DNA from: an uncultured Acidobacteriota bacterium
GTDB lineage: Bacteria; Acidobacteriota; Thermoanaerobaculia; Multivoradales; UBA5704
Direction of reading: 5' to 3'
Length of the DNA: 64,000 nucleotides
NCBI GenBank assembly: GCA_963700145.1
Contig: OY969474.1
Location: 3,808,001-3,872,000 of the forward strand
Shown piece after piece: positions 1 through 64,000 of this stretch (positions are counted from its first letter, which is position 1; every line of letters starts with the position of its first letter). The notes beneath the pieces are model-generated. The model worked only from the letters and a program-made list of their open reading frames with translations. It was not told the DNA's origin and ran no database searches. A program made the position numbers and the translations under genes.

Positions 1-30
1 TCCAAGGAGACCGGCCGCCAGAGGGGGTAG

Positions 31-1272
31 CTAAGAAATCCCTTCCGGAGCTGTGGCTTCGGCCGGTACCGCCGCCGGGCGCGTCGGCTCCTCGCGCACC
101 TGGCGGGTGAGGACCGAGACGCCGAGCATCAGCGTCGCGGCGATCCAAAAGGGGTAGCGCGGGTCGAGCTGGTAGGCGAGGCCGGCCATGAGCGGGCCGA
201 CCATCTTTGAGACGCCGCCGAAGGACTGCTGGACGCCGAGCGCCTGGCCAACCTCGCGCCGGGGCACCAGGCGCGAGACGAGCGCGGTGGTCGCGGGGAA
301 GAGGAGGGCGGTGCCCACGGGCACGAGGACGACGGCGAGGGCGAGCAGCGGCAAAGTCTTCATCAACGGCAGCACGAGCAACCCGGCGATCAGGGCCAGC
401 GCTCCCAGCCGCAGCGCGCCGACCTCGCCGAAGCGGCGCACCGCCGGCCCGAGGAGGAAGGCGCGCATCACGACGTTGAGGCCGCCGATGTAGACGAAGA
501 AGTAGCCGATCGTGTTCTCGGTGATCTTGAAGAGGTTGCCGAGGTAGAGCCCGAAGATAGTGTTCATGGCGAAGAAGGCCATCATCCCGACGGCGTAGAC
601 CCAGACCAGCGAGGAGACCGGCGCGAGCGGGTGGCGGAGCACCTCGAAAATCGAGCGGCGCACCGAGCGGCGGGCGGCCGGCGCCGGGGCGCCGGCCGGC
701 TCCTCATGCGGCGGAGGCTCGGAGAGCCACAAGAAGCCGGCGGCGATGTTGACGAAGCAGATGGTGGCGGCGACGAAGCCGGGGGCGTGGGGACCGAGGT
801 TGCGCGACAGCGAGCCGGCGGCGGCGCCGAGCGTGACGCCGATGTTGGTCGCCACGGTCAGCCAGCCGAGCGCCTGCGTGCGGTCGCGCGACGGCACCGA
901 GTCGGTGACATAGGCCTGGACGACGCCTACGATGCCGCCCCCCACCCCCTGCAGCAGGCGCATGAGGAAGAGCACAGGCAGGGTGTCCGCGAGGCCGAAG
1001 GCGAGATAGGCGAGCGCCGAGGCGGTGAGACCGGCGAGGATCATCGGCCGCCGCCCGTAGCGGTCGGAGAGGCGCCCCCAGAGCGGCGCGGTGGCGAGCT
1101 GGGCAAAGGGGTAGCAGGCGTAGAGGACGCCGTAGAGCGCCGGGCTGGCGCCGAAGCGGGTGGCGTAGAAGGGGAGCAGCGGCACGACGATCATCGTGCC
1201 GAACATGTCGGCGCCGAAGATCGCCATCAGCACCCAGAGGCTACGCAGCGAGGCCCGGTCGGAGGTGGTCAC
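31..1272 (-). CDS. MFS transporter (DHA1/TetA-like)
   Basis: C-terminal 413 aa of ORF 31..2760; GTG start overlaps upstream stop (GTGA); MFS motif A 'GRLSDRYGRRP'; about 12 hydrophobic segments. Confidence 0.9.
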   Translation of the reverse strand: MTTSDRASLRSLWVLMAIFGADMFGTMIVVPLLPFYATRFGASPALYGVLYACYPFAQLATAPLWGRLSDRYGRRPMILAGLTASALAYLAFGLADTLPVLFLMRLLQGVGGGIVGVVQAYVTDSVPSRDRTQALGWLTVATNIGVTLGAAAGSLSRNLGPHAPGFVAATICFVNIAAGFLWLSEPPPHEEPAGAPAPAARRSVRRSIFEVLRHPLAPVSSLVWVYAVGMMAFFAMNTIFGLYLGNLFKITENTIGYFFVYIGGLNVVMRAFLLGPAVRRFGEVGALRLGALALIAGLLVLPLMKTLPLLALAVVLVPVGTALLFPATTALVSRLVPRREVGQALGVQQSFGGVSKMVGPLMAGLAYQLDPRYPFWIAATLMLGVSVLTRQVREEPTRPAAVPAEATAPEGIS

Positions 1273-2924
1273 AGCTCGCGCCCCTCGCCGCGCAGCGCGA
1301 AGGCGCCGGCCGAGGCCGCCATCAGCAGCACGCCGTAGGCGGCGGCGAGCCCCAGCTCCTGGAGGCGCAGGCCGGAGAGGATCTCGATGGCGATCGGGCG
1401 GGTCTCGAAGGTGTAGAGGACGATCGAGGTCACGAAGTCCCCCAGCGCGGTGACGAACGCCAGGGCGGCGCCGGCGGCGACGGCCGGGCGGAGCAGCGGC
1501 AGGGTGATACGGCGCAGCCGGCGGAAGGTTCCGGCGCCGAGCGAGGCGGCGGCCTCGTCGAGCGCCGGGTCGAGCTGGCGCAAGCCCGCCAGCGCCGCGC
1601 GGCCGGTCAGCGGCAGGCCGCGCACCAGGTAGGCGAGCGGCAGGATGAGCGGCGTGCCGATGAGCAGGAACCGCCCCTGCCAGGGGGCGTTGACGCTCAT
1701 CGCCACCGCCAGCGCCACCGCGAAGACGGTGCCGGGGAGCGCCCAGGGGACGGCGAGGAGCCCTTCGAGGAGCGTCGCCAGCCGCCCGCCGCGCCGGCGG
1801 GCGACGAGCGCGGCCGCCAGCCCCAGCGCCAGCGCGGCGGCGGTGGCGGCGGTCGCCATCCACAAGGAGTTGGCGATCGGGCGCAGGCGCTCGGCCGAAG
1901 AGAAAAGGGTGCGCCAGTTGCCGAGGTCGAGGACCGGCGGGAAGGGCTCGGCGGTCCAGGTGAAGGGCGGCACGAAGGAGAGGAGGACGAGAACCGCGTG
2001 CGGCAGCAGCAGGAAGGCCGCCGCCAGGACCGCCAAGCCGCCGACCGCCCAGCGCGCCGGGCCGGCGAGCCGGCGCCGCCGGGGCGGCACCCCGCGGGTG
2101 CCAGCGACGCGCTCGGCGCGGCGGTCCGCGCGGCGCATGGCGGCCAGGCCGAGCAACGCCAGCGCCGCCAGCGTCACCGTCTCGACCTGCGCCAGCGCGT
2201 CGTCGCCGTTGAGCTTCGAGGCCACGATCTGCGTCGTCATCACCCGGAACGAGCCGCCGAAGAGGTAGGGCGCCGAGAAGGAGGCCAGCGCGGTCATGAA
2301 GGTGAGGAGCGCCGCGGTCGAGAGCGCCGGCCGCAGCAGCGGCAGGGTGACACGCCGGAGCGTGCGCAGCCGCCCGGCGCCGAGCGAGGCGGCAGCCTCG
2401 AGGAGCGACCCGTCCATGCGCGCCAGCGCGGCGCGGGTGAAGAGGTAGAAGAAGACGTAGAACGAGTAGGTGTGGACCAGCAGGATCGCCCCCGGCCCGG
2501 CGAGCCGCCAGGGGGGCGCCGCCAGGCCGAGCGCGGCCTGCACGGCGCGGGTCGCGAAGCCGCTCTCGCCGAAGAGGAAGAGGAAGGCGATCACCCCGAC
2601 GAGCGGCGGCAGGGCAACCGGCAGCGCCGCCGCGGCGCCGAGGAAGCGGCGGCCGGGGAAGTCGGCGCGCTCGAAGGCGAAGCCGAGCGGCACGCCGACG
2701 GCGGCGGCGAGGACGACCGAAGCGGCCGAGGTCCAGAGACTGCGCCAGAGGGCCAGCCACTCGTCGGGCCGGGCGGCGAAGGCGCGCAGGTGGGCCAGCG
2801 TCCAGCCGCCGGGGCCGCCGAGCGCCTCGCCGAAGGTGACGAGGAGCGGCCAGCCGACCAGCCAGGCGAGCAGGACGGCGAGGGCGGCGGCCGCGAGGGT
2901 CAGCGCGCGGCGGCGGCCGGTCAT
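1269..2924 (-). CDS. Fe3+/thiamine-type ABC transporter permease (FbpB-like, two TM modules)
   Basis: Two EAA loops 'EAAASLGAG...RR(V/I)TLPLLRP'; 551 aa, hydrophobic. Confidence 0.9.
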   Translation of the reverse strand: MTGRRRALTLAAAALAVLLAWLVGWPLLVTFGEALGGPGGWTLAHLRAFAARPDEWLALWRSLWTSAASVVLAAAVGVPLGFAFERADFPGRRFLGAAAALPVALPPLVGVIAFLFLFGESGFATRAVQAALGLAAPPWRLAGPGAILLVHTYSFYVFFYLFTRAALARMDGSLLEAAASLGAGRLRTLRRVTLPLLRPALSTAALLTFMTALASFSAPYLFGGSFRVMTTQIVASKLNGDDALAQVETVTLAALALLGLAAMRRADRRAERVAGTRGVPPRRRRLAGPARWAVGGLAVLAAAFLLLPHAVLVLLSFVPPFTWTAEPFPPVLDLGNWRTLFSSAERLRPIANSLWMATAATAAALALGLAAALVARRRGGRLATLLEGLLAVPWALPGTVFAVALAVAMSVNAPWQGRFLLIGTPLILPLAYLVRGLPLTGRAALAGLRQLDPALDEAAASLGAGTFRRLRRITLPLLRPAVAAGAALAFVTALGDFVTSIVLYTFETRPIAIEILSGLRLQELGLAAAYGVLLMAASAGAFALRGEGREL

Positions 2925-4003
2925 GCTCCCTCGCGGCGAAAGATCCTGGGCAAGGCGGCGCCGGCGCGCGGGCCGACGTGCACCGTCTCTCCCGCCGCCG
3001 CCGCGTGCGGGCCGGAGAGCACCTCCAGCTCCGCGCCGTTCGCGAGCGCCACGGTGTAGTAGGTCCCCTGCCCGGCGTAGCGCCGCTCGACGACGCGGCC
3101 GGGAAGGGCCTCGAAGCCGCCGCGCGGGCGGAGCTCCAGCGCCTCCGGCCTCACCAGCAGCTCGACCGCATCGCCGGGCGCCAGGCCCTCCGCCGTCTCC
3201 TCCCCTGCCCAGACAACTTCGCTGTCGCCGGCCGCAATCCGCACCCGCCCCGCGCCGCCGTCCCGGCCCGCGAACGTCCCCGCCAGCGCACTCGCCCGCC
3301 CGACGAAGCCGGCGACGAAGCGCGTCTCCGGCCGCTCGTACAGCTCCTCCGGCGTCCCCACCTGGTGGAGCCGCCCGCCGCCGAGCACCGCCACCCGGTC
3401 GCCGAGGTGGAACGCCTCCTCCTGCTCGTGGGTCACCAGCACGGTCGTGATCCCCACCCGGGCCAGCGTCCGCCGCAGCTCGCGGCGGGTGCGCTCGCGC
3501 AGCGACGGGTCGAGGTTCGAGAGCGGCTCGTCGAGGAGCAGGAGGCGCGGCTCGGGGGCGAGGGCGCGGGCCAGCGCCACGCGCTGCTGCTGCCCGCCCG
3601 AGATCTCGCCGACGCGGCGGTCCTCGAAGCCGGGGAGGTCGACGCTCCCGAGCGCCGCCGCCACCCGCGCCGCCGCCTCGGCGCGCGGCAGGCGCAGGCC
3701 GAAGGCCACGTTCTCGCCCACCGACAGGTGCGGGAAGAGGGCGTAGTGCTGGAAGACCATGCCGACGTTGCGGCGCGCCGGCGGCAGCGGGTCGAGCCGC
3801 TCGCCGTCCACCAGGATGCGCCCGGCGTCGGGCGTCTCGAAGCCGGCGAGGAGGCGGAGGAGGGTGGTCTTGCCGCTGCCGGAGGGGCCGAGGAGGGCCA
3901 GCACCTCGCCGCGCCCGACGGCGAGGGCGACGCCGTCGAGCACCTTGTGGCCGCCGAAGCGCTTGCTCAGCCCGTCGAGGACGAGGAACGGCGGCGGCGT
4001 CAT
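2921..4003 (-). CDS. ABC transporter ATP-binding protein (FbpC/PotA-like, TOBE C-terminus)
   Basis: Walker A GPSGSGKT, signature [14 protein letters not shown]; ATG at 4003 overlaps upstream stop (ATGA). Confidence 0.92.
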
Positions 4004-5016
4004 CCCCGGCCGCGCACCGTGCGGTCCCAGGTCGCCATCCACTCCTGGGAGCGCGCTTCGATGAGCTTCCAGTCGACCGGCGCCGGCACGAGCTGCGCCG
4101 AAACCTCGCGCGCCCAGGCCGGCAGCCGCTCGGGCGGGATGTCGGTGCGCGCCGGCAGGCGGAAGGCCTCGCGCGCGGCGAGGAGCTGCGCCTCCTCGCT
4201 CCCCACCCACTCGACGAAGGCGCGCGCCGGCTCGGGGTGGCGGGCGCCGCGCACCAGGCCGAGCGAGTCGTCGATCACCGGCGTGCCGCTCGCGGGGAAG
4301 GTGAAGGCGAGCGGCGAGCCGCGCTTCTGCTGCCAGAGCATGTCGGTCAGCTCCCAGACCGTGATCAGCCCCTCGCGGCGGTTGAGCTTCTCGAGCAGCA
4401 GCGCGGGGTTGAGGACGTACTCCTTGGTCTGCGCGTCGAGGCGGCGGAGGAACTGCCAGCCGGTCTCCTCGCTGCCGGTCTCCTGCACCGAGAGCGCGAG
4501 CACCATGCCGAAGAGGATGCGCATGGTGCCGCTCGCCAGCGGGTCGCGGATCAGCATCTTCTTGCGCCAGCGCGGGTCGAGGAGGTCCCCCCAGTCGCGC
4601 GGCGCCTCGGCCGGCGGCACCACCGCGGCGTTGTAGACCAGGACCGGGGCGGTGCGGTAGGAGGCGAGGTAGCGGTCCTGCGGATCGCGGCTTCCCGCAG
4701 GCACGGCCTCGGCCCAGCTCGGCCGGAACGGCGCCAGCAGCCCCTCGCGGGCGCCGCGCGCGAAGATCGTCTGCGGGCCGCCGAACCAGACGTCGGCCTG
4801 CGGGTTGGCGGCCTCGGAGCGCAGGCGGTCGTAGACCTCCTGCGAGCCCATGTCGAGCCAGCGCACGTCCACCTCCGGATGGCGCTCCTCAAAGCTGCGC
4901 TCCATGAGCTGCAGGAGGTCGCGGCCGTGCGGCGAGTAGACGACCAGCGGGGTCTTGCCGTCGCCGCAGCCGAAGAGGGCGGCGGCGAGGACGGCCGCGG
5001 CGAGAGACGGGCGCAT
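4000..5016 (-). CDS. ABC transporter substrate-binding lipoprotein (Fe3+ family)
   Basis: Lipobox 'LFGC'; 'LVVYSPHG', '[13 protein letters not shown]', '[12 protein letters not shown]', 'RDPLASGT'. Confidence 0.88.
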
Positions 5017-5030
5017 GGCGAGCGGGCAGT

Positions 5031-6470
5031 TTACCGTGGCGGCAGCATCGTCCCGGGGCGGCGGCGGTAGATCGTCAGCTCCCCCGGCCCGTCGCGGTCG
5101 CGGAAGCGCACCGCCTCCTCGAAGGCGGCAGGGAACCAGGGCTGCCGCACGAGCGGGCGCATCCGGCCGCGGGTGTGGAAGACGACGACGTCGGCCGGCG
5201 CGGCGAGGAAGGCGCCGGCGATGTCGCGGCTCGCCACGTAGGGGCGCGCCGCGCGCGTCACCAGGCCCATCAGGTCGACGATCCGGCGCTCGCTCTCCCA
5301 GCCGAGGACGCCGATCTCGACGTAGGCGACGGAGGTCTCCGGCGGCGTCCGCTCGCGCAGCCAGGCGCCGGCGCGGCGGTAGGTGTCGAGGTGGCCGTAG
5401 CCGTTGAAGCCGCGCGCCCAGGTCCAGGCGGAGCGGACGACGGGCCAGGCGAGGAGGACGGCGAGGAGCGCCGCCGCCGCGAAGCCGGCGGCGGGTCGCC
5501 AAGCGCCGAGCCGCCGCGCGACGGCGAACGGCACCGCCGCGAGGCCGTAGAGGAGCGCCGCCGCGAGCGGCACCAGGTACCAGGAGAAGAACGGCACGCC
5601 GAGCAGCGTGTAGGCGAGCGCCACGGCGCCGGCGTAGAGCACGAGGAGGCGCCCGGCGCGGCCGCTCTCGCGCCAGAAGGGGACGAGGCCGGCGGCGCCG
5701 AGCGCCAGGAGCCACCCCCACCAGGCTCCGAAGTGACGCGGCGCCAGGCGCGCGGCGCGTTGCCAGAAGAAGCGCGCCGCCTCGACGCCGCCGCCGGTCG
5801 CGGCGAAGGCGTCGGCGCGCTTGGCCGCCGCGGTCTCCGGCAGCGGCGTCCCGAACCAGGCCCAGGCGGCGAGCAGGCCGGCGGCGACGACGGCGCCCGC
5901 GGCGACGGCGTAGCGGCGCGGGAAGCGCCGCTCCTCCCACCAGACGAGGAGACCGAGGAGCGCGGCGCCGGCGAGGGCGTCGGGGCGGCACCAGGCGGCG
6001 GCGCCGGCGAGGAGCCCGGCCAGTGCCGGCCGGTCGCGGGAGGCGAGCGCGGCGCCGGCGAGGAGCGCCAGGACGAGCGTGGCCGCCGAGCCGTGGTTGG
6101 TCCAGACGTAGGACGAGGCGAGGAGCAGGGTGCCGCCGAGCGCGGCCGGCGCGCGCGCCCGCGCGTCGAGGAGGAGCAACACAGCGAGCGCCACGAGCGC
6201 GGCGGCGTAGACCACGCTGCCGAGCCGCGGCAGGTCGGCGCCCGTCGCCGCGTGGACCGCCGCCAGCAGCAGGCCGAGCCCCGGCTCGGAGAGGCCGAAG
6301 ACGCGCTCGCCCGGATTGAACACCAGCCCTTCGCCGCGCGCCACATTCCGTGCGTAGCAGTAGGTGATGTAGAGGTCGTCCTGGGCGCGGCCGTCGAGGT
6401 GGAGGACGAAGAGCGCGGCGAGGAGGCCCCAGAGAGCGAGCAGCGCGGCGGCGGCGATCCTCCTCGTCAC
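5031..6470 (-). CDS. Polytopic membrane protein, GT-C fold glycosyltransferase-like
   Basis: '[22 protein letters not shown]' DD motif after TM1, 'RPDA', 'DLMGL'; GTG start overlaps upstream stop. Confidence 0.72.
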
Positions 6471-8101
6471 GGCGCGCCGGCCCCGCTCGCCGGCCGGTCC
6501 CACTCCCGCCGCCGCTCGAGCTTCCGGCAGGAGTCCGCGGCGGCGCCGCGCCGGCGGCGGTAGACGACGGTCTGGTAGCCGTCGTCGTACAGCTCGGGCG
6601 CGGGGCGGCCGAAGCGGAGCCAGCCCTCTTCGGGCGGCCGCGCGCCGCGCACCTTGATCAAGAGGAAGGGCGCGTAGCAGGCGCGCAGCCGCACCGGCGT
6701 GCGCCCCAGCCCGGCGGTGCGCGGCACGCCGTCGCGCCGCACGCCGCTCAACAGCAGGTCGGGGCGGCGGTCGAGCACGTAGTGCGGGTCGTACTTCTCG
6801 TGCGCCACGGTGCGGAAGCCGCTGGTCAGCGGCGGCAGGTGGGCGATGTGCTCGTCGGCCAGGCCGTACATGTCCACCGTCGGCCGTCGCGAGTAGTAGG
6901 GGACGATGCCGGCGCCCCCGGTCGCCACCAGGGCGCCGGGGGGCGTCTTCTCGCGGATCCAGTGGGCGAGGCGGGTCCAGGACTCCATCTCCAGGGCCAG
7001 CCCCTCGAGGCGCGACAGCCGCTCCGGCCAGGAGAGCCAGAGGGCGGCGGCGACGAGCGCCGCGGCGGCCGCGGCGCGCACCGCCGCCGCGGGGCGCGGC
7101 GCCAGCGCGGCGGTCACACGCCCCAGGCCTTGCGCCGCGAGGATGAGCAGGAAGGGAAGCGCCGGCAGCAGGAAGCGCGGCCCGAAGAAGGGCAGGAAAT
7201 CGCCGCCCACCCAGAGGAAGTAGGCCACCGTCGCCGCGATCCAGCCCCAGCCGAGGAGCGCGAAGCAGTCGCGGCGGAGCGCCGGCAGGGTGACGAGCGC
7301 CAGCAGAAGCAGCGGCCAGGCGTTCCACTGCCCCATGAGGACGAGGAGCTGCTCGGCGCCGCGCCCGATCCGGCTCCAGGTGAAGCCGGTGGCCTTGACG
7401 TAGAACGTGTTGGGCAGGAGCCACCCGTAGTAGGCCCAGCGCCAGAGGAAGTAAGGAAGGTAGAGCGCGGTGAAGGCGGCGCCGAGGCGCAGCGCGCCGC
7501 GCCGCCGCTCCCTGACGTCGCCCGGCCCCCGGAGCAGCGCCCAGGCCGCGGTCAGCAGCCAGTAGACCCCGCCCTCCGGCCGTGTCATCGCGGCGAGCGC
7601 GAAGGCGACACCGGAGGCGATGGGCCGCCGCGCCACGAGCAGCCGCTCGAGGGCGAGGAGGAGGAGCGCCGCGAAGAGGAGGGTCTCCATCCCCGAGACG
7701 ACGAAGCGCGGCTGCGAGCCGAGGGCGGCCCAGAGGAGCGGCGGCAGTGCGGCGAGGAGCGGGCTCTCTGGCAGCACCGTGCGCGCCAGCCGCGCCAGCA
7801 GCACGATCGCCGCGATCCCCGCCGCCCCCGCGAGTGCCACCGAGAGCAGCGGCAGGTCGAGCCCCAGCGCGGCGCCGCCGGCGAGGAGCAGGGTCCAGAG
7901 GAAGTTGGTGTAGCCCTCGACCTTCTCTCCTACATTGAAGACGAGGCCGTGCCCCTCCGCCAGGTTGGCGGCGTAGCGGAAGGAGATGAAGGCGTCGTCG
8001 ACGAGGAGGTAAGGGTCCCAGAGGTGGGCGGCGCGCGCCAGCAGCAGCGCCGCCGCGGCCGCCGCGGCGAGAAGCGCGGCGCTAGCGCCCTGCGCCCGCA
8101 C
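6467..8101 (-). CDS. Polytopic membrane protein, GT-C fold glycosyltransferase-like (paralogue of neighbour)
   Basis: '[32 protein letters not shown]', 'SGMET', 'TRPEG', 'LPNTFYVK', 'DMYGLAD'. Confidence 0.75.
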
Positions 8102-10739
8102 GGTCGGCCAGCGCCAGCAGGTTCGCCAGCAGCCGGTAGGCGCCGGGGACGCCGGCGGGGATCTGCCGGAAGAAGGCGAGGCCCGTGTAGACGTAGGTGC
8201 CCTCGCCGAGCGGCGCCACCAGCAGGCCGCCGCGCAGCTCCGGCCCGCCGGGGTCGGCCATGGCGAGGAGCGGCGTGTAGGCTGGGTCCCAGGTGTTGGC
8301 GAAGTAGAGGCCGCGCTCCTGCACCCACCCCTCCCAGTCCGCCGGCCCCAGCCGGTTGGGCGTGGTGAAGACCGGATGGTCGGGGACGAGCGGCACGACC
8401 GGCGCGTTCTCGTCGGTGACGCGGTCGTGCGGCCGGGCGATCTCCAGCGGGTAGGGCGTGAGCTTCCCCTCGACGAACGCATACTGCTGGTACTGGACGA
8501 CGAGCAACCCGCCCCGTCGTACGTAGTCGAGCAGGCGGGCGTTGGCCCGCGCCAGCGCCGGCTCGGTCTCGTAGGCGCGGCTGCCGACGACGATCGCGTC
8601 GTAGCCCGCGAGGTCGCCGGCGGCCAGCTCCTCGGCCGCGAGCAGCTCGATCGGCAGCCCGACGGCGCGCAGGAACTCCGGCACGCGGTCGGAGGCGCCG
8701 CGCACGTAACCGACACGCTGCAGGCGCGGCAGCGCCAGCTCGGTGGCGCTGATCTCGACCCGCGCCGGCCGCAGCGTCGGCGTCGGCGGCACGTGCTCGT
8801 GCTCGACGAGCGGCAGCGCGGCGGCGAAGCGGCGGCCGTCGGCGAGCACGGCCTCGACCGCGTAGGCGGAGCGCCCGGGCGCCAGCTCCCGCGGCGGCGT
8901 GAGCTGCAGCGCGACCGTCTGCCGCTCGCCGGGCGCCAGGGTGAAGGGGCGCGGCGGCACCGGCGGCCAGCCCGGCGCGGGCGGGCGCGGCACCGGGTCG
9001 GGCCGGGCACTGACCTCGCCCTGAAGCGGGACCGCGGCGCGCGAGACGAGCGTCACCTCGACGATGCGCGGCGCGCGTTGGTCGATCGGCCAGAGGATGA
9101 GCGCGGGCTCGACCGTCACCTCGACCGCCGGCACCACCCGCAGCGGCCGGCGGATCTCGCCGCGCGCCTGGTCGCCGACGCGGTAGACCACCTCGCGCTC
9201 GAGCGTCACCGGCTGGCCGGCGATCTCGAAGTCGAAGCGGGCGACGAGCGGCGGCGGCTCGAACGGCTCGCCGCGCACCTCCGCCGGCGCGCCGCTCCAG
9301 TCGTAGAGCGCGTCGCGCAGCGGCGCGCGCAGGAAGTAGGGGAGGGTGGGCTCGGCGCCGGCGGGGACCGGCAGCGCGAGGTCGAAAGTGGCCAGCTCGC
9401 CGGCCGCGACCGCCTTGACGCCGCCGACGACCGGCCACTCCGCCGCCGGCACCAGCGCGACGTTGACCGCGGCGAGCGGCTCGGCGCCGCTGTTCCAGAG
9501 TGCCAGCTGCACCTTCAGCTCTTCGCCGGCGGTGACCGTCTCGCGCGCCGCCGCGGCCTCGACGGCGATCCCCGCCGCTGCGGCCAGCCCGGACTCGGCG
9601 ATCGCCGCCTTCTCGGCGACGAGCTCCGCCGCCTGCCGCTCGGCGTCGCCGGCGCCCGGACCCTCCAGCTCGGCCTGCGCCGCCCGCAGGTGCCCGAGCG
9701 CCGCGGCGAGCCCCGGCACCGCCGCCGCCAGCCGCGCCGGGTTGAGCTCGGCGCGAGTACGCGCCGCCGCCTCCTCGGCGGCCGCGAGGTGCGCCGCCAC
9801 GCGCTCCCGCCGCGCCGCGTTCGCGATCCCCGCCGCGATGCCCTGCAGACGCGTGTCGACGCCGGCGAAGAGGTCCTTGGCCGCGGCGCCCTCCCCGCCC
9901 TCGACCCACGCGACGCGCGCCTGCCGCGGCCCGAGGTCGAGCAGCCGCCCCATGTCCTGCGAGCGGTGCTCGCTGCGGCTCGCCATAGCGAGCTGGAAGA
10001 TCGAGCGGCCGGTGAGCCAGTCGATGACGCCGGTCTCGAGGGTCAGCGTCGTCGCCTCGCGGTCGAAGCCGGTCGAGCGGTAGAGCGCCCGCGGCCGCCA
10101 GGGCGGCAGCCCTTCGGCCAGGAGCTGCGGCACGGCCGCCGGATCGCCGGCGGCGCGATAGCCCTCGTGCGCCATCACCCCGGCCGCCTGGTGCTGACCG
10201 TGGTTGGGGTGCGGCGTGCCGCGGAAGACCGACACCACGACCTGCGGCTTGAAGCGGCGGACGACGCGCACCACGTCCTCGAGCAGCACCTCGCGCGGCC
10301 AGCGCGCGAGCGTCTCCTCGAGCGACCGGGTGTAGCCGAAGTCGTAGGCGCGGGTGAAGAACTGCCGGCCGCCGTCGATCGTGCGCGCCGCGAGGAGCTC
10401 CCGGCTGCGCAGGATGCCGAGCTCGACGCCCAGTTCCGAACCGATCAGGTTCTGCCCCCCCTCGCCGCGCGACAGCGACAGGTATGCCGCCTCGCCGCCC
10501 CGGCCGCGCGCCACGAGCGTCAGGAGCTGTGTGTCCTCGTCGTCGGGGTGCGCGCCGACGACCAGCAGCCGTTGGTGCGTGACGAGCCGCGCCAGTGCCC
10601 GCTCGACGGCCGGGAAGCCGCCGGTCCCCGGCGGCTCGAGCGCCGGCGGCGCCGCGCCGGCCCCGGCGCGCGGCGGCGCGGCGAAGGCGGCGCTGAGGAA
10701 GAGAAGAAGGGCGGCGAGCGCCCGCACGGTTCGCGGCAT
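8082..10739 (-). CDS. Secreted PIG-L/LmbE family N-acetylglucosamine deacetylase with Ig-like (NEW3) and C-terminal GATase-like domains
   Basis: Signal peptide; 'AHPDDED', 'SRGEGGQN', 'HGQH'; C-terminal 'QERGLYF', '[15 protein letters not shown]'. Confidence 0.88.
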
Positions 10740-10862
10740 GAGGTCTCCGGGGTGGCGCGGCGCGGCAGTCTAGCAGCGCACTCCTCAACGCATTGACGGC
10801 CGGCGGCGTAGACCTTGCAGCAAGAACACGCCACACCTCGTGGCACCCACAGGAGAAAATCG

Positions 10863-12371
10863 ATGCACCGGAGTCCCCTTCTCTTCCCCCGGCAGCCGCA
10901 CGCCCTCGTCCTGGCCGGCGCGCTGCTCCTCGCCGCGCTGCCCGCGCAGGCGGCCCTCTTCACCCCGACGCAGACCGCCGACGACGACGGCGCCTGCGAC
11001 GCCTCCTGCTCGCTGCGCGAGGCGATCCTCGCCGCCAACGACAACCCCGGGGCCGACGTGATCCTGCTCGGCCCGGGTGTCTACAGCCTCTCGCTCGCCG
11101 GCGCCGGCGAGGACGGCGGCGAGACCGGCGACCTCGACGTCACCGGCGACTTGACGCTCGTCGGCGACAGTGCCGCGAGCACCGTCATCGACGGCACCGG
11201 CAGCGGCGACCGCCTGATCGACGTCCACGGCGCCCGCCTCGAGCTGACCGGCGTCACCCTGCGCGACGGCGGCGGCGCCGGCAACGGCGGCCTGCTCCAC
11301 AACCTGGGCGGCGAGCTGATCGTCTCGCGCAGCATCCTGACCGCCGGACGGGTACTGGGCGCCGGCTCCTTCGGCGGCGCGATCTACAGCGACGGCGCCC
11401 TCTCCGTGGCCGAGAGCACGCTGCGCGGCAACACGACCGGCGGCAGCGGCGGCGCCGTCGCCGTCAAGGAAGAGCTCGCTCTCGTCAACTCGACGCTCTC
11501 CGACAACCAGGCGGGCGCCTTCGGCGGCGGCCTCTACGTCTTCGCCGACGTCGCCGGCGACGTGTCGAACACGACGATCGCGGCGAACGCGGCCGGCCAG
11601 GGCGCCGGCGGCGTCTTCGTCGAGAGCGCCGCGTTCCTCGGCGGCAGCCCCAAGTTCCACAACACGATCGTCGCCGGCAACACCGCCCTCGCCGACCCCG
11701 ACTGCAGCGGCTCGGCGGACTCGCTCGGCTTCAACCTCGTGGGGGTCGGCGGCGGGTGCTTCGACTTCACCGCCGCGCACCAGGACCTCGTCGGCACGGC
11801 GGCCGCGCCGCTCAACCCGCAGATCGGCGCGCTCGGCGCCAACGGCGGCCCCACCCCGACCCACCTGCCGGCGGCGGCCAGCCCGGCGGTCAACGCCGGC
11901 AACCCGGCGGCGCCGGGCAGCGGCGGCGCGGCCTGCCAGCCGATCGACCAGCGCGGCGCCGACCGGCCCGGCACCCCCGGCACCCGCTGCGACGTCGGCG
12001 CCGTCGAGCGCACCACGGCCTGCGTCCCCGGCGGCGCCAACCTCTGCCTGGAGCAGGGCCGCTTCCAGGTCACCGCGAAGTGGACGATCCAGTCGGGCCA
12101 GACCGGCGCCGCGCAGGCCGTGCAGCTCACCGACGACGCCGGCTACTTCTGGTTCTTCTCGCGGGAGAACATCGAGGTGACGGCGAAGGTGGTCAATGCC
12201 TGCGTCCCGGCCTTCAACCGCTTCTGGGTCTTCCTCGCGGGCATGACCAACGTCAAGGTCGACATCACCGTCACCGACACCAAGACCGGCCAGGTGAAGA
12301 CCTACACCAACCCCCAGGGCCGCACCTTCCGCACCATCCTCGACACCCAGGCCTTCAACACCTGCCCCTAG
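10863..12371 (+). CDS. Secreted CSLREA / choice-of-anchor Q beta-helix protein with Cys-bracketed C-terminal domain
   Basis: SD AGGAG, signal peptide, 'CSLREAILAAN', GGA-type repeats, 'NGGPTPTH', 'DQRG', 'CDVGAVE'. Confidence 0.85.
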   Translation: MHRSPLLFPRQPHALVLAGALLLAALPAQAALFTPTQTADDDGACDASCSLREAILAANDNPGADVILLGPGVYSLSLAGAGEDGGETGDLDVTGDLTLVGDSAASTVIDGTGSGDRLIDVHGARLELTGVTLRDGGGAGNGGLLHNLGGELIVSRSILTAGRVLGAGSFGGAIYSDGALSVAESTLRGNTTGGSGGAVAVKEELALVNSTLSDNQAGAFGGGLYVFADVAGDVSNTTIAANAAGQGAGGVFVESAAFLGGSPKFHNTIVAGNTALADPDCSGSADSLGFNLVGVGGGCFDFTAAHQDLVGTAAAPLNPQIGALGANGGPTPTHLPAAASPAVNAGNPAAPGSGGAACQPIDQRGADRPGTPGTRCDVGAVERTTACVPGGANLCLEQGRFQVTAKWTIQSGQTGAAQAVQLTDDAGYFWFFSRENIEVTAKVVNACVPAFNRFWVFLAGMTNVKVDITVTDTKTGQVKTYTNPQGRTFRTILDTQAFNTCP

Positions 12372-12438
12372 GTATTCGCCCCGGGCCGCCGGCGCCTCAG
12401 CCGGCGGCCCGCGGCGGCCGATCCGTTATCCTCCCCCC

Positions 12439-14922
12439 GTGGACATGAGCCAGGCGATCCTGGAGGCCCAGCGGGCGGAGGGGACTGAGGATCAAATCCT
12501 CGAAACGTTCCGCCGCTGGGGCTATCTCGCGGCGGACCTCGACCCGCTCGACCGGCTGGCGCCCGAGCCGCTGCCGGGGCTCGACGCGGAGGAAGCCGCC
12601 GCCGCCGAGCGCGCCCGCGCCTGGTACGCGGGGCCGATCGGCGCCGAGTTCATGCACATCCCCGACCCCGAGCGGCGGCGCTGGGTGCAGGAGCGGATGG
12701 AAGGGCCGGCGCCGGCGGTGGACCGCGACCGCGTCCTCGAAGAGCTGATGCAGGCCGACCTCTTCGAGCAGGTCCTCCAGGCCCGCTACCTCGGCACCAA
12801 GCGCTTCTCGATCGAAGGGGTGGACGCTCTGCTGCCGCTGCTCACCGAGATGCTCGAAGGGTGCGCGGCGCGCCAGGGCGAGCAGGTGGTCGTGGCGATG
12901 AGCCACCGCGGGCGGCTCAACGTCATGGTGCATACCGTCGGCCGGCCGGCGGCCGAGATCTTCGCCGGCTTCGAGGACGTCGACCCGCGCAGCGTCATGG
13001 GGGCCGGCGACGTCAAGTACCACATGGGCGCGACCGGCACCTTCCGCGCCCGCAACGGCCGCGAGCTGGCGATCCACCTGGTCTCGAACCCCAGCCACCT
13101 CGAGGCGGTCGATCCGATCGCCGTCGGCCGGGTGCGCGCCAAGCAGGCGCGGCGCGGCGGCGACGCGCGGCGGCAGGTGGTGCCGATCCTCCTCCACGGC
13201 GACGCCGCCTTCGCCGGCCAGGGGGTGCTCGCCGAGACGCTCAACATGGCCGACCTCGCCGGCTTCGACGTCGGCGGCACGGTCCACGTCATCGTCAACA
13301 ACCTGATCGGCTTCACCACCGAGCCCAAGAACCTGCACTCCTCGCGCTTCGCCTCCGACGTCGCGCGGCGGCTGCCGATCCCGATCTTCCACGTCAACGG
13401 CGAGGAGCTCGAGGCGGTCGCCAAGGTGGCGGCGATGGCGGTCGACTACCGCGCCGCCTTCGCCGACGACGTCGTCGTCGACCTCATCGGCTACCGCCGC
13501 CACGGCCACAGCGAGGTGGACGACCCGACGATCACCCAGCCGCTGCTCTACAAGAAGATCGGCGCGCGGCCGCCGCTCTGGCGGCTCTACGCCGAGCGGC
13601 TGGGGCTGCCGGCGGCGGAGGTCGAGGCGCGGGCGGCGCGGGTCAAGGCGCGTTTCGAGGAGGAGCACAAGCGGGCGGAGGCGATCGAGAAGAAGCCAAC
13701 GCTGCGCACGCTCCCGGCCTACTGGGACCGCTTCCCCGGCGGCCGCTGGAAGCCCGAGTACGAGGTGGCGACCGGCCTGCCGGCCGAGGAGGCGGCGCGG
13801 CTCGGCGCGCGGCTGGCCGCCGCCCCCGCCGGTTTCGCCGTCCACGAGAAGATCAAGCGCCTCCTCGAGCAGCGCGCCGAGATGGCCGCCGGCAAGCGCC
13901 CCATCGACTACGGCATGGCCGAGGCGCTGGCGTTCGCTTCCCTCGTCGCCGGCGGCGTGCCGGTGCGCTTCAGCGGCCAGGACAGCCGCCGCGGCACGTT
14001 CAACCAGCGCCACGCCGTGCTGATCGACGTCGCCAACAACGCCGAGCACCTGCCGCTCCAGCACGTCGCGCCCGACCAGGCGCGCTTCGAGATCTACGAC
14101 TCCAGCCTCTCGGAGGCCGCGGTCCTCGGCTTCGAGTACGGCTACAGCCGCGACTACCCCGAGACGCTGGTGCTCTGGGAGGCGCAGTTCGGCGACTTCG
14201 CCAACGGCGCGCAGATCGTCATCGACCAGTTCGTCACCGCCGGCGAGGACAAGTGGGGGCTGCTTTCGGGGGTCGTGCTGCTCCTGCCGCACGGCTACGA
14301 GGGGCAGGGGCCGGAGCACTCCAGCGCGCGGCTCGAGCGGTTCCTCCAGCTCGCCGCCGAGGACAACATCCAGGTCTGCCAGCCCTCGACCGCGGCGCAG
14401 TACTTCCACCTGCTGCGCCGGCAGGCGCTCCGCCCCTGGCGCAAGCCGCTCGTCGTCTTCACCCCCAAGAGCATGCTGCGGCACAAGGAGAGCGGCTCGA
14501 CGGTGGCGGACTTGGGCCGCGAGCGCTTCGCCAACGTGCTGGGCGAGCCGGGGATCGAGGGAGCGGAGCGCGTGCTGCTCGGGACCGGCAAGATCGTCCA
14601 CGAGCTGCGCCGCGAGCGCGAGCGGCTGGGCGAGAAGGCGACCGCGGTCGTCGCCCTCGAGCAGCTCTACCCCTTCCCGCGGCAGGAGCTCGAAGCCGAG
14701 CTCGCCCGCCACCCCGCGGCGCGCGACCTGGTCTGGGTGCAGGAGGAGCCCGCCAACATGGGCGCCCTGTTCTTCGTCCTCCCCCGCCTGGAGCACGTCG
14801 CCGGCCGCCCGGTCCGCTCGGTCAAGCGGTCGGCGTCGGGCAGCCCGGCCACCGGCTCGGCCAAGGCGCACGCGCTGGAGCAAAAGACGCTCCTGGCACT
14901 GGCGTTCGGGAGCGGGGCATGA
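12439..14922 (+). CDS. sucA: 2-oxoglutarate dehydrogenase E1 component (short N-terminus)
   Basis: 'KRFSIEG', 'MSHRGRLN', 'GDVKYHMG', 'NPSHLE', 'HGDAAFAGQG', 'WEAQFGDF', 'GPEHSSAR'. Confidence 0.96.
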   Translation: MDMSQAILEAQRAEGTEDQILETFRRWGYLAADLDPLDRLAPEPLPGLDAEEAAAAERARAWYAGPIGAEFMHIPDPERRRWVQERMEGPAPAVDRDRVLEELMQADLFEQVLQARYLGTKRFSIEGVDALLPLLTEMLEGCAARQGEQVVVAMSHRGRLNVMVHTVGRPAAEIFAGFEDVDPRSVMGAGDVKYHMGATGTFRARNGRELAIHLVSNPSHLEAVDPIAVGRVRAKQARRGGDARRQVVPILLHGDAAFAGQGVLAETLNMADLAGFDVGGTVHVIVNNLIGFTTEPKNLHSSRFASDVARRLPIPIFHVNGEELEAVAKVAAMAVDYRAAFADDVVVDLIGYRRHGHSEVDDPTITQPLLYKKIGARPPLWRLYAERLGLPAAEVEARAARVKARFEEEHKRAEAIEKKPTLRTLPAYWDRFPGGRWKPEYEVATGLPAEEAARLGARLAAAPAGFAVHEKIKRLLEQRAEMAAGKRPIDYGMAEALAFASLVAGGVPVRFSGQDSRRGTFNQRHAVLIDVANNAEHLPLQHVAPDQARFEIYDSSLSEAAVLGFEYGYSRDYPETLVLWEAQFGDFANGAQIVIDQFVTAGEDKWGLLSGVVLLLPHGYEGQGPEHSSARLERFLQLAAEDNIQVCQPSTAAQYFHLLRRQALRPWRKPLVVFTPKSMLRHKESGSTVADLGRERFANVLGEPGIEGAERVLLGTGKIVHELRRERERLGEKATAVVALEQLYPFPRQELEAELARHPAARDLVWVQEEPANMGALFFVLPRLEHVAGRPVRSVKRSASGSPATGSAKAHALEQKTLLALAFGSGA

Positions 14923-15812
14923 GGGGACGCCCGATCGCCGTCCTGCCGCTGCTCGCCGCCACGCTGCTCGGGCCGGCGCTGGCGGGCGCCGAGACGATCT
15001 ACGGCACGACCTTCGCGGGCATGGGGCTCACCACCTTCGACAGCGCCACGCCGGGCACCACCACGGGGGTCGGTCCGTTCCCCCCCGCGAGCCAGATCCA
15101 CGCGCTCGACTTCCGGCCGGCGACCGGAGAGCTCTACGGGATCATCTTCAGGGGCCAGCCGGCCGACTTCAACTACCGGCTGGTGAAGATCGACAAGACG
15201 AACGCGGCGATCACCTGGACCGGCCCGCCCCTGCCGATCTCGGGCTCGTCGTTCGCGCTCTCCTTCCCCTTCGCCGGCGACGTGGCCCGGATCGTCACCT
15301 TGTTTCAGCACGTCCTCGTCGATCCGGATACCGGGGTGGCCACCGCGGTCACCGACCTGCCGAGCGGGGAGCAAGTCGCGGCGATCGCCGACGCGCCGTC
15401 GCTGACCCTCTACGGCATCGAGGTCAACCTCGACGAGCTGGTCCGCATCGGCGGTTTCGGCGGCTTCCCCTCCCCCGATGCCGGCGCCGTGACCACGGTG
15501 GGGGCGCTCAACACCCCCGTCGGGCCGCCCAGCGGCTTCGACACCGCCAGCTTCGACATCTCGGCGTCGTCGGGCGTGGCGTACGCCGCGCTGACCGCGA
15601 TGTCGAACGCACCGTCCCAGCTCTTCACCGTGAACCTGCAGACCGGCGCCGCGACCCTGGTCGGGACGATCGGCAATCCTGCCGTGAACGCGATCGCCGT
15701 GGAGCCGGCGCCGCTGGCGGCCCCGCCGATCCCCACCGCCGCGGAGTGGATGCTCTTCGCCTTCGCCGCCATCCTCGCGGCCCTCGCTTTACGGCGCCTG
15801 GCGGCGCCGTAA
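14919..15812 (+). CDS. Secreted DUF4394-like beta-propeller protein with IPTL-CTERM sorting tail
   Basis: ATGA overlap with sucA; signal peptide; 'LDFRPATGELYG'; C-terminal 'IPTAAEWMLFAFAAILAALALRR'. Confidence 0.78.
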   Translation: MRGRPIAVLPLLAATLLGPALAGAETIYGTTFAGMGLTTFDSATPGTTTGVGPFPPASQIHALDFRPATGELYGIIFRGQPADFNYRLVKIDKTNAAITWTGPPLPISGSSFALSFPFAGDVARIVTLFQHVLVDPDTGVATAVTDLPSGEQVAAIADAPSLTLYGIEVNLDELVRIGGFGGFPSPDAGAVTTVGALNTPVGPPSGFDTASFDISASSGVAYAALTAMSNAPSQLFTVNLQTGAATLVGTIGNPAVNAIAVEPAPLAAPPIPTAAEWMLFAFAAILAALALRRLAAP

Positions 15813-15829
15813 AGCGGGGGGCATCGCCC

Positions 15830-16438
15830 GACACGCTCCCGATCGGCGGGGGAACGCGGGGAAGGAGGTCCGGAAAGCTCCCCGCGCTGTCCGGAAGGCG
15901 GACGTGGACGGCGGGAAGGCTCCCCGAGGCTGGGGAAAAACGGCGGAAGCGCGGGGGAAAGCTCTGCGGGCGCGTCGGAACGCTCCCCGTCGCGCCCGGA
16001 GCGCTCTGCGCTGCGCCGGGAGCACGCCGGCGCTCTGTGAAAGCCCGCCGGCGCTCCGGCGGAGGGTTCTGGCGGTGCGTAGGAGTTGGCAGCGGCCGTC
16101 GCGGACCCCGGCGCGTGTCGGCGGGAGGTCACGCCCGCTCGGCGGGCCGGCTCGTGCGCTCGGCGAGAGCCGGCGCCGCGTCGGTCGGAATTACGCCACC
16201 GACGGCGGGAACGCTCCCGCGGTCGCCGGGAGCATTTCCTCGTCGTGCGGGAGAGTTCCCGGCCGTCCAAAGAACGCTCCCGGCCTCGCTGGGAGAATTT
16301 CGGAGGGGGTCGGAAAGGCTCTGGCCGGACGCGGGAGCATTCCCGCCCGCTCGGGGAGCTTTCCAGGGCGCGCCGGGAGTCTTCCGTGGGCGTTCCGCTG
16401 AATTTCCGCTCTCTGCCAGAGGTACTTGGCTCTCGGAC
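15830..16438. repeat. Degenerate tandem array with exact 21-bp period (about 28 units; core GGA-N4-TCC)
   Basis: GGA (or AGA/GAA) recurs at 15851, 15872, 15893, 15914 ... 16334, 16355, 16376 without register shift; e.g. GGAAAGCTCC, GGAACGCTCC, GGAGCATTCC, GGAGCTTTCC. Confidence 0.85.
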
Positions 16439-16463
16439 GGGGCAGAAGCGGAGCTAGGCGCGG

Positions 16464-16941
<478 letters not shown>

Positions 16942-16944
16942 TCA

Positions 16945-17035
16945 GTACGCTTGTACTTCCCGAAGGTACGCTTGCACCTCATAAAAGTACCGGTACCTAG
17001 CGAAAGTACCAACGTACCGGCCGTTCGTACAAGCG
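16945..17035. promoter_or_regulatory. GTAC-rich repeat cluster upstream of brnT (candidate operator)
   Basis: GTAC at 16945, 16953, 16966, 16987, 16993, 17006, 17014, 17027; direct repeat GTACGCTTG(T/C)AC 21 bp apart; inverted pair CGCTTGTAC/GTACAAGCG. Confidence 0.55.
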
Positions 17036-17131
17036 ATTTTTGCCTGCGCGCGGCCCCCTCGCGCGGCACCGCCGTTGTAACGACCCGCTCCCCGCCCCCG
17101 CCTAAGCACGACACCAACGGAGGATGTGTCG

Positions 17132-18743
17132 ATGCCCAAAGAACCTGCCGAAACCCATCGCACGATCGATCTCGAAGTCCGCGCCGACCTGGCGGACGCG
17201 AAGGACGCGCCGAAGCGCCCGGAAGCGGCCGCCTACGTCTTTTCACAGGGCGGGAAGCTGCTGACCGTCGCCGACCTCGACGCCGAAGGCGCCGCGCGGG
17301 TGAGCCTGCCCGTCGCCGGCGAGTCGACCCAGGTGCGCGTCTTCGTGGGGCCGCGCCTCGAGAAGGGCGCTCGGGCCACCCTGTCGGAGCTCAGGCGCCG
17401 CGGCGCCCGCGAGCGGCACGTCCGCCTCGGCCGCGACCAGCGTCTCGAGCCCCTCGAGTTCCGCATCCTGCCCGACACCTGGCACTGCTGGCTGCTCGGG
17501 CTCTGCGTCGTCCGCGGCACGCTGGTCAAGCGCGTCACGACCGACGGCTACCCGGTCGAGTTCCCGGTCTGCGACGCGACCGTCGAGATCTACGAAGTCG
17601 ACCCCTTCCACATCTTCATCAGCAAGCTCCCCAAGGTCGAGCTCGACCGGCTGCGCGACTACATCCTGCACCCGCGCCCGCTGCCCGAGCCGCCGCCCGA
17701 GGAGCTGCCGGGGCCGTTCCCCGGTCCGTTCCCGGGCCCGGCGCCGATCCCCGACCGGGTGCCGCCCTCCTTCCGCCGCGCCGGGCTGAGGGCGACGGCG
17801 GAGCACTCGCACCGCGACGCGGCCTTCGCGCTGGCCGACAGCGCCGGCGCGAGCGACCTCCGCCTCGCGGCCCGCGGCGGCAACCGGCAGGTCTTCGAGC
17901 AGGCGCTGGTCGCCAAGGCCGACGTCGTGCGGCCCCTCCTCTGCGTCCTCTTTCCGAAGCTCGTCTGGATGCAGAAGATCGGCACCGCGACGACCGACGA
18001 GTGCGGCCACTTCGAGGAGCTCCTCTTCCTCGGCTGCCACGGCGGCGACAAGCCCGACCTCTACTTCAAGGCCAAGCAGAAGTTCCTCGGGATCTTCGAC
18101 ATCACGATCTACGCGCCGAAGCCGGTGTCCTGCTACACCCACTGGAATTACAAGTGCGGCACCGAAGTGAAGCTCGTCACCTACCACCCGCTGGCGAGCA
18201 CCTGCGCGCCCTGCCAGGGGGTCAACGCGGAGGGCAACTGGGTGCTCTTCGCCGCCGTCGGCAACGTCTCGCTGGCACGCATCTACGGCGCCTCGGACGA
18301 CCTCCAGGCGACCGTGCACGTCGACAACAACCCGACCTACGCCGAGATCGACGCGCCGACCATCGGCCTGGCGTCCGCCGACCCCTGCTGCGGCGTGCTC
18401 GAGTTCACGCCCGGAGACATGGTGACGATCCCCTGGCGCGCCAAGCACAAGAACGGCTTCGCCACCTACGGGTTCCAGGTCAAGCGGGTGGCCGAGCTGG
18501 TGTTCTCGACCGGCGGCCCGGTGGGGCTGGTGGGCAACCACTCCACGGTGCAGTCGGCCGCCACGCTGCTCAACACCAACCTGCCGCTCGGGTGCGCGCC
18601 GGACGGCTGCGACGTGGCGGGCTTCGCGTCGTGGCTCGACGTTCAACGCGCTCGCCACCGACGGGTGGTCAAGGCTCTCGGGCTACGACCGCGGGGACTT
18701 CGAAGCCTTCGTGCTGTCCAACGAAGCAACGGCAGCTCGGTGA
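17132..18743 (+). pseudogene. Cys-rich hypothetical protein with apparent +1 frameshift near 18642
   Basis: SD GGAGGA 7 nt before ATG; removing one T at 18642 gives 'DVNALATDGWSRLSGYDRGDFEAFVLS...' to TGA 18743 instead of an Arg-rich shadow tail. Confidence 0.6.
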
Positions 18744-19768
18744 CGAAGCGCCAGCCGAAGGCCTTCGAGGGAGTCCAGGCGCCGGGCGGGACGCGGCCGG
18801 CTGCGACCCGCTCGGCGCACTCGACGGCGGAGACGGCGGTGAAGGCGTAGGCCTCGGGGGTCTCGAGGGTGCCGGTCACCGCAGCGCCGGCGGCGTCGCG
18901 GACCTCGCCCCAGAGGCACATCCGGCCGCGCGTCCGCGCCCGCTCGTCGGGGCCGGTGACCGTGCGCTCGACCCGGCGGCGCAGGAAGCTCTTGACCGGG
19001 CGGAGGGCGAGGAGCGGCAGGAGCGGGCGGACTAGCCGCGCGCGGCGGATCGCCTTCGGCGGCGTGCCCGAGTAGACGCGGATGTTGGGGATGCCGGTCG
19101 AGTGGTAGGCGGTCGAGACGTCGCCCCAGGCGATCGTCATCGCCCAGCGCTTGCCGCAGGAGAAGGGGATCTCGCGCGCGTCCCAGGCCAGCGGCACCGG
19201 CACGATCCGGCCGTCGCGGCGGATCGCGCCGGCGTGCGGCAGCGCCTCGATCATGGTCTTGAGCGTGCCGCGGCTCATGCTGGTGCCTTCGGCGTAGAAG
19301 GCGAGCGCCAGCTCGACCGCGCCGGGGAGCGCCTCGGCCAGGCGCGCCGCCAGGCAGTCGCTGGGGACGACGTCGAAGCCGGCGCCGGGCAGCAGCACGA
19401 CGCCGGCCCGCCGCGCCGCCTCGCCCTGCGCCAGGACGGCCTCGAAGACGGCGATCTCGCCGGTGATGTCGAGGTAGTGGACGCCGCTCTGCGAGGCAGG
19501 CGGCGACGAGCGGCGCGCTGGTGCGCACGAACGGGCCGGCGCAGTGGAGGACGGCGGCGACGCCGTCGAGGCCGCGGCGGAGGGCGGCGGGGTCGTCGAG
19601 CCCGAAGGCACGGTGGGGGAGGCCGAGCTCGGCGGCGAGGGCGGCGACCGCCGCGGCGTTGCGGCCGGCGAGGACGGGCGCCAGGCCGCGCCGCGCCGCC
19701 TCGCGCGCCACCAGCTCGCCGGTGTAGCCGTTGGCGCCGTAGAGGAGCCAGGGCGCGCCGGCGCTCAC
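18643..19768 (-). pseudogene. Saccharopine dehydrogenase-like NAD(P)-binding oxidoreductase, frameshifted near 19490
   Basis: 'LYGANGYTG' and 'HCAGPF' in one frame, 'HYLDITGE', 'GAGFDVVPSDCL' in another; single extra base at 19490. Confidence 0.8.
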
Positions 19769-20274
19769 GGGCCGCCGGCGCCGGGCAGCTCTTCGCGGAG
19801 GACCGCCGCCGCCTGCTCGGCGGCGTAGCGGCGGAGGCTCTCGCGCAGCTCGGGGCGGGAGAGGGCGAGGACGCGGACGGCGAGGAGCGCGGCGTTGACC
19901 GCGCCGGCCTTGCCGATCGCCAGCGTGCCGACCGGCACGCCTCCCGGCATCTGCACGGTCGAGAGCAGGGCGTCGAGGCCGTTCAAGGCCCAGCCCTGCA
20001 TCGGCACGCCGAAGACGGGCAGCAGCGTGTGGGCGGCGACGACGCCCGCCAGGTGCGCCGCCCCGCCGGCCGCGGCGACGATGACCTCGACCCCCCGCCC
20101 CGGCGCCGCCAGCACGTACTCGCGCGTGGCGTCCGGCGTCCGGTGGGCCGAGAGCACCCGCGCCTCGTGCGCCACCTCGAACCGCCCCAGCGTCTCGGCG
20201 GTGTGCCGCATCGTCTCCCAGTCCGACCGGCTCCCCATCAGCACGGCGACCAGCGGGCGTTCGGAATTCGTCAT
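19765..20274 (-). CDS. purE: N5-CAIR mutase
   Basis: 'MGSRSDW', 'SAHRTP', 'AGGAAHL', '[11 protein letters not shown]', 'GAVNAAL'. Confidence 0.97.
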
Positions 20275-20277
20275 GCG

Positions 20278-20616
20278 CTAGAGCTCCAAAACCAGCCGCA
20301 CGCCCTGCTCGACTCGTTCGAGCAGCCTGGACGGTAGCTCGCCGACCCGCTCGGTGAGTTGGCGCTTGTTGACGGTCAGGACCTGCGACACGTTCGCGAC
20401 GGAATCCTTCGGCAGATCCGTCGCGCGGCGCGGCAGAAGAACGTTGCCCGGCGCGTCGGCAAGGCGCAGGTTCGTGGTGACGGTGACGACGATCACCGTC
20501 CCGATGGCAGTCTTGGTGAAGCGATCACTCTGCAGGATCAGGAGCGGCCGCCGGTAGCCTGGCTCGGAGCCTTCCGGCTCCGGCAGGTTTCCCCACCAGA
20601 TCTCGCCCCGCCGCAT
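20278..20616 (-). CDS. mazF: MazF/PemK family toxin
   Basis: 'RRGEIWW..L.EP.GSEPGYRRP.LILQ', 'DSVANVSQ.LTV.K'. Confidence 0.92.
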   Translation of the reverse strand: MRRGEIWWGNLPEPEGSEPGYRRPLLILQSDRFTKTAIGTVIVVTVTTNLRLADAPGNVLLPRRATDLPKDSVANVSQVLTVNKRQLTERVGELPSRLLERVEQGVRLVLEL

Positions 20617-20852
20617 TACCAGTCGTCACGCGGCAAGGACAGAGACTGGAGGCGTGCCAGCGCTGGGTCCAGCTCGGAAGGCTCGTCCGCATAGATCCGG
20701 TTGAGCGCCTCGGTGATGTCCGCTTGCCGTTGCGCATCGACATAGCTCCGGAGCGCCACGGCGTAGAGCTGGCTGCGGGACATCCCGGTCTTCTCGGCGA
20801 GCTCGTCCGCCTCTTCGAACAGGGCGTCTGGAATCGAGACCGCGGTCTTCAT
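20616..20852 (-). CDS. Ribbon-helix-helix antitoxin (MazE-like)
   Basis: '[19 protein letters not shown]...MSRSQLY'; TAATG coupling to toxin. Confidence 0.88.
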
Positions 20853-20858
20853 GGCGAG

Positions 20859-20877
20859 AGTATAACCAGCGTCATAC
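20859..20877 (-). promoter_or_regulatory. -10 element and operator palindrome of the TA module (leaderless)
   Basis: Minus-strand TATACT 6 nt before ATG; near-palindrome GTATAAC-N4-GTCATAC. Confidence 0.6.
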
Positions 20878-20929
20878 CCCGATCGCAACTTCGACCAGCC
20901 GCACCTCGTGTACGATCCTCGCCGCCGCA

Positions 20930-22870
<1,941 letters not shown>

Positions 22871-22936
22871 CCCCAGCGCCGAATCACAACCGCAGCTCGC
22901 CGGCGGCCGCCCCCTGGGCCGCGCAGGAGGTGCCCG

Positions 22937-25582
22937 ATGGGAATCGGGGTGGTACTGCTGGTCGCGGTGATCGGCATGGCCCTGGCCTGGGGCGCCCTGC
23001 GCGAGGCGCGCGGCGCCCAGCGGACGATCGCGGAGCTGCGCGCCGAGCTGGCGGCGCTGCGGGCCGAGATCTGGTCGCTCGCCGCGCAGCTCAAGCAGCT
23101 CCGGCTCCGGCAGGGCGCGCCGGCGCGGGAAGCGGAAGCGCCGGCGGAGGCTGACGCCGCCGCGGCGCCCGTTCCGGAGGCCGCCGCGCCCGCACCCTCT
23201 CCTGTGCCACCGGCCGCCGCGCCGGAGCCGCTCGTCCCCGAGGAGCCGACGCCTGCCGCAGTCCCCGAGCCCCTCCTCACCCCGCCGTCTTTTTACCCGC
23301 CGCCACCACCGCCCCGGCCCGCCCCCGCCGTCAGCCTCGAAGAACGCCTCGGCGCCCGCGCCTTCGTCTGGATCGGCGCCATCGCCCTGGCGCTGGCCGG
23401 CGCCTTCCTGGTCAAGTACTCCGTCGACCAGGGCTGGATCGGCCCGGCCGTGCGCTTCGCGCTCGCCGTCCTCTTCGGCGTCGTGCTGCTCGGCGCCGGC
23501 GAGGTGCTGCGGCGCCGCGCCGAGCGCATCGCCTCGGGCCTCTCGGCGGCGGGCGTCGCCGTCCTCTTCGCCGCCTGGCTCGCGGGCACCAACCTCTACG
23601 GCCTGATCTCGCCGGCGCTCGGCTTCGCCTTCATCGGCCTGACCGCTCTCGTCGCCGTCTGGCTGTCGCTGCGGCAGGGGGTCATCGTGGCCCTCGTCGG
23701 GCTGGTCGGCGGCTTCCTCACCCCCGCCTGGATCGGCGCGGCCGAGCCCGATCCGCGGCTCCTCTTCGGTTACCTCCTCTTCCTCCAGCTCGCCCTCCTC
23801 GCCGTCTCCCGCCGCCGGCTCTGGACCGGCGTGCCGGAGCTGGCGCTCGCCGCCGGGCTCGTCTGGGTCTTCGGCTGGGTGGCGGCGGCGTTCGCGCCGG
23901 GTGACGCGCTCTGGCTGGGGCTCTTCCTGCTCGGCATGTTCGTCCTCGGCGTCGTCCTCGGGCGCGACCGCGCCGTGCTGCCGGCCCTGGCCGCGGGAGG
24001 GGGGCTCGTGGCCATGGCGCTGGTCGCCGGGCGCGCCGGCTACGGGCCGCTGGAATGGGGGCTCCTGGCCGTGCTCGCGGCTGCCACGCTGGCGCTCGCC
24101 CGCCGGCGCGAGGAGCTGCAGGGCCTCGCCTGGCTGGCGTGCGCGGCCGTCGCCGGGCTCCTCCTCGTCTGGGGCTGGGACCTGCCGGCCGCGGCGGCGC
24201 CGCGCTTCCTCTGGACGGCGCTCGGGATGGGCGCCCTCTGCGCCGGCGGCGCCTACCTCGCGCACTGGGGCGCCGTGCGCCCCGACCGCTGGACCGGCCT
24301 CGCCACCGCCTCCGGCGTGGCCGTCTTCGTCATCGCCTGGGCCAGCGTGCGCGGGGAGGGGGAGTGGCCGGACCTGCCGTGGGGCGCCCTGGCGCTCGCG
24401 GCCGCCGCGCTCTACCTCGTGGCGGCGCTGCCGGTGGCGCGGCGGCGCGGCGCCGCCGGCGAGGGGACGCCGCTCGACGCGGCGCTCGCCTGGCTGGCCG
24501 TGGGCGTGACCGCCTTCGTCAGCCTCGCCGTGCCGCTCGAGCTCGAGCGGCAGTGGTGGACCGTGGCCTGGGCGCTGGAGGTGCCGGCGCTCGTCTGGCT
24601 CGGGGGACGCTTCGGCCTCTCCGTCCTGCGCCGCCTCGCCGCGGCGCTCGTCGCCGCCGTCGCGGTGCGCCTGCTCCTGAACCCGGACGTTCTGAGCTAC
24701 CCGATCGGCCCGCGCCCCGTCCTCAACTGGCTGCTCTACGGCTACGGGCTCTCGCTCCTGGCGATCGCCGGCGCCGCCGTCCTCGCCCGCCGCGATCCCC
24801 GCTTCGGCCCCGGCCGCTTGGCCACCGGCCTCGAGGCGCTCGCCGTCGCCCTCGCCTTCGCGCTGGTGACGCTCGAGGTGCGGCAGGCCTTCCACCCCGG
24901 AGCGCTCGGCCGGGGCGAGCCGACGCTCGCCGAGTGCGCGACCTATGCCGTCGCCTGGCTGCTCCTCGGTCTCGGGCTCCTGGCGCTCGACCGGCGGTGG
25001 CCGCGCCTGGCGTTGGAGCTCGGCGGCCAGGTCGGAGCGCTCGGCGGCCTGGCGATGGCCCTCTTCGGCTGCGGCCTGCTGCTCAACCCGCTCTGGGAGC
25101 ACGCGCCGATCGGCGACACCCCGGTCGTGAACCTCCTCCTCTGGTGCTACGGCGCGCCGGCCGTCCTCGCGGCGCTCGCCGGCCGCGTGCTCCGCCGCCG
25201 CGGCCCGGCCTGGGCCGCAGTCGCCTGCTCGACCGGCGCGCTCGTCCTCGCTTTCCTCCTCGTCACCCTCGAGGTCACCCAGGCCTTCCACGGCACCTTC
25301 CTCGACGACACGCCGGCGACGGTGGCCGAGAAGTACGCCTACTCGCTGGCCTGGCTGCTCTTCGGCATCGCGCTCCTGGTCCTGGGGATCGCGCGCCGCG
25401 TGCGCGCCCTGCGCTACGCCTCGCTGGCGGTGATGGCCCTGACCGTCGTCAAGGTCTTCCTCTTCGACATGGGGAACCTGACCGACCTCTGGCGTGTCCT
25501 CTCCTTCCTCGGCCTCGGCGTCGCGCTGCTGCTCCTCGCCTTCCTCTACCAGCGCTTCGTCTTCCGCGAGCCGGCGGCGTGA
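22937..25582 (+). CDS. DUF2339 family large membrane protein
   Basis: N-terminal TM, coiled coil and Pro-rich linker, 'SLEERLG...WIG', many TMs, C-terminal 'KVFLFDM..L..LWRVLSFLGLG'. Confidence 0.85.
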   Translation: MGIGVVLLVAVIGMALAWGALREARGAQRTIAELRAELAALRAEIWSLAAQLKQLRLRQGAPAREAEAPAEADAAAAPVPEAAAPAPSPVPPAAAPEPLVPEEPTPAAVPEPLLTPPSFYPPPPPPRPAPAVSLEERLGARAFVWIGAIALALAGAFLVKYSVDQGWIGPAVRFALAVLFGVVLLGAGEVLRRRAERIASGLSAAGVAVLFAAWLAGTNLYGLISPALGFAFIGLTALVAVWLSLRQGVIVALVGLVGGFLTPAWIGAAEPDPRLLFGYLLFLQLALLAVSRRRLWTGVPELALAAGLVWVFGWVAAAFAPGDALWLGLFLLGMFVLGVVLGRDRAVLPALAAGGGLVAMALVAGRAGYGPLEWGLLAVLAAATLALARRREELQGLAWLACAAVAGLLLVWGWDLPAAAAPRFLWTALGMGALCAGGAYLAHWGAVRPDRWTGLATASGVAVFVIAWASVRGEGEWPDLPWGALALAAAALYLVAALPVARRRGAAGEGTPLDAALAWLAVGVTAFVSLAVPLELERQWWTVAWALEVPALVWLGGRFGLSVLRRLAAALVAAVAVRLLLNPDVLSYPIGPRPVLNWLLYGYGLSLLAIAGAAVLARRDPRFGPGRLATGLEALAVALAFALVTLEVRQAFHPGALGRGEPTLAECATYAVAWLLLGLGLLALDRRWPRLALELGGQVGALGGLAMALFGCGLLLNPLWEHAPIGDTPVVNLLLWCYGAPAVLAALAGRVLRRRGPAWAAVACSTGALVLAFLLVTLEVTQAFHGTFLDDTPATVAEKYAYSLAWLLFGIALLVLGIARRVRALRYASLAVMALTVVKVFLFDMGNLTDLWRVLSFLGLGVALLLLAFLYQRFVFREPAA

Positions 25583-27480
25583 GAGCGGCGGTCCGGCGCG
25601 CGGCGCCCTGGCTGCTCCTGCTCGCCGCGGCGCGCGCCGCGGCGGCGGCGGACGCGGGCGCCTACCTCTACACGCGCCCGCTCGACGTCCCCGCCGCCGG
25701 GCCGGTGGCGGCGCCGCTCGACCTCGCCACCCTGCGGCACCTCGGCGGCGAGAAGACCGCCGTCTTCGCCTCAGATGGAACTGAGGTGCCGTCGCGGTGG
25801 CAGCACGACTGCTGCCGCGTGCTCGCGGACCTGGTCGAAGCGCGCCGAGAAGGGGAGAGCTGGCGCCTGTTGCTCGACCTCGGGGCGGAGCCGCCGCTCC
25901 ACCAGCAGCTCCACTTCCGGCTCGGGCGCGTGGCTGCGGCCGCGGCGGTGCGTCTCGAGGGGAGCGACGACCGGGTGACCTGGCGCCCGCTGACCGAGGG
26001 CAACCTCTTCCGTCTGGGGAGCGCCGACGAGCTGGAGCGCACCGCTCTCGTGTATGCCCCCAACCGCCACCGCTGGCTGCGGTTGACCTGGCCGGCCGCG
26101 GCGGGCACGCCGGAGCTGCGCCAGATCGAGGTCGTCGGCGCCAGCGGTCCCACTCTCGCCGTGCGCACCGCGCCGCCGGTCTGCCGGCGGGAGGGCACCG
26201 CCGTCGTCTGCGGTGTGCCGGTCCCCTCGAAATACGCGATCGGGCTTCGCTTGCACCTCCGCCTCGCCCCGGCGGCGGCTGGCGCCGGGGGAGGGCGCGT
26301 GGGGTACCGGCTGTTGCGGCCCTCGAGGGGCACATGGGAGCAGGTCCTGGAGGGCACGGCCCGGATCGGCGGAGGTGCGCTCGCCCTACCGCTCCCCACC
26401 GAGTCCCTCTGGGCCGAGTCGCTGCGGCTCGAGCTTTACGGCGCCCCGGCGCCGCCCCGGCCGTCTGAATTGACGCTCGAGCTGGCCCAGCCGGTCGTCG
26501 TCTTCGACGCGCCGCGGGCGGGGCGCTACACGCTGGCCTACGGCGGCGGCACGGAGCCGGCGCCGCCCCGGCCGGCCGTCGAGGCCGCCGGGGCCCTCCG
26601 CGTCGTGCCCGGCCCCGAACGCCGCCAGGCCCCGCCGCCGCTGCCCGCGGCCGCGGCCGCTCCCGGCGAGGCGCTCGACGCGCGGTCGTTCGACACCTCT
26701 TGGCCGGTGCGCGCGCCGCGGGCGAGAGCCGGAGAGGTCGTGCGCCTCGAGCTGCCGCCCGCGATCCTTGCCGTCTCCCGGCGCCGGCTCAACGACCTGC
26801 GCCTCGCCGCCGGCGGGCGCCAGCTTCCCTACGTGCGCCTCGAGCCGGAGACGCCCATCCTCGCGCTGGACCGCCGCGGGCTGCGGCCGCGCCCGGAGCG
26901 CGGCGGCCGGACGAGCCGCGTGGCCTTCGACGTGAACCCCGGGCTGAGCTACAGCGCGCTCGTGCTCACCGCGGCGCCGCCCTTCCGGCGCCCGCTCACG
27001 GTGACGCACCACGCCGCCGGTCGTCCTTACGGCGGCAGCGAGCTCGAGGCGGCGCGCGGCGACTGGGACTGCTCCGCGCAGCCGCCGCTCCCCTGCCACT
27101 GGCAAGACGACATCGGGGTCGGGGAGGGCGTGGACCGCGTCGCCGTCCGCTTCGACGACGGCGACAACCCGCCGCTCCCGCGGGTCGACGCCGCCCTCTG
27201 GCGCGAGCGCCTCCTCCTCGCCTTCGTCTGGCCCGCCGACGGCGAGGTGCGGCTGCTGGCCGGCAACCCGGACCTGGGCCGGCCGCGCTACGACCTCGAG
27301 CCGCTCACGCCGCAGCTCCTGGCGCGCCCCTGGCGGGCGGCGGCGGTGGACGTCGGCGGCGGGACGCACGGCGAGGAGCGCGACCCCGCGTGGCTGCCGC
27401 TCTTGATCCCCGCGGTGCTCGCCCTGGCCGCCGTCGTGCTCGTCGCCATCCTCGCGCAGGTGATCGGCAAGCGGCCCTGA
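25579..27480 (+). CDS. DUF3999-like exported protein with C-terminal membrane anchor
   Basis: GTGA overlap; signal peptide; 'DDGDNPPL', 'GNP....PRYDL'; C-terminal TM; usual partner of DUF2339. Confidence 0.7.
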   Translation: MRAAVRRAAPWLLLLAAARAAAAADAGAYLYTRPLDVPAAGPVAAPLDLATLRHLGGEKTAVFASDGTEVPSRWQHDCCRVLADLVEARREGESWRLLLDLGAEPPLHQQLHFRLGRVAAAAAVRLEGSDDRVTWRPLTEGNLFRLGSADELERTALVYAPNRHRWLRLTWPAAAGTPELRQIEVVGASGPTLAVRTAPPVCRREGTAVVCGVPVPSKYAIGLRLHLRLAPAAAGAGGGRVGYRLLRPSRGTWEQVLEGTARIGGGALALPLPTESLWAESLRLELYGAPAPPRPSELTLELAQPVVVFDAPRAGRYTLAYGGGTEPAPPRPAVEAAGALRVVPGPERRQAPPPLPAAAAAPGEALDARSFDTSWPVRAPRARAGEVVRLELPPAILAVSRRRLNDLRLAAGGRQLPYVRLEPETPILALDRRGLRPRPERGGRTSRVAFDVNPGLSYSALVLTAAPPFRRPLTVTHHAAGRPYGGSELEAARGDWDCSAQPPLPCHWQDDIGVGEGVDRVAVRFDDGDNPPLPRVDAALWRERLLLAFVWPADGEVRLLAGNPDLGRPRYDLEPLTPQLLARPWRAAAVDVGGGTHGEERDPAWLPLLIPAVLALAAVVLVAILAQVIGKRP

Positions 27481-27598
27481 GCGCCGTTCACCGGCCGGCG
27501 ACCACCGTTCGCCGGCCGCGCCGCGCCGGGCGGGCCGCGCCGCCGTACCGTGTCTCGCGGGCGGCGATCCCGCCGCCCCGCGAACGGAGACAGAGACG

Positions 27599-28327
27599 AT
27601 GAAAACCGCCGACAGCAACGCCGAGTCCCTCGGCTTCCGCCTCACCCCGCGCCTGGTCCTCGGGCTCTTCGCCCTGGTGGCCGGGTCGCTGCTGATCCTC
27701 GACAACATGGGGGTCCTCCTGGCCTGGGACTACCTGCGCTTCTGGCCCGCCCTGCTGATCCTGGTCGGGCTGATCAAGATGACGCAGCCCGGCAGCGGCC
27801 GTGTCTTCGGCCTGCTGCTCGCCCTGGTCGGCGCCTGGCTCCTGGCCGACGTGCTCGACGTCGCCGAGTTCGACTTCGACTACATCTGGCCGGTGATCCT
27901 GGTGATCGGGGGGCTCAACCTCCTCGTGTCCGAGGTCTTCCGCCGCAGCCGCCGCGAAGGCCCGCCGGAGACCGACGCCGAGATCGACGCCCTCGCTCTC
28001 CTCGGCGGCGTCAAGCGCGCCAGCGCCTCGCAGCGCTTCCGCGGCGGCAGCGCCACCGCCATCATGGGCGGCTGCGAGATCGACCTGCGGAATGCGGCGA
28101 TCGCCGAGGGCGAGACCGCGGTCTTCGACACCTTCGCGATGTGGGGCGGCATCGAGTTCGTGGTGCCCGAGACCTGGGTCGTCGAGCTCAAGGGCTTCCC
28201 GATCATGGGCGCCTTCGAGGACAACACTCGGCAGACGGCCGGCTCGACCCAGCGCCTGGTGATCAAGGGGATGGCGATCATGGGCGGGGTGGAAGTCAAG
28301 AGCGCGCCGCGCCGCGAGGCGGCGTAG
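27599..28327 (+). CDS. LiaF-like membrane protein (DUF5668 + DUF2154-type domain)
   Basis: 4 TMs with 'FWP' and 'IWP'; C-terminal 'GG...IMGGCEIDLR', 'MWGGIE..VP..W'. Confidence 0.8.
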   Translation: MKTADSNAESLGFRLTPRLVLGLFALVAGSLLILDNMGVLLAWDYLRFWPALLILVGLIKMTQPGSGRVFGLLLALVGAWLLADVLDVAEFDFDYIWPVILVIGGLNLLVSEVFRRSRREGPPETDAEIDALALLGGVKRASASQRFRGGSATAIMGGCEIDLRNAAIAEGETAVFDTFAMWGGIEFVVPETWVVELKGFPIMGAFEDNTRQTAGSTQRLVIKGMAIMGGVEVKSAPRREAA

Positions 28328-28336
28328 GAGCCCGAC

Positions 28337-29422
28337 GTGCACCCGATCCTCGCGCGGCGCGAGCGGGCCGGCCTCTACCTGGCCGGCTGGCTGCCGCTCG
28401 TGCCGCTCGTGGCCCTGCTGTTCGTCTGGGGCGGCGGCCTGCCGTGGGGCTGGGCCGCCGCCCTCGCGTTGCCGCTGGTCCTGCTCTACGCCCAGCTCTG
28501 CCTGGCGGCCTGGTACCCGTGCCGCGCCGTGCCGCTGCGGCAATCCCGCTTCTGGTGGCTGATCGCCGCGCACCTCCTCGGGGCCCTCCTGTCGAGCGGC
28601 CTCTGGGTGCTCCTCGGCTGGACCCTGGCGGCCGTCCTCGCCGGCCTGCCTTACTTCCACGGCCTCGACGAGCGCTTCGCGCCCCTCGCCCTGCCGCTCT
28701 TCGCCCTCGGCGTGCCGCTCTACCTGGTGGCGGTCGCGGTGCACTACCTGATCCTCGCCTTCGAGGCCTCGCGCGAGGCCGAGGCGCGGGCGCTGGCCGC
28801 GCAGGTCGAGGCGCGCGAGGCCGAGCTGCGCGCCCTGCGCGCCCAGCTCGATCCGCACTTCCTCTTCAACAGCCTCAACGCCGTCGCCGCGCTCGCCGGC
28901 TCCGACCCGGCCGGGGCGCGCAAGATGGCGATCCTGCTGGCCGAGTTCCTGCGCGGCAGCCTGAGGCTCTCGGCGCGCCCCAGCGTCCCACTCGCCGAGG
29001 AGCTGGCGCACGCCGCGGCGTACCTGGCGGTCGAGCGCGCCCGCTTCGGCGAGCGGCTGGCGGTCGAGGAGGAGATCGAGGAGGAAGCGCTCGGATGTCT
29101 CGTGCCGGCGCTCATCCTCCAGCCGCTGGTCGAGAACGCCGTCCGCCACGGCGTCGCCCAGCTCCTCGACGGCGGCGTCGTGCGGCTGGCGGCGCGGCGC
29201 GCCGGCGGCCGGCTCCACCTCGCGGTCGAGAACCCCTGCGACCCCGATCGGCGGCCGTCCCGCCGCGGCAGCGGCGAGAGCGTCGGCCTGGCCAACGTCG
29301 CGGCGCGGCTCGCCACCCGCTACGGCGAGGCGGCGCGGCTGGAGGTGCGAGCGGAGGAGGGGCGGTTCCGGGTGGAGCTGGCGCTGCCCGCGGAGGAGGC
29401 GCCCGAAACGCCCGGCACGTAG
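28337..29422 (+). CDS. LytS-family sensor histidine kinase
   Basis: 'LRAQLDPHFLFNSLN', 'LQPLVENAVRHG', 'GLANV..RL'. Confidence 0.92.
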   Translation: MHPILARRERAGLYLAGWLPLVPLVALLFVWGGGLPWGWAAALALPLVLLYAQLCLAAWYPCRAVPLRQSRFWWLIAAHLLGALLSSGLWVLLGWTLAAVLAGLPYFHGLDERFAPLALPLFALGVPLYLVAVAVHYLILAFEASREAEARALAAQVEAREAELRALRAQLDPHFLFNSLNAVAALAGSDPAGARKMAILLAEFLRGSLRLSARPSVPLAEELAHAAAYLAVERARFGERLAVEEEIEEEALGCLVPALILQPLVENAVRHGVAQLLDGGVVRLAARRAGGRLHLAVENPCDPDRRPSRRGSGESVGLANVAARLATRYGEAARLEVRAEEGRFRVELALPAEEAPETPGT

Positions 29423-29441
29423 GCCGGGCGCTACGGAACTG

Positions 29442-30179
29442 ATGACAACCCTGCGCGTGGTGATCGTCGACGACGAGCCGGGGGCACGCTCGCTCCTCGC
29501 CGAGTACCTGGCCGCGGAGCCGGACGTCGAGCTCGTCGCCGCCTGCGCCAACGGCTTCGAGGCGGTCAAGGCGGTCGGCGAGCTGCGCCCCGACCTCCTC
29601 CTCCTCGACGTCCAGATGCCCAAGCTCGACGGCTTCGAGGTGCTGGAGCTGCTCGAGGCGCCGCCGGCCGTCGTCTTCGTCACCGCCTACGACGAGCACG
29701 CGGTGCGCGCCTTCGAGGTGCACGCCGTCGATTACCTGGTCAAGCCCTTCCCGCCGGAGCGGCTGGCGGCGGCCCTCGACCGGGTGCGCGAGCGGATGGC
29801 GCGCGGCGAGGCGGGCGCGCCGCCGGCCCGCGCCGCGACCGCGGCGCGCGGCCGGCCGCTGGAGCGCCTGGTGGTGCGCGCCGGCGAGCGCATCCACGTC
29901 CTGCCGCTCGACCGCGTCGACTACGTCGAGGCGCGCGACGACGCCGTCCGCATCCGCGCCGGCAAGGAGGACCACTTCAAGCCGCAGACGCTCGCCGACC
30001 TCGAAGCGACCCTGCCGCCGGGCCGCTTCGTCCGCATCCACCGCTCCTACCTGCTCAACCTGGACCGCCTAGCCCGCCTCGAGCGCTACGCCAAGGACAG
30101 CCACCTGGCGATCCTCCAGGACGGCACCCGCCTCCCCGTCAGCCGCGCCGGCTACGCGCGGCTCAAGACGCTCCTGTAA
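29442..30179 (+). CDS. LytTR family response regulator
   Basis: REC 'IVDDE', 'LDVQMP', 'TAYDE', 'KPF'; LytTR 'FVRIHRSYLLN'. Confidence 0.94.
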   Translation: MTTLRVVIVDDEPGARSLLAEYLAAEPDVELVAACANGFEAVKAVGELRPDLLLLDVQMPKLDGFEVLELLEAPPAVVFVTAYDEHAVRAFEVHAVDYLVKPFPPERLAAALDRVRERMARGEAGAPPARAATAARGRPLERLVVRAGERIHVLPLDRVDYVEARDDAVRIRAGKEDHFKPQTLADLEATLPPGRFVRIHRSYLLNLDRLARLERYAKDSHLAILQDGTRLPVSRAGYARLKTLL

Positions 30180-30206
30180 GCCGCCCGGCGCGGACGCCGG
30201 CCCCGA

Positions 30207-32423
30207 TCAATCCCGCGCCAGCCGCGCCGAGATCCCCAGCGTGTAGCTCCTGCCGACCGCCCGGTCGGCGGTCTCGTCCGGCGAGGCGATGTAGCGCTTG
30301 TCGCCGAGGTTGCGGGCGGCGAGGCGCAGCTCGATCCCGTCGCCGATCGTGTAGCCGGCCCCGACGTCGAAGGTCGTGAACCCCGGACGCGCCAGCTCGG
30401 TCGGGCCGGGCTCGTCGTGCTCGAGGAAGGTCGCCGTGCGGCCGTAGACGTAGCCGCGCGGCATCGAGCGCCGCACCGTCACCCAGCCGTTGGGCGCGGA
30501 GATGTCGTCGATCGCGTCGCCGCCGTCGGCCTCGCCGCGGGCCCAGGCGAAGCCGAGGTCGCCGCTCCAGTGCTCGCCGAGCGCCGTCTGCGCCTCCACC
30601 TCGAGGCCCTCGATCGTCGCCTCGCCGCGGTTGCGGAAGAAGAAGCTGTCGCCGTCGGCGAAGCGCTCGATGAGGTCGTCGATGCGGTAGCGGTAGGCGT
30701 AGAAACCGAGGGCGCTGCGGCCGCGGCCGTAGCGCGTCGAGAGGTCGACCTGGAGGCTCGTCTCGGGCGCGAGGGCCGGGTTGCCGGTGACGAAGCCGCG
30801 GCCCGAGGGGCCGCGGAAGTAGCGGTCGGAAAGCGTCGGCGAGCGGAAGCCGCGCGCCACCTGCAGCGTCGTCGTCCAGTGCGCGAGCGGTCCGGCGGTG
30901 AGCGCCAGGTGGCCGGTGACGGCCGAGTCGCTCTCCGCCCGGTCGCCGAAGAAGCCGCCGGTGTTCTCGGTGTCCACGTAGTCGCCGCGCAGCCCGCTGC
31001 CCAGCGAGAGCCAGGTGCCGAGCGGCCGGCTCCAGGTGGCGAAGACGCCGCTGGTGAGCTGGCGGGCGTCCTCGATCGACGGCGTCCGCTGCTCGCGCGT
31101 CACCGTCGTCCGGTCGGCGGCGAAGTCGGTGCGGCCGGTGATCGCCTGCAGGTTGAAGCGGCTGTGAACGTCGATGCCGAGCTGCAGGAAGCCGCCGCCC
31201 AGCCCGCGCCCGGCGACGGTGCGCAGCGCGGCGTCGTCGGCGTCGGTGTCGGCGCGGTCGATGCGCCGGTTCGAGGTCGCGGTCGGCTCGCGGTCGCGGT
31301 CGAGGACGATGTGGTAGCGGCCGGCGAAGAGCGACGCCTCCAGCGCGTCCCAACCGCCGCCCGGCACGCCGATCCAGGAAGCGGTGAGCCGCTCCGAGGT
31401 CTCCTCGGGGTAGACGGCGCGGATCAGCCGCGAGTCGATCGCCGCCTTGCCGAGGTCCTCCGTCGTGTTGCGGGCGAGGCCCAGCCGCAGCCTCCCTTGC
31501 CCCGCGTCGCGGACGTAGCGCACGCCGCCGCCCCAGCCGTCGAACGAGGAGTTGAAGATCTCCTCGCCGCCGCCGGCCTCGGCGTCGTCGGCCTGCCGCG
31601 CGTGCCCCTCGACGAGGACGGCGCCGCGCCCGACGTCGGCCGACGCCGCGAGGTAGCCCGAGCGCTGGTCGAGAGCGCCCGCCGCCCCTTCCAGGCTGGC
31701 GCGCAGCACGAACCGCCCAGGCTCGGGATCGCGCGAGATGGCGTTGAGCACGCCGCCCAGGGCGTCGGAGCCGTAGACGACCGAGCCCGGCCCGCGCAGC
31801 ACCTCGACCGAGGCCAGGCTCGCCGGCTCGATGAAGGTGGCCGAGGGCCCGGCCCGCCGCTCGGCGGTCACCCGCGCGCCGTCGAGCAGGATCAGGGTGC
31901 GCCCGCGGCCGAGGCCGCGCAGCGCCGGCACGCTGTCGGCGCCTTCGCCGAGCTTCGAGGCGCCGGCGACCGACTCCAGCACCTGGTAGAGCCGCTGCGG
32001 CGCCCGCTGCTCGAGCGCCTCCTGGGTGAGCACGGTGGCGGCGTTGCCGGGCAGGAGGTCGAGCGAGGGGGCGACGCCCGAGACGACGGTGATGCTGTCG
32101 CGCAGCGCCGCGGGGACGGTGAGGTCGATCGGCCCCTCGGGCAGCGCCTCGACCTCGATCGGGGCCGAGACCTCGCCGTTCGGACCGCTGGCGACGAGCG
32201 AAAAGGGCGGCGCCGGCGCCGGGCTCAGGGTGAAGCGCCCGTCCGGGCCGGTGTGCGCGCTCTGCGTGTGGCCGACGACGGCGACGGTGTACGACGCGGC
32301 CGGGCTGCCGTCGGGCAGCAGCAGCCGCGCCTCGAACGTGGCCGCGTCCGCGGCGCCGAGCGCCGGCGGCGGCAGGAGCAGCAGCGCCAAGGCGGCGCCG
32401 ATGCGGAGCAAAGGCGAGTCCAT
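30207..32423 (-). CDS. TonB-dependent receptor
   Basis: Signal peptide, plug 'LRGL', 'VEVLRGPGSVVYGSDALGGVLN', 'NPALAPE', 'NLGDKRY'. Confidence 0.9.
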   Translation of the reverse strand: MDSPLLRIGAALALLLLPPPALGAADAATFEARLLLPDGSPAASYTVAVVGHTQSAHTGPDGRFTLSPAPAPPFSLVASGPNGEVSAPIEVEALPEGPIDLTVPAALRDSITVVSGVAPSLDLLPGNAATVLTQEALEQRAPQRLYQVLESVAGASKLGEGADSVPALRGLGRGRTLILLDGARVTAERRAGPSATFIEPASLASVEVLRGPGSVVYGSDALGGVLNAISRDPEPGRFVLRASLEGAAGALDQRSGYLAASADVGRGAVLVEGHARQADDAEAGGGEEIFNSSFDGWGGGVRYVRDAGQGRLRLGLARNTTEDLGKAAIDSRLIRAVYPEETSERLTASWIGVPGGGWDALEASLFAGRYHIVLDRDREPTATSNRRIDRADTDADDAALRTVAGRGLGGGFLQLGIDVHSRFNLQAITGRTDFAADRTTVTREQRTPSIEDARQLTSGVFATWSRPLGTWLSLGSGLRGDYVDTENTGGFFGDRAESDSAVTGHLALTAGPLAHWTTTLQVARGFRSPTLSDRYFRGPSGRGFVTGNPALAPETSLQVDLSTRYGRGRSALGFYAYRYRIDDLIERFADGDSFFFRNRGEATIEGLEVEAQTALGEHWSGDLGFAWARGEADGGDAIDDISAPNGWVTVRRSMPRGYVYGRTATFLEHDEPGPTELARPGFTTFDVGAGYTIGDGIELRLAARNLGDKRYIASPDETADRAVGRSYTLGISARLARD

Positions 32424-32522
32424 CACGGGTCTCCTCCAGCCATTGGTTGAGTTCTCGCCACCGGCCGAAGGCGCCGGCGGCGAGGGCTGTGCCGGTGGGG
32501 TGCGCGCTCTGCGCGCACGGCC

Positions 32523-33257
32523 TCAACGGTTCAGGCGCTGGACCAGGAGGAGGAGCGGTGAGGCGAAAGCGACGGGACCGGGCGGCCCGCGGAACGGGCC
32601 GGCCGGAGGATCGAGGCGGGAGATGGGTGCGTAGCGGGGCGCCGCGGCGGGGCGCTGGCGCCCGGGCTCCACGGCGGCGAAGACGAACGGCAGGCCCGGC
32701 CGGTAGGCGGCGGTCAACTCCGGGAACGGGTCCCACGCCTCCACCTCCCGCCAGCCGCTGCCGTCACGGGCGCCCTCGGCCCAGAGGACGACGCCCGGCT
32801 CGCCCGGCCGCGCCGCCTCGCCCCGGGCCCCCGCGCGGTACCGCAGGACTGGGCGCGGGATCGGAGAGGGGACGATCCGGAAGCGCCCCGGCACCGGCTG
32901 CTCGCGCTCCTCCCGCTCGTCGCCGAAGCGGAGCAGGAGGCGGCAGTCGTCCGAGACGAGGGGCGGCACGCGGAAGGCGACCCGCGAGCGGCCGAGGTCG
33001 AGGTGCGGAGTGAGGCGAACGGGGAAGCTCTCGCCGCCGTCCACCGAGAGGAAGGCCTCCCACTCGTGGACCTCCGCGAAGGCGGCGAGCCCGGGCCCGG
33101 CCTCCCACTCGATCCACGCCGTCTCCCCGGCCATCAGCTCCGTGCCAGGGACCGGCGCCACGACCCGGGCGAGCTCGGCGACGGGAGGCCCGGCGGCCGC
33201 GACAGGCGGCGCCAGCGCGAGCCCGAGGCTGGCGATCAGAGGGAGGAGCGTGCGCAC
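32523..33257 (-). CDS. Secreted hypothetical protein with C-terminal RGPP motif
   Basis: Signal peptide, Ig-like 'FLSVDGGESFP', tail 'PFRGPP' about 20 aa before the stop. Confidence 0.65.
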   Translation of the reverse strand: MRTLLPLIASLGLALAPPVAAAGPPVAELARVVAPVPGTELMAGETAWIEWEAGPGLAAFAEVHEWEAFLSVDGGESFPVRLTPHLDLGRSRVAFRVPPLVSDDCRLLLRFGDEREEREQPVPGRFRIVPSPIPRPVLRYRAGARGEAARPGEPGVVLWAEGARDGSGWREVEAWDPFPELTAAYRPGLPFVFAAVEPGRQRPAAAPRYAPISRLDPPAGPFRGPPGPVAFASPLLLLVQRLNR

Positions 33258-33314
33258 CGCCCTTCATCGTCGCAGAAACCGCCCCCCGGCGCCATGCAGC
33301 TTCGGCCGGGACCC

Positions 33315-33368
33315 TTGACGGCCGGTCCCGTCTCATATAACCTACTCGTTATGGAACCTATCGGTTAT
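33315..33368 (+). promoter_or_regulatory. Sigma70-type leaderless promoter with ArsR operator
   Basis: TTGACG-17-TAACCT, 7 nt to ATG; palindrome ATAAC-N6-GTTAT plus second copy GAACC-N3-CGGTTAT. Confidence 0.65.
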
Positions 33369-33740
33369 GCGGAGCTGGGCGCCGAGCGCCTCGATGCGAC
33401 GTTCGCGGCGCTCGCCGACCCGACCCGGCGGGCGATCCTCGCCCGGCTGGCGTCGGGGGAGGCGTCGGTGACGGAGCTGGCTGAGCCGTTCGCGATGAGC
33501 CAGCCCGCGATCTCCAAGCACCTCAAGGTGCTGGAGCGCGCCGGCTTGATCTCGCGCGGCCGCGATGCGCAGCGGCGGCCGTGCAAGCTCGAGGCCCTGC
33601 CGCTCGCCGCGGCCGACGAGTGGCTGGAAGGCTACCGCCGCTTCTGGGAAGCCAGCTTCCAGCGCCTCGACGTCCTGCTCGACGAGATGAAGGCCGAAGA
33701 GAGAAAACGCCAACGAACCAAGCGAGGAGACAAGCGATGA
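33351..33740 (+). CDS. ArsR/SmtB family transcriptional regulator
   Basis: 'TFAALADPTRRAIL', 'MSQPAISKHLKVLE.AGLI'. Confidence 0.92.
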   Translation: MEPIGYAELGAERLDATFAALADPTRRAILARLASGEASVTELAEPFAMSQPAISKHLKVLERAGLISRGRDAQRRPCKLEALPLAAADEWLEGYRRFWEASFQRLDVLLDEMKAEERKRQRTKRGDKR

Positions 33741-34228
33741 CGGAAGCCGTGCAGAACACCGGCAAGCTACAGGTCACCACCCCTTCGGAGCGAGAGATCG
33801 CCATGACCCGCGTCTTCGACGCGCCGCGCCGCCTGGTCTACGACGCCCATACCAAGCCCGAGCTGGTCAAGCGCTGGCTGGGCGTCTTCGGCGGCTGGTC
33901 GCTGGCGGTCTGCGAGATCGATCTCAGGGTAGGCGGCAGCTATCGCTACGTCTGGCGCCGCGACAGCGGCACCGAGATGGGGATGGGCGGCGTCTATCGC
34001 GAGATCGTGCCCGGCGCGCGGATCGTGGCGACCGAGAAGTTCGACGACCCCTGGTACGAGGGCGAGGCCGTGGGCACGACCACGTTCGTCGAGGAGGGCG
34101 GCAAGACGACCCTGACGACCACCGTGCTCTACGCGTCGCGGGAGGTCCGCGACGCCGTCCTCAAGACCCCGATGGAGACGGGCGTGGCCGCGAGCTACGA
34201 CAAGCTCGAAGAGCTGCTGGCCGGATGA
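33737..34228 (+). CDS. SRPBCC/AHSA1 family protein
   Basis: 'TRVFDAPRRLV', 'CEIDLRVGGSYRY', 'GVYREIVP'. Confidence 0.9.
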   Translation: MTEAVQNTGKLQVTTPSEREIAMTRVFDAPRRLVYDAHTKPELVKRWLGVFGGWSLAVCEIDLRVGGSYRYVWRRDSGTEMGMGGVYREIVPGARIVATEKFDDPWYEGEAVGTTTFVEEGGKTTLTTTVLYASREVRDAVLKTPMETGVAASYDKLEELLAG

Positions 34229-34443
34229 AGAAGGGGCAAGAAGCGCTGGCGGACGAGGTCCGGTCGGCGCTCGCGTGGCTGGAGAGCCACAGCACCAAGC
34301 GCACCCTCGAGGGGATGGCGCGCTACGCCATCCCCTCGGACAACGCGGCGTCGCCGCAGCCTGCGGCGCGGTGGGTGGGGAAGGACGCGCTCAGGGAGCT
34401 CACGGGCCCCTCGGTGACCCGGCGGCTCGCGGCGCGACGCTAG
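34225..34443 (+). pseudogene. Internally deleted DNA alkylation repair (AlkD-like) gene remnant
   Basis: N-terminal 'EGMARYAIPSDNA' joined directly to C-terminal 'AARWVGKDALREL'; only 72 aa. Confidence 0.6.
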
Positions 34444-34518
34444 GCTGTTCCCGCGGATCGGCGCGCCGGGGAAAGGTTTGCCCGCCCCGGCGCAAAGGTG
34501 GTAGAAATTACCCACCTC

Positions 34519-34872
34519 ATGGCTTCCTACGAGCCCGCGTATCGCCGTTCGACCGGACTCGTCGATGTCCTCGACCGTGTGCTCGACAAGGGCCTGGTCG
34601 TGGCCGGCGACATCCGCATCTCCCTCGCCGAGGTCGATCTCCTCACCATCCGCATCCGGCTGCTGGTCTGCTCGATCGACAAGGCCGAGCAGATCGGCCT
34701 CGACTGGTGGCGCCAGGACCCCAACCTCTCCCTCGCCGCCCGCCAGATGGCCAACGAGAACGAGCTGCTGCGCGAGCAGGTGCGGTTGTTGCAGGAACGC
34801 GTCGATTCACTCAGCGGCATCGTGAGGGGGGAGCCCGCCCGGGTGAAGAGGCGGAGACGGACCAGCAAGTAA
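34519..34872 (+). CDS. gvpJ: Gas vesicle protein, GvpA/GvpJ family
   Basis: '[49 protein letters not shown]'. Confidence 0.85.
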   Translation: MASYEPAYRRSTGLVDVLDRVLDKGLVVAGDIRISLAEVDLLTIRIRLLVCSIDKAEQIGLDWWRQDPNLSLAARQMANENELLREQVRLLQERVDSLSGIVRGEPARVKRRRRTSK

Positions 34873-34884
34873 GGGGGATGAAGC

Positions 34885-35214
34885 ATGCCGGTCGAACGTG
34901 CAGCGGGCGGCACCAGTCTCATCGACGTTCTGGACCGCGTCCTGGACAAGGGGATCGTGATCGACGCCTGGGTGCGGGTGTCGCTCGTCGGGATCGACCT
35001 GCTGACCGTCGAGGCGCGGATCGTGGTCGCCTCGATCGATACCTACCTCAAGTACTCGGAGGCGGTGGGGCAGATGCCCACCGTGTCGCGGCCGCTGCTC
35101 GAGGCCCGGCCGAACGAGGAGCTGCTGGCGGAGAACGCGTCGCTGCGCGCGCAGCTCGCGGCCACGGTCGTGCGCGAGGAGACGGTCCGGCGCCGCCGGG
35201 CGCCGAAACCTTAG
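34885..35214 (+). CDS. gvpA: Gas vesicle major structural protein with C-terminal extension
   Basis: '[52 protein letters not shown]'. Confidence 0.93.
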
Positions 35215-35259
35215 TCAAGCGCGGTCTGCTAAGTTAGGGCAGGTCAGCCGTTGGACTCG

Positions 35260-37412
<2,153 letters not shown>

Positions 37413-37416
<4 letters not shown>

Positions 37417-37814
37417 CCGAAGCCGATCGCCGTCCCCTGGTGCTCGTCGTCGACGACGTCCCGGACGGCCGGGAGATCTGCGCCGAGTACCTCGCCTTCC
37501 GCGGCTACGGCGTGGCCACCGCCGAGGACGGCAACGAGGCGCTGGAGAAGACTGCGAGCCTGCTGCCGGACGTGATCCTCATGGACCTCTCGTTGCCCGG
37601 CCTCGACGGCTGGGAGGCGACCCGGCGCCTCAAGCAGGACGAGCGCACCAAGCACATCCGCGTCATCGCGCTGACCGCGCACGCGCTGCCCTCGGCCCAC
37701 GAGCGGGCGCGCGCGGCGGGGTGCGACGCGGTGGTCACCAAGCCGGTGCTGCCGGAGGACCTGGTCCTCGAGGTGCAGCGGCAGCTCGCGGCACGGGACG
37801 CCGCCGGGGAGTAG
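37413..37814 (+). CDS. Single-domain response regulator (DivK-like)
   Basis: 'VVDD', 'LMDLSLP', 'LTAHA', 'KP'; no output domain. Confidence 0.92.
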
Positions 37815-37823
37815 AGACGGACC

Positions 37824-38789
37824 ATGCCGAAGAAGAAGGAGACGCCCGCGAAGCTTCCCGCCCGCCGCGCCCCCAAGGCGCCGGCCGCGGCGCCCGAGCC
37901 CGCGCCGGCCGCGCCGCCGCCGCGGGCGCGGCGCGAGGAGGCGGACCTCCCCGGCGAGCCGCGCAGCCTGGCGGGGACGCTCTCGGGCCTCGCCGTCACG
38001 CCGCCGCCGGCGGAGAGCGACGGCCAGAGCGGCAAGTACGTCTACTGCATCATCCACACGGACGAGCCGCACAACTTCGGGCCGATCGGCATCGGCAGCG
38101 AGCCGGCCGACGTGCACACCGTCAACTACCGCGACGTCGCCGCCGTCGTCTCCGACACGCCGCTCGAGGTCTACGACCCGACGCGCGACAACGTGCTCGC
38201 CCACGAGCGGGTCAACGAGGCGGTGATGCGGCGCTTCACCGTCATCCCGATGTCGTTCTCGACGGTGTTCAAGACGCGCGAGGACATCCTCGAGCTGCTG
38301 CGCACCGCCTACGACGCCTTCCGCGACGTGCTGGTCAAGATGCAGGACAAGCTGGAGTTCGGGCTCAAGATCCTGTGGGAGCCGGAGCTGGTCATCCAGG
38401 AGATCGAGAAGGCCGACGAGAGCCTGCGCCTGCTGCGCCACGAGATCTCGACCCAGAAGGGCTCGACCTACTTCGCGCGCATGCAGTACGGGCGGCTGGT
38501 CGACTCGCTCCTGCAGGAGCGCTCCGAGCAGCTCGTCTCGGAGATCTTCTCGGCCTTGGGCCAGGTGTCGGTCGCCTCGCGCGCCAACAAGCCGATCGGC
38601 GACAAGATGATCATGAACGCCGCCTTCCTCGTCGCCCGCGACCGCGAGGCCGACTTCGACGCCCGCGTCAAGGAGGTCGGCGCCAAGTACGAGCACCTGA
38701 AGTTCAAGTACACCGGCCCCTGGCCGCCCTACAACTTCGTCAACATCCGGCTGCGCCTGGAGCGGGCGACCGACACCGAGCCCGAATGA
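37824..38789 (+). CDS. gvpF: Gas vesicle protein GvpF/GvpL family (Pro/Ala-rich N-terminal extension)
   Basis: 'KYVYCII', 'AHERVNE', 'TVIPMSF', 'NAAFLV', 'TGPWPPYNF'. Confidence 0.88.
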   Translation: MPKKKETPAKLPARRAPKAPAAAPEPAPAAPPPRARREEADLPGEPRSLAGTLSGLAVTPPPAESDGQSGKYVYCIIHTDEPHNFGPIGIGSEPADVHTVNYRDVAAVVSDTPLEVYDPTRDNVLAHERVNEAVMRRFTVIPMSFSTVFKTREDILELLRTAYDAFRDVLVKMQDKLEFGLKILWEPELVIQEIEKADESLRLLRHEISTQKGSTYFARMQYGRLVDSLLQERSEQLVSEIFSALGQVSVASRANKPIGDKMIMNAAFLVARDREADFDARVKEVGAKYEHLKFKYTGPWPPYNFVNIRLRLERATDTEPE

Positions 38790-39085
38790 TCCTCGTCGAC
38801 CGGCTGCTCCTGGGCGGCATCGGGTTCGTGCTCGACAAGATCGCGGCGGCGGTGGACACCGAGCTCAACGACGAGCAGCGGCTGCGCGAGGAGCTGCTCG
38901 CCGCCGAGATGCAGAACGAGCTGGGCGAGCTCTCGGACGAGGAGTTCGGCGAGCTGCAGGCCGAGCTGCTGGCCCGGCTGCGCGTCATCCGCGAGCGGCA
39001 GCGCGGCGAGCGCGAGGCGGGCATCGCCGGGGTGGTAAGCGTCGAGGTGAGCTTCGACTCCGGCGCGCCGGAGGACCGCGAGTAG
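38786..39085 (+). CDS. gvpG: Gas vesicle protein GvpG
   Basis: ATGA overlap; 'FVLDKIAAAVD.EL.D', 'ELGELSDEEF.....LL.RL'. Confidence 0.8.
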   Translation: MILVDRLLLGGIGFVLDKIAAAVDTELNDEQRLREELLAAEMQNELGELSDEEFGELQAELLARLRVIRERQRGEREAGIAGVVSVEVSFDSGAPEDRE

Positions 39086-41091
39086 CGGCACCCGCCTTCC
39101 ACCTCTACGGCGGCAAGGGCGGGGTCGGCAAGACCACCTGCGCCGCCGCGCACGCCCTCGCCGCGGCCGCCGCCGGCCGCCGCGTCCTCCTCGTCTCGAC
39201 CGACCCCGCCCACTCGCTCGGCGACGCCCTCGGCCTGAGGCTCGGCCCCACCCCGACGATCGTCCCCACCCGCCGCGGCGCCCTCGCCGCGGTCGAGCTG
39301 GCCGCGGCGCCGGCATGGGAGCGCTGGCTCGGCGAGCGGCGGGAGGGGCTGGCGGCGCTCGCCCTCCGCGGCACCTACCTCGACCGCGAGGACGTGGACC
39401 GCCTCTTCGCCTTGCCGCTCCCCGGCGTGGACGAGCTGGTGGGCATCCTCGAGCTGGCGCGCCTGGCACGCGCCGAAGAGCGGGACGAGGTGGTGGTGGA
39501 CACCGCGCCGACCGCGCACACGCTGCGGCTTCTCGCCATGCCGGAGGCGCTGCGCCGCTTCGCCGGCCTCCTCGCCGCGATGCAGCGGAAGCACCGCGCG
39601 GTGGCCGAGCGCCTGGCCGGCGCTTGGCGCCCCGACGCCGCCGACGCCCTGCCGGCCGGGATCGAGGCCGAAGCGGCGCTCCTCGGCGACCTCCTCCACG
39701 ACCCGCGCCGCGCCCGCTTCCACTGGGTGCTGCTGCCGGAGGCGCTGTCGCTCGCCGAAACGCGCGACGCGCTCGGCGAGCTGGCGGCCGGCGGGGTGCC
39801 GGTGGATGAATCGGTCGAGCTGGTGGTCAACCGCGTGACCCCGCCGCCTCCCGAGGCGTGCGGCACGTGCGAGGCACGGCGGACGGAAGAAGCTCGGGTA
39901 GTGAAAGAGCTGGAGGCCGCCTTCGCGAGGCTGCCAGTGCGATTCGTGCCGGCGGTCGAGCACGAGCCGCGCGGGCGAGCGGCGCTGCTGCGCCTCGCCA
40001 CGGCCCCGTCTGCGAAACCCTCTCTCCTTGTCATCCCGAGCGCAGCGAGGGATCTGGGCGGGGGCGTTTTACCAACCTGGCTCGACCGCCTCGCCCCGCC
40101 CGGCACCCGCCTCCTCCTCTTCGCCGGCAAGGGCGGCACCGGCAAGACGACCTGCGCCGCCGCCGCCGCCCTCCTCCTCGCCGAGCGCGACCCCGCCCGC
40201 CCGGTCCTCCTCCTCTCGACCGACCCCGCGCACTCGCTCGCCGACGTGCTCGCCGCGCCCCTCGACGACTCCGAGCGCCCGGTCCCCGCGGCGCCCGCGC
40301 ACCTCCGCGCCCGCGAGCTGGACGCCGCGGCGCGCTATCGGCTCTGGCGCGAGCGGCTCCGCGGCGGCCTCGCGGAGCTGCTCGGCGCCGAGGAGCGCGG
40401 TGCCGCCGGCGCCGGCCTGGCGCTCGACCGCGCCGTCGTCGAGGCGTTGCTGGAGGTCGATCCGCCGGGGCTCGACGAGCTGGTGGCGATCCTCGACCTG
40501 ACCGGCGAAGCCGGTCATCCTGAGGCGCGCGGCGCCGAAGGATCTCGCAGGCCGCCGTCGCACGGCTTGCAGACCGAGCGCCTCGTCGTCCTCGACACCG
40601 CCCCCACCGGCCACGCCCTGCGCCTGCTCGAGATGCCGGCCCTCGCCCTCGCCTGGGACCATGCCCTCCTCGCCATCCTCTTGAAGTACCGCGAGGTGCT
40701 GGGGCTGGGCGAGCTGGCGGCGGAGCTGGTCGAGCTGGCGCGGGGCCTCAAGCGCCTCCAGGTAGTGCTCGCCGACCCGGCGCGCACCCGCTGCGTGGCG
40801 GTGGCGCGGGCCGCCGAGCTGCCGCGGCGGGAGACCGGGCGGCTGCTCGCCGCACTCGCCGGGCTGGGGGTGGCGGCGCCGGCCGTCCTGGTCAACGCCC
40901 TCACGCCCCCCGGCTGCTCGCGCTGTCGGCAAGCCGCGGCGGCCGAGCGGCGGCAGCTCGCCGCGCTCCGTCTAGGGCTGCCGGCCGGCGCGGCTATGAT
41001 CCGGGCGCCGGCCGCGTTCCCGCCGCCGCGCGGCGCCGCCCCGCTCGCCGCCTGGGGCCGGAGCTGGAGCTGGAGCGAGAGCACCCCATGA
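39082..41091 (+). CDS. Tandem (pseudodimeric) ArsA/Get3-family ATPase; start probably non-canonical (GTA 39082)
   Basis: Frame is open from 39082 into ORF 39394..41091; two sets of GKGG(V/T)GKTT, STDPAHSL, PG(V/L)DEL, DTAPT(A/G)H and CxxC. Confidence 0.85.
   Translation, partial: VAAPAFHLYGGKGGVGKTTCAAAHALAAAAAGRRVLLVSTDPAHSLGDALGLRLGPTPTIVPTRRGALAAVELAAAPAWERWLGERREGLAALALRGTYLDREDVDRLFALPLPGVDELVGILELARLARAEERDEVVVDTAPTAHTLRLLAMPEALRRFAGLLAAMQRKHRAVAERLAGAWRPDAADALPAGIEAEAALLGDLLHDPRRARFHWVLLPEALSLAETRDALGELAAGGVPVDESVELVVNRVTPPPPEACGTCEARRTEEARVVKELEAAFARLPVRFVPAVEHEPRGRAALLRLATAPSAKPSLLVIPSAARDLGGGVLPTWLDRLAPPGTRLLLFAGKGGTGKTTCAAAAALLLAERDPARPVLLLSTDPAHSLADVLAAPLDDSERPVPAAPAHLRARELDAAARYRLWRERLRGGLAELLGAEERGAAGAGLALDRAVVEALLEVDPPGLDELVAILDLTGEAGHPEARGAEGSRRPPSHGLQTERLVVLDTAPTGHALRLLEMPALALAWDHALLAILLKYREVLGLGELAAELVELARGLKRLQVVLADPARTRCVAVARAAELPRRETGRLLAALAGLGVAAPAVLVNALTPPGCSRCRQAAAAERRQLAALRLGLPAGAAMIRAPAAFPPPRGAAPLAAWGRSWSWSESTP
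40029..40064. repeat. REP-like palindrome inserted in frame in the ATPase linker
   Basis: TGTCATCCCGAGCGCAGCGAGGGATCTGGGCGGGGG, near-identical to the intergenic copy at 43419. Confidence 0.8.
40514..40545. repeat. Second REP-like palindrome in frame in the ATPase
   Basis: GTCATCCTGAGGCGCGCGGCGCCGAAGGATCT. Confidence 0.7.
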
Positions 41092-41885
41092 GCCCCTCCC
41101 TGGCGACCTACGTCTACGCGCTCCTGCGCCGCCCGGCGGCGCCGGCCGTCGGCGGCGCGCCGGCGGGGCTCCCCGGCCTCTCCCCGCCGCGCGCGCTCGA
41201 CGCCGGCGGCGGCCTCTGGCTGGTGGCCGCCGACGCCCCGCTCCCCGACTACGGCGCCGACGAGATCGGCCGCCGCCTCGAGGACCTCTCCTGGGTCTCG
41301 ACCTGCGCCCTCGCCCACGAGCGCATGGTGGAGCACTTCGGCGCCGGCGCCACGCTGGTGCCGATGAAGCTCTTCACCCTCTTCGCCGGCGACGCGCGCG
41401 CCGTCGAGCACATCGGCGGCGAGCGCGAGCGGCTCGCGCGCCTGCTCGACCGCGTCGAGGGGTGCCGGGAGTGGGGGGTGCGGGTGCTCTTCGACGAGGC
41501 GGCGGCGCGGGCGGCGCTCGACGCTGAGGAGAACGGGGGAGAGGGCGGCGGGCCGAGCGGCGGCGCCGGCACCGCCTTCCTGCAGCAGAAGAAGCGGCAG
41601 CGGGAGGCTGCGCGGACCCTCGCCGCGCGCGCCGGCGCCGCGGCGGAAGAGCTGTTCGCGGCGCTCGCCGCCCGGGCGCGCGACGCCGTGCGGCGCGACC
41701 CGCCGGCGGCGGAGGTCGCCGCCCGCCTGCTGCTCGACGCCGCCTTCCTCGTGCCGGAGGAGACGGCGGCCGCCTTCGAGGATGTGGTCGGGCGCGGCGC
41801 CGAGGCGCTGCGGCGGCTGGGCGGCGACGTGACGCTCACCGGCCCCTGGCCGGCCTACAACTTCGCGGCCGAGGAGACGCGGTGA
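41088..41885 (+). CDS. gvpL: Gas vesicle protein GvpL/GvpF family
   Basis: 'YVYA', 'AHERMVE', 'LVPMKLFT', 'EWGVRV', 'AAFLV', 'TGPWPAYNF'. Confidence 0.85.
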   Translation: MSPSLATYVYALLRRPAAPAVGGAPAGLPGLSPPRALDAGGGLWLVAADAPLPDYGADEIGRRLEDLSWVSTCALAHERMVEHFGAGATLVPMKLFTLFAGDARAVEHIGGERERLARLLDRVEGCREWGVRVLFDEAAARAALDAEENGGEGGGPSGGAGTAFLQQKKRQREAARTLAARAGAAAEELFAALAARARDAVRRDPPAAEVAARLLLDAAFLVPEETAAAFEDVVGRGAEALRRLGGDVTLTGPWPAYNFAAEETR

Positions 41886-42124
41886 GCGAGCGGCTGCCGG
41901 CCGCGCGCGACGCCGGCGAGCTGATCGAGGTGGTGGCCGGGGCCGACGGCTCGCTTCTCGACATCGTCGATCACCTGCTCAACCAGGGGGTGGTGCTGAC
42001 CGGCGAGGTGGTGCTTGGGCTGGCGGACATCGATCTCATCTACCTCCGGTTGTCCGCCCTGCTCTGCGCCGCCGACCGCATCCTGCCGCGGGCTGGGGAG
42101 GGGGAGGGAGGGAAGGGGAGTTGA
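41882..42124 (+). CDS. Small gas vesicle protein, GvpA superfamily (GvpS/J/M-like)
   Basis: 'SLLDIVDHLLNQGVVLTGEVVLGLADIDLIYLRLSALL'. Confidence 0.82.
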   Translation: MSERLPAARDAGELIEVVAGADGSLLDIVDHLLNQGVVLTGEVVLGLADIDLIYLRLSALLCAADRILPRAGEGEGGKGS

Positions 42125-42810
42125 GCGCGCTGCGTGTGTATGCGGTGGTGCGGGCGGGGGCTGGCGAGCCGGTAGAAAAAGGCGCAAGTGGGGAGACGCT
42201 GCGGCTGGTCGCGTGCGGGGAGATCGCGGCGGTCGTGGGAGAGGCGGCGGATGTTTCGCTCTCGGCGGAGGCGCTGCGGCGGCACGACGAGACGGTCCGC
42301 CGGCTGGCGCTCGAGCTGGATCCGCTGCTGCCCGCCCGTTTCGGCGAGACGGCGCCGGACGAGGCGGCGCTCGTGCGGGCGCTGGCGCCGCGGGCGGCCG
42401 AGCTGGCGGAGGCGCTGGCGCGGGTCGCCGGCTGCGTGCAGATGACGCTTCGGGTGTTCGGGGAGAGCACGGAAGCGCCCGCGCCGGCCCTGCCCGAGAT
42501 CCTCGACGCGCCTCTCGCCGGGCCGGGCACGCGCTACCTCCTCCAGCGCCGCCTGGAGGCGGAGCGGGCGCGCTCACTGCCCGAGATCGCCGAGCTACGC
42601 GCCGCGCTCGCCCCGCTGCTGCGCGCCGAGCGGGTGGAGCGGCACGCCGCCGGCCGCCTCCTCGCCACCGCCTACGATCTGGTGGCCCGCGGCGACGCGC
42701 CGCGCTACGCCGAGCTGGTGCGGAGCGCCGCGGCCCGCGCCGACGGCCCGCGGGTCGCCCTCTCCGGCCCCTGGCCCCCCTACGCCTTCGCCCCGGAGGT
42801 GGGCCCGTGA
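42121..42810 (+). CDS. Gas vesicle protein GvpL/GvpF family (third paralogue)
   Basis: 'VYAVV', 'LLPARFG', 'GPGTRYL', 'SGPWPPYAF'. Confidence 0.8.
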   Translation: MSALRVYAVVRAGAGEPVEKGASGETLRLVACGEIAAVVGEAADVSLSAEALRRHDETVRRLALELDPLLPARFGETAPDEAALVRALAPRAAELAEALARVAGCVQMTLRVFGESTEAPAPALPEILDAPLAGPGTRYLLQRRLEAERARSLPEIAELRAALAPLLRAERVERHAAGRLLATAYDLVARGDAPRYAELVRSAAARADGPRVALSGPWPPYAFAPEVGP

Positions 42811-43157
42811 GCGAGCGGGAGGCGCTGCGGCTGGAGATCGAGGAGCTGGAGGGCATGCGCGCCGAGCTAGAGCGCCGCCTAGCCGCCCAGCCCGCCCCGT
42901 GCTGGAACGCCGCCCCCGAAGACGTCGAGCGCTCGGTAGCCCAGCTCGTCCTCGCCCTCGTCGAGTTTCTCCGCAAGCTGATGGAGCGCCAAGCCATCCG
43001 CCGCATGGAGCAAGAGACCCTCACCCCCGACCAGGTCGAAAAGCTCGGCATCGCCCTGATGAAGCTCGAAGAAACCGTCCACGACCTCGCCCGCCGCTTC
43101 GGAATCCGCCCCGAAGACCTCAACTTGGATCTCGGGCCTATCGGGAAGCTGACTTAG
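42807..43157 (+). CDS. gvpK: Gas vesicle protein GvpK
   Basis: 'LVLALVEFLRKLMERQAIRRME', 'DLNLDLGPIG'. Confidence 0.92.
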   Translation: MSEREALRLEIEELEGMRAELERRLAAQPAPCWNAAPEDVERSVAQLVLALVEFLRKLMERQAIRRMEQETLTPDQVEKLGIALMKLEETVHDLARRFGIRPEDLNLDLGPIGKLT

Positions 43158-43188
43158 GAAGGGAAGAGATCCGCGCGGGGCGGATAGT

Positions 43189-43360
43189 GCCGCGTGAGAT
43201 GCCGGGCCACCCGGCCCGCGAAAGAGTCGCGCCGCTTCGCGGTTCCCGGTCAGGACCGGTAGCGGCGGCAGAATCAGGTCGGCTCCGTTCGCGGACGTTG
43301 GTGGTGACTTCACCGGAACGCGACGCTTTCGCTGGCCTCTGGCCCGGCACATCACGCGGC
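43189..43360. other. About 170-nt rod-like inverted-repeat element (candidate structured RNA or MITE)
   Basis: 43189-43209 pairs with 43340-43360 (19/21); 43218-43231 pairs with 43319-43332 (13/14); internal small hairpins. Confidence 0.6.
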
Positions 43361-43418
43361 GCCATGACTCGGGACTCTGAAGTGACGTCCGGCAGAGAAA
43401 GACGGAACGATCCCTCCT

Positions 43419-43524
43419 TGTCATCCTGAGCGAGAGCGAAGGATCTGGGCGGGGGGCGGCGCGATGCTGGTGGGTCTATGCGCCCACCCTTCCCCCAGAT
43501 CCCTCGCTCACGCTCGGGATGACA
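43419..43524. repeat. REP doublet (REPIN-like)
   Basis: TGTCATCCTGAGCGAGAGCGAAGGATCT ... AGATCCCTCGCTCACGCTCGGGATGACA in inverted orientation. Confidence 0.85.
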
Positions 43525-43554
43525 TATGCAGTGGCTCCACCGCCGGTTCTAGGG

Positions 43555-43713
43555 CCCGGAGGTCTCTGGAGCGCCGGGCGCTCCGTCCGCTCCCCCTGGC
43601 CGTCCACCGTGCGAGGCGCCGGAGCCACCGCCGTGTTGGCCGGCAACCCCCTCTGTACCAGCACGCGCAGCGCGGACATCAAGGAGCGCCCCGGCGCGGA
43701 GGAGACCTCCGGG
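43555..43713. other. About 160-nt inverted-repeat element
   Basis: CCCGGAGGTCTC..GCGCCGGGCGCTCC pairs with GGAGCGCCCCGGCGC..GAGACCTCCGGG; inner GTCCGC/GCGGAC. Confidence 0.6.
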
Positions 43714-43770
43714 ACCCCACACCGGAACGGCCGCAGCAAGCGGCTGGGAGGGGGAAGGGTGAGAAGCCGG

Positions 43771-43808
43771 TTGACGGAATCGGTACTGAATTGGTACTGT
43801 TTCAGTCC
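43771..43808 (+). promoter_or_regulatory. suf promoter with candidate Rrf2 operator
   Basis: TTGACG-18-TACTGT; inverted ACTGAA-N10-TTCAGT and direct GGTACTG x2 over the -10. Confidence 0.6.
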
Positions 43809-43824
43809 ACGGGGGTGGAAAAGC

Positions 43825-44295
43825 ATGATCAGGATCACCCGGCAAACCGACTACGGCATCGTCCTGCTGAGCCATCTCGCGTCCAATGCCGAGCGGCGCT
43901 ACAACGCCCCGGAGCTGGCCGCCGAGGCCCATCTGCCCGTGCCGATGGTCGCCAAGATCCTGAAACTACTCGCCCGCGAGGGGCTTCTCGTGTCCCACCG
44001 CGGCGTCAAAGGCGGCTACAGCCTCGCCCGCCTCCCCGAGACCATCTCCATGGCCGAAATCATCACCGCCCTCGAAGGCCCCATCGCCCTGACCGAGTGC
44101 GTCGAAGAGACCGGCGTCTGCGTCCACGAGCCCATCTGCCCGTCGCGCAGCAACTGGCACGTCATCAGCCGCGCCGTGCGCCGGGCCCTCGAAGGGATCA
44201 CCCTGGCCGAGATGATCCACCCGCTCCCAGCCGCCGCCAAGCTGGTCACCCTGGGCTCCGGCCGCGCTGCGGCCCCGGCCCCGGCCAACATCTGA
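43825..44295 (+). CDS. Rrf2 family SUF Fe-S assembly regulator
   Basis: 'RITRQTDYG', '[13 protein letters not shown]', '[16 protein letters not shown]' (three Cys). Confidence 0.9.
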
Positions 44296-44306
44296 CGAGG
44301 ACGCCC

Positions 44307-46545
<2,239 letters not shown>

Positions 46546-46547
46546 CG

Positions 46548-47900
46548 ATGGCCACGACCCTGGAGACGCCGGCGACCGGCGTCGCCGCCGACGCCAGGAG
46601 CGGCTTCCTCGCCGACTGGGAGCGCTTCACGGCCGGGCGGCCGCGCAGCGAGCCGGCGGCCTTGGCCGCCCTCCGCCGGCGCGCCATCGAGCGCTTCGCC
46701 GAGCTCGGCTTCCCGTCGCAGCGCCAGGAGGAGTGGCGCTTCATCGACTTCGCGGCGCTCTCGAAGCTCGTCTTCCGGCGCGACGAGGCGGGGGAGTTCG
46801 CGCCCACCGAGGCCGAGGTGGCGCCGCACCGCATCCCGGGCGCGATCGAGCTGGTCTTCGCCAACGGCCGCTACGTGCCGCAGCTCTCACGCCTCGAGGG
46901 GCTGCCGGCCGGCGCCGTCGTGTCGGGGCTCGCCGAGCTCCTGGCGCGCGATCCGGAGCGCACCCTGCCGCTCCTCGGCCGCTACGCGAGCTCCGAGCGA
47001 CACCCGTTCGTCGCGCTCGCCACCGCCTTCCTCGCCGACGGCGCGTACGTCGAGCTGACGGCCGGGACGGTGCTCGCGGCGCCGGTGCACCTGATCTTCC
47101 TCTCCCGGGGCGACGGGATCGCGTCGTTCCCACGCGTCCTCGCCGTCGCCGGCGAGGCGTCGCAGCTCACCCTGGTCGAGACCTACGCCGGCGACGGCGC
47201 CTACTTCACGGCGCCGGTGACCGAGCTGGTCGCCGGGCCGGCCGCGGTCGTCGACCACTACAAGGTGCAGCGCGAGGGCCTCGGGGCCTTCCACCTCGCC
47301 ACCTTCCAGCTCCAGGCCGAGCGGTCGAGCGCGCCGTCGTCGCATTCGCTCGCCTTCGGCGGCGGGCTGGTGCGCAACGACGTCAACGCCGTCCTCGCCG
47401 GCGAGGGGGTGGACTGCATCCTCAACGGCCTCTACGTCCTCGAGGGGCGGCAGCTCGTGGACAACCACATGCGCGTCGAGCACGCGGCGCCCCACTGCGG
47501 CAGCCACGAGCTGTACAAGGGCGTCCTCGACGGCCACGCGCGCGCCGTCTTCAACGGTCTCATCTACGTCCACCCCGGAGCGCAGAAGACCGACGCCAAG
47601 CAGAGCAACCGCAACCTCCTGCTGTCGCGTCACGCCGTCGCCAACTCCAACCCGCAGCTCGAGATCTTCGCCGACGACGTCAAGTGCACCCACGGCTCGA
47701 CCGTCGGCCAGCTCGACGACGACGCCATCTTCTACCTGCGGTCGCGCGGCATCGGCGCCGACGCGGCGCGCAGCCTCCTCACCTACGCCTTCGCCAGCGA
47801 CATCGTGGCGCGGATCAAGGTCGAGGCGGTGCGCCACGACCTCGAGGAGTTCCTCTTCGCCCGGCTCCCCAAGGGGGAGATCGTGCGCCAGGCGGTGTGA
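46548..47900 (+). CDS. sufD: Fe-S cluster assembly protein SufD
   Basis: 'EEWRF', 'AQKTDAKQ', 'PQLEIFADDVKCTHG', 'FYLRSRGI'. Confidence 0.95.
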   Translation: MATTLETPATGVAADARSGFLADWERFTAGRPRSEPAALAALRRRAIERFAELGFPSQRQEEWRFIDFAALSKLVFRRDEAGEFAPTEAEVAPHRIPGAIELVFANGRYVPQLSRLEGLPAGAVVSGLAELLARDPERTLPLLGRYASSERHPFVALATAFLADGAYVELTAGTVLAAPVHLIFLSRGDGIASFPRVLAVAGEASQLTLVETYAGDGAYFTAPVTELVAGPAAVVDHYKVQREGLGAFHLATFQLQAERSSAPSSHSLAFGGGLVRNDVNAVLAGEGVDCILNGLYVLEGRQLVDNHMRVEHAAPHCGSHELYKGVLDGHARAVFNGLIYVHPGAQKTDAKQSNRNLLLSRHAVANSNPQLEIFADDVKCTHGSTVGQLDDDAIFYLRSRGIGADAARSLLTYAFASDIVARIKVEAVRHDLEEFLFARLPKGEIVRQAV

Positions 47901-47902
47901 CG

Positions 47903-49167
<1,265 letters not shown>

Positions 49168-49171
<4 letters not shown>

Positions 49172-49632
49172 CCGTCGCCGACCTCTCCGATCTCTACCAG
49201 GAGGTCATCCTCGACCACAACCGCAGACCGCGGAACTTTGGCGAGCTGCCGGCGGCCAACCGCACGGCGCGCGGCCACAACCCGCTGTGCGGCGACAAGG
49301 TGACGCTCTTCGTGCAGGTCGCCGGGGACCGCGTCGAGGACATCGCCTTCCAGGGCAGTGGCTGCGCCATCTCGATGGCGGCGGCGTCGCTGATGACCGA
49401 GGCGCTCAAGGGGGTGCCCGTCGAGGAGGCGCAGTCTCTCTTCGAGGGCTTCCACCGCCTGGTCACCAGCCGCCCCGGCGAGCCGGTCGAGGTGCCGGCC
49501 GAGCTGGGGAAGCTCGCCGTCTTCGCCGGCGTGCGCGACTACCCGGTGCGCGTCAAGTGCGCCACCCTTCCCTGGCACACCTTCAATGCGGCGCTCGCCG
49601 GCGGCGATGCGCGCCCCGTCTCGACGGAGTAA
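49168..49632 (+). CDS. sufU: SufU (NifU-like) sulfur transfer protein
   Basis: 'LYQEVILDH', 'NPLCGD', 'GCAIS', 'RVKCATL.WH'. Confidence 0.93.
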
Positions 49633-49634
49633 CC

Positions 49635-49985
49635 ATGTCCGAACCGATCGCCCCTCCCGTGCCCGCTCCGTTCGCCGCCTCCGACGACATCGAAGCCGGC
49701 GTCGTCGAGGCCCTCAAGTCGATCTTCGACCCCGAGATCCCGGTCAACATCTACGAGCTGGGCCTCATCTACGACCTGGAGGTCGCGCCCGACGGCCAGG
49801 TCGGGATCAAGATGACCCTGACCTCCCCGGCCTGCCCGGTCGCCGGCTCGCTGCCCCCCGAGGTCAAGGCGAAAGTGGAAAATGTGCCCGGCGTGACCGG
49901 CGCCGAGGTCGAGGTCGTGTGGGACCCGGTGTGGAACCCGTCGATGATGTCGGAGGCCGCCCGGCTGCAGCTCGGCATGTTCTAG
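49635..49985 (+). CDS. sufT: SufT / DUF59 Fe-S assembly protein
   Basis: 'DPEIPVNIYELGLIY', 'MTLTSPACPVAG'. Confidence 0.9.
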   Translation: MSEPIAPPVPAPFAASDDIEAGVVEALKSIFDPEIPVNIYELGLIYDLEVAPDGQVGIKMTLTSPACPVAGSLPPEVKAKVENVPGVTGAEVEVVWDPVWNPSMMSEAARLQLGMF

Positions 49986-50051
49986 CTGGACCGAAATCTG
50001 CATGAAGCGCGGCCGAGGGTCGCAGCCGAAACCAGTCCCTCGGGAGCCAGC

Positions 50052-51248
50052 GTGAAGAGCCAGCCTGTGCGCAAAACGCCGCCAGACGAGGGTGGAACCG
50101 TCGTTTCCTTCGAGGAGGAGAGGCACCGGTCCCCGCAGCCGGTGCCTCCGGGGATGGAGCCGATGGGGCGGCTGGCGGGCGGCATCGCGCACGTCTTCAA
50201 CAACATGCTGACGGCGATCCTCTGCGAGGCCGAGCTCGCTCTCCTCGGTCTCCCCAACGACCACCCGGCGCGCAAGCACCTGGCCGAGGTCGAGCGCACC
50301 GGCGAGCGCGGCGCCGCTTTGGCGCGGCAGCTCCTGGCCTTCAGCGGCCGCCAGGTGCTGACCCCGCGGCTGGTGCAGTGGAACGCCCTGCTGCGCAACA
50401 TGGGGGAGACCCTCCACCGCATCCTCGGCGACCGCGTGGAAGTGAAGCTCGTACTCGAGCCCGACCTCGACCGCGTCAACGGCGACCCCGTGCAGCTCGA
50501 GCAGGTCATCCTCAACCTCGCCGCCAACGCGCGCGAGGCGATGCCGGACGGCGGTACCTTCACTTTGGAAACCGCCAACGTCGGCGGCATCGGGGAGCGG
50601 CAGGTGCTGCTCAAGGTCACCGACACCGGCCGCGGCATGGACGACGAGGTGCGCACCCGCGCCTTCGAGCCCTTCTTCACCACCAAGGTCGGGGTCGAGG
50701 CGAGCGGCCTCGGGCTCTCGACGGTCTACGGCGTCGTCATCCAGAGCGGCGGCGACGTGCTGGTCGAGAGCGCGGCGGAGAAGGGGACGAGCCTCTACCT
50801 CTACTTCCCTTCGGCCGAAGAGGAGGGGCAGCGCGAGGTCAACCCGGACCGCGGCGCGCGCGGGCAGGAGTGGGAGACGATCCTCCTCGTCGAGGACGAG
50901 GACAACGTGCGCAAGCCGCTGGCCGAGATCCTCGCCAACCGCGGCTACAAGGTGCTCGACGCCGCCGACGCCGCCCAGGCGCTCGGTCTCTCGCAAGGGC
51001 ACCGCGGGCCGATCCACCTGATGGTCACCGACGTCCTGATGGCCGGCATGAGCGGCGTCGAGCTCGCCGACCGCCTCAGCTTCCAGCGCCCGGAGATGAA
51101 GGTCCTCTTCGCCACCGGCTACCCGGCCGGCCTCACCGAGGAGGGCAGCGGCACCCTCGTCCGCGAGGACGTGCCCCTGCTCAAGAAGCCCTTCACCGGC
51201 CGCATCCTCCTGGCCAAGGTCCGCGAAGTCCTCGACAGCCCGGACTAG
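50052..51248 (+). CDS. Sensor-less CckA-type hybrid histidine kinase/receiver
   Basis: 'GRLAGGIAHVFNNML', 'QLLAFS', 'NLAANAREAM', 'DTGRGM', 'FEPFFTTK'; C-terminal REC 'LLVEDE', 'VTDV', 'KPF'. Confidence 0.88.
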   Translation: MKSQPVRKTPPDEGGTVVSFEEERHRSPQPVPPGMEPMGRLAGGIAHVFNNMLTAILCEAELALLGLPNDHPARKHLAEVERTGERGAALARQLLAFSGRQVLTPRLVQWNALLRNMGETLHRILGDRVEVKLVLEPDLDRVNGDPVQLEQVILNLAANAREAMPDGGTFTLETANVGGIGERQVLLKVTDTGRGMDDEVRTRAFEPFFTTKVGVEASGLGLSTVYGVVIQSGGDVLVESAAEKGTSLYLYFPSAEEEGQREVNPDRGARGQEWETILLVEDEDNVRKPLAEILANRGYKVLDAADAAQALGLSQGHRGPIHLMVTDVLMAGMSGVELADRLSFQRPEMKVLFATGYPAGLTEEGSGTLVREDVPLLKKPFTGRILLAKVREVLDSPD

Positions 51249-51269
51249 CCCGCGGCAGGCCTGCGACCC

Positions 51270-51770
51270 GTGCAGCGCGAGTGGGCGATCCTCTGGCCGC
51301 AGCTCGGGGCGGCGATCGACATGCTCGAGAACGCGATGGACGCCTGTCCCGAGGAGCTGTGGGGCGACCGCTCGCAGCAGCCGGAGTTCTGGTACCTCGT
51401 CTTCCACACCCTCTTCTTCCTCGACTACTACCTCGCCGACTCGCCCGCGGGCTTCGCGCCGCCGGCGCCGTTCACGCTCGACGAGCTGGACCCGGCGGGG
51501 GTGCTGCCGGAGCGGCCGTACACGAAGGACGAGCTGCGCGCCTACCTCGCGCACGGCCGCGCCAAGTGCCGGGCGGCGATCGCGGCGCTCGACGACGAGA
51601 CGGCGCGCGAGCGCCGCACCTTCCCGATCGGCGAGGCCAGCGTCGTCGAGCTGCTGCTCTACAACCTGCGCCACGTCCAGCACCACACGGCGCAGCTCAA
51701 CCTGATCCTGCGCCAGCGCACCGACTCGGCCCCGGGCTGGGTCCGCCGGGCGAAGGACGCGCTCGACTGA
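51270..51770 (+). CDS. DinB family protein
   Basis: 'ACPEELW', 'FWYLVFHTL', 'YNLRHVQHH.AQL'. Confidence 0.85.
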   Translation: MQREWAILWPQLGAAIDMLENAMDACPEELWGDRSQQPEFWYLVFHTLFFLDYYLADSPAGFAPPAPFTLDELDPAGVLPERPYTKDELRAYLAHGRAKCRAAIAALDDETARERRTFPIGEASVVELLLYNLRHVQHHTAQLNLILRQRTDSAPGWVRRAKDALD

Positions 51771-51787
51771 CGTTCGTGCCCCCTTCC

Positions 51788-52177
51788 GTGACCCTCGACG
51801 TCCTCCTGGAGCCCTTCGCCGTCGTGCGCCTCACCGCCGACGCCGCCGTGCCGGAGTGGGCGCGGGGCGCCGTCGCCCTCGTCTCGGTGACGCGCACCGC
51901 CGACGAGCTCTCGATCGTTTGCCCCGAGGCCGCCGTGCCCCCCAACCTGCCGGCACAGCGCGGCTTCCGCGGCCTCCGCGTGCGCGGGCCGCTCGACTTC
52001 TCCGCCGTCGGCGTCCTCGCCTCCCTCGCCGGCCCCCTCGCCGCGGCCGGCGTCAGCCTCTTCGCCCTCTCGACCTACGACACCGACTACCTCCTCGTCC
52101 GCGCCGCCGACCTCGAGCGCGCCGTCGCGGCCCTCGCCGGAGCGGGGCACGCCCTGGCGCCCGCCGCCGAGTTGTAG
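51788..52177 (+). CDS. ACT-domain protein (CASTOR/ACT_7-like)
   Basis: 'SVTRTADELSIVC', 'GPLDFSAVGVLA', 'STYDTDYLLV'. Confidence 0.85.
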   Translation: MTLDVLLEPFAVVRLTADAAVPEWARGAVALVSVTRTADELSIVCPEAAVPPNLPAQRGFRGLRVRGPLDFSAVGVLASLAGPLAAAGVSLFALSTYDTDYLLVRAADLERAVAALAGAGHALAPAAEL

Positions 52178-52208
52178 GCTAGGGGGGCTACCCGACAGAG
52201 GAGGTGGG

Positions 52209-53588
52209 ATGGCGCCCGAGACGCCGGAGCCCATGCCGGATTTGCTTCAGGACGCCGCGGCCCGCGCGGCGCGCTATCTCGACGGGCTGGCCGCCCGCCG
52301 GGTGGCGCCGTCGGCGGATGCCGTGCGCGGCCTCGCGGCGTGGGACACCCCCATGCCCGCGGGCCCGACCCCCGCCGCCGAGGTGCTGCGGCTCCTCGAC
52401 GAGGTGGGCTCGCCGGCGACCATGGGCATGGCGGGCGGACGCTTCTTCGGCTTCGTCATCGGCGGTGCGCTGCCCGCGACCGTGGCGGCGAGCTGGCTGG
52501 CGACGGCGTGGGACCAGAACACCGGCCTCCAGACCATTACCCCGGCGACCTCGGAGCTGGAGCGCATCGCGCTCGGCTGGCTGGTCGACCTCCTGGGCTT
52601 GCCGCCCGGCACCGGCGGCGGCTACGTCACCGGGGCCACCGTCGCCAACTTCACCGCCCTCGCCGCCGCCCGCCACGCGGTGCTGCGGCAGGCGGGATGG
52701 GACGTCGAGGCCGACGGCCTCTTCGGCGCGCCGCCGGTCACCGTCGTGGTGGGGGAGGAGGCGCACCCCACGCTCCACAAGGCGCTCGGCCTCCTCGGGC
52801 TCGGCCGCGCGCGCGTCGCGACCGTGCCGGTGGACGGCCAGGGGCGCATGCGCGCAAGCGCCCTGCCGCGCCTGGCGCCGCCGGCGATCGTCTGCCTGCA
52901 GGCGGGCAACGTGAACACCGGCGCCTTCGATCCCGCTCCCGAGATCGTGCCGCGCGCCCGCGAGGCGGGCGCCTGGGTGCACGTGGACGGCGCCTTCGGG
53001 CTGTGGGCCGCGGCCTCGCCCCGGCTCGCCCACCTCGCGGCGGGCTTCGGCGACGCCGACTCCTGGGCCACCGACGCGCACAAGTGGCTCAACGTGCCCT
53101 ACGACTCGGGACTCGCCTTTGCGCGCGACCCCGAGGCGCTGCGCGCGGCGATGTCGGTGCGCGCCGCGTATCTGCCGACCGCCGAGCGCAACCCCTCCGA
53201 CTTCACGCCCGAGCTGTCGCGGCGGGGGCGCGGCGTCGAGGTGTGGGCGGCGCTGCGCGCCCTCGGCCGCTCCGGCATCGCCGAGCTGGTCGAGCGCAAC
53301 TGCCGGCAGGCGCGGCGCTTCGCCGAGGGCCTCGCGGCGGCCGGGCACGAGGTGCTCAACGAGGTCGTGCTCAACCAGGTGCTGGTCGCCTTCGGGCCGC
53401 CGGCGACGACCGAGCGCGTCGTCGCCGCCGTCCAGGAGGACGGCACCTGCTGGTGCGGCCCGACCGTCTGGCAGGGCCGCACCGCGATGCGCATCAGCGT
53501 CTCCTCCTGGGCCACGACCGACGAGGACGTCGAGAAGAGCCTCGACGCCATGCTCCGCGCCGCGGCGCGCGAGGGAGCGGGGCGCTAG
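52209..53588 (+). CDS. PLP-dependent amino acid decarboxylase (group II)
   Basis: 'RFFGFVIGG', 'HVDGAFG', 'DAHKWLNVPYDSG'. Confidence 0.9.
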   Translation: MAPETPEPMPDLLQDAAARAARYLDGLAARRVAPSADAVRGLAAWDTPMPAGPTPAAEVLRLLDEVGSPATMGMAGGRFFGFVIGGALPATVAASWLATAWDQNTGLQTITPATSELERIALGWLVDLLGLPPGTGGGYVTGATVANFTALAAARHAVLRQAGWDVEADGLFGAPPVTVVVGEEAHPTLHKALGLLGLGRARVATVPVDGQGRMRASALPRLAPPAIVCLQAGNVNTGAFDPAPEIVPRAREAGAWVHVDGAFGLWAAASPRLAHLAAGFGDADSWATDAHKWLNVPYDSGLAFARDPEALRAAMSVRAAYLPTAERNPSDFTPELSRRGRGVEVWAALRALGRSGIAELVERNCRQARRFAEGLAAAGHEVLNEVVLNQVLVAFGPPATTERVVAAVQEDGTCWCGPTVWQGRTAMRISVSSWATTDEDVEKSLDAMLRAAAREGAGR

Positions 53589-53596
53589 CGCCGGCC

Positions 53597-54481
53597 ATGG
53601 CCGCCCTGCCCGAGCCCGGTCCCGCCCGCGAGGCGCCGCCGCCGGTGCCGGTCGCCTTCGTCAAGTACTACGACAAGGGATCGACGCTGATGGGGGCGCA
53701 CCAGATCGCCGACGGCCTGGCGGCGCGCGGCTGGCAGGCGCGCGCCATCTACGCCCGCGAGCTGCCGGCGGTGCGCCGCGGCATCCTGGTCTTCATCAAG
53801 ACCTCGCGGCTCGACCACCTGCTCGCCGCCCGCGCGCGCGGCAACCGCCTCGTCCTCGACGTTCAGGACACGGTGGTCTTCAAGCGGCGGATCAAGAACC
53901 GCTGGCTCTACGACGCGCTGATCCTCAAGAACCGGCGCCAGCTCGCCGACTTCGGCCGGCCGGGCCGCGCCGACTGCCTCATCTACCACCAGTGGGACCC
54001 GCGCTACGCGCCGAACCGCGCGCCGCAGGACCGGCTGGAGGTCGCCTACGTCGGGCTGCCGCGCTCGTTCGACCTCTGGGGGCGGCTGCCCGGCGTCGCC
54101 TGCGTCGAGGACGGGCTCGCCGCCGGCGCCGCCAGCGGCTTCAACTGCCACCTCTCGGTCCGCCGGCAAGGCCGCGAGTTCCTCTACAAGCCGAACTGCA
54201 AGGTCTCGACCGCCGCCGCCTGCGACGCCGTCCTGGTCACCACGCGCGACGTGACGACCGTCGAGCTCCTCGGGGAGGACTACCCCTTCTTCTGCGAGCC
54301 GGAGCCGGGCGCCATCCAGGACGCGCTCGAGCGGGCGCGCGCCGCGCTCGGCAGCCGCGCCTGGCAGGAGGCGCGGGCCCGCCTCCGCGCCGTGCGCGAG
54401 CGCACCAGCCTCGAGCGCGTGCTCGACGACTACGAGGCCCTCCTCCGCGGCCTCGGGTCGCCCCCGGTGGGCGTCCGGTGA
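53597..54481 (+). CDS. Putative GT-B fold glycosyltransferase-like protein
   Basis: 'VLDVQD', 'KPNCKVSTAAA', 'DYPF'; adjacent to a GT14 gene; weak motifs. Confidence 0.5.
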   Translation: MAALPEPGPAREAPPPVPVAFVKYYDKGSTLMGAHQIADGLAARGWQARAIYARELPAVRRGILVFIKTSRLDHLLAARARGNRLVLDVQDTVVFKRRIKNRWLYDALILKNRRQLADFGRPGRADCLIYHQWDPRYAPNRAPQDRLEVAYVGLPRSFDLWGRLPGVACVEDGLAAGAASGFNCHLSVRRQGREFLYKPNCKVSTAAACDAVLVTTRDVTTVELLGEDYPFFCEPEPGAIQDALERARAALGSRAWQEARARLRAVRERTSLERVLDDYEALLRGLGSPPVGVR

Positions 54482-54522
54482 ACGCCACGCCGGGACGCCC
54501 GCCCATGCCAGATTGGTGAGCG

Positions 54523-55440
54523 GTGCGCGTCGCCTACTTCGTCCAGAGCCACGGCCTTGTGGCCCAGGTCGTACGGCTGCTCGCCGCCCTCCGGCGCGGC
54601 GACCCGGACGCCGCCCTGGTGGTCGGGCATTGCCCGACCGCGGAGCCGCTCCCGCGGCGCGATCTCGAGCGCTTGGGAGCGTTGAGCTTCCGGCACCGCC
54701 GCAGGGCCGAGCGGGGCTCGTGGTCGCTTCTCGAGCCCTACTTCGACGCCGTCGAGCTCCTGCGCCGCGAAGGCGTTGGCTACGACTGGCTCGTCTATCT
54801 GTCGGGGCAGGACTACCCCGTGCGACCCTTGGCGACCTGCGCAGCGGAGCTCGCGGCCAGCGACTACGACGGCTATCTGACGTGGCGGGCGGCGGAGGCC
54901 GCGAGCCCGGACGGCAGGCGCCACCGGGGGCGGCTGCGCTACCACTATCAGTATCGCGAGCTGCCCGGCCGGGAGCGCTTGCTGCGCGAGCTGCAACCGC
55001 TCAACCATCTGCAGCGGATCTTCCACGTCCACCTCACCTATGGGCCGCGGCTGGGGCTGCGGGCCCGCGGCTCCCCGTTCCGCTCCGGCTTCAGGGCCTA
55101 CTTCGGCTCGCAGTGGACCACCCTCCGCCGCGCCTGCGCCGAGCGCGTGGCGGAGGCCGGTTCGACCGGCAAGCTCGCGGCCTGGTTCCAGCGCACCATC
55201 TGCCCCGATGAAGCGTTCGCCCAGACCGTGCTGATCAACGACGGCCGCTTCCGGCTCTGCAACGACAACCTGCGCTTCGTCGACTTCGGCGTCTCACGCG
55301 ACGGCCGGCCACGCATCCTCCGCCTGAGCGACGCGCCGGCACTGTTCGCCGGCGGCTACCACTTCGCGCGCAAGTTCGACCTGGCGGTCGACCGCGAGGT
55401 CCTCGACCGTATCGACCGCGAGCTGCTGGGCGTCGGATAG
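54523..55440 (+). CDS. GT14 / Core-2/I-branching beta-1,6-GlcNAc transferase-like protein
   Basis: 'LSGQDYP', 'GSQW', 'PDEAFAQT', 'NLRFVD', 'FARKFD'. Confidence 0.85.
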   Translation: MRVAYFVQSHGLVAQVVRLLAALRRGDPDAALVVGHCPTAEPLPRRDLERLGALSFRHRRRAERGSWSLLEPYFDAVELLRREGVGYDWLVYLSGQDYPVRPLATCAAELAASDYDGYLTWRAAEAASPDGRRHRGRLRYHYQYRELPGRERLLRELQPLNHLQRIFHVHLTYGPRLGLRARGSPFRSGFRAYFGSQWTTLRRACAERVAEAGSTGKLAAWFQRTICPDEAFAQTVLINDGRFRLCNDNLRFVDFGVSRDGRPRILRLSDAPALFAGGYHFARKFDLAVDREVLDRIDRELLGVG

Positions 55441-55460
55441 CATCCCGGCGAGCCGCCGCC

Positions 55461-58400
55461 ATGCTCGAGCCGCACCCCCCTCCGGCCGGAGAGTCTCCGC
55501 CGGTCAAGCCGCCCCGCATCCGCCGGCGCCGGCGGCTCGTCCTCCTCATCCTGTCTCTGGTCATCGGCTTGCCGCTCCTCGCGGTCCTGGCGACCGTCGC
55601 CGGACTCCGCTCGGCCGCGGTCCGCCGCGCCCTCCTCGCCCGGGTCTCGACCTACCTCGACCGCGAGCTGGGGCTGGCCTTCGCCGCCGCCGACTTCGAC
55701 TTCCGTCTCGACGGCGTCGAGCTCGAAGACGTGCGGCTCGGCGCGCCGGGGGCGGCGCCGCTCCTCACCGCCGAGCGGATCGTCGCCGGGGTCGACTACG
55801 GCACCCTGCGCAGCGCGGTCCTGGTCATCCGGCGGTTGGAGGTGGTGGCGCCGCGCCTCGACCTCGCCGCACCGTTCCCCGAGCTGCCGGCGGCGGAGCC
55901 CGCGGCGCCTCCGGGGTTCGAGATCCGACGCCTCGTGCTGCGGCGCGGTGCGATCGCCGGAGCGCCGCCGAGCGGGAAGGCGGCCGAGTGGGTACGGAGC
56001 TGGCAGGTCGGCGCGATCTCGGGACGCGGCTCCTTCGTCGCCGGCACGTGGACGCTGGCGCTCGACGGCGCGCGCGGGCGGCTCGAGCGGCCGGGGTTCG
56101 AGCCGCTCGATCTGGACCTCGCGGGGCGGGCGCGCTACCGCGACGGCCGGCCGCTCGAGATCGCCGCGCTGCGCGCAACCGGCGACGGGCTCCGGCTGAG
56201 CGGGTCCGGCACGGTGGGGTTGGGTCCCGGGCAGCCGACCGCCGTGGAACTCCAGGTGGAGGCCGAGCCGCGGCTCTTCGCCGCCGGCGCGCCGCCCGGG
56301 GGAGTCGTCCGCGCCGAGGGGACGCTTCGGCTTCCCGAGTCCACTGGCCGGCTCGCCCTCTCGGCGGGCGCGTTCCCGGCCGAGGCGTTGCGACCCTACC
56401 TGGATCGCGAGCTGTTCGCCGGCGTGGAGCTCGCGGGAACGGTGGCCGACGCCCGCGCCACGCTGGTCGTGGGACCTGGGTCCTTGGCGCGCATCGCGGG
56501 CGCAGCGACCGCCACCTGGCGGCGGGGGAGCCGGCGGCTGGCGCGCGCCGCGGGCAGCGTCGAGCCTGGCCCGGAGGGCGCCGTCCGCCTGGTCGCGGAA
56601 GTCGACCTCTTGCCCGACTCCGCTGGCCGCCGGTACGTTCACGGCACGGTCGCGGCGGCGAGCTTGGCCGGCCTCGGGGAAGGCACGGCGGAGCGGATCG
56701 CGGCCGAGCTCCGCGCTCCCGACGCGCGGACGGCCTGGGAGGAGCTGCGCTCCCTCTGGCCCCGCTTCGTCCCCGCGATCCCCGCCGGCGCGCCGGTGCA
56801 GGGCGCGATTGCGGCGGACGTGACGCTCGCCGGCCCGCTCGCCTCGCCGCGCGCGGAGCTCGCGGCGTCGTGGACGCCGGCCGCCGGGTCGCGGGTCCGG
56901 ATCGAGGCCGAAGGGTTTCCCCGCAGCGGCTCCGGCTCGGCCGCGGTCGACTTCGAGGCCCTGCCGGTGGCGCTGCTCGGTCCTCTCGCCGGCACACCCG
57001 AAGGCTGGGCCGGCACGCTCTCGGGACGACTCGACCTCTCCGGCTCGCGCGCCGGTCTTCACGCCCGCCTGGACGCCACCGGGAACGAGCTTGCCGCACC
57101 CGCCGCCGCCGGCACGACCGCCACCGCCGAACGGCTCCACGTCGTGCTCGACGGGGACGTGGGGCTCGAGCCGCTGTCGTGGGCCGGCACCTACACGCTC
57201 GACCTCTCCGGCCTCGACGCTCCCGGGACGGTCCGCGCCGCGGCCGTGCGCGTCGAGGGAGACGGCCGCTTCGCCGGCGCGCTCGCCGGCCTCGCCGGGA
57301 CGGCGCGCCTCGCCGGGTCCACGATCGAGATCGCCGCCGCCGGCACCGCCCTCGACGCGCTGGCGCTGGACGCCTCGGTCGGCGGCAGCGAGCTGCGCCT
57401 CGCGTCGTTCTCCGCCGCCGCCGGCGAGCGGACGCTCGCGGGCTCCGGCCGCTTCCTCCTCGAGCCGCTCCTCGCCGAGGCCGACCTCGACCTGCGGCTC
57501 GGGGGGGTGCACGCGGCGTTGCGCGAGGCCGCGCTGACCGCGGCGCTGCGCGGCGGCACCCTGTCGATCTCGGCGCCGCGGATCGACAGCGCCGCCGGCC
57601 TGGCGAGCCTGGAGGCGACGGTGCCGCTCGGGGCCCTGCGCGCGATCCCGCAGCTCGCCGCGGCGCTCGACGCGCTCCCCTTCGCCCCCGCCGCCGGTCC
57701 GGTGTCGCTCCGCCTCCGCGCCCCCGCGCTCGACTCGGCGCCGCTCCTCGCCGCCCTCGCTCTCGCGCCGCGGCCGGAGCGGCTGCGCGCCGGCCTCGCC
57801 GCCGACCTCACCTTCGATCCCGCCTCACCCGCGGCCGGCCGCGGCGAGGTCCGCCTCGAAGGGCTCACGGTCGAGACTCCCGACGCGCGCGCGGCGGCCG
57901 AGGACCCGGCCGTCGCGCGGCTCGGCGGCGGGCGGCTGGAGCTCCTGCCGGTGCGCGTCCGGTTCGCCGGCGGCGCGGTCGCGGGCGCGGGCGCCGGCGT
58001 CGAGCTGAGCGGCCATGCCGACCTCGATCCCGCCTGGCGGCCGCAGCACGATCCGCCCGCGGCCCTGTTCTCCCGCCTCGCGCTCGACGCCGCCGGCACC
58101 CTCGACGCGGCCGTCCTCAACCCCTACCTCGCGGGGGGTGCCGGCGCCGGCGCTCTCTCCCTGACCGCCGCGGTCTCCGGCCCGCCCGACGCGCTCGCGG
58201 CGGAGGTGCGGGCCGCGGGCCCCGAGGCGTCCTTCTTCTGGGCGGCGCCCTACGCCACCCGCCTCCAGGCTCCCGAGGCGGTTCTCGCGCTGCGCGGCGG
58301 CCGCTGGCGCCTCGAGCGCGGCAGCGCGCTCTGGAACGGCGGCGCGCTCGCGGCCTCCGGCGGCAGTCGGCCGGAGGGCGGGGCGGCGCTCGCCTTCGAC

Positions 58401-61400
58401 CTCTCCGGCGTCCGCTACCGCCTCGACTACGGGCTCTCGGCGCTGCTGAGCGGCCGGCTCGTCCTCGACCTGCCGGCCGCCGGGCGCTCGCGCCTCTCCG
58501 GGCGGCTGACCCTCGACCGCGGCCTGCTCGACCGCAACGTCAACCTCGACCGCGAGGTGCGTGCCCTCCTCTTCGCTGCCGAGGACCTCCCCGGCACCGA
58601 GGAGAGTGCGCTCGCGGCGATCGACCTCGACCTGGCGGTGGACACCGTCGACGGCGTCCGCGTGCGCAACAACGTCGCCGACCTGCGCGCCTGGTGGCAG
58701 TCGCTGGAGGTCACCGGCACCCCCGAGCTGCCGGTCGTCGAGGGGCGGATCGAGCTCGACCCGGGCGGCCTCCTCTTCGCCTACGGGCAGACCGTGCGGA
58801 TCGACAGCGGCGCGCTGGTCTTCACCGGCGACCCGCTCATCGACCCGCTGGTCGAGCTCACCACGACCAGCTCGCTCCAAGACCCGACGATCGCGCGCCT
58901 GCGCGGCGACGAGAGCCCGCTCGACCTCCTCGACCCGTCCGGGGCGGAGCCGGCGAGTGCCGGCGCCCGGGACGCGCTCGCCGCCGGCTTGGCCGGCTAC
59001 TACGGCACGCGCGCCCTCTCCCGGCTCGGCGAGTCGGTCGGCCTCCAGCGCATCGCCCTCCGCCCCGTCCTGGTCTTCCAGGAGACGGACCCGAGCGCCC
59101 GGCTCGACCTCGGCCACGACCTCTCGCCGCACGCCGCCTTCGCCCTCTCGATCGACCTGCGGAACGCCGAACGCCGCACCTATCTGCTCGACCTCCACGG
59201 CTTCCGCGAGCTGCCGGGCCTGGCGCTGCAGGGCTTCGTCAACGACGAGGGGCGCGAAGGGGCGAGCCTGCAGCAGGTCCTGGAGCTGGGCGGCGGGCGC
59301 CCGCCGGCGGAGGCGGGGCCGCGCCTGCGCCGCCTGCGCCTGGAGGCGCCCGGCGGCGCGCTCCGCCGCCGGGCCCTCCGCCGCGCCGTGCCGCTGGAGC
59401 GCGGCGCGCCGGTGCCGGAGAGCGCCCCCTTCGACGTCGAGGTCGTCCTCGCCGACACCCTCCGCCGCCGGGGTCACCCCGATCCGCGGATCGCTGTCGC
59501 GGTCGTTCCCGTCGAAGGGCGCCCGGGGCGGGTGGACGTCGAGGTCCGCGTCGAGCCCGGTCCGCGGGCGGAGCTCGTCTTCGCCGGCGACCGGCCGCCC
59601 GCGGCCGTCCGCCGCGAGATCGCCGCCCTCTATCGCACCGACTTCTACGAGCCGGCGTCGATCGAGGAGATGAAGGAGGAGGCGGTCCGCGCCTTGCGCG
59701 GCCGCGGCCACCTCGACCCGCGGGTCGAGGTCGAGGTGGAGGCGCGGCCGGACGGCGCGCGCACCGTCACCGTGCGCTCGGAGGCGGGGCCGCGGGTGGA
59801 GCTGCGTGAGCTGGCGATCGCCGGGCTCGACGCCGAGGCGGCGGCCGTCGCCGCCTGGCGCTTCGCCGGCACCCTCGCCCGCGCCGAGCTGGCCGCGGGG
59901 CTGCCGGGCGCCGACCGCCGCCTCATCGAGACGCTCCGCGCCCTCGGCTATCCGGAGGCGAAGATCCTCGGCCGGACGCTCGAGGAGGACGGCAAGCGGC
60001 TCTCCGTCCAGGTCGAGCCCGGCGAGCGACAGGTCGTCGAAAGGGTCGCGCTCTCGGGGGTCGGGGAGGAGGAGCGGCGGCGGCTCGCGGCGCTTCTGCC
60101 CGTCGCCCCGGGTGACCCGGTGCGGCTCGACCGCATCGCCGAGGGGGCGCTCCTCCTCGAGCGCGCGCTCGCCGCCGAGGGGCACCCCGATGCCGTGATC
60201 CGGCCGTCGGTGCTGCCGGGCGCGGCCGCGTCCCTCCGTCCGCTCGCGATGGAGGTCCATTACGCGGTCGCGCCGGGGCCGCGGCTCGAGCTGGCCGGCG
60301 TCGAGTTCCAAGGCGAGCGCTGGACGCGGCCGGCGCGACTCCAGCGGATCGCCGGGCTCGAAACGGGGGGTCCGTTCACCGCCGGCGCCGTCGAGGAGGC
60401 GCGGGCCCGCCTCTTCCGTAGCGGCAGCTTCGCGCGCGTCACCGCCGAGGTGGACCGCCCGGGAGACGGCGCGGCGCGCGTCCGCTTCTCCCTCGCCGAG
60501 CGGCCGCGCTTCCACCTCGGCTACGGCGTGCGCTGGGAGAGCACCGTCGGTCCAGCCGCCGTGGTCGATCTCGTGGACGCCAACTTCCTGGGCCGCGGCC
60601 TGACCCTCGGCCTGCGCGGCCTCTACGAGACCGACGACCGGAGCGGCCGCCTCTTCCTACGCACCGGCGCCTTCTCCCGCGCCGGGCTGTCGCTCGAGGC
60701 GTACGCCCAGGGGCGCCGCCGGCTGCCCGAGGAGAACCTCGTCGAGGACAGCCTGGAGACGGCGCTCCAGCTCGCCCGCCCCCTCGGCGCGCGGACCACC
60801 GCGCGGCTCTACGCCCGCTACCGCACGACGCGTCTCTTCGAAGAGGAGCCCGATCCCTTCTTCCCGCTCGAGATCGAGATCACCCATCCCTACCTCGGCA
60901 CGCAGCTCCTCTACGACGCCCTCGACGACCCGCTCGACCCGGCGGACGGCCTCTTCGCGAGCTTCGATCTCTCCGGCAGCGGGCCCCTCGTCAGCAGCGA
61001 TTTCGAGTACGCCAGGATGTTCGGGCAGCTGCAGCTCTATCGCGCCGCCGCGGCGGGCGGGCGGCGCTTGGTCTGGGCGCAGTCGCTGCGGCTGGGATGG
61101 GCGCAGGCCTTCGGCGGCCAGGAGCTCCTCCGTTTCGAGCGCTTCTTCGCCGGCGGCGAGCACTCGGTGCGCGGCTACCCGACGGAGGGCTTGGGGCCGC
61201 GGGAAGTGCTGGGGGACCTCACGCGGCCGCTCGGCGGCGAGGCGCTGCTCGTCCTCAACGAGGAGCTGCGGATGCGGCTGCCTTGGGACCTGACCGGCCT
61301 CGTCTTCCTCGACGCCGGCCAAGTATGGACGGACGCCGCCGACTTCGGCTCGGACCTGGCCACCGCCCTCGGGCTCGGGCTGCGCGCGCAGACCCCGATC

Positions 61401-61493
61401 GGCCTCCTCCGCCTCGACGCCGCCTTCCCCCTCGACCGCCGCCCGGGCGACGAGAGCTGGCGCCTCTACGTCGGCTTCGGCAACGCGTTCTGA
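55461..61493 (+). CDS. TamB (AsmA-like/DUF490) fused to POTRA domains and an Omp85 (TamA/BamA-type) barrel
   Basis: RRRRR plus N-terminal TM; long beta-rich TamB-like region; POTRA-like repeats; 'NFLGRG', 'RFFAGGEHSVRGY', 'GLGLR..TPIG.LRLD', terminal 'GNAF'; one open frame of 2010 aa. Confidence 0.87.
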   Translation: MLEPHPPPAGESPPVKPPRIRRRRRLVLLILSLVIGLPLLAVLATVAGLRSAAVRRALLARVSTYLDRELGLAFAAADFDFRLDGVELEDVRLGAPGAAPLLTAERIVAGVDYGTLRSAVLVIRRLEVVAPRLDLAAPFPELPAAEPAAPPGFEIRRLVLRRGAIAGAPPSGKAAEWVRSWQVGAISGRGSFVAGTWTLALDGARGRLERPGFEPLDLDLAGRARYRDGRPLEIAALRATGDGLRLSGSGTVGLGPGQPTAVELQVEAEPRLFAAGAPPGGVVRAEGTLRLPESTGRLALSAGAFPAEALRPYLDRELFAGVELAGTVADARATLVVGPGSLARIAGAATATWRRGSRRLARAAGSVEPGPEGAVRLVAEVDLLPDSAGRRYVHGTVAAASLAGLGEGTAERIAAELRAPDARTAWEELRSLWPRFVPAIPAGAPVQGAIAADVTLAGPLASPRAELAASWTPAAGSRVRIEAEGFPRSGSGSAAVDFEALPVALLGPLAGTPEGWAGTLSGRLDLSGSRAGLHARLDATGNELAAPAAAGTTATAERLHVVLDGDVGLEPLSWAGTYTLDLSGLDAPGTVRAAAVRVEGDGRFAGALAGLAGTARLAGSTIEIAAAGTALDALALDASVGGSELRLASFSAAAGERTLAGSGRFLLEPLLAEADLDLRLGGVHAALREAALTAALRGGTLSISAPRIDSAAGLASLEATVPLGALRAIPQLAAALDALPFAPAAGPVSLRLRAPALDSAPLLAALALAPRPERLRAGLAADLTFDPASPAAGRGEVRLEGLTVETPDARAAAEDPAVARLGGGRLELLPVRVRFAGGAVAGAGAGVELSGHADLDPAWRPQHDPPAALFSRLALDAAGTLDAAVLNPYLAGGAGAGALSLTAAVSGPPDALAAEVRAAGPEASFFWAAPYATRLQAPEAVLALRGGRWRLERGSALWNGGALAASGGSRPEGGAALAFDLSGVRYRLDYGLSALLSGRLVLDLPAAGRSRLSGRLTLDRGLLDRNVNLDREVRALLFAAEDLPGTEESALAAIDLDLAVDTVDGVRVRNNVADLRAWWQSLEVTGTPELPVVEGRIELDPGGLLFAYGQTVRIDSGALVFTGDPLIDPLVELTTTSSLQDPTIARLRGDESPLDLLDPSGAEPASAGARDALAAGLAGYYGTRALSRLGESVGLQRIALRPVLVFQETDPSARLDLGHDLSPHAAFALSIDLRNAERRTYLLDLHGFRELPGLALQGFVNDEGREGASLQQVLELGGGRPPAEAGPRLRRLRLEAPGGALRRRALRRAVPLERGAPVPESAPFDVEVVLADTLRRRGHPDPRIAVAVVPVEGRPGRVDVEVRVEPGPRAELVFAGDRPPAAVRREIAALYRTDFYEPASIEEMKEEAVRALRGRGHLDPRVEVEVEARPDGARTVTVRSEAGPRVELRELAIAGLDAEAAAVAAWRFAGTLARAELAAGLPGADRRLIETLRALGYPEAKILGRTLEEDGKRLSVQVEPGERQVVERVALSGVGEEERRRLAALLPVAPGDPVRLDRIAEGALLLERALAAEGHPDAVIRPSVLPGAAASLRPLAMEVHYAVAPGPRLELAGVEFQGERWTRPARLQRIAGLETGGPFTAGAVEEARARLFRSGSFARVTAEVDRPGDGAARVRFSLAERPRFHLGYGVRWESTVGPAAVVDLVDANFLGRGLTLGLRGLYETDDRSGRLFLRTGAFSRAGLSLEAYAQGRRRLPEENLVEDSLETALQLARPLGARTTARLYARYRTTRLFEEEPDPFFPLEIEITHPYLGTQLLYDALDDPLDPADGLFASFDLSGSGPLVSSDFEYARMFGQLQLYRAAAAGGRRLVWAQSLRLGWAQAFGGQELLRFERFFAGGEHSVRGYPTEGLGPREVLGDLTRPLGGEALLVLNEELRMRLPWDLTGLVFLDAGQVWTDAADFGSDLATALGLGLRAQTPIGLLRLDAAFPLDRRPGDESWRLYVGFGNAF

Positions 61494-61593
61494 ACCGCAG
61501 GAATCATCGCAACGGATCGACTCCAGCTCGAAGTCTCTCCGATACAATCTGAGGCATGGCTGAAGTCACTCGCCGGCGCACAGGCATGGTGGC

Positions 61594-61842
61594 ATGAGCA
61601 CCTTGATTGACAAGCCCCTGAGCGCCCGTCACCGGGACGGCAAGATCCACATCACGATGGAGAGCGGCCTCGAAGTCGCTTTCCCCGTGAAGGGCAACCC
61701 GCGCCTGGAAGGCAGGTCCCCTGCCGAGCTCGACCAGATCGAGCTCTCTCCGTTCGGCCTGCACTGGCCCGAGCTAGACGAGGATCTCTCGATCCGCGGG
61801 ATCCTCTCCGGGAACTACGGCCAACGCCGGCAGGCGGCCTAA
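61594..61842 (+). CDS. DUF2442 family protein (orphan TA-type antitoxin)
   Basis: 'PRL', 'GLHWPELDEDLSI.GIL.G'. Confidence 0.85.
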   Translation: MSTLIDKPLSARHRDGKIHITMESGLEVAFPVKGNPRLEGRSPAELDQIELSPFGLHWPELDEDLSIRGILSGNYGQRRQAA

Positions 61843-61857
61843 AAGCCGCCCGTACCC

Positions 61858-62715
61858 CTACCGCTTCGCCGCCCTGAGGACGGCTTTGGCGCGCTCGGCT
61901 TCGGGGGCGTTGGGGGCGAGGGCGATGAAGCGCTCGAGGTCGTTGATCAGCAGGTCCTTGCGCCCCAGCTTCTCGGCGGCGAGGCCGCGGTAGTAGTAGG
62001 CGTAGGCGAGCCCCGAGTCCATGGCGATGGCCCGGTCGAGCTGCTCGACCGCCGCCCCCCACTGCTCCTGGAAGGCGCGGGTGACGCCGATCTGGAAAGG
62101 CACCAGCGCGTTGCCGCCGTCGGCGCCGCGGGCCCGCTCGAAGGCCGCGACCGCCTGGTCGAACTGCCGCAGCCGCTGCTGGGCGAGCCCGAGGTAGTAG
62201 TCCTTCTCGCGCCCGCCGCCGCCGGCCTGCGCCAGCTCGGCGGCGCGGCGGAAGGCGGCGTCGGCTTGGCCGCTGTTGCGCTGCCGCAGGTAGACCTCGC
62301 CCAGAAACACGTGGGGCGCCGGATCGGCCGGCGCGAGCTGCGCCGCCCTCTGCAGCCGCGCGGCGGCGTCGCCGTAGCGCTGCTCCTGCTCGAGCACCCG
62401 CCCGAGCGCCACCGCCACGTGCGCGTTCTGCTCGGCCTGGCCGGCGACCCCGTCGATGGCGGCCCGCGCCTCCGCCGTCCTGTGCTCGCGGAGCTTGCGG
62501 TCGACCGTGCCGACGGCGGGCGGCGGCGGCTCGGCAGGTGCGGGGGCCGGGGCGGCGGCCGGCTGCTGCGGCTGCCCTTTGGGCGGCGGCGGCGGCTTCT
62601 TCCCCTTGCCCTTGCCGCCCTGCGCCGCGGCGGACGCGGGCAGGAGCAGGAGCGCGCAAAGGACGGCGAGCGAGAGAGACAGGTGGCGCGGGAGACGCGA
62701 GGTGGTACGACGCAT
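61858..62715 (-). CDS. Secreted tetratricopeptide repeat protein
   Basis: Signal peptide, Pro-rich linker, TPR motifs ('HVFLGEVY', 'YYLGLA', 'AYYYRGLA'). Confidence 0.88.
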   Translation of the reverse strand: MRRTTSRLPRHLSLSLAVLCALLLLPASAAAQGGKGKGKKPPPPPKGQPQQPAAAPAPAPAEPPPPAVGTVDRKLREHRTAEARAAIDGVAGQAEQNAHVAVALGRVLEQEQRYGDAAARLQRAAQLAPADPAPHVFLGEVYLRQRNSGQADAAFRRAAELAQAGGGGREKDYYLGLAQQRLRQFDQAVAAFERARGADGGNALVPFQIGVTRAFQEQWGAAVEQLDRAIAMDSGLAYAYYYRGLAAEKLGRKDLLINDLERFIALAPNAPEAERAKAVLRAAKR

Positions 62716-62749
62716 TGGTGTTCTCCGAGGTTGGATCAGTATACGGCGG

Positions 62750-64000
62750 CTACTTCAGCTCTACCTCCTCCAGCTTGCCCAAGTAGAGCGCGTTCCACAG
62801 CATCTTCAGCGTGCGCAGGGTCTGGGCGCGGTGCTGGGGGCGGAAGGCGAAGAGAACGACTCGGCCCTTGCCGACGGTGAAGTCGACGAGGGCGACGCGC
62901 CGCTCGAGCTTCTCGCCGCCTTTCAGGTAGCCGGAGAGGAGGATGTCGCGCGCGTCGCCGGGGTAGGTGGCGACGAGGCGGCGGGTGAAGCGGGCGTCGG
63001 TGGGGGAGGTCTCGAGGGCCGGCGAGTCGGAGAAGTAGATCCCCTCCTCGGGCTCCAGGCCGTAGGCGATCGGGTGGGTCGGGTCGAGCCGCACGCGCAG
63101 GGTCGAGCCGGGGGCGTGGAAGTCGTCCTCGGAGACCTTGGCGAGGACGTCGCGCGCCGGCAGCGCGAAGAGGTCGAGGACGTACTCGGCCGCCGAGTCG
63201 AGCGCCACCAGCGTCCCGCCCTCCTCGACCCACTTCTTGATTTGCTTTCCCCCCTCCTCGCCCAGGCCGCCGGCGTAGGGCGGCGGCAGCGGGTCCCAGA
63301 AGCGGCGCGACTCGTCCGAGGAGGGCTCGCCCTTCTGGAGAATGTCCTTGCCGACGTCGGGCAGGAGGAGCACGTCCACCTTGCCGCGGAAGGCGCCCTT
63401 CCGCACCTCCTCGTTCTCCAGGCTCTCGAGCGGGAAGCCGTAGCGCTCCAAGAGGAACCGCGTCCACCCCTCGTCCATGCTCGCCACCCACGGCTTGTAG
63501 AGCCCGACGCGCACCGGCCGCACGCGGTAGGCGGGACCGACCGGGGCGGCGGCGAGCGGCGCCACCGGCACCCGCGCCGCGCGCGACAATTCGGTCAGCT
63601 CGCCGGGCGTCGCCGCGTCGCGCGGCACGTAGAGGTCGCCGCGGCCGGCGTCCGCGGTCCCGGCGGCCGGCTCGCGCAGCCAGTAGACCGCCTTGCCGCC
63701 GGCGAGCAGCTTGTTGAGCGCGACGAACGCCGAGTCCGCGGCGTGCGGGATGAGCCAGCCGCCGGCCGCCGCCGCCACCTCGCCTCCCGGCCACTCCACC
63801 TCCGCGACCGCGCGCAGCTCGCCGCGCGGCGGCTCCGCCGCCTCCACCACCTCGACGCCCATCTGCAGCGGGAAGGACCAGGAGGTGACGTCGTAGGGCG
63901 GCAGCACCGGCCCGCCTTCGTAGGCCACGACCTCCGGGTAACGCTGCGGGCGGAGGACCGAGAGGAGGAAGGCGCGGTAGGACTGGGCGGCGGGGACGAC
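62750..64000 (-). CDS. C-terminal part of a large M14-type zinc carboxypeptidase family protein (runs off window)
   Basis: 'PPYDVTSWS.PLQMGV', 'SMDEGWTRF', 'GGTLV', 'FRPQHRAQ'; frame open to the window end; catalytic domain not in window. Confidence 0.75.
   Translation of the reverse strand, partial: VVPAAQSYRAFLLSVLRPQRYPEVVAYEGGPVLPPYDVTSWSFPLQMGVEVVEAAEPPRGELRAVAEVEWPGGEVAAAAGGWLIPHAADSAFVALNKLLAGGKAVYWLREPAAGTADAGRGDLYVPRDAATPGELTELSRAARVPVAPLAAAPVGPAYRVRPVRVGLYKPWVASMDEGWTRFLLERYGFPLESLENEEVRKGAFRGKVDVLLLPDVGKDILQKGEPSSDESRRFWDPLPPPYAGGLGEEGGKQIKKWVEEGGTLVALDSAAEYVLDLFALPARDVLAKVSEDDFHAPGSTLRVRLDPTHPIAYGLEPEEGIYFSDSPALETSPTDARFTRRLVATYPGDARDILLSGYLKGGEKLERRVALVDFTVGKGRVVLFAFRPQHRAQTLRTLKMLWNALYLGKLEEVELK

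Follow-up and report, generated by a model that had tools for sequence, protein, structure and literature searches.

A single-chain TamB-Omp85 protein of Acidobacteria, a probable new variant of TAM

The closest described system to the one reported here is the two-chain TAM of E. coli (9xdc/9xdd; PMC12800296, PMC13119328), for which a hybrid barrel with the TamB strand betaS paired to beta1 of the Omp85 barrel has been solved. Whether TAM serves lipid transport or protein insertion is still debated, and one report describes lipid transfer by TamB in vitro (PMC13542527). Two cryo-EM studies of 2026 differ over the stability of the hybrid barrel. About half of the E. coli TAM was non-hybrid in one cryo-EM study (PMC12800296). 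TAM was still functional in E. coli when TamA beta1 was disulfide-locked to TamB betaS (PMC13119328). In the same phylum as the protein described below, Heinz et al. 2015 (PMC4494059) reported a duplicated BamA with seven POTRAs together with TamB. This Omp85 paralogue likewise accompanies TamB and has over three POTRAs, but the two are encoded by separate genes in the order BamA-TamB, the reverse of the order found here, where the POTRAs number five. The long MlaD of Veillonella parvula (PMC10665443) joins an inner-membrane helix to a C-terminal outer-membrane beta-barrel in one chain and acts in phospholipid trafficking; it differs in being an MCE hexamer with an alpha-helical shaft, a 10-stranded barrel, a retrograde role and unrelated folds. 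Omp85 proteins with an extra N-terminal domain before POTRA and barrel include the patatin (PlpD), WD40 and metallo fusions, for none of which the available part of that survey (PMC4104836) mentions anchoring in the inner membrane or a lipid bridge; one of the survey's supplements (Data_Sheet_2, 2014) places, without comment, one protein with PF01103, PF04357 and two PF07244 under BamA(2). We found no description of a single-chain TamB-Omp85 protein in the literature, although the supplements of Heinz 2015 and of a 2026 preprint might list such proteins.

The window analysed here is a stretch of 64,000 nucleotides from an uncultured Acidobacteriota bacterium (contig OY969474.1, assembly GCA_963700145.1), with a GC content of 75–80% at the fused gene. 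This gene (Table 1) starts with ATG, ends with TGA, contains no N and has one stop, and its product carries, in this order, a signal anchor, a beta-taco, the TamB C-terminal strands, a linker, five POTRAs and a barrel. It shares with the E. coli TAM the inner-membrane anchor, the beta-taco, the amphipathic helix, the C-terminal strands, the geometry of the three-POTRA arm and the 16-stranded Omp85 barrel, and pairing of betaS with beta1 is predicted for it in the E. coli register. It differs from it in being one polypeptide, TamB followed by Omp85, without an Omp85 signal peptide, with five POTRAs, with an internal and tethered betaS, and with a predicted extracellular TPR partner.

Table 1. 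Coordinates in the window of the fused gene, its parts and the neighbouring gene
Feature	Position	Strand	Basis
Whole fused gene: TamB-type bridge, five POTRAs and Omp85 barrel	55461..61493	+	2010 aa
Basic stretch, transmembrane signal anchor (about aa 22-50) and amphipathic helix (aa 52-70)	55512..55670	+	hydropathy, model helices
Continuous beta-taco (aa 73-1137), chorein-like start, DUF490 core (aa 1046-1141)	55677..58871	+	AF2, structure matches
Amphipathic helix (aa 1168-1192), putative counterpart of TamB alphaH3 ('valve' helix)	58962..59036	+	model helix
TamB C-terminal strands, five modelled and a sixth of low confidence, the last being betaS (aa 1266-1276)	59052..59288	+	model, conservation, covariation
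Fusion linker, 11 aa, at the place expected for the stop of TamB and the signal peptide of Omp85	59289..59321	+	alignment
POTRA 1-2 (aa 1288-1441), extra pair	59322..59783	+	model, POTRA profiles
POTRA 3-5 (aa 1450-1680), TamA-like three-domain arm	59808..60500	+	structure alignment
16-stranded Omp85 barrel (aa 1684-2010), C-terminal beta-signal with final Phe	60510..61493	+	Pfam, model, conservation
L6 VRGY motif (aa 1903)	61167-61178	+	barrel
Exported TPR protein gene, 285 aa, convergent (tail-to-tail) with the fused gene	61858..62715	-	Pfam

The original prediction had read this ORF as one uninterrupted TamB-TamA fusion and had named domain profiles as a check. Pfam matches to TamB (DUF490/PF04357; aa 1046–1141, E 1e-10, 41.7 bits against a cut-off of 22.4), POTRA (E 8e-17) and Omp85 (aa 1708–2010, E 4e-38) were obtained in the fused ORF, as were matches below cut-off to DUF748 (aa 18–164, E 0.003) and ShlB. 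GC3 was 0.80–1.00 across all 50-codon blocks of the frame, positions 59200–59400 included, which indicates a single in-frame gene and excludes a frameshift read through in GC-rich sequence. At the GC content of this region long open frames occur often, as would suit a sequencing or assembly artefact with a lost stop codon; we give that explanation next to no probability, and it was ruled out by the in-frame codon bias and by homologues across the junction, since relatives carry both halves in one chain and the same fusion occurs in independent assemblies at identities from 98% down to 27%. The TamB-Omp85 fusion was confirmed as a genuine gene.

Both halves lay in one stop-free ORF at 28 of the 29 genome loci that hold both; at the 29th (L015) the break falls inside the POTRAs, beyond the junction. 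A search for full-length homologues, also proposed with the original prediction, was productive: 119 of the 120 listed cover at least 99% of the junction-spanning query, and both PF04357 and PF01103 were found in 118 of 120. In a set of 264 relatives (window protein included), which the query and the length window biased towards fused forms, both halves were present in 231; the 15 with the TamB side only all continue past the junction, and in the 18 with the barrel side only no signal peptide was seen by eye ahead of POTRA1. One search for shorter proteins, in which a Vicinamibacterales member and not the window protein served as the query, gave 44 matches of at least 600 aa, eight of them with clear signal-peptide-like starts and 23–30% identity. 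The carriers belong to Thermoanaerobaculia and Vicinamibacterales, two large groups of Acidobacteria, and cultured carriers might include, for example, Luteitalea or Thermoanaerobaculum. Among plasmid records none covers 80% of the query, and 63 match weakly. The fused barrels sampled form one clade (100/98) separate from E. coli BamA, the sole named BamA in the tree and itself on a long branch. The closest unfused relatives found for the fused Omp85 half have about seven POTRAs, and we infer that they are the clade of Heinz et al. 2015 (PMC4494059). The fusion is an old one that its lineage has kept since.

The predicted N-terminal anchor and TamB/AsmA-like beta structure were both borne out. 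The anchor, by hydropathy a hydrophobic helix after basic residues (aa 24–54 in the window protein), was found in 96 of 97 full-length proteins, counting the window protein, and in 87 of the 101 full-length proteins of the Vicinamibacteria set. The N-terminal AF2 model (mean pLDDT 85.9, pTM 0.55) is all-beta over aa 73–1137 and has TamB 9xdd_B as its best VIA structural match (Z 14.2, rmsd 3.6, 220 aligned); in a PDB sequence search no TamB chain was among the best 60 of 75 matches. The Vps13 N-terminus (6cbc_B) matched aa 57–244 with a middling score (Z 7.2). One strand face of the taco is richer in hydrophobic residues (208 of 314, against 193 ± 5 and a maximum of 207 in shuffles), a modest excess. 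The helix at aa 1168–1192, which by eye corresponds to TamB alphaH3, showed a hydrophobic moment of 0.74, compared with 0.67 for E. coli TamB 1160–1185. In the taco, L1133 aligns with TamB I1102.

In the Omp85 half, what had been described as several POTRA-like repeats proved to be five by the model and POTRA profiles, as in BamA and against three in TamA; POTRA profiles also gave five in P0238 and P0265, from the two other subfamilies. TamA POTRA1–3 (4bza_A) aligned with residues 550–795 of the C-terminal model (Z 15.5, rmsd 3.9, 231 aligned), and whole TamA (9xdc_A and 8us1_A) aligned from model residue 548. The barrel with VRGY and terminal Phe was found as predicted, and the L6 VRGY and C-terminal motifs are strongly conserved among relatives. 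The BamA profile TIGR03303 scored 154.6 bits (cut-off 297.15) and the TamA profile NCBIfam NF047950 112 bits (cut-off 625), neither reaching its cut-off. Judged by sequence, the Omp85 half is neither a canonical TamA nor a canonical BamA; of the claimed TamB-TamA fusion, the fusion stood, and the TamA label, in view of the five POTRAs and these scores, proved loose. The BamA-like number of POTRAs, the higher BamA score, the conserved motifs and the BamA-substrate complexes in the top VIA rows would suit an OMP insertase, either BamA-like or with TAM as an assembly module, for which TamB would be a tether or chaperone channel. That role is improbable, given that both profile scores are far under their cut-offs, that the barrel clusters away from E. 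coli BamA, and that the attached betaS would fill beta1, which has been argued to block substrate folding (PMC13119328).

At the junction, betaS ends at aa 1276 with 734 residues after it and is not the chain C-terminus as in TamB; it has Gln where TamB has Y1255, and Leu, Phe or Trp at the last position. The linker is 8–22 aa long over 281 aligned rows and 10–12 aa in 234 of them, and is variable except for a leading GG and a final P. No conserved motif or hydrophobic segment was found in the linker of these rows, and no internal signal peptide before POTRA1 in the fused proteins. A polyprotein, translated as one chain and then cleaved close to the linker to yield an ordinary TamB and an Omp85, would be compatible with a variable, Gly/Pro/Arg-rich and probably exposed linker and with the retention of all stand-alone features by both halves, TamB's betaS included. 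We nevertheless consider such processing unlikely, since a conserved cleavage-like motif was not found, the linker length is as expected of a tether, and the extra POTRA pair is most easily understood as a loop of use only to a chain that stays joined; we infer that the chain is uncleaved in the cell.

Alignments of the C-terminal AF2 model (pLDDT 85.0, pTM 0.72; linker pLDDT 77–86) start at residue ~301–310 against 22-stranded TonB-dependent barrels, at ~347–352 against 18-stranded porins and at 355 against closed BamA barrels. From these start points, which are alignment ranges and not coordinates, the TamB strands appear to sit in the barrel wall of the model. Covariation ranked the antiparallel register with aa sum 2960 (E1275-H1685) first of 1214 with a score of 5.22, against maxima at this register of 1.46 in free and 3.29 in within-clade shuffles (40 each), although in this first alignment set the best register of 2/40 and 1/40 shuffles also reached 5.22. 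By alignment the register equals the E. coli T267-E1258 cross-link (betaS-beta1). The Vicinamibacteria set did not reproduce the betaS-beta1 covariation: there the tested register ranked 107 of 1356 with a score of 1.44, reached at this register by 2/60 and 1/60 shuffles. Between the TamB coupling loop and the POTRA arm there was no clear covariation signal, and pLDDT in the loop was low. Since covariation is blind to cis versus trans pairing and the linker is short, the data would also fit a domain-swapped oligomer, with betaS docked in the barrel of a neighbouring chain and several bridges forming one junction. Such an arrangement seems quite improbable, as the monomer model accommodates the pairing at the linker pLDDT and pTM given above.

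The sequence, both structure models and hundreds of homologous proteins uphold the proposed covalent fusion of TamB to Omp85, anchored in the inner membrane at one end and with a barrel for the outer membrane at the other, and we think it fairly likely that this single-chain TAM is a self-docking phospholipid bridge. Its N-terminal helix, a signal anchor, would escape cleavage and stay in the inner membrane, and the modelled beta-taco of ~1060 aa would form a hydrophobic groove spanning the periplasm. The TamB C-terminal strands would enter the outer membrane, where betaS, as the model and covariation suggest, would pair with beta1 of its own Omp85 barrel to give a hybrid barrel with as many as 22 strands. 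Because betaS would end on the periplasmic side of this membrane, POTRA 1–2 would return the chain to the TamA-like arm, carrying it from the membrane to the far end of the three POTRAs. Phospholipids would pass along the groove and, by analogy with TamB, exit at the amphipathic helix. Biogenesis would involve Sec export behind the anchor, with the taco folding first and the barrel emerging last with an intact beta-signal, to be inserted by BAM as a separate machine with the tether still in place. Of the two functions in the original prediction, lipid transport is more likely than OMP assembly, as betaS appears to fill the beta1 site that an insertase would need.

The TPR gene adjoins the fusion gene in 23 of the 27 loci with enough flank and is absent in 4. 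Its product has a signal-peptide-like start and, by eye, no evident lipobox, and in a predicted complex it lies on the extracellular loops of the barrel (score 0.77, best control 0.09); it is a predicted partner capping the barrel from outside the cell. The predicted interface is no more conserved than the rest of the protein (0.70 versus 0.69), which adds no support for the contact. In the BAM of Bacteroidota an Omp85 barrel likewise bears partners on extracellular pillars, the canopy BamH/BamM (PMC12611786), but these are lipid-anchored in an essential insertase and the term 'TPR' is absent from the text of that paper, whereas here the partner would be one apparently non-lipidated TPR protein. 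The adjacency of the genes and the predicted position of a protein with a signal-peptide-like start on the surface would also agree with a dedicated exporter, whose barrel moves the TPR protein outside in the style of two-partner secretion and keeps it bound. We regard this as very improbable: the genes are convergent and not co-transcribed, the neighbour is missing at four loci, the ShlB match is under its cut-off, and the large taco and the betaS-blocked gate would be left unexplained. Promoter and terminator scans found none. The genes upstream of the fusion are not conserved across loci, and the glycosyltransferase-like genes there were therefore not counted as parts. A bolder and rather doubtful extension of the self-docking bridge is a three-layer machine across the envelope, in which one uncleaved chain, anchored in the inner membrane and reaching over the periplasm, would form a discontinuous 22-stranded barrel split in sequence by a five-POTRA ring and a secreted, non-lipidated TPR protein, possibly exported via the barrel, would be its cap. 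If this were true, BAM would have to fold a barrel in two parts while its substrate is tethered, and TAM would have a surface subunit without description in the literature found.

With its predicted place at the surface, the TPR protein offers a concrete lead towards a new subunit. A single gene makes it possible to test whether one chain can replace tamAB in E. coli, and whether BAM can fold a barrel that is tethered to the inner membrane or one interrupted by POTRAs. The single chain may also ease full-length cryo-EM, the N-terminal half of TamB being so far unresolved. The fusion sets the stoichiometry at 1:1 and is expected to leave the insertase site filled, and a lineage that fused long ago and is still fused would represent a natural version of the locked TAM state.

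The original prediction described an uninterrupted ORF of 2010 aa carrying TamB, POTRA and Omp85 segments, and this description was correct. The frame has a single stop and zero ambiguous bases, and TamB (aa 1046–1141), POTRA and Omp85 (aa 1708–2010) all scored above the Pfam cut-offs. GC-rich DNA gives long frames by chance, and the GC content around the ORF is 72–80%; GC3 of the frame was 0.80–1.00 in all 50-codon blocks, the junction block included. The features of the window and of the chain are collected in the table.

Features of the window and of the fusion protein (nt, window position; aa, residue of the fusion)
Feature	Position	Strand	Remarks
Fusion ORF	nt 55461–61493	+	
Transmembrane helix	aa 22–50		N-terminal AlphaFold2 model
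Amphipathic helix	aa 52–70		N-terminal AlphaFold2 model
Beta structure (taco)	aa 73–1137		N-terminal AlphaFold2 model
Amphipathic helix after taco	aa 1168–1192		C-terminal AlphaFold2 model
TPR gene	nt 61858–62715	-	convergent; sole neighbour kept across most fusion loci
DUF2442 ORF	nt 61594–61842	+	small; inserted between fusion and TPR genes
Glycosyltransferase-like ORF, Core-2/I-branching enzyme (PF02485)	nt 53597–55440	+	directly upstream, ending 20 bases before fusion start; not kept beside relatives
Rrf2 regulator heading operon	nt 43825–49985	+	following genes presumably suf-type iron-sulfur assembly, from translations
Gas-vesicle cluster	nt 34579–43154	+	three Gas_vesicle-family ORFs, three GvpL/F, GvpG, GvpK, ArsA-type ATPase, embedded PAS histidine kinase, response regulator; apparent Thermoanaerobaculia genome
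TonB-dependent receptor	nt 30210–32426	-	adjoins next entry
LiaF-like membrane protein, LytS/LytTR-type two-component pair	nt 27599–30176	+	
Ribbon-helix-helix gene, then PemK/MazF-like toxin gene	nt 20281–20852	-	type II toxin-antitoxin pair

Fused relatives were abundant, in searches whose queries and length windows favour fused forms. The query aa 900–2010 gave 293 matches (target proteins of 1105–3518 aa), and among the 120 matches listed 119 covered at least 99% of the query and 118 carried both PF04357 and PF01103; the named organisms were Thermoanaerobaculia or Acidobacteriota. When representatives clustered at 50% identity were searched with a profile, the best 150 were mostly proteins of 1850–2280 aa. 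When both searches were pooled, both halves were present in 231 of 264 proteins (window protein included), and the remaining 33 look like fragments. In GTDB genomes 35 loci were found, six of them cut by contig ends. A stop codon splitting the halves was not seen at the junction: both halves were present at 29 loci, 28 of which were single stop-free ORFs, and in the other (L015, 7184–13372) frame changes break the ORF inside the POTRA region. The TPR neighbour of L015 is broken too, and the breaks in both genes are probably assembly indels. Two of the loci were from Vicinamibacterales (27% identity to the fusion), and a protein from one, used as query, gave 498 further matches with the automatic source names 'BamA', 'BamA/...Ta[mB]' or 'TamB domain-containing'. 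The TamB–Omp85 fusion is real and is conserved in two or more classes of the Acidobacteriota.

The one search for shorter proteins, with the Vicinamibacterales member as query, found stand-alone Omp85s with a signal peptide only at 23–30% identity (8 of the 44 matches of at least 600 aa). POTRA profiles detected about seven POTRAs in these, whereas three fused proteins, each from a different subfamily, had five. A tree was built from the last ~400 aa of 63 selected proteins, with few outgroups and E. coli TamA and BamA as long branches; the 50 rows labelled fused formed one side of a branch with support 100/98. The labels of three fragments, P0449 and P0478 among the fused rows and P0497 among the 'solo' rows, were assumed. 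The simplest reading of these sequences would be a single old origin of the fusion. An ESM Atlas match to protein P0001 belongs to a 109-member cluster (representative 1611 aa; Omp85 in 98% of members, TamB in 28%) for which the listing shows no POTRA family; this may be a second type of TamB–Omp85 fusion, one that lacks POTRAs.

Full-text literature searches, with most subscription papers outside their scope, returned no paper on a TamB–Omp85 fusion, and zero papers matched fusion phrases in the same scope. No such fusion appeared under 'fused' or 'fusion' in the available parts of PMC4494059, PMC4104836, PMC11014939, PMC6791001, PMC12800296, PMC10345924, PMC13721041 and PMC11361582. In Data_Sheet_2 of PMC4104836 a single entry among the BamA(2) profiles has PF01103, PF04357 and two PF07244, so this combination of domains does appear in one published table. 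The fusion is apparently undescribed.

Two overlapping AlphaFold2 models span the whole chain. For the N-terminal model (residues 1–1190, 49 rows, pLDDT 85.9, pTM 0.55) a VIA comparison with 48,161 chains placed E. coli TamB first (Z 14.2, rmsd 3.6, 220 aligned); the Vps13 N-terminus matched aa 57–244 with a middling Z of 7.2, and Foldseek ranked ApoB100 first and listed TamB and LPD-3 as well. The anchor was found in 96/97 and 87/101 full-length proteins of two sets. In the C-terminal model (residues 901–2010, 74 rows, pLDDT 85.0, pTM 0.72) the taco end and amphipathic helix lead into five strands, with a sixth at low confidence; beyond the linker come five POTRAs and a barrel of 16 strands. 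Across 281 aligned rows the linker measured 8–22 aa (10–12 aa in 234); apart from GG and P it showed no conserved motif. The Omp85 half scored under both the BamA and TamA NCBIfam cut-offs, POTRA 3–5 superposed on the three POTRAs of TamA (Z 15.5, rmsd 3.9, 231 aligned), and the barrel ends in a conserved beta-signal (Y2003, G2005, G2007, F2010). The protein is a TamB-family plus an Omp85-family moiety, neither canonical TamA nor BamA.

E. coli TAM has a hybrid barrel, in which the final strand of TamB, betaS, is paired with the first TamA barrel strand, beta1 (PMC13119328; PMC12800296; available parts). Our C-terminal model aligned with 22-stranded TonB-dependent barrels from model residue ~301–310 and with 18-stranded porins from ~347–352, in both cases up to residue 1106, and with closed BamA barrels from 355; these ranges need TamB strands in the barrel wall and so suggest that the modelled strands lie there. 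The E. coli cross-linked pair T267–E1258 corresponds by alignment to H1685–E1275, the TamB C-terminus being matched by eye (betaS, aa 1266–1276). In covariation analysis of 212 non-redundant sequences this register ranked first of 1214 strand-to-strand registers with a score of 5.22, vs at most 1.46 and 3.29 at the same register in free and within-clade shuffles; the best register of any kind reached 5.22 in 2/40 and 1/40 shuffles. Replication in 118 Vicinamibacteria sequences failed, the register ranking only 107th of 1356. We infer that betaS ends at the periplasmic face beside beta1; given the short linker, the chain would then need a way back, and the two extra POTRAs would provide it. The model alignments, the covariation in the first set and this geometry suggest that the fusion forms the same pairing and works like TAM.

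Of the 27 loci with sufficiently long flanks, 23 carried the TPR gene (downstream in 22, upstream in one) and four lacked it; three further loci were too short to judge. The stop codons of the two genes often overlap, and abut in most relatives. By eye, the TPR protein start resembles a cleavable signal peptide with no lipobox. Co-folding with fusion aa 1236–2010 scored 0.77 vs 0.09 for the best control; the score mark is reached by 116/157 solved complexes and 2/215 mismatched pairs, counts only rough for our own alignments. The runs shared at least 97% of contacts, with partner pLDDT of at least 83. The model supports the predicted binding of the TPR protein to the barrel, at aa 1754–1764, 1786–1811, 1847–1848, 1883–1892 and 1916–1922, which we take from general Omp85 topology plus alignment to be extracellular loops L3–L6 and strand extensions. 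Such a contact would therefore not be BamD-like, and it would require export of the TPR protein to the cell surface; co-folding ignores compartments, and the predicted interface would not be real if the TPR protein is periplasmic. Conservation of the partner's interface was not above that of its remaining protein. An extracellular canopy is carried by the Bacteroidota BAM (PMC12611786, available part).

The original prediction asked how the barrel is inserted while tethered, and by analogy a plausible answer is available. The barrel would emerge last from the chain with its conserved beta-signal intact, a separate BamA, assumed in the same genomes, would insert it, and TamB reaches the outer membrane while still anchored. 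There is also a precedent in Veillonella MlaD, a single chain that has a helix in the inner membrane and a barrel in the outer membrane (PMC10665443, available part). E. coli TAM stays functional with beta1 locked to betaS, and its authors argue that an occupied beta1 site cannot fold OMPs (PMC13119328); TamB moves lipids in vitro (PMC13542527; both in their available parts). Because of these findings and the pairing evidence, the best reading, which we consider fairly probable, is that the fusion is a self-docking phospholipid bridge.
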